From Perkinsus chesapeaki ATCC PRA-425 (lineage: Eukaryota > Protista > Perkinsozoa), in NCBI GenBank assembly GCA_013115145.1, contig JAAPAO010000184.1, positions 1 to 56,854 of the forward strand: a stretch of 56,854 nucleotides of DNA, written 5' to 3'. Both the position numbers and the translations under genes were made by a program. Position 1 is the stretch's first letter. Every line of letters starts with the position of its first letter. The notes under the pieces are model-generated. The model did no database searches, was not told where the DNA came from, and was given only the letters and a program-made list of their open reading frames with translations. Of this stretch, positions 1 to 56,854 are shown one piece after another.

Positions 1-387
1 CAAAAGGCAGATATACTGAAACCTACATAACTTATCATCATAGCTCGTCATGCCTAGTGGGCACACGACATCAGTAACCCAACACCGTCTTCTTTTGTGA
101 TAATAATGACAACAATGGAGGAAAAGGTAAAAATAGTTATTCTAGTTGACCATCTAATGTATGTACTTACTTCCCCTCCAACTACAATGGGAAGTGCAAG
201 TACGACAAAGAAAGTTAGTTTCCACGAACAACGACACTTCGGCCGGGGCCGAGAGGCTACGCGTCCCATGACTTCACGTCGCTACTGACAAATATCAAAT
301 GACATTTTAACGACTCTAATGACCAGATCAAGGGCAACCAATCGACGCCCGAGATCTAAAAGAGGCATTTCCTGGCGACGTGGTTGC

Positions 388-600
388 CTACATTGTACAG
401 GTACATTCAATGCTATGGTCTAGTACACAGGTGCCATGCGCGGGGGAGAGCTCGTTCACTTCGCAGAAGCGGAGTGGGCAGTCATCAGATTGGCATACCA
501 CATAGTCAGCAAGACAGCAATCCTCGAAGTACGACCACAATAAGAGAATCCAATAGATGATGCTATACATGTTAATAGTATAACTAAAACGGCCCTGCAT
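388..600 (-). CDS. Small secreted cysteine-rich peptide, defensin-like (likely start Met at 570)
   Basis: Hydrophobic N-terminus MYSIIYWILLLWSYFEDCCLA, then a 6-Cys domain CQSDDCPLRFC...HGTC...CTC with GxC and CxC motifs. Confidence 0.45.
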   Translation of the reverse strand: MQGRFSYTINMYSIIYWILLLWSYFEDCCLADYVVCQSDDCPLRFCEVNELSPAHGTCVLDHSIECTCTM

Positions 601-1209
601 TCATGACCTCTCACTGTGGACAATTCTGAGGACATAATATGCGTACATCAGTCGGACACGCTCGAAGGCTTTACACCTCCTCGGGTAGCAGAGGGTACAG
701 AGGAGAAGCTTCCATTTATTTATAGACCTTATAACACAATAGTCAGCCTTGAGAGTGTACTATAACAATGGAAGTCATACGCGCCGGGCCCAGAGTACTG
801 CGCTCTAGCTTTTATTTTGCACTCGCCCGTTAGCGCTACGTAAATTTTTTCGTTGGCGTTGTAGTCGATCCTTACTATCAGTAGACGATGGTCGACCCTG
901 TTAGTACTGCCGAAGGTGTAACAACGAAGTCGCGTTTAAAGCACCGGCAGCGCTCTGTACAAGAGGCAATGCTGAGATGCAACTAGCAGTAAAAACACAA
1001 AAACCCGCCAAATCTACCTTCGGCTCGGCGTCTCTTGTAACACTTAGTTTCGCCATTGCGTATGTATGAAGAACGGTGGATTCCGTGTGACAAGCTGACT
1101 CTTACCTTGGCTTCTACATACGAGTAAGTATACTGCAACATCTCTTTAACAAGCAACTTACGTTTGGGGCGTCTTTATATAAAGGCTCTTACTCTACTCG
1201 CTTAGCGAA

Positions 1210-2800
1210 TCAGTGGTGCGTGCTTACTTGGCTTATCCACGCCAAACGGCTTCTTTGAGAAGGGGTGCCCAACAGGGGTTCAAGTACTCGCAGGTGAACT
1301 TGCATGCAATACATCAGACACCTAGCTAAGATGACACGGAACACATGCGGAGTGCAACTTGATAGACCCGCTGGCCTATAGGCATATAGAACGGTTCAAA
1401 GCTGACGATTGAATGCAATCGGCTGTGGTTTTCTGTAAGTAGTGTCAACTTCGCCAGGTGGAAGCTACCTTACTAGTGTGCACCAAGACTAGGATCTGCC
1501 GATACCATTGTGGATGTTTACTCGTGGACGAAAGCACGAGGACTCGTGGACGAGTTCTGTCGAGCAAGCACTATGCGTCCATTACGGGCTCCTAGGGCCT
1601 CCATTAGGGTCTCTTGTGCGCATGAATGGGGATTTTGAAGATCCTTGAAGGCGTTCGAGGGCCATGCCACGAACGAAGTAAGGTTACGTAATGCTAGCAT
1701 TCCAAGGTTCGCACCGGGAGCCTCCCAGAGCCGACAGGCACACTCCGTGTAGTTTAGAAGCTGTGAAGGATGTGGCGTACTCGTAATTTGTAAATCGTAC
1801 TCTTGAGTATAGGATCTGAACCAATGTCTCTGAATCAGGGGTGAGTTGAATCCTGCATCGAACTAAGAGGGTGAGTTAAATCAGTGCCTTTGATTTCTGA
1901 ATCAGTGTGGAGATATTCTAGGCAATAGTACATCGCGGAGAAAGTCAGGTTTCCTGCACGCACGCACAAGTATGCCGATGCGAATTGCCTGCATTAATTC
2001 CATGCGGATTGAGTCTTCTTCGTAAAGTAGCCCATGACTTGTATAATTATAGCGTATGTAACACTTCATTCCCCTTAATTCTCACTTTACGAGGAGTATT
2101 CCCCAGATTCTGTGATCGATACCAGATCATGCGCATGCGTGCAGAGCGCGTCGCTTCCGTTTTCGTGCCGAGGGCTAGTTCTTTGCTAATTGCTACTTCT
2201 TTGAGTTGGTCCGCAAGGAACGCCTCCCTTCTCCTAACGAGTTGTCGCTGCCTTATAGGTACCGTAGGGGATCCCGTCCAGAGTGAGAGGCGGAGCTGAC
2301 CTTCTCATGTCCATATTTCCATGTTTTTGACTAGGAGCTCGCTTGTTCCCTTAAGTTCAAAGATGTTCCTAGGGATGTCCGAAATACATGTTAGCCTCTT
2401 TGGGCACTACATTCGATGAGAGTAACGCTCCCACCGGATGGGTATACCAGTGAAACCATTAGAACTCCGGACCAGTGAACTTGATGTCGTGTTGGCCTGA
2501 TTAAGGGGCGTCAGTACATGGTGAGGGGTATTGATCGAGGTCGATAACCAAGCGGAGGGATAGACGAACCCTCCCTAGTAGGAAGTCAGTTTTCTTAAAA
2601 GTTTCATCACGTGGTGCATTATCTCTACAGGGAGCCATAAAAGGGCATTAGATGTTCCCAGAAAGAATGCCTCTGAAATTCTCCTCACACATTAGCAACA
2701 CTTTTCGACCTTCGAGGAACGGATTTCTGTGAAGCTAGATGACGCCTTTTGGTGGTCTGAAATTTATCGATATCACTAAAGTCCATATTCCCTATCACAC
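1210..2800 (-). pseudogene. Degenerate mobile-element remnant, possibly tyrosine-recombinase-like
   Basis: Stop-interrupted frames; fragment SCTPHVFRVILARCL...LLG at 1336-1359 resembles the HxxR box of tyrosine recombinases; no intact ORF. Confidence 0.2.
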
Positions 2801-3002
2801 CGAAACGGGGAGCACTCGATCTAGTCATACCTATTCCCCGTCATTCCTATTTCTAGCTATAACTATTTCACTCCAACAGAGGGTGGTGATGGTGGTGGTG
2901 CAATGACATCACACGCCCCTACTGCAGCACCTCTAGCCTCCACAACCCGGTGGCCGGCTGCTTCCGCAAGATTCTCTCTGGTAGCTTCACCTTCCATCTC
3001 CC

Positions 3003-4400
3003 ATGCCCTCTGCAACTAAACCATTGACGAAGCTTAACAACGACATTGCTCGTGTGGTGGGTGATAGCAGTGATGATTCAGATGATTGGGTTACCGAGGA
3101 GGAACTGGAAGAGGTTCACGCTAGGTCCAAGGGGTCGCGAGGGAAGGGTAGAAAGACGACACCCAGTAGGAAAGTGAAGTGTAAGGAGGAGATATTGGCG
3201 ATTCGAGGGGTTAAGTTAGGTCCCAACAACAAGCGCCGGTCATCCAGGGAAGATGCTCAAGAGGCTGAGATGTTTATCAAGCTCATGAGTGCTATGTTAG
3301 AAGCTCAGGAAAAGGTAACCAGCAGCTGGGTTCAAAAGAGACAGATTTTGTGACACACAGGAGCGGGGATCTCGAGGCTCGCCGTCAACAGAGTCAGATC
3401 CGTCCAGAGGGTTCCCTAGAGGCGCCGATGACTACCTACCGTGGGATGATTCATTTATGATGGAGGACCCCTTTGATGACTATGATCCATTCGAGGATGA
3501 TGATATGATGTATGACGGTGGTGAGGATGATGATGATGATAGTGGAGCCAGCCCGAGGTAGGGGAAGAGACGGGCAAGAGAAGGACAGGCCTTCCTCAGA
3601 GACCTGGTCAATTGGCCAACGATGTGGTCTGTATTGGCGAACTCGCTTTCTATTCACGGTAGTAGCGTAGATGCATCGATCGATGGTCTTCTTATTAAGG
3701 GAGAGCTGGCAATGCAGACGTAAGCAAGTCCCTCCACTTGTTGAATTCCCATCACCCTTCCCATGTCCTCAGTTATAACTACTCCATGGCCCTGTCTTGT
3801 TCGGCTGCTGCTCAGTACTTGATAGCAGCCTCTGGACTCGGCTCGGAGGCCACACTCATACGAGCAAATGCTATCGAAATGATATCAGCGTACCGCAGCC
3901 CTATCTAGTGTCCTCTATTAGATGGTCCTCAGATACCAACTGGGTTCGAGATCGGCAGCGGTGAAGATAAGGGACCAGCTCATGGAAGGGTGTGATGATG
4001 GATAACTGCGGCGGCTTTACTATCAATGCTATACAGGTTTCCCGGTGACTCTATCAAGGAGGCTGGTATGATGTCAGAGTATCTTTTCAAGCGGTTCGCT
4101 GGTAGTAGCATGGTCGGGCTAGTGAGGGACTGGTCTTCTCCTGAGGATCGGAAAGCTGCAGCTGAACCACAGAAAAATGATATATCTGAGAGAGATTCGT
4201 GAAAATCCTTTTTGAGGACCTTCTAGTAGTGCGGTCTTCCAGTGTCGTATAGATGTTGCATGACGGGACCATTGGGGTTTAAAATATCAAGTGACCATCC
4301 CAAGGACTGTAGGTTACTACGCTGCTGTGGTATCCACCTATATGCTAGTGTGACACTGATAGATGACAGGTACGTGTGAGGTGTTGGAGATGATGCCACA
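3003..4400 (+). pseudogene. Decayed ORF region, possibly Gag-like retroelement remnant
   Basis: 116-aa acidic/basic ORF followed by stop-riddled frames with Cys/His-containing fragments; no clear intron structure. Confidence 0.2.
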
Positions 4401-4619
4401 GTTGATGGGGCTACTCAAGCAGGCAAGGGAGGAGAAGAAGGCTTCTAAAAGAGGAGGGAAAGGGAAAATTGTCGAAGTTGAATAATTAACGTCCGTCGAC
4501 ACGAGGACGACACAACAAGTAGATGTGTTTCAGCGTTGCCGTTTCAGAGTGTCTCATGGTCGCCATGTTGAGTTGGAAGTCGAGTCAGTAAAGTCTGAGT
4601 TCTCAGGAACTTATTTGTC

Positions 4620-6825
4620 ATGGCAGTTGCTGCTCAAAGTAACCGGGCCGAGGGTCGAACCTGCGCCTCATCATCGAGGCTTTCAACGGTTATTCGCTTT
4701 GCGGTGGTACCACTGCAGCTGGTAGTAGTATTCGCTACCTCTGTGGTGTTGGCCGTTTTCGTGAGGATATTCCCCAGACCGCAGGTGCTATCAATAGGGC
4801 TGCCCTTCACAGTACATTCGCCTTGTCATTGTCAGAAGCATGACTCCCCTACTTTAGCATATTTCTTTCATCCCGATTGCGCTTCTGGTGGAGGAGGAGA
4901 AAGGGTTCTATGGGCAGCCGTTCTGGGGCTGCTCAGGGCACACCGGAAGGGGGATATCGTTATATATACGGACGAGAAGAACAGTGTTGCCAGAGTGAGT
5001 AGAGGGTTCAGGCTCTCGCTAGTTTGTAGCCAGCTCTGTATGGGTGTCGCATGGTCAGGTGCTCCGAGGCGTATCGGAGAGGTTCGGCATTCGATTGCCT
5101 TCTGGCTCGTCTAAGAGGATCCGTTTCGTCCCTGTTCGTTTCACAAGGTTATTAAGAGTGGAGCCATGGCCTACATTAACAGTTGTTGGTAGTATAAGGG
5201 GTCCAATACAACTACGAGATAGACTAGAAGGGATATCTGCCGCCTACTGGCGTACAGAAGGACCACCATCTGAACACTGTATTTACTTCGGCGTCACGCG
5301 TCAATTTTTCCCGGAGTTTTACGCTGAAATTTTCAACATGCGCCTTCTCAATACGCGTATTGCATTTACGTGTGGATCACTCGAACCCGACTTCATAGCA
5401 CTTTTTCGGGCGGGTGCGTGAAATATTTCCCCGACTCCTGTAGTGGTAGTAGATGATCCTTTTCCTTATCATTAGGCCAGTCACTGGGGGCAGCTCTAGT
5501 GGCAATGACAGGGCTAGTCAATGAGAAACCAAAGCACGTCTTTGTTGATACTGTCGGACAGGTAGAGCAGCGGCAGCACTCCCCCCAAAACCGTGTACTT
5601 CCGCCTTCAGGCCTTTATGTTCCCTTTCGTCCGTCTAGCTTGCGGTTCGTCTGGTAAGATTGTTGCCTATGTTCATTATCCTACCATGAGCCACGACATG
5701 CTCGAACGTGTCCAAAGTGGCACCGCTATGTAACCTATCACTTATCCGCTTCTATCGGCTTCACCATTATATAGGTATAACAACTCCGCCACCGTAGCAT
5801 CCTCACCTCTGCTGACCAAGGCCAAGTCCTTCTATTACCGTGTCTTCCTGCAGGCCTATGGATTCGCTGGTCGCTTTGCGGACACGGTCATGACCAATTC
5901 GACGTGGACTGGTATGTTATTCAGCTTCCGCATGGTTGAAGTGTGTTACCTTAGATACTCGTATTAAGTCCATCTGGCATGTCCCCACAACTGTTGTATA
6001 TCCCCCTGCGGATCTCCGTAGAGGTAGCGGTGAGGGGCCTAGACGAGGCTCGGACTTGAGACCGCAGCTGGTTGTATCATTAAGTCAGTTCAGAAGGGAA
6101 AAGAACCAGGCATTACAGTTGGAGGCATTTGCTGAGGTCAGACGACGACGACGCCCACCTCTGGTAGTAGCGCACCATGGTTTCAGGTGTTGAAGCGGGT
6201 GCCTACGGCGAAGTTCACCATGATGGGTGCAGTGCGGCCGAATGTGGCGGACGATGCAGCCCTTGTCCAGGAATTGAAGAGCCGAGCTGTTAGGTAAGCG
6301 CCTTAACGTCGGAGATTGACCAATGCTTTGGACAGTTTGGGAATAGACGATAGCGTCACTTTCAAGATCAACGCTCCGTGGCCAGATGTCTCCGCGGAAC
6401 TCGGCCGTGCCAGGGTGAGTTGGGGCAGTTGGGAATGGATTTACATCGATGTGTTTAGGTAGCGATGCACACAATGAAGGACGAGCACTTCGGCATCGCC
6501 CTGCTGGAGTTCATGTCTGCCGGCTGCGTTGTTGTGGCCAACAACTCGGGAGGACCAAGAGACGATATCATCGGGACCGGACCGAACGCTGTTGGGTTCC
6601 TGGCGGATGATGCGGTGAGTTGTTGGGAAAAGTTTGGTATGACTTTGCTGCTCCTTGCAGGAAGGGTATGCTGCGGCGATTGTGAAGGTCCTGGAGGGAT
6701 GGTCGACACAGAAGATAACAGGTCTCCGTGATAAGGCCGCGAAAAAGTTGGACTCCTTCAACAACGACGCTGAATTCGGGGATGTGTTCGCAGCCAAACT
6801 GTCCGAGAGCGCTGCAGCTCATTGA
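4620..6825 (+). CDS. ALG11: GDP-Man:Man3GlcNAc2-PP-Dol alpha-1,2-mannosyltransferase (multi-exon)
   Basis: N-terminal TM segment; FFHPDCASGGGGERVLW; TMKDEHFGIALLEFMSAG...NSGGPRDDI (GT4 EX7E motif); stop at 6823-6825. Confidence 0.9.
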
Positions 6826-7129
6826 AGTTTTTATATCTTTGTTCAGAAAACGGCAATGTTGAGTTGTCATACATTTATTAAATACCTTCAAAATTACCTT
6901 CACCTTTTGAGTGCCCGACCAGCTCTGGCGTAGCGTAAACTTGAGCCATTCCCCGTAAGACAGAAAACCCCTTCCGCAAGGCAAGGTGCGCGGATTGAAA
7001 CCCCATAGTGGACGAGTTAGTCCTGCGCTGAGAAAAATGTCCGGCAGAGTGCGACCGCCGTCGTTCAGGTCTGATAGTGAGCCCATAACTCGAGTGCATC
7101 TATAAACTACTGGGGGCCTATAATGCCTC

Positions 7130-9884
7130 ATGAACTATATCGACACAACTTCACACGATTGCCGGCTCCTCGAAATCACCGTGTACGTTCGCCCGTACAA
7201 CACCGGAAAGAGGCTGTTGATGATGGATATCTGGTTTGCAGGACTTAGCCTATTTTTATCAGCATCCAAGATGCTCCCTAGAACATTACAATTCTTTAGG
7301 ACCACGAAGATGCCACCCTGCGCTTTTCTCGCATGGAATCTGGTAGCCTTGTAACGATGTAACGTTCAACGGATATACGCTTTATTAGGTATCAATGATG
7401 AGTATCTTTAGCAATATAGTTTTATCAACGTGGTTGGCAGCGTTCGAGCCGTATGCCTCCGTGATAGCAGGACCTCTATTCGATTCCCCGGCGGCCACAG
7501 CTGCCCTGGCATCTTCTGTGAGGATCATGCTCCAAGGCTACAAGTTCCCTCTATTCTATCTCAGCTCATTTGGCAGGTACTTAGTTGTTTATATATGATA
7601 GATGTTTATGTACTGTCAAAGACAGTAAGTGAAGTGTTTCATGACACCACTGAGGGGCTGGTAAGGACGGTCGTGCTGCTCATGGCAGTCGATATCACGC
7701 AGGTCCCCCCACCGTGTTTCCAACCCAGGATTGTTGATCACCTGAGCCTCATGTCCTTGCTCGGTCATCACAGGGAAAGCCTCTATCTGGCGCATGTGCT
7801 GTAGGTTGTCAATCATAGTCACATGGATGATCACGTAGTCTCAGAGTAGTCCTTCGTATCGGCCGCCTTGTACGATACGCGTCTTGGTGGGAACGAGTGC
7901 TCCTGCTAAATACCGATACTATCAGTCATAAGCCGATCAGAATGGGGCATTTATTTTTAAGTACGTTTAAGTGCCTCGACTTCCAATTCTCACCATCGTC
8001 ATAATCATCATCAGCCTATAGGTATGTTCTTTGCAGCTCACATGCTCGGATGTGGATGGTATCTTATTGCTAGATTGGAAGGTTACCCAGAAAACAACAA
8101 CGACTTCTTGCCTCCTCCACCATCGCGAACTAAGGACGAATCTTTAACCGTTCAGTTGCGACTGTTCCCCTTCACATGGCTAATCTTGCTCGCCGTAGGT
8201 ACTTCAAATGCCTGTTCTGGTCAATGTCCCTCATGGCTGGTAGCGAAATACACAAACCCAATACACCAGTTGAGTGAGAAGAAGCACGCAGGGAATACTG
8301 TCTCACGATATACTCAAACTACGTTCTCATTAGTGAGCGCCTAACACTCGAAGAGTTCCCCCTATTTTCACTAACTGTGTGCTCACCGTATAGACATGGT
8401 TCATCAGCACCCAGTGTAGGTATTTATTCATCTTCGGGAGCATTGGTGTTGGTATCAGCCTTTGGGCTACTATGGTCGGAGGACTATCGGCCATGCTCGA
8501 GTCTTCTAACCAAAGAGTAGATACCTTCAACTAGCTATAAGAACAAACCAAACAGGTGGACCAGTGGAGAACAGCCATGGCAGCTGCTCGCTCAATATCG
8601 GAAGAGTTCGACCTGTCAAAGTGTATGGCTCGAAGATTGAGGAGCTCGATGACTGCAACACTGCTGCTTGCTGATACACCGAACGAAAATGCGCAAGGTC
8701 CGGTTGAATTTTGACAAAAGTCAGCATTGTCATCCAATAGGTAGCCTCGCAATGGAGGCTATTGAGGCGTATCTACCAGAGTACCTTAAGAAGGAGCTCG
8801 CAGCAAGTGTACACAAAAAGCTCTTCGATAATGTCTCCATATTCAAAAACACAACTCCAGCATTCCTCGAGGCTCTGGCAAGGAGGCTCAGACCGCAGGT
8901 GTGCCTCGCTGGCGATTGCCTCATACGCGAAGGTGACATCGACAAAGAGATGTAAACAGGTTCCTCAGCACAAACTCAAACCCTTCCTCTTGAGGTACTT
9001 CGTACGCTCCGGCGAGCTACAAGTGATCGCATGGAACTCTGAGAAGGATCAGGAAATCGTTCTGCACACATTGCGTATCTTGCATCCAACGCTCATCTCT
9101 GAATGCCTAACAGGTCCGGGAAGCTTCTGTGGCGAATTAGCACTGGTCGCAGATGTGAAGCGCACAGCGACTGTTCGTGCCACTGTAATGGAACAGTCCG
9201 ATTCTGAAGCCTCCGGCTACTCCGCAGGTTCTGTCATGGTTACTTATGTTGACTGAAGAGGACATGAGGCTTGCACACGAGAGATTTCCGGACGACTTCT
9301 TGATCGTTCAAGATGTTGCCCGACTGCGATTGCAGGAGCACCGTCGAAAGACTGGTACATTACTGAATGCTCTCGTCCACTAGCATAACCTAAAAGTAGG
9401 CTACTCCGAGAAACTGAAGGCCGCAAAGCAGAAGTTGAGGCTCATCTCTGCTGGAGTAAATGGATAGGAGCCATTACCGATTTATGTCTTTGTTGCCTTT
9501 CAGAGAGTTTTGGCGCACAACGCGGCAACTAGGCGATTCCTCGGATTTAGTTCTGAAAGCAGCAGTGTTCCCGAGTCACCAGCGACTCCCCTAACACCGA
9601 CGGTGACACGGTCTAGACCGGTGAGAACTGAAATACGAAGTTCACCCCTCAACAGGGAACCGCTCCAGGAAAGAGAAACCCCCGAAGGCCACATATCGTC
9701 GCCCGATAGTAGCATAACCCAATTAACTCAAGTCACCCGTCGAAGCTACACCGATATTGAGGACCTCATCCTGGACCCTCTGGTGATTGTGAACCACCTG
9801 ACCACTACTGACCTTATGCGTTACATGGCAGGTTTCATTTGCTCGTACGCCTGCCAGCACGGCAAAATAAAATGGCTTACATGA
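7130..9884 (+). CDS. Cyclic-nucleotide-binding-domain cation channel (CNG/HCN/EAG-like), multi-exon; ends approximate
   Basis: C-linker/CNBD sequence LPEYLKKELAASVH...IREGDIDKEM|YFVRSGEL...GPGSFCGELALVADVKRTATVRAT, with upstream hydrophobic segments. Confidence 0.8.
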
Positions 9885-10520
9885 ATGCACTTACAATAAC
9901 AATAAATGTCATTGCAGCGTTTATACGAATCTGTTGGGTTAGAATTACAGTTTAGTACTCACGCCACTACAAATGAGTCCGTTAGTAACGAACCATTACC
10001 ACTGCCACTGTTGAGAAAGCATTATTGTTTGCCAAACATAAGCTAGTTCGAGTATGACAATGCTCTTATATAATAACTGTGTGTATCATCGGAACAGTAC
10101 GAAAGGCATATTGGTTCACTATTCCGCACAGCTGAATAGACTCACATTTTAAGCATATCCTGAGCATATGCTAACCTAAATCGAGTTGTGGAGTCTCACC
10201 AGTCCACTATAGGGGAGATAGTGATAAGAGGTTAGTTGCCTGGTACCCCTCGAGTTCTCTCGCTCAAGCAGTAACATGCCTCGCAGCTTTATAACGCGTA
10301 ACTTGACTTAAACTCAACGCGAATTCATACTCAAAGATGATATGGGTATTTGCGACCCCTATAGAAGTTTAGGCCTTGTTGGACTTGTACACTTTTCCGA
10401 CAACGTATCTAGTTTTGGCGTAACGTAACAGTTTTGGTAGTTACATGAGGGTCAGATAAAGAGTATCTCAGTCCACACCAACCTTTGATGATAGATACAA
10501 AAAGGCAGTAAGCCGACAAC

Positions 10521-10937
10521 CTAGATTAATAGACCAGGGGAGTGGTGTGTAGTATATACAGCGTTGCCTCCTTCAAGTATGAAGTGCAAAGTGTTGAAAC
10601 CCCTACCATTGCCTTCATGACGAATTTGAGTGAAAGTCAACTCCGAGAAGTCGGGAGCAGTCGGGGCAGAACCACCAGACCATTCGTACACCTCTAGCAT
10701 TTGCGTCGATTCCACTTCAGAAGTCACACGGTATTTACCAGCATAGATCACAGGTAGAGACCAACCTTCTCTGCGGAGAGTAAACTCCATATTGCAGCCA
10801 TTGATCTTCACGGCTAAGATGGTTGGCTCTTTCACCCCGGTTCTGTCAAACGGCTCATAGAAACTTGAGCGGATGCATTTACTGCCCACTCCAAAAGCGG
10901 ACATAATAACAGTTAGAATGGTGACGAGCGAGAGCAT
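10521..10937 (-). CDS. Lineage-specific secreted protein, 138 aa, intronless
   Basis: True ATG, signal-peptide-like MLSLVTILTVIMSAFG, uninterrupted ORF; no recognisable domain. Confidence 0.55.
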   Translation of the reverse strand: MLSLVTILTVIMSAFGVGSKCIRSSFYEPFDRTGVKEPTILAVKINGCNMEFTLRREGWSLPVIYAGKYRVTSEVESTQMLEVYEWSGGSAPTAPDFSELTFTQIRHEGNGRGFNTLHFILEGGNAVYTTHHSPGLLI

Positions 10938-11544
10938 ATGGGTCAGGTAGACGGCAAAAACTTAGAAAGGATGAGGAGTGATTAAAGAGTCACACTATTG
11001 AACACAGGAGTTAGATACCGGCAGTGTAAGCAACAGCCCTGCCGAGATGAAGCCCATTCTCGGATGCAAGCCCAACAGTCGATAAGAAGGATCAAATCGT
11101 GTATCACTTCAGCGAATCATCTTCCCTTAGGATGGAAGGCTGGAATTCCTCCGGGAACGACGCGACATGTGCAAGGGTATGCGTGCCCATCACCGGTAGC
11201 TGAAAGTTCGGGTTTGAAGGTAGTATCTCGTGCGTGATCAGTCATGGAGATGGGCTTTCATAGATAGCACGGCTGAGAGAAAAGTTAACCTGAAAGTCGT
11301 GAAAGAAATTTTGACCACCAGAAGCTGCTATGCATGCATCTTAGCTTTGGTGCAAGCGCCACTTTGCCTACTGCGAGATTGGGAGAGGCATCGCCTTAGT
11401 TAATCATCATGATCATCGGAATAGTGTTATACGAGTCCGGATACTGATCCAATATGTTGATTCTCTCGCGCTATGGACAACATCGTATGATAGGACAACA
11501 TCTGCCAGGTAACCGACCAAATTGTTGCGGGTAGCTATGCCTGT

Positions 11545-11626
11545 ACGCATGCGTCGGCTGGTGGCCCACCAGCCACCAGTGGTGGGGTGTTAGTAACAAC
11601 GTGTTACCCAGGACTCCTGGACCCAG
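11545..11626. repeat. Cluster of stacked short palindromes/hairpins
   Basis: acgcatgcgt; ggctggtgg-c-ccaccagcc; ccacca-g-tggtgg; gtaaca-acg-tgttac; ccagg-act-cctgg; cctgg-ac-ccagg. Confidence 0.8.
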
Positions 11627-12610
11627 GATTTGAGTTTCCCAGCTCCTCTTGCCCGTAGCGTGCCTTCCTAAGCGCTTCTGTGGCGTTTTGCGGTTACCCG
11701 CGGCGCCCTATCTAGGCTTCAACGCTCTCCTATTTGCTTCCCCTCGCGGTTTCGCCATTTGATATGTACGACGTACATTGCACGTTAATTGCGACGCCGC
11801 TGGCATACCAAACTTGTGAATATATCGAGGCTCTAGCCGAACCTCTCCATAATAGCTCCTATGTGGAAGTGTGCGCTTTTTGACTTGGTGGTTTCTAGGG
11901 CACATAATGCTCAGATAGTCTTATGTTTTGCGACACGCTCTACGATCTGATGCGTGCCAGGGGAAACCCACTTGTGGCCCAAAAACGGTTAATGGAATAC
12001 AACTTGACACGTACCGATGTGAGGAGGTATATAGAGGGTTTAACCAATACTCAACTCAACGACAACAATCGGCTTGTCCATTCGGATAATAGGCTACTAC
12101 TCATGCGTTCGCTAAATAGCTGAAGAAACGCCGAAGCCTCACCTAAATACACATTTTACTGTACAACCGCTTCAAAGAGGAGCATATCAACCGGCTGCTG
12201 CCCAAATGTCGACCATGCATATGAAGGTATATGATGCTGTAACAGAGGCGAGTAGACACTGGTTCACACTCATCGTAAAGTGCAGCTTCTATACCAATTA
12301 TAATGGTCGCATCGGACATCTCACCAGAAGACCTGACACAGTTTAACTTATCATCACATTTCCACACATACATGACGAAATAAGATTATGCACTCTGGAA
12401 TGGGAAGACTGGTCCACCATTAGTGTACTCCGCAGGCTGATGCCACGGCACCTACAAGTCCGAAAACACTACGCTAAATACGCTTTATCGAACGTACCAT
12501 CTGATGCCTTAATCGGCCGTCATGAAGGAGGTGAATATCGAAACCACGCGAGCATCTCTTCACCTTCGTCACGCCAAAACTAAGTGCTGACAAAAAAACA
12601 GACATACGAG

Positions 12611-13885
12611 TTACTCGGCTGGAAGAAGCAAGCACACTGCCGTACGTTCTTCATCAGCTATCTCATCCAGATTTGCCAGAGTTTGCCGAATCTCATCTCG
12701 TAGTACGTAAATATTAGGCTGAGTTATAAAACGTACAGCTTTACATGTACATTTGGGGAATATGTCACGAAGCTCCATAACGGCAGTTCGCTCGGCGAAA
12801 CCATCCCCAATGGATACAATGCCTAACAACACGATTTAGTCAAAGAATCACGCTAATTTAGTGAGCATCACAGTCGAAATCAGTATTATACGCACACGCC
12901 ATCTCCTGAAACTTAACCGTCTTCCACGAACTTGCCATGCACGTAGCTGCCTGGGCTGAAAGCTGACCAACGCGTAGGCAGTAGTATAGCGGACATGTTA
13001 CATTATCAGGCAGCTGCGGTCTGGCTGACACACATGGGATGGACTCCAAAACCGGAATAAGGCGAGGAAGGTAATGCTTCGCAGTGAACGGTATCCAATT
13101 CGTGGAAGAGTTGGTCACAATCGCCGTGGAACCTTGGAAACAGCAGAGCTCCGTGAGGGACGGCAATTAACTGAACTCACCTAAATCACAGCACTTCCGG
13201 AGTAGATCAAGAGCATGGTCCTCAATTACAGAAAGATCTCTACGAACTGAACTTGGTAATTTCACAGCTGAAATCGCAACATTCAACACCTGCCGATTAT
13301 TCAAGTCCTTACTTCCACCCTGCCTGGCCACAATTTGCTCCATTTGTGCAATAGAGTTGGTTAGATATTTACAGCTACCTACCAAGAAGCAGAGCAATAG
13401 AGTCGCATAGACCAGTCCTCCAATGACTCACGTAGCCAGGTAGTGGGTAGAATTGTGTCATCCCAATCAATAAAGAACAGAAGTTGACGGCCTCGACCTG
13501 TAATAGATACATCCGAACCACATCACCACTAACAACCTCACCAGCGCTGACATCACCGGCTGATATCCTTGGCGATAGTTGCGGACCTGAAACCACTCAT
13601 TTGCTACCATCACGAGCAATCTGTCCAGACTTGAACTGCTTCGGAATATCGGAGACGCGTTCGCTGAATCATCAACATCGTCCATGTCATCTGAGTCTCT
13701 ACCAATAACCTTTAACCACCACATAGCATCACCGAGTCTTATCGGACACCTACCTTAGGACCGGTAATGTAGGCTTCCGGCAGATAGTCAGACGAAAGAG
13801 GAGCCCAACCAGATCTAGTCGGTCCTTGTTCGGGAGTGGTGGCAGCTGTGTTGCTTGGAGTCTTCTTAATAATCGATGGCTTCAT
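12611..13885 (-). CDS. HAD-superfamily protein (protist DWDDT family), multi-exon
   Basis: Motif I DWDDTILPT, motif II IVTNS...W, SSWK, motif IV VSIGDGFAER, and KAVRFITQP. Confidence 0.75.
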
Positions 13886-14093
13886 AAGGCCGAACATAAG
13901 AGACTGTCTATGAGGAATAAAACTCTAAAAAGCAACTACAACTAATCCCTAATTCCACCTGTAATGTCATAACACCCTGTGTGCTGAAATCCGTTTCAAG
14001 ATGCGCCTGCGAGAAGCGCTCGCCCAGGCATATAGCGCTCGCCCTGGGATTGATGCCGTCGACGGCCCCGCGGTCTCCTTGAACAATGTTCAG

Positions 14094-15202
14094 ATGAAAT
14101 TATTGCGGCTATTAAAATGGATTTTACTACTATTGGCAGCACAGGCTAAACCATTGGGGCGCAGATTACGACGGACGGCCCAGGAAAATGTCTCAAGGGT
14201 AGTAGTGTTGGGGTGTGGAAGAGTGGGGAAACTCATACCGCACTTTGGTCAGCAATTCCTCGGGAACGGGAACTACATCTGCGATCTGAATGGTGATATG
14301 TGCTCCATAGCGGTCCAAGCGGTTGGTATGAAAACTACCGACTCTCTAATAGTGTATGGTTCCGATGGTCTGCCTAAAGCTACGTAATGTTATTATTAAG
14401 GCCTGAGCTGTAATAGGAGTGGCCGTCCTCTTTAGATCGACCAATACTTTACACGTCCCTCGTGGGGTAGGAACATCTGGCGGAACACAGCAATTGGACA
14501 TGCCTGGTGAAGAATGGGTGCTGATGTTGTTACTGTTATCTGACCAGTATTAAAATGGACATGCTCAGGTTTTTACAATTGATGCAACATCCTTGGACCC
14601 GGGCCAATACCACCTTAAAGTCTTCACTAATAAGGAGGAAGTCCCTTTAGGCGTCCTTGCTGTAGCTGATTTAAGTAATAATAGATATACCGTATATCTC
14701 TCGCACTACTAAATTCAGCTTTCGTCGATGCTACTACTACAACAGCCATTCCTGTCATTCCTGCCGTACCCACTGAACCCTCAGTAACATCGCTACACTG
14801 TAATCTATAACCCCCCCATTCAACAGGTTACCACTGCCCTCCTCCCCACCAGCCCAGGCGGCGGAGGCGGTGCTTCTAGTGGCAATAATTCCCTGGCGAT
14901 CTACGTCGGTCTCATCGGTGGTCTTAGTGGGGCACTGCTTGGCATCATTTGCATCCTCATCGCTGGATGCGCTGTAATACCCTCTTATTTGCCCTACCGT
15001 AATGGGACCTTGTCAGTACTGTGGCTGGTCAGCTCGACGGAAGGGATTCAAGGAACTTAAAAATAGTGATGATTTGAACTTTGGTGGAGATGCATCCTCG
15101 AGGTCCAGTGTACTAAGGCGGATTGATGCCGGGGGCTACCACAGAGGGAGAGGGGTGGATATCGAGGATGCGCGGTCAGAGCTAACACTATTGTATGGCT
15201 AG
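14094..15202 (+). CDS. Putative type I membrane protein, multi-exon
   Basis: Signal-like MKLLRLLKWILLLLAAQA, a Thr/Pro-rich stalk, TM segment LAIYVGLIGGLSGALLGIICILIAG and a basic cytosolic tail. Confidence 0.5.
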
Positions 15203-15255
15203 CATGTCACATATTAGTAGGGCAGAATCGGTATCAGGTCTCTCGATCCTATCAG

Positions 15256-15630
15256 TCACCTTGCTGGGGCCAATAGTATTTTCCGGCGAGAAGCAATGGT
15301 AATACCGTAATTCTCATCGTGGAATTGATTCTGTAGGGTGGTGGTGGTGAGCCAATAGCACCGGCGCCGTCTGTCAACGATGGCAGCGTTCTTGGTAGCA
15401 TCACAAGGAACTGTACGTACTTGTCGTATGCTCGTCGTAGTGTTGTATCCGTGACTCTTATCAGCGAGCGCTATCTCTCTTGCACAATCGACCCAGTGTT
15501 CAACTGCGGCCCTGAGGCTCGATAACGGTGACGTCGGTGCTCTTCGTGCAGCAGCGCACCAAGCCTTAGCAAATTTGGTATAACGTTGTTGTCCTCCTGT
15601 TTTATTCGGTAACTTGTTTTTTTCAGGCAC
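15256..15630 (-). CDS. Hypothetical coding segment
   Basis: 124-codon open frame with protein-like composition; no domain recognised. Confidence 0.2.
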   Translation of the reverse strand: MPEKNKLPNKTGGQQRYTKFAKAWCAAARRAPTSPLSSLRAAVEHWVDCAREIALADKSHGYNTTTSIRQVRTVPCDATKNAAIVDRRRRCYWLTTTTLQNQFHDENYGITIASRRKILLAPAR

Positions 15631-17159
15631 AAAGCCCAGTAGGGGCTTCGCCCTCTATAAGCCTAAATGGACGTGCCGCTGCTGCGTACGGCCTTAATGC
15701 CCCTCGAACAGCAGCTTCCTCCTCGTCTGCATTTGAGGGTGCTGGTGGCAATTCATTTCAACTCCCTATCGTATCCCGGGAACCCAGCAGCTGCTTGAGA
15801 GGGTCCTCCCCAGCAGCTCTGTCATCCGGGCATTCACCATTGATCTCAACGGCAGTGCCAGCAGGCTCTGGAGTGGTGTCTCATAACCCTTTTGATGGCT
15901 AACGGTGATCCTCCGTGGCACCCGCTTGAGTTTATCGACGTACAGGATATTATTTTTGATATCCCCCCTGCAAAGGGATTTAATATAATCGGTACCTGAC
16001 GACGACAGTATCGGCTCTATTCTTGAACTGTATGATAATAGTCATTTATTACCACTAGTCCTAACAAGGCATGGTAGAACACATGACATTGCTGCTTCAG
16101 ACCGTTTCCCGACTAATACCTAGGAGGCTCTCGTCGGGTGTTAGATGATGCTTTGCTGCTACTGCTACTGTTGGTGGTTAGCCGCTTGTCGTTGCCGGCG
16201 GTGCGGATATATTTTTATTTCACATTGTCACATTTATTAGATTATCTTTGGTGATCATATTAGTTATCATTTGAGAGGCCGTAGTCCCCTCCCCCACCCA
16301 CCTTCTCATTATCACCTCATTAAAATGTTACGGTCAGTTCTGGTCGTCGTCTTCTTCTTACTCATCAACTACCATCGCTTATGCCTAGTTATCAACAAGA
16401 TACGGGTTAATGTGAAGCCTTTTCATCTTTACTAGTATGCGGCAACATTATGATGATGCTGATCCTCGGCGATTTTGCACTGAAGTAGTTACTATCACAA
16501 CTTGTTAACAACTAAAGCCACCGCCCTAGTATCATTCTACCAGTTGAGATGAGAGTATTCTTCGTTGATGATTATCGTATATGCTTCTTCTACCCCCGCC
16601 TCGCTCTCATAGCGTCGTCGGTGGCGGCGGTCAGTCGTGGTGATGGTGCAGTCCCAGTCAATATACTATTATTGTTGCGTAATAGTTGTCCAACAACAAC
16701 AACAACTTTTGAAGATGATATAGCTTCATACAGGCGATACAGTGCTGCTATTCGGGTATGCAATAGGAGTATCTTAGCTCGATGCATGCTTCAGTTCCAC
16801 CTTCTGACACTGATTGCCCCCGTGCCCAACGTGTTGTTGTTATTGCCATCCTGGTGGTAGAGATTATTAATGTCACATTAGTCTCGTCGTGACCATTCCC
16901 GTACATGCCTCTCTCCACGACAGCCAACTATCATCCACCCCTCAAGGTTTCGTTTTTCTCCGACATTGTTGAGTTTAGTAGTTCTTTTTGTGTCGTTGTG
17001 TCCGCTGTCCCCTTTTCGTGCAGCCTCCCACGACCAGAGCGAGTATCTCTTGAGCGCCTGCTCGGCTTCACAAGACAAATCCTTTCATCAGTTTCTATCT
17101 ATTTCTCCGCGAGTGCATTTTTGCCGAAGGCGGCTTACTGACCTAAAAAGTATCCAAAG

Positions 17160-18486
17160 ATGAGTGGAATCCCCGCGCCAATGCCAGTCGACTTGTCCGA
17201 TATGGACAAAGTTCGGAAAGATAGTACCGATGACAGTAGCGGCTCCGAAAGCCAGAAGGTCATTCCTAAGGTGAGCTATTGTGGGAGGCAAAGAGATTGG
17301 ACTTCCTCAGGAGTGCGCAAATTGTGGAAAGATTCCCGAGAGTCCTTTGCGGTGCGGCGTGTGTAAGAAGGTGGTCTACTGCGACCGTAACTGCCAGAAG
17401 GAGGACTGGCGGTTCCACAAGAGGATTTGCAAGAAACCCCAACCCAAGAAGGACCCCTCGGTAGCAGCAGCTGAGAAAAAGGCAGCTCAGGAAAGAGCTA
17501 CAAAGGCCGCTAAAAGTACGCCATCACCGAGTTACCACTACAACTGAACTTCGCCTTAGCCGTGGAACCGTTCCGGTCAAAGAAGGACGATGATGTCGTC
17601 GTCGAGGAGGAGAAGTTGGACTGGTAGGGTCACCGAGGGGCGCCGTCGATGCTTAGTCCATAGCAGGTACCGCCATCGGGAATGGAAGCCAGAACATAAG
17701 CAAGAATTCAAACCACATGAAATTGAAAATGCGCAGCAAAACGCAGCTGCTCCGGTGAAGATTGAGAGCACAGAGTCTGAGGGACATGCGGGCAAGAGCG
17801 TCTGGAACACCGCAAACACGTAAGAGGGCCAGAGTGATTGGTGATGTTTAGTGAGTCTCAGGTACGAGGAGCGGAATACGACGGAGTGGGCAAATGACTG
17901 GCTGAAGACCAATCTTCCAGGTTCGGTTATTATAGCTTGCATTGATGAGTGTTCTCGTTGCAGGCTCCTCATTTGATGGCCCAGAGGACTTGAATTTGAT
18001 AATTGATTCCATCGACAACCTTGAAGGAGACGCTGCTATACCAATCGTCAGAGGTCAGGCAGTATGCAATGCGTTTATCTTTACTCTTTATCATCCACTG
18101 ATGACAACTCTTGCTTTTGCTATTATTTTAACCACTACGGTATGCTTTAATATGTCCTTCCTTCCTTCCTCGGTTAGGTACAGCTCGATACGTCTACGAT
18201 TACAAGTTCAAGCTCAGCACTGATGTCAACTTCAGAGGTTGGTGATCTTGTTCAGATCTATGTGTTACCCGCTGCCTTCGATTTAGGATCTGATCTGAAG
18301 GCAGACATCACTGTAGATGACTTCGCTAACGATATGGAGCCTTACACTTACCACGTGAATGTCAAGGAGGCTAGTGGCGTCAACAGAGAGACTATTAACA
18401 CCGCGAGGAGTATCATAATAAAGTCGATCATACCGCAGATAAATAAAAAGTTGGATGAATTCGTGGCGGAGTATCATAAGCTTTAA
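17160..18486 (+). CDS. MYND zinc finger + Aha1 N-terminal (Hsp90 activator-like) domain protein, multi-exon
   Basis: CANCGK...CGVCKKVVYCDRNCQKEDWRFHKRIC (MYND); SVWNTANT|YEERNTTEWANDWLK and C-terminal LDEFVAEY (Aha1_N-like); first intron 17271-17310 is in phase. Confidence 0.75.
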
Positions 18487-20462
18487 GATGTTGTCGATGT
18501 GTAGCTTGGTTGTATATACTTGTTTTTACATGACGGCTACTACTTGGAGATCTGATAGGTTACTGCTGCTACTACTACTGTGATACATATACCGCAATAA
18601 ATACACCCTGTCTCGACTTTCAAATGCATTACGTGCTTGCGTTGCTGGGATAGTGTTAATTCGGTCTTCGGTGCACGGGCGATATAAAGGAGAAAAACGA
18701 TATCATATTGTCAATGTGTCGACGAAGTTCACGATGGGCCGCGGTGGAGTGTGGTGGTTTCACTTAACAGTATGATACCGGACTTGAATGCCTACGAGTC
18801 CATTTCGTTCTATAAATTGCAGTGCTTGAATGGGAAAAGGCAACCAATGAACCTCTCAATGTTGCTCGATATAATAGCAGAAGTAGCAAAACCATAGAAA
18901 CGCTTGTGGTAGGACTGGAGCTTCAGCATTGCAGCGAACATTCAAGCATCGAGGAGCGCCGATAAGCGGAATTGATACTGGAATCAGTACGACGATGTGT
19001 GCCAGTTTATTGACGCGCGAAAGCTTCCAATGGAACGCTTGGCTGATGAGCTCACAGACTTCGTCGGGGTATTGGTGGAATCCAAGAAACGAATTTTGCA
19101 GTTGGTAAGACAGCCTCAATCTAGCTGGCCATGAACCTTACAGGAAACTGAGATGGGGCAAATGAAGGAAACATTTCAACACGAAGAGTCAGCTAACACA
19201 GCGTTAATAGATCGAATGTATGCCTCGATAAGACCGTAACGGCAACCAGGCCCTCAAGATACCAACTGGCACTGCGAAACGTCCAACGGAGCCGCGACCT
19301 CTTTGTGCTACTCGATGAGGAGGTACAACGCTCCACAGGAAGCTCAAAGGCCTACCGATCCTGTGAAGAGGCTCTTGAGCATTGCAAGATGTGCCACTGC
19401 TACAGTGACGAATGGTTACTCTCATATACGCGTGCGGTTCGGATGGCAGAGCAGCTGAGAATGAGTGGAGCATCGGGTACGGTTTTCATCGTGGAGGTAG
19501 AAAGCCTTCCATTAGGCGGATGTGATGGAGCCGTTGACGGGCTTGAATTCCAGATTAGTAGAGAAATGAAGCGGTTCGAAGTAAGCTATTGCGGCGCACT
19601 TGCGGAGGGAGTGGTGCGAGTTAGAACTTCTCATATTGTCATATTTTGTGACACTCTTTTAAGTACTCCTGGAACTTCCACTTCACCAGTCATGTTTGCA
19701 GAATTGGTAATCCACGGTTTAACGGTTTATAGTGCATTTCGTGCCCCCGCCACTTGACGTCAGACACATCGCCCCGTTATTTTGCATGCGTACCCTCGCC
19801 TTGTTCAGAATGAGGCCAAGTCAGCCAGCATCAGGGGCTCTATCCCAGGCCAGCCACTCAGCCCTCATGCTGGTGAGACGTACTCCAATACGGAATAGAG
19901 TGTTATCGCGTTCTAGATGAACAGTATCACTAACTGAGTTAGTGAGCCTGACTAGAGTTGGTCTAACTCTGTCGGGATAATTCCAGTGAACCGAAATTGA
20001 CATCTGCTCAGAGTCTTTGGGGAACGAACTGAGGTTGGATGGCAGTGAAATTCATTCTGTGAACAGCCTCCTGCGTATGACGGCCCTCTGAATCGTGCTG
20101 GAGTTTCCTATGTTTGTTGTTTGTAGTCTCGTCTCCTATCCATGTTCGGACTGGCGGGGGATATGTTAGCCTTGACGAGATGATCGCCGAGAAGGAGAAG
20201 GCTTATCTCAGAACTAGAGGGCGTGCCAGTTCTCCCTGAAACACTTGTTTGCCAATCCAAACTCCAGGTGCGTGATGCAAACTCGCTACCTTTCTGGATA
20301 GCTCCGCTATGGTGTTGAAAATAATTAGCAGCGATGTTGCGCATAGCGTCGATACCTTATGCAACATCCCATTGAAAATGCTTCAATATCATCGACATCA
20401 GTGTAGTCTTCACGACCTAGTAGCACTGGGCGCCGTCAATAGTCCAAGAAGTCGTAGGAGGT

Positions 20463-20547
20463 TTCTCGCTCCGGTGTCCTGGACTGTCCAGGACACCGGA
20501 GCGAGAACTGAGACAAGTTTCGGAAACTGGACACCGTGTCCAGTTTC
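20463..20547. repeat. Two adjacent perfect palindromes (22-bp and 12-bp arms, 1-nt spacers)
   Basis: ttctcgctccggtgtcctggac-t-gtccaggacaccggagcgagaa (20463-20507) and gaaactggacac-c-gtgtccagtttc (20523-20547). Confidence 0.95.
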
Positions 20548-20969
20548 GCACAACTCTCCGATACCCTGCTATGGTTGCGTATGTTGATGCGTGATGAATT
20601 GTGAACGTCGGTCAGTTACAATAGACAAAGGGCTATTGGCTCCGCGTAAAATGATAGTGGCAATCTTGGCTGTATGACCACTCATTACATGATTTATGTA
20701 CTTGATTAGAATAACTCAACACTATAAAGCTGAACTGTGTGTCGATACGGACAGGTATATGCTGGACTATATTGCCACTTTCGTATAATCTCACAGAGCA
20801 CATTACTTCTGAGATTAGCTAAATGCCAAAATTCTAGATTTTACTGATTTCCACTTGATTCAAGATAGCAAGACTAAGACCAAGACTAAGACCTTAAATG
20901 ATCAGGATACCAAAGGACTGGCTTGTTGGAGAGGGTCTCTCTGATGAGGACAAGTTGGAGGATTCTCCG

Positions 20970-21203
20970 TCACTGTGGACAGCAGGCAACATAATTAAAG
21001 GGTGATCTGCAGTATCCAGTGTTGAAATCGCAGCTGCTACCGTATAACCAACCCAACCAGCACTTATTTACGTCGCACCCGTTAACATGACTGTGAAGCG
21101 CTCTACCCTCAGCGTTAATATCGCTGTCAGGGAAGAAGCTTTCACGGAGATGCTGGGCACCGGTGATAACGATGAAGAGGTACTTGATGATGAACGTAAG
21201 CAT
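20970..21203 (-). CDS. Secreted 6-Cys prepropeptide (defensin/toxin-like), 77 aa
   Basis: ATG; signal-like MLTFIIKYLFIVITGA; pro-region ending in ..EGR; mature C-x4-C-x9-C-x6-C-x8-CC. Confidence 0.6.
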   Translation of the reverse strand: MLTFIIKYLFIVITGAQHLRESFFPDSDINAEGRALHSHVNGCDVNKCWLGWLYGSSCDFNTGYCRSPFNYVACCPQ

Positions 21204-21565
21204 TCACAGTGTTTGTCAACTCGACACTTATACCCGAGTGGGGAAAAACTGCTTACAATTTCTTAGTTGGTCTGAAGCTTTTCTAAGCAATAATCGATCA
21301 TGGCGCCTATCGCCTGCGTGCGGACCAACTCCCACGCATGAACATGCTACCTTTCTGTCGACAATAGAGAGACAGAATAACCCAGTCTACAAGGGCTCGA
21401 ATCAATAAAAATAGATGAATACCACCGCAAGTGTGACAGTAGCCCTACTGGCGCCACTGCGTCATCATAGCAAAGAAATAATAACGAGAAATGACCACAT
21501 AATCATCCCTGAGTGGCCTTTGTGCGGAGGGCGCCTTTCGGCGCCGCCGTAGGGTATTGATGGTG

Positions 21566-21961
21566 TGTGAAGTATCGGGGGTAGCCGGAATAGAACTGTA
21601 AAAGGGCTAGGTTGTCAAAGGGGTGGTTCTCGATGTGCAAGAGTCCTAGTCGGCGTCTGATCCCAATACTTGGGGAACTCAAAGTCTGCTGGTGTAGAAA
21701 GGTCGATCGAACGGGCAATATAACCAACGAAGGAGGGAATCCCACGATGGTAATCGAATCAAAGAAAGAACCTTGAGCCAAGATGGCTACAGTATCACAA
21801 TCTCAATGACTCACAATCGCAGATCAATCGTTCAATTAGTAATACTAAGCTTCAACCCCCCCAAAAAAATGAAACGGCTGGCACGCATACCCATCACTGC
21901 GCGCGCGTCTCTCATCAACAAACTAATACAGATAAGCCTCTCCAAACGGCGGTTCTTCACA
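21566..21961 (-). repeat. 3' LTR (396 bp)
   Basis: No mismatch with 28181-28576 found on by-eye comparison. Confidence 0.97.
21772..21793 (-). other. Spliced-leader-like 22-mer plus GT donor in the 3' LTR
   Basis: Minus strand reads ACTGTAGCCATCTTGGCTCAAG|GT; the Perkinsus SL is ACCGTAGCCATCTTGGCTCAAG (21/22). Confidence 0.9.
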
Positions 21962-22137
21962 CCATAGAACCCATTATTCCGTAAGGATAATGCTTAGGGG
22001 TTTTCACTTCAATTCATCTAGCATAATCATAACTACCATATCATAATAACAGGGATATCATCATACGAATAAAGTCACAATAATTAGGCATGCTCATACG
22101 GATTACTTAATAACTACGATTACAATTACGTAGATAC

Positions 22138-25100
22138 TTATAGGCGCAATATCTCTCTCAATACTCTCTCGTCTTCATCAATACCATCAAAAATGTCATC
22201 AAAATACATATGGTCTTCGTCAGGATTAACAAGTTCTTCTTCATCATCACCTTCTTCAGGAAGTAGATAACCATAGGAGTCAATTACCTTCTGGGGATCT
22301 TCATAGCGCTTCAGGTTAAAGATAGATTCAAGATACTTAAGAGGTGTTCCATCCATCTTGCTGAGCTTGTAGACGGTGCCAGAACTGTTTACCTTCATCA
22401 CCTTGTACGGGCCAATCCATACTCCTTGCTGCTTGAGGTTACCGTGCTTGTAGCGTAACACCATATCACCAATCTTGAAGGACACGGTCGGGCCACGCTT
22501 TAGAGGGGCTTTTGCCATCCGATTACGGATCCTATCACTCCTCTCCAGCCAATAGTCAAAGTAGTCAACCATACTCTCGCACCTTCTAGAACTGACGTCT
22601 TGGCATATTTCAGTCAAGTCATCCAACAGTTTGTCCTTCTCTAACTCCATTAAACCAGGCAACCATTCGGATAACCGGCGACGTCCTTCTTGATCTTCGG
22701 AGGTGCATCCTAGTCCAGTTGGGTACCGGGGTTTCCTGCAAAAAAATAATTCATGAGGAGTAAGGCCTCCCATCTCTTGCAAGGGCAGTCGATTCATCAC
22801 CGATACCGAACTAGCTACCACTTCTTCAATAGTTACCTCTTGCTCCTTGGTCTCAGCGTCCATCAATCTCGATCGGATCTGTCGCAGCAAAATACCATGG
22901 AATCTCTCAAACAGTCCACCATAGTGTTGACAGTCACGAGGAAGAGTGGCGTAGGCGATGTTGTTGTTGTCCAGAAACCTTAGATAGTGGCTCGAATGGA
23001 AGGTAGACCCTGGATCAAAAATGACGGCGAATGGAGGACCCATGAGCGCAAATAACTTCTGCGTGGCGGCCTCCACCACTTCAGTACGGGTAGATAACAT
23101 CACTTCATAGATAGTTTGATAAGAACTTGGACACATCAGAGTTAGGACCCACTTCTTCCGACCATGGGTAGCATTAGACGAGGTCTCGAGAAAGGGGCCG
23201 GCGAAGTCCATACACCACACCTGGCCCGCATCGAACACAAGTCCACTGGGCCTCACCACTCCAAACGCTCGTCGTACACATCCTCGACGCTTTGTCCTCT
23301 GGCATGTTGAACAGGTATTCTCAATTTGGCGTACTAGGCGGCGAAGTTGAGGGGTATAATAATGCTGGGAGTAGACCGAGATGATCTTGCTTGGATCCGG
23401 GTGTCCCCAGGAGTCATGTAACTCCCAGATGAGCTTGATCACATCGTTCGACATTGGGACAACCGGAACTTGATGGCTACGCCGCTTCTCATTAACCACC
23501 GAAGTCACACCATGATAGTAGAGGATCTCACCCTCCATATGATATAGCCTTAACGATGCTGGTCGGTCAGCTTCAGGTGTGGTGTTGATGGTAGCAATCT
23601 TAGCGACGGTCTTGTGGTCAGCACTCTGCAACTCTAATATCTTCTCCACAGGGAAGTGGTCTTCTAAGTTGAGGGCCATGATGTCATCAACGTCGCCCGA
23701 AGCTCCAATGTTGGTACTTTCATCATCAGAGGCGTTGTTCTCACCGGGGGTCTCAAAGGAGAAGTCGTTCCGGATGGCTAGGTCAACTTCATCTTTCAGC
23801 TGCTCTAGGTCAATGGTGGGTGGTAGAGCTCCAGAATCAAGAGGCCTAGTGGCGATATCTGCCGGGTTAACAGCACCGGGTAGATGGAGTACTTTCACAG
23901 GGCGGCCTCCTTGCTGGGCAATTTCTCGTAGGGACTTCAGGGAGCCTCTCAGTTGCCGGTACTCGAGGGCCGAGATGGCTTTGATCTTCTTGTTCTTGTT
24001 AAGTCTTCTTAGTCTGTAGATAATCAGTTCGGAGTCTACAAATACCTTAAGGGTGATCTTGCGGTCGGCGTTGTCATGCTCCTTGATCATCTTCACGTAG
24101 TCAGCTACCATGCCTAATCCAGTGCAGTATGATAGGCTCTCCTTTTTAGGGATGGTCCAGCAGGCCTCCACCTTAGTCCACAGGTGGGTACTTCCTCGGA
24201 CTCTAGTGTAGTCACCATCATACAGGAGCTGGCAGCTTGCTTCTCCGGAGGCGTCGGTGAACAGATACAGTATTTCAGGTCGGGTCGTTCTGGGGTTCGC
24301 AGTCCTCTCTGGAGTAACCTCAATAAGAGCACGAGCAAGGCGGATTAAATTGGTGGCTACCTTCGGGTCGATGGCCATATCCCAGTCAGTAGAGGTCTCG
24401 AAGGCACGTCTAGCCAATAATCGCAAGCAGGACACCAGTTCCACTCCCAATCCGAGAGGGTCATAAAAGGCCATTACCAAGCCGAAAGCTGCCTTACGAC
24501 TCATGTTCTCAGCGGTCAGGTCTAGTGGTTCAGCCTTCGGAATGTACTTGACGGACAGCTTGTCGCGTCTCCAAAGGTATCCCAAGTAGGTAGTATCAGG
24601 ACGTTCCCAGGAACGATACTTCTTAATCTTGTTAGAGGGGAATCCATGACCTTCTAAGGCTTCATCAATCTCTTCAGAGGTAGCTTCCGCTTCCAATGAA
24701 TTCTTGCCCTTCGCCAAGGAGTCGTCCACATATACTGCCACCCTGTCGATCAGTCTAGTAGTAAGGGTAGTACTCTCAGGACCAGGGGGTGATGGAGCAG
24801 TGTTCTTGTCCAAGTCGGGGACCTCATCAGGGTTGGGGCTCGCAGTTGAGAGGGAGGTAGTCAACGAGCTCAGTGGATCGCTGATCTCGACGTCGATGTT
24901 ACTCTCTTGCTTCTTAGATCTCTGTTCACAGTAGTATAAGTAGGCATCCAACAGCTGACCTACCACCGGGTCTAGCCGCTTGGCCTCCTCGGGGTCGATC
25001 CTCCCTTTTCGGACGTCATACATGATCAGTGCAGCTCGGACGGCTTGGGTCAATCCACTAGGGGCAAAGTTGGCACCAAATATCATAGCCATCCACTGGT

Positions 25101-28100
25101 CAAAGTCGAGCTCATCAAGTTCATTCACCGTACACATCCCCAGGAAACGCTGGTCTTCTTCTCTGATCTCTATCCTGTGGAAGGCTTTCGAGAGGTCTCC
25201 CAGTACCACTTGGTCAGCAAGTCGGAAACAAGTCAAGTTACCGATCAGCGTCTGGCAGTAGAGGTCGTCGTTGGGAGGGTCGCCCTCGTAGCAGTAGTGG
25301 TTCAGCTGGGCGCTTGCGTCTAGTACCAGGCGGACTCGAGTACTTACCGCTCCAGGGCGCACCACTGGCATACTGGGGATAATGTGCTTCAGGGCACCGC
25401 GGTCGACCGGCTTGGTGAAACCTAGGTCTCGTAGCTCCTGGATAACCTTAAGGTACTCTTGACGCACTTCAGGGGTGAGCCTTCGGTTGACAGTGCGAGC
25501 GCGCCTCACAGCAGAGTCACTGCCACGATCGTCGGGTCGCTTGGAGCCTTTCCAAGGGATAGATAGCATGAACCTTCCACTGGACGATCGGGGAGTTGGT
25601 GGCTTGAGCTCCCAAGAAAAGTGACCGGGGTGACTATCATCATCATGGCCTTGATAAGGGCGAAGTACTCTGTTTACTTTCTGCTGCTGAGTCAACCCTT
25701 TGCTCTCTCCACCCTCAGGCGGATCAGTGTCAGGAGGGCATTCACTCTCAGCTAGCATAATCAGAATTTCAGCGGGCAACTCGGGGGGTTTGGTCTCGAG
25801 CTCAGCAGTGCCTTGCTCGGTGGGGGGGCGGTCAGTACCGATATAGCACAGCTCAGATAGTTGGCATTCCTCACGTGGTCGATCACAAAGCAGGGTAGTT
25901 CTGGTTGGCGGACCGCAGATGCTCTGAGTAACCTTCTGAGCTTCGTCCCCAACTAGCAGCACGTTGCGGTCGAGGAACCAGAGGGCCCCGAGGTCCTTCA
26001 ATAAATTAGTGGATAGTATCAGATCATGGGCCATCTCAGAGTCGACCACCACGAAGTCCTCAAGGGCCTCGGTACCATCTTCAAAGCGAACGGTCAGGGC
26101 GCAGGCTTTGCCGACAACCTCAGGGGCTCCACAGTTAGCAGTGCGAAGCCTTATCATAGTGTTCTCGAGGGTGCCGTGCTCGATAGTATCAAGGACGCTC
26201 TTGTGCATAACGGAGATCATAGCCCCACTATCTAGCAGGGCTGTCTTAGGTTGGCTGTCGTTGATGCTGATGTTGATCACTTGTGAAAGGCCACGATATG
26301 GAATAAGGCTGATAGCCTGGATGTCCTTGATACCGGGGACCTTACACTTGCATGCTAGGCTCGAGTGATGAAGTTTTCCACACCTACCGCACTTGGCACC
26401 GTAGGAGTCGTACTCACGAGGGCAGAAGTAAGAGCGATCATGGCATAACCCACAGAACACACACCGTTGATCCTCGAACTCTGCCGCATTCTCACACACC
26501 TCCGCAAGATGGGATACTCCCTCCCGGTCAAGACATCGACCACACCGGGCTCTTAAGATCTTCTTGTTGTTGTCGCTGTTGAGGATGGTTTGGTCATTCC
26601 TGATCTTCTTTTTAAAGTTGCCCTTAGATGGTCTAATAGTCACCGGAGGGGTAGGCTTGGCACCAGATGTAGAGACGATGGGGTCGGCGTCACATAGAAC
26701 TCCACAGACGTCCTTAGTCTTACAACTGGGATCCCAATGCACTTGGGCCCACGACTTGGCGGCCTTAACCACCTCTTGGTAGGTCATACCTTGGGTTCCT
26801 GGCAGCTTATAACCCCTCTCATCCAAGAACTTCTGACAAGCTGAAGGTAGAGCAGCATGAAGTCTACATTTCATCTCAGAGTCGGTCAGCTGGTTACCAG
26901 GCATCCGTCTGGTTCTCGCCACTTCTCTTGCAGTAGACTCAAACTCGCTCCAGAACGTTAGGAACTTAGTGCCCTTTCTTAACCACATTTGACTCCACCG
27001 AGTCTCTAAGGTATCAGCATCGGTGCCCGAGTAGATCTCGTCCAAGAACTGCCATAGAGAGTCAAGTCTCATCTTCCAATAGGAGCTATTAGTCTCATAG
27101 GCATCCTTGCCGTACTTGTCGAGGTCGTTCAAGTCTCGGTCGGCTTCATAGGTGTCTAATAGCCTCTGGATGTCCTTTGTCAAATTATGGCGTACAGTGA
27201 AGTACTTGGTGCAGTAATCACTCCAGACAAAGTCGGGCGAAGTTTGTAGCTTGTTCTTAAACTCACTGAGGGGAACCTCGTCATCTTCGCCAGACCACTG
27301 GTCGCTCAGAATGTAGTACTGTCGGCTCACTTGATAGTACACATAGCTGACATCTTTAGGGCCTTTCGGCCGGCTGCTAGAGTACCACCAATCCTTGCTC
27401 CAGTCGTTCCACCCATTCCAATCATTACTGCGGCTAGCATTATTAGGCTGGGCTTGCTCATATCGGTCAGACTGTTGGTAGGCCTCTAGTGTATTGTCGG
27501 AGGGTCGAGCGCAATCGGTAGGGTTCGGTGTAGATCTGAGTGGGGTCGTCATACTGGAGGACTCTTCACGTCTCTGGAGCATGGGCTTATGGATTACCGA
27601 TTCCTCAACCGTCCTCAGCGGGAGCACAACTTCGGTGCGGGGGTCGTAGTAGGCATAACTCACTTGTCCTCTGGGGTCATTCGCGGGGTTCACAACAGCG
27701 ACCTTAGAGGAGTCGTCAGCGGGGATGTTATCAGCATGAATCACTTGTCCTCTGGGGTCATTCGCGGGGTTCATAACAGCGACCTTAGAGGACTTGTCAG
27801 CGGGGTTGTTATCAGCATAAATCACTTGTCCTCGGGGGTCGTTCACGGGGTTCATAACCGCGACCTTAGAGGACTTGTCAGCGGGGTTTTGGTGAGACGT
27901 GGATGACCCACCACCAGCGGTCTCTAAGGGGTCATCACTGACCAAAGGGGGCTTGTGGTCATCGGTCTGCTCGGTGCCTTTCGCCTGCTTAGTGGGCGAA
28001 CTCGGCTCGGATTCACTATCAGAGCTGGTACCAGAAGGGTCGTTCTCCGATAATGGAGTCATAAATTCCTTCTGGGTACCAGAGTCAGTCTTCTTGAAAT

Positions 28101-28152
28101 CATCAGATCCCTTGCTATCATCGTCCTGAGCAACTCTGCGTCTTGGGGCCAT
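22138..28152 (-). CDS. Gag-Pol polyprotein, 2004 aa (Gag with three Cys/His knuckles, PR, RT, RNase H/Pao region, IN)
   Basis: PR LLDSGA; RT RLVLDAS, DLSKAF, FGANFAPSGL, YVDD; FYDPLG, FTDAS, VDSE, HLPGAVNPADIATR; IN H-x4-H...CSTC, MDFAGP, D..E; C-terminal GPY. Confidence 0.97.
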   Translation of the reverse strand: MAPRRRVAQDDDSKGSDDFKKTDSGTQKEFMTPLSENDPSGTSSDSESEPSSPTKQAKGTEQTDDHKPPLVSDDPLETAGGGSSTSHQNPADKSSKVAVMNPVNDPRGQVIYADNNPADKSSKVAVMNPANDPRGQVIHADNIPADDSSKVAVVNPANDPRGQVSYAYYDPRTEVVLPLRTVEESVIHKPMLQRREESSSMTTPLRSTPNPTDCARPSDNTLEAYQQSDRYEQAQPNNASRSNDWNGWNDWSKDWWYSSSRPKGPKDVSYVYYQVSRQYYILSDQWSGEDDEVPLSEFKNKLQTSPDFVWSDYCTKYFTVRHNLTKDIQRLLDTYEADRDLNDLDKYGKDAYETNSSYWKMRLDSLWQFLDEIYSGTDADTLETRWSQMWLRKGTKFLTFWSEFESTAREVARTRRMPGNQLTDSEMKCRLHAALPSACQKFLDERGYKLPGTQGMTYQEVVKAAKSWAQVHWDPSCKTKDVCGVLCDADPIVSTSGAKPTPPVTIRPSKGNFKKKIRNDQTILNSDNNKKILRARCGRCLDREGVSHLAEVCENAAEFEDQRCVFCGLCHDRSYFCPREYDSYGAKCGRCGKLHHSSLACKCKVPGIKDIQAISLIPYRGLSQVINISINDSQPKTALLDSGAMISVMHKSVLDTIEHGTLENTMIRLRTANCGAPEVVGKACALTVRFEDGTEALEDFVVVDSEMAHDLILSTNLLKDLGALWFLDRNVLLVGDEAQKVTQSICGPPTRTTLLCDRPREECQLSELCYIGTDRPPTEQGTAELETKPPELPAEILIMLAESECPPDTDPPEGGESKGLTQQQKVNRVLRPYQGHDDDSHPGHFSWELKPPTPRSSSGRFMLSIPWKGSKRPDDRGSDSAVRRARTVNRRLTPEVRQEYLKVIQELRDLGFTKPVDRGALKHIIPSMPVVRPGAVSTRVRLVLDASAQLNHYCYEGDPPNDDLYCQTLIGNLTCFRLADQVVLGDLSKAFHRIEIREEDQRFLGMCTVNELDELDFDQWMAMIFGANFAPSGLTQAVRAALIMYDVRKGRIDPEEAKRLDPVVGQLLDAYLYYCEQRSKKQESNIDVEISDPLSSLTTSLSTASPNPDEVPDLDKNTAPSPPGPESTTLTTRLIDRVAVYVDDSLAKGKNSLEAEATSEEIDEALEGHGFPSNKIKKYRSWERPDTTYLGYLWRRDKLSVKYIPKAEPLDLTAENMSRKAAFGLVMAFYDPLGLGVELVSCLRLLARRAFETSTDWDMAIDPKVATNLIRLARALIEVTPERTANPRTTRPEILYLFTDASGEASCQLLYDGDYTRVRGSTHLWTKVEACWTIPKKESLSYCTGLGMVADYVKMIKEHDNADRKITLKVFVDSELIIYRLRRLNKNKKIKAISALEYRQLRGSLKSLREIAQQGGRPVKVLHLPGAVNPADIATRPLDSGALPPTIDLEQLKDEVDLAIRNDFSFETPGENNASDDESTNIGASGDVDDIMALNLEDHFPVEKILELQSADHKTVAKIATINTTPEADRPASLRLYHMEGEILYYHGVTSVVNEKRRSHQVPVVPMSNDVIKLIWELHDSWGHPDPSKIISVYSQHYYTPQLRRLVRQIENTCSTCQRTKRRGCVRRAFGVVRPSGLVFDAGQVWCMDFAGPFLETSSNATHGRKKWVLTLMCPSSYQTIYEVMLSTRTEVVEAATQKLFALMGPPFAVIFDPGSTFHSSHYLRFLDNNNIAYATLPRDCQHYGGLFERFHGILLRQIRSRLMDAETKEQEVTIEEVVASSVSVMNRLPLQEMGGLTPHELFFCRKPRYPTGLGCTSEDQEGRRRLSEWLPGLMELEKDKLLDDLTEICQDVSSRRCESMVDYFDYWLERSDRIRNRMAKAPLKRGPTVSFKIGDMVLRYKHGNLKQQGVWIGPYKVMKVNSSGTVYKLSKMDGTPLKYLESIFNLKRYEDPQKVIDSYGYLLPEEGDDEEELVNPDEDHMYFDDIFDGIDEDERVLREILRL
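27652..27887 (-). repeat. 81-bp (27-aa) tandem repeat x3 in the Gag N-terminus
   Basis: tcacttgtcc recurs at 27660, 27741 and 27822; peptide unit NPADKSSKVAVMNPxNDPRGQVIxADN. Confidence 0.95.
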
Positions 28153-28180
28153 GATCTTGAGCTGAGGGATCCCGGTAGAA

Positions 28181-28576
28181 TGTGAAGTATCGGGGGTAGC
28201 CGGAATAGAACTGTAAAAGGGCTAGGTTGTCAAAGGGGTGGTTCTCGATGTGCAAGAGTCCTAGTCGGCGTCTGATCCCAATACTTGGGGAACTCAAAGT
28301 CTGCTGGTGTAGAAAGGTCGATCGAACGGGCAATATAACCAACGAAGGAGGGAATCCCACGATGGTAATCGAATCAAAGAAAGAACCTTGAGCCAAGATG
28401 GCTACAGTATCACAATCTCAATGACTCACAATCGCAGATCAATCGTTCAATTAGTAATACTAAGCTTCAACCCCCCCAAAAAAATGAAACGGCTGGCACG
28501 CATACCCATCACTGCGCGCGCGTCTCTCATCAACAAACTAATACAGATAAGCCTCTCCAAACGGCGGTTCTTCACA
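28181..28576 (-). repeat. 5' LTR (396 bp)
   Basis: Copy of 21566-21961; the Gag ATG lies 28 nt beyond its inner end. Confidence 0.97.
28387..28408 (-). other. Spliced-leader-like 22-mer plus GT donor in the 5' LTR
   Basis: Plus strand cttgagccaagatggctacagt, i.e. minus ACTGTAGCCATCTTGGCTCAAG, followed by GT. Confidence 0.9.
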
Positions 28577-29449
28577 GGTGCGCATAGTGCGCCACCGTTG
28601 TGCTGAACACAGTGCCTCTCCGAGGTTCATCATATCCGACTCGAGGATCACAGTTTAAAGAGAATGTAACAAAGGCGCTGAGGCCAGGACTCGTTCTTTA
28701 TACAATTCTCCCCATCTTTTTGGAAGAAATAGAAGACAATGAAAAAGAAAGATGAATATAGGTGGTGTTCCCACACCGTGCCTTCTTGTAGTAGTTTAAT
28801 TCGATACTTGCTTAGGAAGTCTACTGGGACCGGTAATATTAGCACGCATGATCAGTGAATGCCCTTCGTGGCGAGCGAGAATCATGATTTGTCTATATTG
28901 CGATGTCACAGGGAGGTGAATGTCACCCTTCACGGACCGGAAGACTGACTCAGGCGGACTTCCTAGCGACAGCCTCATTTGCGATTCTGGTAAGGAGTGC
29001 TACCAGACGGACTAGCGCCGGAATCCGTTGACGACGCCAACCTATTTATTAAATAGTATTTAAGGCTCCCTTAATCTTCCAGTAAGCTGGGCTCCATGGA
29101 ATTGAACCACGCCCTGGATCGAAGTCAGCACACCAAGGTTCGCTCAGCTCCTTCTCACAGGAGCAGAATAGCGACTCTTTACAGTGTGGTGTTCGATGAT
29201 GTTTGAGACTTCTAACACTTACAGTGAATTTCGGTTGTAACAGCTTGTTCACTGTCTTCGAGAAGAGGCTCGAATATGTGCCCAGTAAGTTCGCGTTGGC
29301 TTCTAGTTCGCCGAGTTATGAGTTCGGATCCCTCTGGGCTTTGACACTTAATACAACCAAAGATGAGCATGTTTATAGAGAATGATATTAATTCATGGCG
29401 GGGCGTACCGCAAAAAGATGAGCAGGTTTCGCAAACCAGTGACGATACT

Positions 29450-30643
29450 TCACAGTGATGCACCGCATTCAGCAGCTGACAGTAAATTCTCATCGTCCTG
29501 CTGCGGGTCGACAAAGTCAGCACCTTCATCAAACTCCGTCTCTTCCTCGGATGCAAACCTATAGGCAAAGATATGCAACAGCTGTGTAGGAGCGATCGTA
29601 CAGGATTGCTTGAACCATCTCCTTCAATTCAGCAGCTGTCTTCTGTGATACCTAACATCACCATAATGTCCGCCAAGCAGTGCAATGCTCACGTCCACTT
29701 CTTGCAATAGTATTTCCACCTGCCTCAGCTTGCCGAAATAGAAGTCCCTCTCGCGCTCCAAGCACACAGCACTCTCCCTACATCCAATGCCGCTCGCTGA
29801 AAGCGGTCCATCAAGTGGCTTACTTAAGCTCTTCGTATTCATCAATAGTTACAAAACGTGAAGGATCGACAGCCGGCTGATGCTGTTGCTGCATCATCGT
29901 CCTTCCACCGACGTTGCCTACATACGTGGTTTCAAGGTGTTAAACTTCAAGTCGCCAGAGGACCTCTCGGTTTAACTTGTCCAGCGGCTCTCCCCGCCGG
30001 CGCCGGACGCGGTGCCCCAGCATTCCTCGGGGCATAGTTTTCCTTGTTGATGAGGCTCGGCGGAGCGGCATTGGCGGCCCAAGGTGGCAGCTGGCATCCT
30101 TGACGCCTTCCCACAGGATCGTAACTGAAGGCATTACTTCGATCTCGTCAGAGTCAAATGATTATTGCCAACCTTAGAGCCACATCTGTTGCTACAGCAC
30201 CGTCATGGAAGGCCTTCATCCACTGTAGGAACTCCAAGTTGTCCTGGAACTTCCCTCTGCCAAAGACTTTATCGGTAAAGAAGGGGCATCCGTCGGGAGG
30301 CAGAGTGTTCTCCCGCAGCCTATCATGGACCTTACTTGCATAACTTATCAACATCGATGTGCTTGGCAATGTTGCACTGGTCGAATGCTCTCTGTAAGAT
30401 CTTGTAGTTGTGTACATATTCATAATCCACCTTAGCCAACCAGTTCACTTTCTTAAGCGGCACACGCCCTGATCTGATACTCAGGGGCAGAAGCGAAGGC
30501 AACTCACCAGGAAAGGCTGAATCGATAATTTGGCAGTAGATGGCTCCAGAGGCACATTGCTCTATCTTAGTAAGAGACGTCTGTAATAACGTATTAACCC
30601 AGTCAAGTAGCTGAGACTTGGAGAGGGAGTATGCAGGGTCCAT
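29450..30643 (-). CDS. EB1: EB1/RP-EB family microtubule end-binding protein, multi-exon
   Basis: CH domain LSKSQLLDWVN...ASGAIYCQIID...NYKILQRAF...QDNLEFLQW; EBH motif ERDFYFGKLRQVEIL; acidic tail. Confidence 0.92.
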
Positions 30644-30799
30644 TTTAGGGGAAAGCAGCAACAGCTACATTCGAGAGCCTCAAGGGGGAACCAAAGACGG
30701 CTTAGGGTAGGGAGAAACACCATTGTAGACTTTGCCACACATGTTGATGCTTCATTACATGCATTTATAAAGTTGTCAGAAAGGTATCTTCACCGATCA

Positions 30800-32199
30800 G
30801 TAAGCTTCATCTGGTCACATCACAGCACAACAGCCCCTTTCATGACCTCCTTGAAACCACAAATCAGAATCGACTTCAGTTGACCTCGTCACATCTTCCC
30901 TCCTGGCAACGGTTCTTCCCCTGCCAGACACAGCCCGCATTCCAAATCCCAGTCCGTATGACAATCGCTCCGTTAGACAGTCTAAAGGAGAGACTTCCTA
31001 CCTTATAAAATTGCGGGGCGGCGTTTCACATTCGGCATCCTCCTTACAAATAACATATCCCTTTCTTCGGGCACGCATGGCTGACATAAAGCTACATCCG
31101 ACCAAGCGAGGGGCATCTGGTACCATTGAAGCTCAACTTCAGGGGCCAACTCGGCAGCATCATCTCGGCAGGCTCGAACCTTAGCAATACCACTCCTCGC
31201 TTCGATGACTCATCGTCCTCCATATACCTCGATAGCATTCCAAATTAAAGATGCATGCACACCATGCTCACAATGATCAGTGGCACAATTTATCCATGCC
31301 ATGATGACAAACATTTTTTCGCGAGGAAAGGAATTTTCGGACCGTATCTCCCAACAACGTGAAAAGTATCTTCCCGGATGATTCAGTGATTTATAGCCAA
31401 ACGGTGGCCCCCGCACTTATTCGAATGAGATCAGCTGTACTTCTGTACGACATAATCACTTAATCACGCTTACTTCCCTTTCCCTCTTCGCCCCCCAGGT
31501 AACACTGAACGCATCTGCAACCGCGCTTTCCTCTCCTGCCGTTGCTGACGAAGCTGCTCCTGCATAGGAGGGGAACTTCGATAACATAAGGACCACGCTG
31601 AGAGTTCGTAACCACACAATCGACTGTCCCCGAATCTTCCAGGCTGTTGGCTTTAATCGACTGGCTATCGTGTACTCACGAGCGTTGTTGTTGACATCGC
31701 AGTACGATTTGCAGTGGAAGCATTAGCGAACCCAACGCCGCCGCCCTACTCTATACAACTTCGCTCTTCGCTCGTCCGACAGCACCTCATAGGCCTCCAC
31801 TATCTCCTTAAATCGTATCTTCACTTCACCAACACTCAAGCCTTCCCCAGAGCCCCTACCTCGGCAGTGGCCTTTGCCTCCTGACTCAGATGCTTATCAG
31901 GATGGCATTCTCGTGCCAGAGCGATGTAAGCCTTGCGGACCTACACCCATGAGACTCATCGGAAACCGTATCATATAATCCATTTTAATGATGTGCATTT
32001 ATTGGCAGCTCCATCTCTTCCTCACCTCCTCCGAGGTAGGATGCTCGCTGGAAAGGCCCAAGGAATGGTAGTGCGTCCGCTCCTCGAGGCCGCCATCGGA
32101 AGCCCAAGTGGAAGGCGAATGTACTCGCGACTTTCGAGATGGCGAGGCATTTCCAGGCGCTCTGTCAGGTAATGATGAATGATGGCTGGAGAAGGGCAT
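30800..32199 (-). CDS. DnaJ-domain protein, multi-exon; 3' end uncertain
   Basis: THYHSLGL...VRKAYIALARECHPDK...FKEIVEAYEVLSD (J-domain with HPD). Confidence 0.8.
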
Positions 32200-32548
32200 T
32201 TAAGGAATAAACAACAGAGGACTGGGTGATGCGGATAAGACGCAAACGGCCATTGCTAATGGGCCTCTTTATTGACCGAAGGATTTCTTTATCCTACAAT
32301 TTCGTAAATGAGTCGTATGCGTACAACACTGATACTATAGAGCCTGCTGTTCCAGCAGCATCAGCCTCATGCCCTTAAATATTCTTCCTTTTATTATCAA
32401 GCCCTGTTGCATGCACTTTACTATCAACTAACAAAGCCCCTATACCCCCCACATTATTTAACCAACACAACAACTACACAGCTCTGAATGGGTGGTGATT
32501 GTACAAGGTAAGCAGCAGCAGCTACCAGGCTACTTCCGACGCCTCTGA

Positions 32549-33788
32549 TCAGCCTTCTGCTGTATACGCTAAAAAACACATCATATCTCCCACTACCCCC
32601 CTCTCTACCTCCCTCAATTGTTTCCTCATAGCCTCCTTTTTCTCCATTGTCTCTAGGTCGTCACCCTTCTTCCCCTTACTGCCTGTACTAGCATCACTCG
32701 AATCACCCGCAGCATGCCTTCGAGCATCCGCCTCCTCAGCCTCTTTCTTTTGTATCATCTCTTTATGCTAAGCGAAGAGCGATCCTCCCAACTTTCGAGC
32801 CGCCCACCCAACCTGCTCTAATCGGTAAAACTGCAGTCCCTGTGGCCAGACGTTCCTGCCAAAACCCTCCTCGGTCATTTCTGACTCCTTAACAATATCT
32901 TCCATTTCAGCATTGAAGTCCCTCTCAGCCTGCAGTACTCCTTCCCAGTACCTACCGACGCCGATCACTGCCCACTACTAGCTACCCGACTCAGCAACAT
33001 ACCCCGGCACGGTGAGACAAAAATTTCCTAGATACTTTAATCATATTTCGCCTCACTTCCGCCTATCGAAATCAACCGTATCGGGTTCTACAATCCCTCA
33101 CCGAATCCTTCTCAAAAATACATCTACTAACAAGATCCGAAATGTGCAAAGATTTTCTCCAAGTCCCCGCCCCTCCTCCACATGGCCGACATATGCTTTA
33201 TTCCTCCTTCCCATATTACTTATCCCCGACTAGCTTCTTATCCATCATCCTGGCCGCTCCAGGCTTATCCCTCTGCAATTGGGCCAAAACATATACACAA
33301 CCTATGCACCGCTTCAGCAGCAACGCCTTCAACTTGCGCTGAAACCAAACAACTAAGCCGCTGTGATTGCCTTCCCTCACCTACCCTGTCCGCATCCGGT
33401 ATCTCATGCCTTATAATTCGCGTCATCTCCGGCAGTTCAATATCGGATATAACTCTACACAACAACTGTCCCCCCCCCCTCCACCACAGCGCCTACCTGC
33501 CCTTCCCCTCCTTTACTAGAAACTCCTGTAGCACCTGTTCTTTGTAGTCCAAGTACGCATTAAGCTCTTCCTCAGGCAAATGGATTTCATACTCTCCCGT
33601 GCCACCCGTCGCCTTGAGGAATTCCGACGTCGCCGTAGATTGCTTCCGGTAGTCCTACCACCAAATGACTTCAACCAGTCAAGCCAGGACCTCACTTCAA
33701 AAATAATGGTAGCTAAATAAGCACATGCTGCCAGCACTACTGCCAGGGCTATGTACGGCCAGTACTCTGCGAAGATCTCAGTTAGCAT
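32549..33788 (-). CDS. Single-TM protein, possibly Sec66/Sec71-like; multi-exon
   Basis: N-terminal TM YWPYIALAVVLAACAYLATII; YWEGVLQAERDFNAEMEDIVKESE...W resembles the Sec66 C-terminal pattern; charged coiled-coil tail. Confidence 0.4.
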
Positions 33789-33909
33789 TTGAAAACAAAA
33801 GAAGGCCGCCGCAAATAGCAGCCACGAAACAACAACTGCTAGATGGTCAAGTCCCCCCGCCGCCACCACCAGCAACGCCTCTCCTCAATTGATAGAAACG
33901 TTGGTACAC

Positions 33910-36900
33910 TTAGCGTTGGTCTAGAGGTCGTATGGACATCGCAGGCTCAAGCACTACCATTGCCCGCCGCAAGTGGCCTCGAACGGCATTGGTCAGCTCC
34001 TCGCTAGCTGTTAGCTTCGATGAAGATTCATCAGAGGTTGATTGGGAAGCCTCTGGTGCTCCTAGTAGTCGAACTTCTCGTTCAGCAGTATTGACTTCAA
34101 TTGCCTGCTGGGGCTTAGATCCCACAATGGTGGCCTACAAGCTCACTATGAAAGATACTCCACAGGTTGATTGGGCAGCACCTTGAGGATTCCTCGATTT
34201 AAGTCTACCTCCTCTACTGGACCAACATTGTCGTGAAGTATCGTTCGAACTACCTCAACCTGATGACCAGCGGTATCACTCTCACGACGACGACGACAAA
34301 CTGACATTCCTAATTGAACTTTCATGACGAGCCCTTCAGAGGATGATTCAATTGAAATTGTCAACAAGCGGAAATCACAGTCAACGCACAGTCGAAGCCC
34401 TTCCTAGGCAGCAAAGTCCTATTAAACCAGCAGTCAAGCTATGAGAATATGATGCTCTCCATCTCCCCCTGCATTACCATTTTCCCAAACCGTTCCCCCT
34501 CCGATTCGTTCATCTTAGCCTCCTTCTGTATCTCCACCGCAGCCGCTGCCGCGCCATTCGGGTCTTCACTTGTACCTAACCCGAGACAATCAGCAGCCTA
34601 TCCTACCCTGGCAGCTCACCATCAACAGGCGTGCAGGCCGAATCCATCAAGAGCAACAACAAAGAATCGGCAACAAGATCCGCCATGGGAGAAGCCGACC
34701 ACCGTACTGTAATGAGAGACGGATTTAGCTGAGAAGTTCACCGAAATGAAATCGACTGTGCCACTCGAAGTTCCTACATGTCCTTCATCAGAGACCTTCT
34801 TTTGATGAACATACACCAGGCCAGACACTACAATACCAGTAGATTCGCCTACCACAAAAACGTAAAACAAGAAACGCTTCGCTCCGCTCAGTTACCTTCA
34901 TGAACCTCTCGTGCTGTCTTCGCCGACATAACATCGACATCTTCAAACAGCTAAACAGGACCTCTCTTCTCTCCCCACACCAGCCCACCATCCTACCTGG
35001 GACACCGCCTCGTTTGCAAATGCTACCAGATCAAAACCCGACACCGCGTTCAGTTTAACACTCATCTGCAGCTTTGCCGTTCTTATGCCTAAACCACCCA
35101 GATGATCTATGCCCCCCTGGACGCTGCACCTCCATACTAGTGAAGTCCGGTATCTCCTCCGCGGCAGTTTCCGCCGACACCAGCAATTGGCTGTCATATC
35201 CCGACCTAAAAGGCACCATAAGAGCAATCAAATCCTGTTAAATGCTCCTACGCCGGGTCCTCCACTAACAACGCCGTCGACGAACTGCCCTTATGTCGCC
35301 GTGATCTCTGACCAGAACATGTCCATCTCCATTCCAATAATACCCACACCCACCTTATTGGACCTCTGATGAGGCTTCTCATCGGCATCTGCTACCCTAC
35401 CCACTGCCGAGGCGAACGCTCTGCCTGATCACAAGATGCTGGACAACCGGGGAGGACACCAATAGTACGAGTCATGAACTGTATCTCAACAGACTGAGTG
35501 TTAGCCGGAGTGTTACATGAAGTACCAGGAAAGTCCTGACAAAATGGCAAACATGAATCGCTTCGCTCCGCTAAAGCCGCCTTACCAGCCCAAGCTTGTC
35601 CTGCAATCTTCGCATTAATGTTTGCTCTCCATGCACCAAGCACACATGTGGGACGTTAAGAGCTTGGATGAAGTCTCTCGTCTGAACAACAGCAACTACC
35701 AGCCTTTTTCTGACACCTCTAGCCATACTTGTCCGTAGTCACTGTGAGCCGAGAAGCTGATAGACTTCGTAGAGCACCTCACAGGCAGTTTTCGGCCATC
35801 TGTGAGGGTTAGAGTGTCTGGGTCATTCTGCAGGTCATGTGCAAGCGTACCAGCAACACTATAACCGGTAATAATAACCTAACGACACCGATCACCCCCG
35901 ACTGTAGGCCTATCCACATCCTACACCATTCTTCGGATCGGGTGCCCATTGCTCGAACAGTTCCCTACTAGTACCGCTCTGAAGCATACCTAAGGGGGAG
36001 AGTTGTGGAGCAATGGAAGAGCCAAGATGGAAATGTGAGCTATAATGCCTCGGTATCAATATTAAGCAGATGTTGAAACGATATAAATAAATTTACTAAT
36101 AATAACAGTGAGACGCTATAGAAGTCCGATACTGGTACTGTACAACTGGTATGCAGTAGCTATAAATTTTGTGGAAGGCGTATTAGTAGTGGTATGATAG
36201 TGTGACGATACTATACGAAAAAAGGCCATAGGGCTGTGGGGACGAGTCAATGAGCCTTGCTCATGACGTGCAAGACCTCCACGACAAGATAACAAACGAG
36301 TATTATGTTATTTGGTACCTATCTATGCCACACATTGTCATCCAGCTCAGCACACAGCTCTACAGTGGCATGCTCTTCGAAGGCTTTAAGAATCTCAAGT
36401 AGACTTATTATTATCATAAACGGTTGTAGTAATGAATAGGGACAGCTAAGATATCATATAATAAGAAAAATGCCAATGACAATCAAATCGATCAACCGTT
36501 TCATCTTAACACTGCTCGCATTGTTAATGCAGCTTACCAGGTGCGGCCATGACGACACAAGGCATGCCGGGTGCCAATACGATATCCTCCCATTCTTTAC
36601 AGGAATTATCAGGCATATTTTGAACATATCTAAAAGATTCCAAACAGGTTGATTCAGAAACCTCCGCAAGATACCCACTTCATAGTCCTCCATATATTAC
36701 GGCAGTTATTAGCCTCTTCCTACAACAACCACGCACTGCTGTGTCACGCGCCACAAAACTCCACCTCCTACCTGAACTTTATCACTGCATAATGCCGTGT
36801 AGGTCTCGAAGATCCTAAGGCATTTGTTGGCCATCGGCGTGGCGTAGAATATGGGTATTCTCTGAAAAGAATACAAATTGCTGAAATATCCTATGAGTTC

Positions 36901-38873
36901 TTCCAGAATCGTTCTAACCCAGGATACATCAACCCCGCTTCAACCTAAGATACGTCCTTACCTGCAATTCCTCATGTTTCCCCCAATACTCTTCTAGCAA
37001 CAGTAGAAGCTCCTGAGCTCTACCCAGAGCAAAAACCGGCAGGAGGCATTTCCCGCCAGTGCGGACGATCTGATGTAATTTCGTGGCGCGTGAACTTAAT
37101 TACCGCCCTACAATACCTCATGAACACTGCTTAGGAACCGAGCTTCCCTTTCTTTTCTGAAACACAAGCGTAAAGTCACGCGCCACAAAAATACGATTCC
37201 CCAAATTGCGTTGATGATGGCGTATGTTTGATGTTTAGACTATAGTATTGCCCGTCGTTGTCAGTTTATATCACCGTCGTCGATATACCCCCCTTTGTAG
37301 TCAACAAGTGCCAATAAAGTGCTGTAGGCGACGGCTTGCCACGAAGGGGAAACCCCTTGGAGACGTGCTGGCCAGAGTAACGCAGAGGACCTCGACCATA
37401 ACACATACAGTAACCTTTTACCTTAGCTGCACTAAGATCGGTTTCCAACAATTACTTGCCCAAGATCGCGTCCCCACAGCAGCCCCCCAAGACCCATCCT
37501 TCTCAATCCTCCCTAGAGTTACCTCGGCTCATGCAGTTGTACTCCATAAGTGCTCTCAACAACCAACGCGTGAATAGGAGCTGGCACCACCTCTGCATGA
37601 GGGAGATGCCTATCGACCTAATAAAATATCTTTTGCACGCCTGCGCACGAAGATACGTTTACCTCCCGACTGAAGTCTCCTGTATAGAGTAACCTCACCC
37701 CATCAATCTCAACCACGAACATTGCAGCGCCGAGTACATGACCTATACCAAGGTATAAACTTGAGGAAAAGTCGGTATGAACTAACCTGCTCGATACGCT
37801 GTGAATGATATCGGGCCTGCAGGGGTGGATATAGTGACCTGTTAGGAATGACGATGATGAGGAGGAGGAGCGGTCTGTTCGCTGCGCAAAATACCGCAGG
37901 ATTTGCTTATTTTTTAACACGTGATTTAATCCACGATATAAAGAGATTTTATTAACGTACTTTTCAAGACCCTGTATGAAAACCGTTTTCCTGGATAATA
38001 ACTTCATAGATATTAAAACCGGGCGGAAAAATTATCGTCAACTTTTCCTGCCTGAGCTACTTATATAAGCGAGCATCACTGTCCATATATTCCACCAGTC
38101 CGAATCAACATCACGGTACCACACTAGCACCCCTCTTACTGTCTGATGAAATGTACAAGTATCGATCCTCTGCATACATTTGTCAATATCAGTCCGTCCA
38201 TACCTACACAACAACCGTCATACCGCTCTTTCCTCAAATCCTACACTTGATCCTCTGCTGCCGTTATCTTAGACACCCTAGCATAGTCCTACCGACAACA
38301 TCACCACTCCTACCCATTGGCCCTCCTCCTACTTGCCACAGCAATCGGCAAATCGGTCTGGTCGGGTGCGTCATATATGTTCGCCCTTTAAAGTCCGTCC
38401 TCCCTATCTAAACCAGCACGGCTCAACTTCCACAGCAGCGACAAGTCCCTACCAGGTACGGCACCGCACCCGAGTGGTCCAAATGGAAATGCGTGACCAA
38501 GAGGAGATCGATGTTAGTGAGCTCCGCAGTTGAAAGATGGTCGAAGAAAGGCAACGCGGTCATCCTATCACACTCCTCGTAGGTAAACGGTTTTCTCGGT
38601 AACTTCTCACCCTGTATGCGCCGGATGAATCCCACAATCGAACATAACAGTTCGGCCTCGGAACTTCAGTATCACACAACTTCGACCGACCTAAGATACG
38701 TTCACAAAGGCGTATCTTTAGGTCGGTTGACCCACCTCCTGCCCTGCTCCCAACGGCGTTATTTCTAATGTATCCATTGACGCTGCAACGCCCGGCGTCG
38801 TAGACTCACTCGGCAATACCACTACCGGAGCGGCCGCAGAGGACTTTGCCGATGTAGGAGGGAGAGGTGACAT
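33910..38873 (-). CDS. CPSF3: CPSF 73-kDa endonuclease (metallo-beta-lactamase/beta-CASP), many exons; C-terminal extent approximate
   Basis: [11 protein letters not shown]; THFHLDH; GHVLGAAMF; YTGDFSRE; ESTYG; [14 protein letters not shown]; SFSAHSDY; LVHGE. Confidence 0.93.
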
Positions 38874-38898
38874 TAAAATCCTCCTATAGGCGACAATC

Positions 38899-39101
38899 CA
38901 TACCGCTCTTTCTTCTAAAATAGCAGCCTTATACATACGATCTTAAGATTCAGAAACGCAGTGTCATTATGATATAAAAATGAATAATAGTTCATACCGC
39001 TCTTTCCTCTGAAATGGTAGCCTTATATATTCACGCATCCGCAAGATTCGGAAACACACAATTGCAATATAAAAGTAAATATTAGCTCATACCGCTCTTT
39101 C
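38899..39101 (-). repeat. Degenerate ~95-bp tandem repeat (about 2.2 units, three core copies) upstream of CPSF3
   Basis: Core CATACCGCTCTTTC at 38899, 38993 and 39088; a fourth copy at 38219 lies inside a CPSF3 intron. Confidence 0.85.
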
Positions 39102-39381
39102 CTTACAAAACTGTTACACCCCCCTTCCGATATGAAAGCCTTTGTAACTCAACACACTAAGTATTTATCAAAATAATAATAACCTTCCTCTTCAACATGA
39201 CCATCAAGTGTCGCCTCCTAGTTGACCTAGGATATGCTGCCGAAGCCCTAGCAATCGGCTGTATGTTAATAATACCAACACTTTCTCTAGAACCATGCAG
39301 TAGGGAAGTACGGTCCCCATACGTAGCGGTGGACACCAGTAGGCCTAACAAAAACCTCTTAATTAAAGGTAAAGATGAGGC

Positions 39382-39711
39382 TTACATGGTAGCGCCTGTA
39401 TAGAGACTGTCCCACACGAATACACCAGCCCAGAGGGCCATAAGGCAATAGAAGCCTAAGCCGTTCTTCTCTGTACCTTCCTTAGTGTAATCGAAAGGAT
39501 GACAGGTTTTGGGGAATGGTTCCTGAATGAGGTAGATTCGAGGATTCGCATGGTTGAAGAATCTAAGGTTAATGCGTACATCATCCTTGTAGAGTGGATT
39601 CTCTGTCTTATAGCCTCTAGCAGCCACCATACGATATGCTTGTATAGGCCTTACCATACGGTTGGCAGTCGAAGTTGCCAACATACGGCGAGCAAGTGTT
39701 GGAAGCACCAT
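39382..39711 (-). CDS. Small putative mitochondrial single-TM protein (probably one intron)
   Basis: Arg-rich presequence-like MVLPTLARRMLATSTANRMVRP...; C-terminal TM GLGFYCLMALWAGVFVW. Confidence 0.55.
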   Translation of the reverse strand: MVLPTLARRMLATSTANRMVRPIQAYRMVAARGYKTENPLYKDDVRINLRFFNHANPRIYLIQEPFPKTCHPFDYTKEGTEKNGLGFYCLMALWAGVFVWDSLYTGATM

Positions 39712-39864
39712 GTGGATAATAATAACAAGTGCGGATATCGACAACACCACAATTCTGCTAACTACGTAGAGTTCGAAAGTTTCGCGCGCGCCCATCTGAT
39801 CGATCGTCTGCGCACTTGCTACGACACCAGACGTCACGTAATTTTAGTCTTGGTATACGGCCCG

Positions 39865-42027
39865 ATGACTATAACCTCACCATGCACCACTACACCATTA
39901 TTGTCATCTAAGCTTCTTCCAGATAACCCCTTTCCTAAACCCCCTCCTGGCTTCTTTGATGCTGGCTCTGTCTTCTGCTGCAGCACACTGTTATTCACCG
40001 CCTCGGTTGGCAGTGGTGTATTAGCATTACCGTCAGCAGCCAAACAAGCAGGCCTTGGTCTCGGTATCCTATTTCTGGTATGCGCAGGGCTCATATCCGC
40101 TACTAGCAACTGGATACTATCGAATGCAGTAACGGTATCTGGTCAAAGGACATATGGTTCAGTGCTGGCCTGGGCTATATCATATATCAAGACTGGTGGT
40201 ACACGGCAAGGCTTCCCACTACAGAGGCTTCATGCCTTTGATGCTTTCATGGTTCTTAACCAGGCTGCCAGTATCGTCACTTACCTAATATTTCTGGGTG
40301 ATTTTCTGCCCTCCGTATTCCTTACATGGACCGGTATCCCAGTCAACCGCACTCTGGTCCTTGTCATCATCTCCTACGTAGTGGTTCTCCCATTCTCTAT
40401 CAGCAGCGAGATATCATCCCTAAGAGCCGTCGGGTCCTTCAGCATGTGGGTAATGTTTGCTACCGCTATCCTAGCCGTTTGCAAAACGCCTTGGGGAGCT
40501 CTAGGGGGACAGCATCACCTAGAGACCAACTCAGCAGCTTTGGAGGGAGTCACATGGCAGCATGGTAAGCATCCGTAGCTACAGCATAGTGTGCTCAGTA
40601 TAAGAATATTTCCCCTTATATAGAGGCAATAGCGAACTTGGTTTTTTGATGCCTTTGTGTAGTAATATTGGTCCCCTCAGTTCCACATAGGCTTTCCACG
40701 GTAAATACCCTCCTCAGTATTACTGAATAGGGAAAACCTGCTTGTGAACCTTTTCTAAGGTCTCTGTTAACTTATCTGCTCGATTACATGCCAATAGGAA
40801 GCTTAAGACATATAGCATAGATGTGAACCCTCCACAGCGGAACTCATATGTGATATAATGCCGTCAAAGTGATGCCATCGCTGCCTCATGCCTTACCTTT
40901 TGAAATGTAATTCCCATAATTTCCCATTCGCCTCGTTTCTCTAACTTCCGAGCTTTCTCCTTCCCTCAGCCATGCAAGCCCTATCCCTCGGCACCTTCGC
41001 CTTTATGAATCAAGTCAATGCTGTATGTATCACAGCAGAGCTACATAAGCCGACCCCAGCACGCCAAGGCATTGTGTGCATTTCGAGCTCCGCATGTCTC
41101 TTCCTCTGCTACGCCACTCTGATGGCCTGCGTGTAGGCTATCGGCGGCGTCGAATGCCTCCTCGGCACTTGAGCATCTCAGGTACCTCACATTCGGTCAG
41201 GCAACCACGTCAAATTTCCTCCAGAACTACCCGGTTGATGATTCTGCGGTGAACGCCTGCCGAGTGGTGAGGATCTATATCATTGACAGATAGTTAGTGT
41301 CCGATTCAGGCAGTGTCGCTGATGCTGATCTTCGCATGCCCACTCAACCTTTTTCCTGTGACAAGCTCATTTTTCCATGCGATCGAACGGTGTGATCTCG
41401 AGAGCAACCCCCGAGTGCGGTCGGCTTTCAACCTTGTCGTCCTCACGGTCTGCCTCGTAGCGGCCATTTGGGTAGGCACCACCCGCTTGCTCAGCTCTGC
41501 GCACACCTTCCTACCAGGTGCCTGATGTAGGCTCGTTCATTGGCTTTGTGTCGGCCTATATGTCAACGCCATTGATGATGACTCTGCCTGCTTTTATCTA
41601 CATAGTATGCTGTCGGGTAGAGGATGCTACCCTGTCCAAGGAACAGATCCCTATTAGCGCATCCAAGGCCTTGCTGAGAAGGTAAGCATATCTCGCAGAA
41701 ATGCTCATGGTCGATGTATGTGTGGTGGCGGGTCAACGAAATAACGGGCGACTCTCTGGTGATCGTGCAACACTTAGACTGGTTTACTGTAACAGTTTAA
41801 TAAAGTTTAGTGCAACACTACAGTTTAGAGCGCTATGTTCGGGTATGAAAATCGAGCAGGTTCACCCGCTGGGGAGCCCTGACGGAGTCCTTCCTACTCC
41901 TTTCTGCAGCACAGGTTTGTTATATTTCAGGTCATGTCGCCTTGCCATACCAGCGATTTTACTCGCAGTGAGCGTGCTGCTGTGGACGGCTGCGACAGTG
42001 AACCTCTTCGGTGGCAAGAAGAGCTAG
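39865..42027 (+). CDS. Amino-acid transporter (AAAP/Aa_trans, SLC38-like), multi-exon
   Basis: LFTASVGSGVLALP, TYGSV, YLIFLGDF, PFSISSEISSLR and multiple TM segments. Confidence 0.85.
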
Positions 42028-42496
42028 CTTGAATGAAATTACTTTTTCCGTTGCACTGTGCGGCCTGGTCATAGGGCCTTCAGGCACCTGAGGGCAGCAT
42101 CTGCCTCCTAGCTCTCCAAGAGAGGTTTCAATGAAGAGTACTTTGCTGTTGACGTTCTTAGCTATGGTGTGGCTTGGTTTCAATTAATAGGCGCGTTGTT
42201 GCTGATCGCCAGCTCGATTCTTACGCGATTTTCGCGTATTGAATCGATAACTTGCTGCTGCTTGATTCCCTCGTCCTTTGTCGTATCTGATTGGGATTGG
42301 TAACTTGCGCGAGAGGGATGTGCGGTTCTGATAGGGATAGCGGCGTGGAACTCTAATAATGAATCCCGAACCTCGCTAAGTTCGTCTTGCATCGAGGGGC
42401 GTGGTTAAACGACACTCACGTGATTTAATCTGCCGATATCGGCTTTTATACAGCAGTCACAACACAGAACTATTGAAAAGGAGACAGTGGATAAAG

Positions 42497-42570
42497 TACT
42501 GGAACCGAGAATCGAACTCGGGACCTACTGCGTGTTAGGCAGTCGTCATAACCAACTAGACCATTCCAGC
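42497..42570 (-). tRNA. tRNA-Val (anticodon AAC)
   Basis: GCTGGAA...TTCCAGT acceptor stem, D-loop TGGTCTAGTTGG, anticodon arm ACTGC-CTAACAC-GCAGT, T-loop GAGTTCGATTCTC. Confidence 0.95.
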
Positions 42571-42805
42571 TCTGATCTTTTTGTGTTTTTCACGCACCCT
42601 GTTCTGGCACAATATATTCTCGCACCAGTATTGCTGTTGCTTGCTGAGGCTTACTCCGTAAGAGTATCTATCCCCAAAAAGGTATTTGAATCTCCATAAC
42701 CAGCAAGGGCCATATGCATGCACGGCTCTATTTCGCAGTGCATGCCTTTGAGAATTCCCCGCGGTAATCTCTACCGCAGTGTGTATTTTTTTGTGTCACT
42801 TTCCT

Positions 42806-43336
42806 ATGGCCACCAGCCAGGACAAGTCAGGAGGGGTAGCCTTCCCATCACAGTACGACGCAAGTGGTCTCTCTTCGTGGGACAAGGTCGAAAGTGTAAG
42901 GCGGTGCTTGCTTTTGCATAAGATAAAGCTCAGAAGTTTAGGAACTCCGTGGAGCCACCACTACTCTACGTTGTCGCCTACCTTCTGGTGAAGTTACTCA
43001 AATACAGGTTTGCGACAGCGTGCGAATACTCTATGTCATTCCATGCTTCTTTACAGGTTTCGATGGGTCAAGATGTGGCACATGCCAAAGCCATGCTATC
43101 AAAGCAGCTCGACGTACCTTATTCAGAGTTGGTATTATTCGATTTGACAACTAGTCAGGAGTCTTGCCACTGTTCCTGCAGTCCCTTCATCACGAAGGAA
43201 AGCTCATGTTCGATCCTCTTTCCTTCAACGACTTCCCTCAGTTGGACTCAGCTCGTGGAATGGACGTCGAAGTTAAGGTAATTCCCACGCAGTTACTCTA
43301 CTCGATTTGACTGTCTTCCAGATTTCGTCGAAGTAA
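42806..43336 (+). CDS. Small ubiquitin-like-fold protein, multi-exon
   Basis: Spliced reading TTLRCRLPSGEVTQIQ|VSMGQDVAHAKAMLSKQLDVPYSEL...EGKLMFDPLSFNDF...VEVK fits a beta-grasp pattern. Confidence 0.6.
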
Positions 43337-44389
43337 CCCGGAGAACTCGACAGGCCTCGTGGCGTGTACCACATGAAGTGCTTCTTCCATGTTTTGAGAG
43401 TTGCGTTTGACCAGTATTCAAATCCCACACCTTGCGACTCGCATGTTTGAGGATCAGCGCCAAACAACCTTTAGCCGAAAACTTCACGTTGAATAAGACC
43501 AGCGTCGCGTATCCTCAACGTAGAAGGTTCGAAGACACTAAGATGAGTGAGTGGCCAACCAGTCTCATGAAGTCTCTTCCTAACAATCTTATATGCTATA
43601 GGACATGTCCTAATTGGACGGCATTCACATGCCATGGTATGAGTCTCGGGTCCTAAATCGTTCGCAATAAAAGCTACGGGGAGTGGGCCCTAACTAAATG
43701 AACACCCTGTAGTCTGTCACGTCTGTGACTGTTGCATTGCAACTGACGGTCGAAAAACAGTCACAGGGCGTGCGAGTCACGCAGTGCTTCGATCGCTTGT
43801 CGTGCGATAGTTTTATATCCGCTCTCAGTATCATGTGTTCAACACCACACCTCACCGCTTATCCTCAACGTCGGTGTGTGACACTTTATAGTCACGCATA
43901 TCACGATGTATCGTTTGCACGTCTGCACAGGTCTCGGGTTCAATCCGCAGTCACGGAGTTTTTCTTGTAATTTTATCGAACACTGGCTGGTGGAAACTCT
44001 TCAACAGAGGATCATTTCCGAATAAAACCAACTCCGCGCCCTTTATACAACACCCCCAGTGAATAGCGTCTCAATCTGAGGCCCTCAACCAGCTTTACAA
44101 GTCGGTCATGGTTTTGCCGTTCAAGAAGATTACTTTGCTTATTGTGAGGCGGTTCCTTTCTGGAACCTCGAAATGGTTATCAGGCAAATTCGAGTTGAGC
44201 ACGCCGCTTCGGTCCAGCTTCAGGGATACCATTTGAACCTAGTATAAGACTCCTTGGGGAATAAAAAGCTTTCTTAAAAGAAGCACGAGAAATATTTTGA
44301 AGAAGTTTTCACTATATGGAACGCTAGATTGCGTAGCTGTTTACTGTCCAACAGCAGGAGCAGCATTGTCAGCACTGCCGTACTGCCGC

Positions 44390-45257
44390 ATGATAGTTAT
44401 TATTCTCCCTTTAATAATAATGGGAAACCTCGGATGTAAAGAGAATGATGCATACTCGGAGTTTGTGGCCCTGATGGACCGGACGTCCCGATACACCGGT
44501 GACATGGTTGATTCAATAAGGTACTACCATTGGGAAGGACGGAGGGCCGAGACCAAAGCAAATGGCAGTTACTTGAAGGCCAATCCTGATGAGGTTTCGG
44601 CGATAGTGAACGTGCCTCTAACACGAACCATCAACCTCACAGCTATGGCATATGTCCTGTTTATGAACTACAAGGATGTTGCTATTGTGACGGGTAAGTG
44701 AGGGGTAGCGGCCATCCTCATTGAAATGTGAATATCATACCGATTACTGCTGCAACTGTTTCTGGTTTCCAAAGATTCCCGTTTCTGCCATTTGAATGTT
44801 CTATTAGTTCTTCTCGCCAATGAAGTGCCATCACGACTTATCAGGCACGATGCCTTCCCCTGTCACCATTGGTGAGGATCCAACCCCCTCCTATCAAAGA
44901 ATGGTATCTGATATCAGAGCCTCACCAGATGCCTTTGTTGAAGGCCTCATGGACCGTCGAGCGCAGGACGTCTCTTTGTGGACGCTCAATAAGTACTACC
45001 GTAGAGTTCCATTCGTCCTGTAATGTCGGGTCAGGTTGCAGTCCATTCTCATGGATCCAGACTTCGCCCCGGACGCCCTCGGACAGTGGTGCTATGCAGC
45101 GTCGGAGTTGTGTCAGTTTTTAGTGGCAGCAACGAAGGCTGCCGAGATTTACAATTCAGCTTGGCAACTTGCGACAACCAAACTTGGACCTGTAATATGC
45201 TCCACTTCCGGACCGCCGTGGAGCTACGGTGTTTCCCTCAGACTGAAAGGGACATGA
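44390..45257 (+). CDS. Lineage-specific secreted/membrane protein, multi-exon
   Basis: MIVIILPLIIMGNLGC N-terminus, then three consecutive coding-like blocks; no domain recognised. Confidence 0.45.
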
Positions 45258-45577
45258 TCTCCGCCGGGGAAGAGAGCGATCAGCGAGTCCTGTATAATGC
45301 GACATGTTCTACGACCAGTTGTAGCAATTCAACTGCACCGGAGTCCCCTCGACCACCGACCAGGTAGGCGTTGGAGTCAGCAGTCGAGTTTGTGTTGTGA
45401 AGTGTTCGATTAGTCCCCCTTCAACCGAGATGGCTACGTTACAGGCTGCAGGCGGTCAAGGCCTCGAATGAAGTTAAACTGTCCCGTATTATGCAACATA
45501 TCTTTTTCAACTTTGGTCGTTGTTCTTGAGTTTTTAAGTTGACTGGAAAACTCAAAAGCTGTGTTGAAGAAAAGGCG

Positions 45578-47585
45578 TTAGGAAGGCAGCTGCTCCTCAT
45601 CGAGCAATAGTAAATACTCACGAGTAAGGTAAAGGGAACCGCAAACGACAATAAGGGGTTTGGATTCTGACATGGAAGGAATCACGACATAACTCTTGGG
45701 GAGCTTACTGTTGTCAGTGGGGCTAGCGCACTGCTGTAGGGCCGTCCAAAGGTCGTCCGCAGACGCTACGGTGGAGTTAAGGGATTCGAGGCATCTGCCA
45801 ATCCATGCAACAGCGCAAAATCTCTCCGGCTCACCTCCGGGCAGCCTCGGCAGCATTCTCGGGATCGACCGCTTTGACCTGTTAGGGATACGTTCAAAGA
45901 CGAAATGAATACATTGTTACCCAGGGCATTCCTGGCACTTCTCGGAAACCTGTCGTATAGACTTTGGTGATCGGCACCGAGTAGGATTGCGTTAAGAAAA
46001 CTGGCAGCATTTCGTCTGGATTTCGCCCACCAGAAAGAGCGACGATAAATCGTAGCTGAAAACGCATTGCGACCAAAAACGGTCATTCTCACGAACCTCT
46101 GTGATGTCCCCATTTGTGTCGAGCGTCTTCTGAATGGAATGTCGAAGAGACGCAAGCCCTTGGTGATTATGAGCGCCGTCGAGTATTAAAGGAAGGGCAG
46201 GATTGAGGGGGCAGGAGGTCAGTTCTTGGCGGCCATGGAGGACAGGGAGGTTCTCGACACCTGCAGAAAAGTCACATTTGCCGCGGTAATACGACCCCAC
46301 CTGAATCAGTGACATTGTCCTCGATTCCTAGCACTTTTAGAACTCCCCTCTCGAGGTCTCTGTAGTGCGCTTTGAAGTCCTCGTTGTCTTGGGGGACTCC
46401 AACTACTCGGAGCTCGGAGCCAGTGAGGGCACATCTTTGTTTGGCGATATCGATGCATGACGGAGATAGGAAGGCACCCGAGACGACAGCTGTAGAGGTT
46501 TGTGGGGTAATGATACCACATTTAACATCACATATCTGACAGAGATTGAAGCAACATGAAGAACCCATGAACATTACACAGGGATATCACGGTAAGCTGT
46601 AGAAAAGAAAGTGTGATCAACACTACAGTGGGATGAAAAATTTACTAGGTACCATGGCATGCTCCATGACGACAGGTAGTTATCGTGTAGGATGCGGTCT
46701 CAGCTACTCGGCCACTCGGTAAATTATGAGAAGCTGGTTGACGTTGATTTTATGAATCGGTGGCAAAGTGGCCCAAGAATGATAGGAAGTGTAACTGTTG
46801 GAGCTATGGAGCTCACCTTTTCTTTAGTATCCCCGAGGAAGTTCATATGGTCGAGTTCTACTCCTGTCACCACCGCTACATCGGTCTTGGGAAGGACCTA
46901 CCCAATGTCTGCCATCACAACTGAGTCATTGCCTTACGTTTGTAGCATCATCTCTGCCACCCATGCCAACCTCTATGACGACGAAGTCCAGCGGTCTAAC
47001 ACCATCATTCTCAATAGGGGAGTATATGCCCTACTTCATCCTGGAGAACCACGAGAACGCGGCGATGGTTGTGGCTTCGAAGTAGGTGAGACCAGCTTCA
47101 CCCTCGATCTTGGCCACCTCGAAGATTCGCTCCAACTCATGTTCGTATCTGGCGATCTCCGCTGCCACTCTCATCGTGCCCAATCGACTTACTCGATCGC
47201 CTCCATTATCTCCCCGTTGATCGATATCTGATCATTTGGCCATCGTTGGCAAGGGCTGGTGAACAACCCCACTCGGCAGGACGCACGCTGCAGCCGCTCT
47301 GCCAGTCCCGAGCAGACAGTCCCTTTGCCGTTAGTACCTGAAAAATAGAACACAGTATGGCTCCTTTCACCATCGAGGCATACCAGTGACATGTATGAAC
47401 CTCGAACCAGAGGCGGCGAGCTCTTCCAGGGGATCCCCTATCGCTCTGAGGATCTAACACAGCAGAGCTCGACGACAGTTGCCCGATTGGTGGCACCACT
47501 GTACATTGCGTATCCTTTGTAGAGACTCTGATGACTGGTCGATGACGCCTTTAAAAACTGGAGTAGCTTCCACGACACCTGTCAT
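45578..47585 (-). CDS. FPGS: Folylpolyglutamate synthase/dihydrofolate synthase (FolC/FPGS), multi-exon
   Basis: IHVT|GTNGKGTVC P-loop, GLFTSP, ISING, LDGAHN, VVCGSLYL. Confidence 0.9.
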
Positions 47586-48328
47586 TCTTTACAACCCTAT
47601 CCGGAAGTGCTGAGCGAGCACGGCATTGATTGTGCAATTTGTCCCACTACTCCATGGGAGATTTTATGACTTGGTTATTGGTGGGTGATAGTGGCAACCC
47701 GGAAGACAAAGAACAGATGGGACGCATTCGTAACGTACAGTACCCTCTCCTGGACTAATCAGTAGTAGTTCATCAGTTCGGATACCGCTAATGCCGGATG
47801 CCCTCTGTGGAGGAGGAGGGCAATATTCCGACGCATACGATAATGAGGCGCTCAAATGAGGCTCATACTCGTACAGACTCCTATTACCAGGGTTTCACTT
47901 ACCAGGACAGTTTGTCTAGTGTAACCCGGTTCATAGTACACCACAATAGGTTCGGGGTGGCGGTCGGGATACTCATAACTCAACAACAATCTAGATTCAC
48001 ATAAGCACCCAGTATATTAAGTGCCAACATGCTTACTAAGCACACTCAACTACTTCAAAACGATTAATGCCGCCTTCATCCGGCAGTGGGAATCTAATGC
48101 CAAAATCAATGTTACCAGGCAGCACTGCTATGGCTAATAACAAATAGGAGGGCTACTGAGGGAATGTAACAAGAATAGCCGTGACGACACTTAACGATTT
48201 TTTTAGAATCAAAAAATAGGTAGATAACTTATGCCAGCCGAATAACACTTTAGAGTGAATTGGCGAGAGAGATGTATCTGATGATGAAAGCATATCTGCC
48301 AGCACCATGGTGAAGGCTTTACCCATTT

Positions 48329-49654
48329 TCATAACCAATACCAACAAACAGCAGGATCATCAGGAGCGCTGTCACGTGAACGAACCTGAGTGGTCTCGGG
48401 TGGATTGAGAGTCGAGCGGTGGTCGTACATGCCAGACTTGAACTTTGGGTTCGGTGGTATCTCCGTGCCGAATATCCTGTCCCACAGTCTCAGAATAGGC
48501 GCATAGTTCTTCTGACTTCTCTCAGAGTGATGGAGATCATGAATCTAAGCAAGGTGCTCCGAGGAACAACTGTGACATCACCCTCCTACCGGAGCTCCGC
48601 CGCCCAACTCGAACGGCCACAAATTGAAGGGGGACCACCTGCCATGGGGCAGCAGTTCATTACCCACAAGATGATGATGCTCCTACCAGGTGTTATGCCC
48701 GCTGTGCTGCTCCAAAAGCCAGGCTACCCAGATAAAGGCGAAAATGCAGAGTGTCAACCAATGGTGCCTCATCACTAGGGGGTACCAGTAGTACACCATC
48801 AAGCTGCAAGTCTACCATCCGGAGCTCCAAGGGATGCACCTTTGACTGACTTACGTGTTCGAAGGGGTGGATGAGAGCGCTGGTCCAGCTGTAGGGTTCG
48901 TAAAACTGGTGATGCACACTGTGGATGTTACGGTAGAGCCAGGGGATGTGAAACATACGGTGATACCAATACGTGCAGGAATCTCCGACGATCTGATCAT
49001 GAGCCGAGCTGATACCACGGTTAGTCGCTGCAGCTTACGAACGCTAGAGTGATGTCCCTGAAGGCTTCCCAGAGCGTCGGTGCCTCGCTCGGCAAATCAA
49101 TGTGGAGCGGAGTCATGTAGACTCCCAACGATATGAACAAGGTAAAACCGATAGACTGAAATGACAGGCGAAACCTCGGGCACCGTGAATTGGAAGGTGC
49201 ATCACCTGAACAACCGTGTGGAAGAGAAGTGTGCCGATGCTGGGCCATCTCGAAGGCTGAGGAAGCGGAGAGCTGCTACAGCTAGTCGGTGAGTTGGCCT
49301 TGGTTACTTGTATCTTGGTTTCCATGAACTGCGGGATATCGTAAAACAATGTGTAATACGTACAGATGGCTATGTAGGCCACTGTCGCCACAACCTGAAG
49401 TTGTTGTGACTAGGGAGGTCATCTCCTATTGACACCTACCCCAGGGAACAGAGCATTCGATACCAGACCGATGCCTCTCCACTGTTCAAGCTCCAATAGC
49501 TGATCCCACAGCGGCTGCAAGACCAGCGTAATATCCGACTGTAAGGCGAGGGAAGACGTGTCGGCCATGTTAAACGGACAAAAACAGACGACGACCACTG
49601 GCCCACGGCTGGTGAATGTTGGAATAACTCATACAGTAGGTCTTGTTCGAACAT
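48329..49654 (-). CDS. Sterol desaturase/C4-methyl oxidase (fatty-acid hydroxylase family), paralogue 1
   Basis: His boxes HSVHH and HDLHH, IHPFE, and NYAPILRLWDRIFGT. Confidence 0.85.
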
Positions 49655-49675
49655 CTTAATGTTAGACACACATCT

Positions 49676-51025
49676 CTACGTAATAACAGGTACATGTCGC
49701 TTCTCTTTCCGACGTCCTTTGGTCCATGATGTGTCCATTCGATCAACCCTCCATCTGCCATCGATCAACGGCGCCGAAGGTTGCCGTCGAATAGCTATGG
49801 TTCCATCACCCGCAACTTCACCAGAATAAATAAAATGATCATCGTACCCCATAGCGCTCGGTGGGGCACGCCGTCTCCCTCGCTCAACTGGTACGGAGTT
49901 TACCGTACCCACAGTTACGAAGTGGTCCTCCCACCCCTCCTGCAGCGCATCGCCATGCCACTTGTTAGGGGAATGTCGAGGCCGTGGATTTGCCGCAGCC
50001 CCGATGTTCACCCAGTTGTCAGCCCAACCTTCTTGAACTGGTGAGCCGAAAGTCTTATGACCAGGGACGTCCTCGCGGTTCGGCGTCCCAAGTGTAGCAA
50101 AGTGATCGACTTGCATCGTGCGACTCGGTCGTGCATGTCGCTTCTCTTTCTCAACGAACGCTGGCTCGTCCGATACGCCAAGACCGAGCATGTGGTCATG
50201 CCAGCCTTCCTGTGTGGCAGAGGCATGCAGCTTCCCCCTGACCTTCGCCTCGATTCTCGGCTCCACTGCTCCCTGGAAGTGGTCATGCCATCCTTCTTGC
50301 GTCGCTCCATGATGCAGTCTGCTCACAACTCGATCTGTGTCTCTGACCTCGGCAGTTCCTATATTTTCAAAGTGGTCGTGATAGCCTTCAATTGTCGGAG
50401 AGTGATGCAATCTTCCCTCAACTTTTGGTGCAACATCAACCGTGGAGATGTCCTGGAAATGGTCATGCCATCCCTCCTGTGTCGCTGACTTATGCAGCAA
50501 GCCAGTTGGCCTCGGTCCGGTTCCCACCGTGCCTTGGTCGGTAAATTGGTCATGCCACCCTTCCCTTGTCGCCGAGGCGTGCAACATTCCGTGCGACCTG
50601 GACCCAGCTGCCACCGCCCCTTGGTGGGCAAAATGATCGCCGAGCACCTCAGGATGGTGAACCTTGCCCCGAGGGGCCTCTGCCGTGACTGCAAATGTAT
50701 CACTTGCGGTCTTTCCGATATGATCGTGCCACCCCATGACCGTCGGTCGTGCCTTGAGTTTACCCCTGGTGCGCTCGTCAACCTCAGATATCCCCATCGT
50801 GAGCATATGCCCTGCTGTCATATCAACAGCTGCGTTGTTGCCCTTCATTTTCCCCCGTGGCTTTTCCCGCGGGGATGCACTCATTCCCTCAGCCAGCATC
50901 CGACTTTCCATCCACGCCGGCAAAGCAATGTTACGGCCCCCAACTTTGGGGCATGCGTGCTCCAGGAGACTTCCCGCTTTCTTTGGGGCCAACTGGTTTC
51001 GAGACACTTCCTTGAATTCGTTCAC
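49676..51025 (-). CDS. Repeat protein with about 11 copies of a (Q)EGWHDHF motif; start uncertain
   Basis: 449-codon uninterrupted ORF with ~27-30-aa periodic units such as GKLHxSATQEGWHDHF. Confidence 0.75.
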   Translation of the reverse strand: MNEFKEVSRNQLAPKKAGSLLEHACPKVGGRNIALPAWMESRMLAEGMSASPREKPRGKMKGNNAAVDMTAGHMLTMGISEVDERTRGKLKARPTVMGWHDHIGKTASDTFAVTAEAPRGKVHHPEVLGDHFAHQGAVAAGSRSHGMLHASATREGWHDQFTDQGTVGTGPRPTGLLHKSATQEGWHDHFQDISTVDVAPKVEGRLHHSPTIEGYHDHFENIGTAEVRDTDRVVSRLHHGATQEGWHDHFQGAVEPRIEAKVRGKLHASATQEGWHDHMLGLGVSDEPAFVEKEKRHARPSRTMQVDHFATLGTPNREDVPGHKTFGSPVQEGWADNWVNIGAAANPRPRHSPNKWHGDALQEGWEDHFVTVGTVNSVPVERGRRRAPPSAMGYDDHFIYSGEVAGDGTIAIRRQPSAPLIDGRWRVDRMDTSWTKGRRKEKRHVPVIT

Positions 51026-51318
51026 TGTCTCGCTTGTCGGAAGCGTTTCCGTGTCCGAAGTTACCGTAACGAGCCTCGGGGGTCTCCAGAGATGAGGATG
51101 CTAAATCGAAGCACGAAGAATGCGTAAAAGCTCACAACTCGTGATAGTTTCGAAACAGCTGGTGGATTCGAAAAGTTGGTAACGCATAAAAACAGAAATT
51201 AAAGAACATATTGTTGCGGATGTAAACCTGTGAGATCGGCCTCCATTTCTCAAGCACCAAAGTCTCGCACGCTGTCCCACTGTAAAGATTACACATGCCA
51301 CAAGATTCCCAGTAACCC

Positions 51319-52140
51319 TCACATTCGCCTGTGGGCACAACCTGGACGGCATAGCCCAACGAGCTGTTGCGTCGTATACAGTTGCCGGATATCCAAAGTC
51401 CGCCCGGCTTCGCTTGCATAGATAGGCTTGAAGATCGATGATCCATCTGAGCAGGACATCGCTCCGGTAACAGCATCGCTTAGCTGTTCCATTTCTCTAT
51501 ACATGTTGATGAGCGCAGCAGTACGTGTAGACGATACGGTACATATATTCCAGCACAGGCGGGGCGGAAGAAGTATCAGCACACCAAACAAATGCCTTAT
51601 AAAATAACATTTCCGGCGATATCAGCTTATTTGGTAATTGCCCGGTCGATATTCCACTGACATATCCACACACACGAACGTTTTATGAACAGGATGACTA
51701 ATGCTGAGAGCGGAAGGCGAATCGTTCTTACTTTATGATTTCATCTGGCCTCATAGGTATCCTCGGACACTCCACTCGCGGCTCCACCATAGCTTTCAGA
51801 TCCTTCGCTCGCTGTTGCAGCCTTGCCGTAGTTAACAGTTCGAGCTGCTCAAACCTGTAGGAGTCGGATACAAGACGATAAGGCCGTAGCATCTGCCGGC
51901 CTCTCTCAGTAGAGCCCAGAATTCACTCGCCAGGACGACTGAAGACTCTTCGACGGACGGAAGAATCAACGGAAAATTTCGTGGAATTCCCACGGAAGCT
52001 TTTGTCCTCAGCGGCATGACTTCACTCAAGCACTGCGATTTGAAGGCAACAAGAGCAAGACTCACGTCCACAGCTTCACTAAGCGCCCATTCCATATCAT
52101 TTCTGTTTCCACTCGAGTGCTCGCAGACGTTCCCTGGCAC
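51319..52140 (-). CDS. Hypothetical spliced gene fragments
   Basis: Open frames 51832-52140 and 51319-51591 with protein-like composition; no domain recognised. Confidence 0.2.
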
Positions 52141-52622
52141 TCAGAAACTGACGCATTCGATGGAGCCATTTCTGATGGAAAAACGTCTGCCAGGAAAAAA
52201 TAGCGCCCCGTTTTGGTCAAGTTAACGAACACCAGACAGAGGAGGAGAAATCAAAACCGTGAGAATTGTATAATGGTCGAGGGGCCACACGGCCGCGAAC
52301 TCAAAATAAGCTTATTCACGTTTAATCCTTGTCGACGAAAGGCTCAACGAGGACTGTAAGGCGACACATACAACGACACCCACCCCTGCGGCGACAGAAA
52401 CCCACTTTGCCATATTAGCGGTGATGTGCCTGAGTTATATTGTTAATTGACACTACAACCACTTACCCCTCCTCAAAAGCTATACCAGCCCCCAGCATGA
52501 TCAAGAACAGCAGCGTTACGTGGATGTACCTTATCACGACGAAACGTGGAAAACGATGACATGAACTGATGCTGCTGCTATTAAACTATGCAGCAAACAC
52601 ATCAGGTAAAGCAGGGATTTGC

Positions 52623-54330
52623 TTACTTTCCACAGCGGGAGTGCTCACTGGGCACATCCGTCCGGAAGAGTAGGTCCCATGCGTTGAAGATAAAGGCGAA
52701 GTTCTTCCTAGTGTACTTGGAATGATGCAGATCATGAACCTAAAGAGCCCAGAGGTGTTGGTGCCGACCAAGCCATGCAGCACTCGGATGCCGTAGACGA
52801 AGGTTGAACTTACATCAATCATATACGGAAAGAGCGTGATACATAATACAGTATTAACTATCATGAATACAAGTTTAATAACGATATTAGGTCACAATGG
52901 TGAGTGACAATTGGAAGGCAAACGAGCAAGTGAACGATAGAAGAAGGGAAATTCCACGCTGCAGAACAGCCGAGGATGTGAGTTACATAAACAGAGCGAA
53001 TGAGACTGGCCTTACCGCAGCACCTCCACCGAGATTAAATGGTAACAGATTATAGGGGGCCCACCTGAAATCATATCGAGTTGGCGGGAGGAGCGGTATG
53101 AAGTCACTAGCCTCACCAGACATCGTGACCGCTATGTTCCTCAATGAGATTAAGCGTCCATAAAAATGTGAATACATTTACAGTCAACCAATGACACTTG
53201 AACAGCCAGGGGTACCAAATGTTGCATACCACTACGCAAATCTAAAACGGCAAATGAACCAAGCACTCTTTAAGATCCAGAAGCTACACTTAACAGCTGC
53301 TGCCGTTATAGCCAGGCGCGCCCTTGGTGATGCAATGCGGTGTTACGTCGCCCAAAGTGAAAAGACTCGTTTGTGAATGACAACCCGGTAGGAAGTGACT
53401 TCCTATTTGCCCAACGCCAATAATAATAAATGTTCAACGATGGAGCTTTTAGCAAGCTACACTCAAAACGTGGCAACAAATACGAAATCGTTCGATCGGT
53501 TTCCATAATTTGGGGCGCGTGACAAAATCCGAGCTACAGACCGTTCGAAGCTATTACATCTTCCATCGGGTGCAAGATGCCCCCTGCCCAACTGTAAACA
53601 GCTTTATAACCATGATGAATGCTATGCACATTACGCAATAAGAACGGTACTGCATGCATCCACCTATGATACCAATAGATACAGAAATCACCAACGATCT
53701 GACAAAGAAGGCTACAGCCAGTCGACTCCGCCGCCGCCAGCCACGCCTTACCAAGCAGCCCAACAGCTCCTTTGAAAACTGCAGGAGTGATGGGGCCTCT
53801 GCCGGCAGATCCACGAAAACCTCGTAGTAGTATCGTAGGAGCCCATTGAGAACAATGTAGACGAGCATCTGATACCGGATATAAGCATATTGCGACCGAG
53901 ATGCGGACCTGTGGAATGGAGCTCACTATCAAGTCTCGGACAGTTGGCCACTTGAACGGCTAAAAAGATCGTCGATAAATGACCGATCTCCGATGCAGGC
54001 TCACCTGTATCTTAGAGCGCATGTAGTGGGGGATGTCATAGAATATAGTGAAGTATAGGCAGACGAGCAAAAATGCTACACTGGCCCACACCTGCGCAAG
54101 TTCGATCCCGGCATCCGTCGTTTTGCATTTACTGATGGGAATGTGATATGGGATACTATATGGAGGCCCTTCCACTCGTCGAAGCCCCGTATAGTATCCC
54201 AAACACCCTGCAGTACAACCGGCGATGGAGGATCCATAAGCGATCACTTGAAACTGCACGAAAGAGGCACCCTCCAAAGATCGGTTAATTCAAGAAAGTT
54301 TGGTATGAACATCACAAAGTCTGCTAATTC
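52623..54330 (-). CDS. Sterol desaturase/C4-methyl oxidase family, paralogue 2; start approximate
   Basis: HRWMH, HSIHH, LHPMED, GYDFRWAPYNLLPF and HDLHH...NFAFIFNAWDLLF; shares FYDIP...KIQ and VDLPxEAP with paralogue 1. Confidence 0.85.
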
Positions 54331-54499
54331 AGCATAGAACACATCGTCACCGAATTATCATATCGGCGATCCTCCCTTAACCGCCGCCGCTCGAGCCGTC
54401 CGCTGATTGTACTCTAATCGTGTTTGACAAGGTACTCCCCCTTGTACCTATACCACTAACACTAATAGTTCATCATACGCCAAACAAACAGGCTGTTAT

Positions 54500-56400
54500 T
54501 CACTGTCCGCCACCGCCGCCCGCTCTCTGGCACATGCGTGCGCAGCTAATTCCCCCCTGCGAATGTAAGCTAAGTAGGAAGAGGAAGAAGCCTCTGTAGG
54601 CTTCCTTCTCGCCGTCTTGTGTTCATCCGTAAGACGAGGAACAGGCAACACAGGCACAACGTTAAGCGCTATACACCAACATCTCAGAGACCGCACCCAG
54701 GCACCCTTACCGTTAAAAAGGTGTCCTCGTTAGTTCCTGTCGGGCTGATCCTCAAACTCTTGCCCCTTATACTGTCCTTTATCGCCTGTACATTATCTTC
54801 ATATGTTACATCCATATACCTATCCTGCCCTTATCCTCCCTCCGCCTATCGTATACCTTACGTTCTATAACAGCTATTCATGTCTTGAATCTCCAACAAA
54901 GGCATGCCCTTTCGAGGACTCACCGTCGCGTAAGGACATCCTACAAGCATGAAATACATCCCCTCCGAGAGCTCTTAATAATCTTCCAGCCCACCTGCTG
55001 TGCTCGCCATCGGTGGTCGGGCGTTGGGATCCTTCCCTCGACGTCCCTCGAATGGATCTCCTTTACCTTCACCTACTCCATACCACCCACCGATCGTATC
55101 CTGAACAAACAACCACTTGAACACACAAACAAACATCAGGCGAATGTGAAGCAAAATGCACATGTTTCGTACACGTACAGTACGACTCCTCAACGGTGCT
55201 ACCGTAACATTGAGGGAGGCATGTAACAATGTTACGGATATCCAACATAACATATAAAAGGAGACCACCAAATCAATTCCCAACCCCATTGAGGACATCA
55301 ATCATCTCTCCTTTTTAGCAGCGCGCTTCAAAGACGCACCATATCAAAAGGAAGCCCCGGCTCACTCTATAAAGACTGTCCGGTGTAGCACCCAGGTCGA
55401 TGAAAGGAACCTGGCTCTCTTTGGCATCAAAACTCATGGGTATCTTTACAACCTTCGCACCCGCCACAGGCCGACCCTAAACATGACATTCACCCATTAG
55501 CGTCCGGCTCGATCAATATCAGATTTTATCCGTTGAGGCGAAAAACAGGGTGTAAAATCTCCCCCAGCCTGCGCACTGCGAATATTGTGATGAGTAGTAT
55601 CTCGGTGCATATCTTTCGACGGTTTCACGTGACACTCGCTCGACGTTTAAACCGACATAAGTGTATTAAGTTTTGTATAAGGCGCTCTCACAGCCTTGTG
55701 TCCAGTGTCTACTATCTCAGACCCTTCAGCAAGCATATTAGATGAGTAAAGTATCATACAATAGGATAGACCGAAAAAGTCGGACTGCGTTTGTAGCGGC
55801 ATGAATTCGCCACACCGACACAACAGCACGCCATCTCACCTGTGAGTTCTTGCCAGTTCGTCTGACCTCCATCCAGTCCTCAAAGTCTCTTCTATAGAGT
55901 GACCTGATATCCTAAGATAACCGACTTCAACTGGTGGTTAGCCTTACGTAAGTAGATCCTTCCTCAGAGTACCAACATCGATTCCCCTGCGGCATAGAGA
56001 GCTATAGCTCGTCGACGCTGTTGATGAGGATGACCTTCGCCGGTCCCGTCTGAGGTACCGGGTTACCTTGGCGGTGAACAAGTATCTTACTTATCTCGAC
56101 AATGATCACAGCTGCTTCGTCCACTAGCATCACAGTGGCGGCATTTGGCCTATAGAGGGACTGTCGAATGAAAATAACAGCAATAACCGACCTGGGGCGC
56201 GTGACTTTTGCATCGACTGGATTTGTGCTTTCGGTGGTGGTGATGGTGGCGGTGGTGGTGGTGATGGCGTCTAAACAGGTGACAGAGCACGTTATTTACC
56301 AGGTGACTATACAGCGACAGGAAAGTAGACCAACTGAATGTTGAATAATTACTGTGTATACTTATGTATCCCTTTATATGTATAAGCAGATGTAATAGCA
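54500..56400 (-). CDS. Hypothetical spliced gene(s) with a CxxC pair and a His-rich stretch
   Basis: Fragments KCRHCDASGRSSCDHCRDK and RHHHHHRHHHHHRKHK; structure not resolved. Confidence 0.25.
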
Positions 56401-56854
56401 ATTAAGTATCATTTGAGCATGCTGGTTAAACGACAAACGATAATACAAAATCAATGGTTAATACGAAATACTATGTTAAATACACCACAGCAATAAAGTC
56501 CATCATCAAGTACACATAGCAGTTCCCGGCAAATACCATCGATAGCTTATATAGCAACTACAACACCGCGGAGTAAAGATTGTACAATGCTATATATTAT
56601 TAATACTTTAATTAATGCTATTAATTTAATCCTTACTTCTCAGCAAGACTTCTACCGCCCTCAACTACACCATTAATGACCTCACATAGAGGTGGTGTCG
56701 GTGGCGGCATATCATTTATCATTCCGTTACTATCAATCAGCGATCTCATACCAATCATAGACTAATCCGTGCTGATACGACTTGTTAAGATGTTCCGTTC
56801 ATTCTCTTGACGCAACTCGTTGATGGATGCAGGCATAATGAATGAGTGAGTAGG

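What the first reader, a model, noticed from the sequence alone, without database searches (positions are those of the whole stretch)
28387..28408. LTR retrotransposon carrying the host spliced leader with an intact GT donor in both LTRs
Seen: the sense strand of each LTR contains ACTGTAGCCATCTTGGCTCAAG|GTTCTTTC, 168 nt from the LTR 5' end (copies at 28408-28387 and 21793-21772), with the AGCCA/TGGCT hairpin intact. Known: Perkinsus mRNAs are trans-spliced to ACCGTAGCCATCTTGGCTCAAG (dinoflagellate DCCGTAGCCATTTTGGCTCAAG). In SL RNA genes the exon is followed by GT, whereas relic SLs on retroposed genes are followed by arbitrary sequence. The single difference is CG to TG. Inference: the element has built an SL (or SL RNA gene) into its U3/R boundary. 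It could (a) start its genomic RNA as an SL-headed mRNA mimic and so avoid trans-splicing that would remove R/U5/PBS; (b) cis-splice the SL to the Gag ATG, separating mRNA from genomic RNA; or (c) spread mobile SL donors through the genome. I know of no description of this arrangement but cannot search the literature.
Basis: partly seen in the sequence, partly recalled or inferred. Interest (0 to 1): 0.92.

Follow-up and report, generated by a model that had tools for sequence, protein, structure and literature searches.

The report
Host spliced leader built into LTRs
A young, intact jumping gene in the clam parasite Perkinsus chesapeaki carries an exon-only copy of the host's 22-letter mRNA leader at the U3/R point of both its end repeats, as do several unrelated jumping-gene families in this genome. 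This probably lets them replicate although their RNA gets that leader spliced on, and the GT that follows the leader here looks like chance.

Summary
Observation confirmed. ACTGTAGCCATCTTGGCTCAAG lies on the minus strand at 28408-28387 and 21793-21772, 168 nt into two identical 396-bp LTRs. The element is 7,011 bp (21566-28576), with TG..CA ends, a 4-bp target duplication, an empty paralogous site, and one 2004-aa gag-pol ORF of Bel/Pao type. The host is Perkinsus chesapeaki.

Only the SL exon is present; neither the promoter nor the intron of the two real SL RNA genes is there, so the source was spliced RNA, not a captured SL gene. This is not special to this element. The genome has 32 perfect 19-nt SL cores. 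Verified LTR pairs on three other contigs, from deeply divergent lineages, carry one 33-52 nt before the LTR end (206 nt here). About 13 unrelated flank families have it, followed by arbitrary bases.

GT follows consistently in only 2 of these families, with a pyrimidine at +3, so it is probably chance. SL nt 1-3 vary and are passed on to both LTRs; core variants are never shared.

Best reading: the SL is the start of R, so the trans-spliced RNA stays colinear with the LTR. RNA evidence is thin: one SL-headed cDNA contig reading out of the 3' LTR.

I found no published description. First readers of this scan flagged five similar elements elsewhere in this genome.

The parts
21566..28576 (-). 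Complete LTR retrotransposon, 7,011 bp
   Evidence: Identical LTR pair. TG..CA termini. The two flanks are contiguous in a paralogous empty site on C1928.
28181..28576 (-). 5' LTR, 396 bp
   Evidence: 100% identical to 21566-21961.
21566..21961 (-). 3' LTR, 396 bp
   Evidence: 100% identical to 28181-28576.
28387..28408 (-). Exon-only copy of the host spliced leader in the 5' LTR (ACT start); inferred first 22 nt of R
21772..21793 (-). The same SL copy in the 3' LTR
   Evidence: RNA contigs from runs X1-X4 start 2 nt before SL nt 4 and run through the LTR end into the flank.
28409..28576 (-). Inferred U3 of the 5' LTR (168 nt). Fast-evolving; contains TGTGAG 28 nt before the SL
   Evidence: In older family copies the sequence upstream of the SL aligns poorly or not at all, while the sequence downstream stays 79-87% identical. 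Motif enrichment.
28181..28386 (-).
   Evidence: Conserved within the family. No similarity to the SL RNA intron.
28166..28180 (-). Primer-binding-site-like block TTCTACCGGGATCCC directly after the 5' LTR
   Evidence: The same block sits 210 nt after the SL core on C3238 and just after the LTR in P. olseni relatives. The primer RNA was not identified.
22138..28152 (-). Single gag-pol ORF, 2004 aa. Protease about residues 626-720, weak RT 982-1045, Pao (Peptidase_A17) 1225-1351, integrase zinc domain 1573-1623
21962..21980 (-). Polypurine-tract-like stretch just upstream of the 3' LTR
   Evidence: Read directly. The block GGGTTCTATGG is shared with the P. olseni copy.
28577..28580 (-). Target-site duplication CACC, 5' side
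21562..21565 (-). Target-site duplication CACC, 3' side
21262..21565 (-). Host flank transcribed together with SL, R and U5 of the 3' LTR
   Evidence: About 300 loose letters of the RNA contigs match here. The same span is the repeat shared with C1928.

Best explanation
The 22-mer is an exon-only copy of the Perkinsus chesapeaki spliced leader, sitting at the U3/R boundary of both LTRs of a young, intact Bel/Pao-like LTR retrotransposon.

Origin (inferred): the copy came from the element's own trans-spliced RNA through reverse transcription.

Working model (inferred):
1. The element RNA is made from U3 or from a host polycistron.
2. It receives the host SL by trans-splicing at the AG that ends the LTR-encoded SL. 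The mature genomic RNA then starts with the SL followed by R/U5 and stays colinear with the DNA.
3. Minus-strand strong-stop DNA ends in the SL complement. It can pair with the SL copy in the 3' LTR for the first strand transfer.
4. SL nt 4-22 are thereby rewritten from the host SL (or held by strong selection) in every cycle.
5. Nt 1-3 are taken from the 3' LTR template, possibly because the cap-proximal nucleotides block the reverse transcriptase, and so they drift.

The same solution is found in several unrelated LTR families of this genome. The GT after the SL in this family is incidental.
For: Shown:
- Element anatomy, target duplication and empty site.
- Homology to the real SL RNA genes stops exactly at the exon's 3' end. 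The real genes share a promoter and an intron (86-92% identical to each other) that the LTR lacks.
- The genome holds 32 perfect 19-nt cores and only 2 SL-gene-like loci.
- Verified LTR pairs on C8, C61 and C2061 carry the SL 126-374 nt into the LTR and 33-52 nt before its end. All encode PR/RT/IN-type polyproteins.
- Those lineages are only 25-27% identical to each other in RT, or show no BLASTP hit at all to this element. An integrase ORF lies upstream of the SL at L027.
- Nt 1-3 are family-specific and identical in both LTRs of each pair: ACT, TCC, TCT, TAC. They vary widely overall (also AAT, ATC, GCC, GAT, GAC, GTT). Of the 16 one-mismatch hits to the 22-mer, 15 have the mismatch at nt 1 or 2; the pattern itself allowed C or T at nt 3 and nt 12.
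- No core variant occurs in both LTRs of a verified pair. The one variant seen twice, on C140 and C3294, lies in unrelated LTR families.
- Old copies of this family show 1-3 core changes of 19, and indels at the U3/SL junction, while U3 diverges faster than R-U5.
- cDNA contigs in four runs (two samples, one study) start at the SL of the 3' LTR and read through U5 into the host flank.

From papers:
- Reverse transcription of Perkinsus SLs is commonly incomplete, and this is ascribed to 5' modifications (PMC2868825).
- In C. elegans, the full-length Cer1 RNA has to escape SL1 trans-splicing (PMC3315495). This shows the conflict that the arrangement here would solve.
Against: - No RNA 5' end of the element itself was available. 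No indexed RNA run held the gag region.
- The cDNA contigs come from RT-PCR libraries that probably used an SL primer. An internal SL in a longer transcript could have been primed, and the first letters may be primer sequence.
- Trans-splicing at the encoded SL's terminal AAG has not been shown.
- A P. olseni relative with the same primer-binding block has 100% identical LTRs and 99.86% identical copies. It has no intact SL; its resemblance to the SL is not significant (p about 0.17). The SL is therefore not obligatory for this lineage.
- Perfect core conservation is also what strong purifying selection alone would give.
Confidence: 0.55

Rival explanations
1. SL mimic by direct transcription. 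Transcription starts at or within a few bases of the encoded SL, so the genomic RNA is born with an SL-like head. It is not trans-spliced, and the sequence is kept by selection (for translation, export, or to avoid losing R/U5/PBS).
For: - Same positional evidence as for the main explanation.
- Nt 1-3 variants are inherited, as expected if the 5' end is DNA-encoded.
- A shared TGTGAG / purine-rich motif lies within 40 nt upstream of the SL in 5 of 18 families, against 4 occurrences in 11 kb elsewhere. It could be a core promoter placing the start near the SL.
- The 3' LTR read-out RNA also fits promoter activity.
Against: - It must explain why all 19 core positions are invariant in 32 copies across unrelated families, with a sharp break at nt 3/4. 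Selection usually gives graded constraint.
- Many copies start with T or G, which is unusual for a Pol II start.
- A DNA-encoded head would lack the SL RNA's cap modifications.
- The original acquisition still needs a trans-spliced RNA.
Confidence: 0.25
2. Passenger relic. The SL was copied into LTRs by occasional reverse transcription of trans-spliced element RNA and has no present role. It looks perfect only because the insertions are young.
For: - Relic SLs on retroposed genes are well known in dinoflagellates, and intron-less SL copies are numerous in P. marinus (PMC3101222, PMC2868825).
- 71 environmental contigs carry the same core in front of ordinary genes.
- The SL decays in dead copies.
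- A P. olseni relative lacks an intact SL.
Against: - Entry of an SL into both LTRs needs a rare non-homologous strand transfer, yet at least 4 verified and about 13 candidate families have it at the same relative place.
- Within the window family the SL is present in copies only 78-85% identical. It has therefore persisted through long family history while U3 turned over.
- No core variant is shared between the two LTRs of any verified pair, whereas nt 1-3 variants are.
Confidence: 0.13
3. Functional splice donor. The GT after the SL is used either in cis (SL joined to the Gag start, giving a subgenomic mRNA) or in trans (the LTR acts as a mobile SL RNA gene). These are the reader's readings (b) and (c).
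For: - AAG|GT is present in both LTRs and in most copies of this family.
- The Sm-like site of Perkinsus and dinoflagellate SLs lies inside the exon (PMC3101222).
Against: - GT is at chance level across families. A relative sharing the primer-binding block has TT.
- One family copy has AT.
- The +3 base is always a pyrimidine.
- There is no similarity to the SL RNA intron, and the predicted fold does not pair the donor as in the real SL RNA.
- No joint was seen in the RNA contigs, which read straight through the GT.
- P. marinus SL-like loci gave no small RNA.
Confidence: 0.04

Closest known systems
Relic spliced leaders on retroposed genes of dinoflagellates (Slamovits and Keeling 2008, as cited in PMC3942190 and PMC7245778), and the intron-less SL-like loci of P. 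marinus (Zhang et al. 2011, PMC3101222)
   Same: An exon-only SL copy in genomic DNA, followed by arbitrary sequence, and derived from reverse transcription of trans-spliced RNA. It often starts with T rather than A.
   Different: - Here the SL is inside both LTRs of autonomous LTR retrotransposons, at the U3/R position. It is therefore copied through the LTR replication cycle, not by one-off retroposition of a host mRNA.
- No truncated tandem relics were seen. Such relics are the signature of re-splicing at the SL's internal AG.
- Zhang et al. described their loci as tandem repeats with variable downstream sequence and did not link them to LTRs.
SLACS / CZAR / CRE1 site-specific non-LTR retrotransposons of trypanosomatids
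   Same: A retroelement physically tied to the host spliced leader.
   Different: Those elements insert into SL RNA genes and are non-LTR. This element carries only the SL exon inside its own LTR, sits in an unrelated repeat, and is an LTR element.
Cer1 (Ty3/gypsy family) of C. elegans (PMC3315495)
   Same: An LTR retrotransposon in a host that trans-splices an SL. Trans-splicing interacts with the element's RNA.
   Different: In Cer1 the full-length RNA must skip the SL1 acceptor, and only a spliced 2.4-kb mRNA carries SL1. The paper describes no SL in its LTR. Perkinsus elements encode the SL in the LTR, so a trans-spliced RNA would keep a usable R.
Retroviral / LTR-retrotransposon R region
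   Same: A short repeat present at both RNA ends that mediates the first strand transfer. Its position is between U3 and U5.
   Different: Here the start of R would be a host-derived, host-wide 22-mer. It may be defined by a trans-splice acceptor rather than by a transcription start. This is inferred, not shown.

Membership tests
LTR retrotransposon | Two direct long terminal repeats with TG..CA ends | tested here: met
   396-bp LTRs, 100% identical, starting TGTG and ending CACA.
LTR retrotransposon | Short target-site duplication and a definable empty site | tested here: met
   CACC on both sides. Both flanks map onto positions 1501-1504 of a paralogous copy on C1928.
LTR retrotransposon | gag-pol coding region with protease, reverse transcriptase and integrase | tested here: met
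   2004-aa ORF. Integrase_H2C2 1.5e-9. Aspartyl protease and RVT_1 only as weak hits. No PDB sequence match.
LTR retrotransposon | Primer-binding site next to the 5' LTR, complementary to a tRNA | tested here: inconclusive
   A block conserved with C3238 and with P. olseni relatives follows the LTR. It does not begin with TGG, and no matching tRNA was found (one search found only a tRNA-Val gene, and I did not compare it with the block).
Bel/Pao superfamily | Pao-type pol signature with PR-RT-RH-IN order | tested here: met
   Peptidase_A17 (Pao) scores 27.4 bits against a cutoff of 22.3, and lies between RT and IN. P. olseni relatives carry the same Pfam hit. No RT phylogeny was made.
SL RNA gene | SL exon followed by the conserved intron, a T-run terminator and the gene's own upstream promoter | tested here: not met
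   Only the exon (and a GT) is shared with the two real genes on C411 and C2742. The fold differs. Rfam found nothing here at gathering threshold.
Relic SL from reverse-transcribed trans-spliced RNA | Homology to the SL RNA gene ends exactly at the splice junction, and downstream sequence is unrelated between loci | tested here: met
   About 13 unrelated flank families, all ending at ...CTCAAG.
Relic SL from reverse-transcribed trans-spliced RNA | A truncated second relic (starting at CCAT...) behind a full SL, from re-splicing at the internal AG | tested here: not met
   None within 90 nt downstream in any P. chesapeaki locus. Seen only in two environmental contigs.
SL-gene-targeting non-LTR elements (SLACS/CZAR/CRE type) | Insertion at a fixed site inside SL RNA genes; non-LTR structure | tested here: not met
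   The flanks are a non-SL repeat. The element has LTRs.

The most novel reading that the evidence does not exclude
In Perkinsus, LTR retrotransposons of several lineages use the host spliced leader as the start of R. The 5' end of their genomic RNA is made by trans-splicing at the LTR-encoded SL rather than by transcription initiation. They could then be expressed from host polycistrons without a promoter of their own. The SL core would be rewritten from the host SL RNA in every replication cycle, while the cap-proximal 3 nt are not copied and drift.
Probability: 0.4. Interest if true: 0.85.

Novelty: new variant of a known kind. Interest (0 to 1): 0.68.

Why it matters
SL trans-splicing replaces the 5' end of an RNA. 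For an LTR element that would destroy the 5' copy of R, which is needed for the first strand transfer. How LTR retrotransposons live in hosts that trans-splice most mRNAs is hardly studied; in C. elegans, Cer1 full-length RNA simply has to escape SL1.

If the reading here holds, three things follow:
- Perkinsus elements show a second, convergent solution: writing the host leader into the LTR.
- It explains the many unexplained intron-less SL copies reported in Perkinsus genomes in 2010-2011.
- It gives a natural marker of RNA 5' ends and of reverse-transcriptase behaviour at the modified SL cap.

There are also practical points. These SL copies confuse SL RNA gene counts and gene models: here the NCBI model fuses host exons with the element's ORF. 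SL-primed metatranscriptomes will pick up LTR read-out RNAs.

Tried and rejected
- Captured SL RNA gene: rejected. Alignment and fold against the real genes share nothing beyond the exon.
- GT donor: rejected as a general feature.
- RNA support was limited. The look-up of sequencing runs gave only four small 454 RT-PCR marine metatranscriptome runs from one study. They cover SL nt 4 to the LTR end plus the 3' flank, and nothing of gag.
- Protein searches with the gag N-terminus found nothing. The pol region found only the NCBI model of this locus and one P. olseni protein. The C2061 polyprotein found only itself.
- The representative search gave P. olseni fragments. Most of their contigs were too short to hold LTRs, and one protein was not on record.
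- The two P. olseni loci with LTRs hold a decayed SL (L059) or no significant SL (L066). Cross-species conservation of an intact SL could therefore not be shown, and P. marinus could not be reached.
- The metagenome scan for the SL core gave 71 contigs, but the ORFs tested were ordinary genes, not retroelements.
- A core variant shared by C140 and C3294 turned out to lie in different families, so it says nothing on inheritance.
- C140's apparently missing U3 is a diverged U3, not a strong-stop-DNA insertion. This was judged by eye.
- C3238 has no second LTR within 9.5 kb.
- TATA-like motifs upstream of the SL are inconsistent between families.

Full report
**1. Observation**

The 22-mer ACTGTAGCCATCTTGGCTCAAG occurs twice in the window, on the minus strand at 28408-28387 and 21793-21772. 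No match is expected by chance, even allowing three mismatches. It is followed by GTTCTTTC. Both copies lie in 396-bp direct repeats that are 100% identical: 28181-28576 and 21566-21961.

**2. The element**

- On the minus strand the repeats begin TGTG and end CACA.
- They are flanked by a 4-bp duplication, CACC, at 28580-28577 and 21565-21562.
- A paralogous copy of the target sequence on contig C1928 has the two flanks contiguous. Both duplicated tetramers map onto the same four bases. The ends 21566 and 28576 are therefore firm.
- Between the LTRs lies one open frame of 2004 aa, 28152..22138.
- Its Pfam matches are: weak aspartyl-protease (626-720), a faint RVT_1 match (982-1045), Peptidase_A17/Pao above its cutoff (1225-1351), and the integrase zinc domain (1573-1623). 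This is the PR-RT-IN order with a Bel/Pao signature.
- Directly after the 5' LTR sits TTCTACCGGGATCCC. The same block follows another SL-bearing LTR on C3238 and the LTRs of P. olseni relatives. It behaves as a primer-binding site, but I could not name the primer.
- The host is Perkinsus chesapeaki. The NCBI protein that contains this ORF is so labelled.
- Identical LTRs and an intact ORF indicate a recent insertion.

**3. What the SL copy is not**

Two loci in the genome (C411, C2742) look like real SL RNA genes. They share the upstream sequence, the exon ACCGTAGCCATCTTGGCTCAAG, an intron beginning GTAAATATCCGG, and a T-run. Aligned with them, the LTR shares only the exon and the GT.

The real SL RNA folds with its donor paired to the 5' ACC. 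The LTR sequence does not. Rfam finds nothing here at gathering threshold.

So the LTR holds the exon alone. That points to spliced RNA, not an SL gene, as the source.

**4. It is a genome-wide arrangement**

- A pattern search of the 41.7-Mb assembly found 27 near-perfect 22-mers. It found 32 perfect copies of the 19-nt core GTAGCCATCTTGGCTCAAG, 9 with one change and 19 with two.
- The 21-nt S-type leader of P. marinus is absent.
- Apart from the two genes, every copy is followed by sequence unrelated to the SL intron.
- By their flanks the copies fall into about 13 unrelated families.
- Self-comparison shows further LTR pairs with the SL inside the LTR: C8 (SL 126 nt in, 48 nt to the LTR end), C2061 (138 nt in, 52 nt to the end) and C61 (374 nt in, 33 nt to the end). 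Here the figures are 168 and 206.
- Their internal regions encode zinc-knuckle, protease, RT and integrase domains.
- C8 and C61 are about 40% identical to each other and about 26% to C2061. None gives a BLASTP hit to this window's polyprotein.
- At another locus (L027) an integrase ORF ends 137 nt upstream of the SL.
- At least three deeply separated LTR lineages thus carry the leader at the same relative place, near the 3' end of the LTR, where U3 meets R.
- First readers of this scan had flagged five other such elements, and an SL-capped LINE, elsewhere in this genome. I did not map those notes onto my loci.

**5. The GT**

Across the families the two bases after the SL are TT, AT, CT, TG or GT. 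GT is consistent only in this family and one other. It appears as an A/G variant in single members of two more. The C3238 family, which shares the primer-binding block, has TT.

Within this family the variants are GTTC, GTTA, GTCG, GTTG, GTTT and ATTG. All have a pyrimidine at +3. From general knowledge of U1/U6 recognition, that makes a poor donor.

The RNA contigs read straight through the GT. Zhang et al. 2011 tested comparable intron-less SL-like loci of P. marinus by 3' RACE and RNA blots and obtained no clear products (PMC3101222). I therefore treat the GT as chance and readings (b) and (c) as unlikely.

**6. The pattern of conservation**

- The first three SL bases vary widely: ACC, ACT, ACG, TCC, TCT, TAC, AAT, ATC, GCC, GAT, GAC, GTT.
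- They are the same in both LTRs of each verified pair: ACT/ACT, TCC/TCC, TCT/TCT, TAC/TAC. They also recur within families. They are therefore transmitted through retrotransposition.
- By contrast, no variant of the 19-nt core occurs in both LTRs of a verified pair. The one variant seen twice lies in different families.
- In the 22-mer search that allowed one mismatch anywhere, 15 of 16 mismatches fell at nt 1 or 2. The pattern itself allowed C or T at nt 3 and nt 12.
- In older copies of this family (78-85% identical LTRs) the core has 1-3 changes of 19. The U3/SL junction carries indels. One copy has an extra partial, partly inverted SL.
- In the same copies, sequence upstream of the SL is much less alignable than sequence downstream.
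- So the SL is perfect in young copies, decays in dead ones, and marks the border between a fast-evolving part and a slow-evolving part of the LTR.

**7. RNA**

Only four small 454 RT-PCR marine metatranscriptome runs from one study held any of the query. In each, one contig has two unaligned letters, then matches from SL nt 4 (28405) to the exact LTR end (28181) with one differing letter. It then continues for about 300 letters that do not fit the internal region.

Those letters match the host flank of the 3' LTR, 21565 downwards, with one mismatch in 30. So an SL-headed cDNA that begins in the 3' LTR and reads out into the flank exists in nature, with this same insertion junction.

Caveats:
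- The library type and the contig start suggest an SL primer. This is my inference. An internal SL in a longer RNA could then have been primed, and the first letters may be primer.
- Contigs cannot show true starts.
- No run held the gag region, so the element's own 5' end is unknown.

**8. Mechanism**

*Shown:* an exon-only SL at the U3/R position in several unrelated LTR families; inherited nt 1-3; an invariant core in live copies; decay in dead ones.

*Inferred:*
1. The leader entered the LTRs when trans-spliced element RNA was reverse-transcribed.
2. It is kept because it makes a trans-spliced RNA colinear with the LTR.
3. Strong-stop DNA ending in the SL complement can then pair with the SL copy in the 3' LTR.
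4. If trans-splicing uses the AG that ends the encoded SL, the product equals the encoded sequence and no tandem relics build up. None are seen.
5. Each cycle would rewrite nt 4-22 from the host SL. Nt 1-3 would come from the 3' LTR template if the reverse transcriptase stops short of the modified cap-proximal bases.

Joseph et al. 2010 report that SLs in P. marinus cDNAs are always incomplete and ascribe this to 5' modifications (PMC2868825).

The element lies downstream of host exons on the same strand; the NCBI model even fuses them. Expression from a host polycistron, with the 5' end set by trans-splicing, is therefore conceivable.

The main rival is direct initiation at the encoded SL (a mimic). 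A TGTGAG / purine-rich motif enriched just upstream of the SL in 5 of 18 families could be a core promoter and fits that rival.

A passenger-relic reading is weakened by the recurrence in many lineages and by persistence through family history. It is supported by a P. olseni relative that has identical LTRs and near-identical copies but no significant SL.

**9. Comparison with what is known**

- Relic SLs on retrogenes are well described in dinoflagellates (as reviewed in PMC7245778 and PMC3942190).
- Zhang et al. 2011 and Joseph et al. 2010 noted many intron-less SL copies in P. marinus without linking them to LTRs.
- In C. elegans, Cer1 full-length RNA is the form that is not SL1 trans-spliced (PMC3315495).
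- Four full-text searches combining spliced leader, LTR, retrotransposon, Perkinsus and DinoSL found no paper describing an SL inside LTRs. The library does not cover most subscription journals.

I file this as a new variant of known kinds: the relic SL and the LTR R region.

**10. Verdict**

The SL-gene and GT-donor ideas are not supported. The arrangement is general in this genome, which makes it more interesting than a single odd element. The mechanism still lacks direct RNA evidence.

Noticed in passing
window 22141-37838, minus strand: The NCBI gene model (3245 aa, named Integrator complex subunit 11) joins host exons at about 31045-37838 to the retrotransposon ORF at 28134-22141. It is an annotation chimera.
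   Followed up: partly
window 28416-28441 and the 40 nt upstream of the SL in L010, L023, L055, L060: TGTGAG occurs within 40 nt upstream of the SL in 5 of 18 unrelated SL-bearing families, against 4 times in 11 kb of other sequence from the same loci. GAGAGG-like purine runs are also common there. This may be a promoter or processing signal.
   Followed up: partly
L069-L139 (71 metagenome contigs): The exact 19-nt Perkinsus-type SL core occurs in 71 environmental contigs, 41 of them with a TCC start, followed by GC-rich arbitrary sequence. The ORFs tested were ordinary genes (globin/EF-hand, TAGT glycosyltransferase, aspartyl protease). Two contigs (L119, L128) show a truncated relic right after the SL. 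These are probably retrogenes or transcripts of uncultured perkinsid-like alveolates.
   Followed up: partly
window 27640-27886: Three tandem copies of an 81-bp unit (85-87% identical) lie inside the gag part of the ORF.
   Followed up: no
L031 (G000:C3455, about 4353-4400): An old LTR copy of this family has an extra ATCCGTAGCCTGGC in front of the SL. This is a partial SL that forms an inverted repeat with the start of the next one, exactly at the U3/SL junction.
   Followed up: no
window 21262-21565 and 28577-28650; L058 (G000:C1928): The element is inserted in a repeat of about 385 bp that has an uninterrupted paralogue (86-90% identical) on C1928. The RNA contigs end at the edge of this repeat.
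   Followed up: partly
L066 (P. olseni JABANP010000249.1) 2025-13219: This is a tandem arrangement: LTR, LTR plus gag start, internal region, LTR, internal region. The element is related, with the same primer-binding block. Copies are 99.86% identical and the LTRs 100% identical, but the LTR has no significant SL match.
   Followed up: partly
window 28153-28165: The last six SL bases, CTCAAG, recur between the primer-binding block and the Gag ATG. CTCAAG also appears shortly after the same block on C3238 and in the P. olseni LTR. The meaning is unknown and it may be chance.
   Followed up: no
G000:C1761:65-153: The 15-nt primer-binding block TTCTACCGGGATCCC occurs three times at 37-nt spacing near a contig start.
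   Followed up: no
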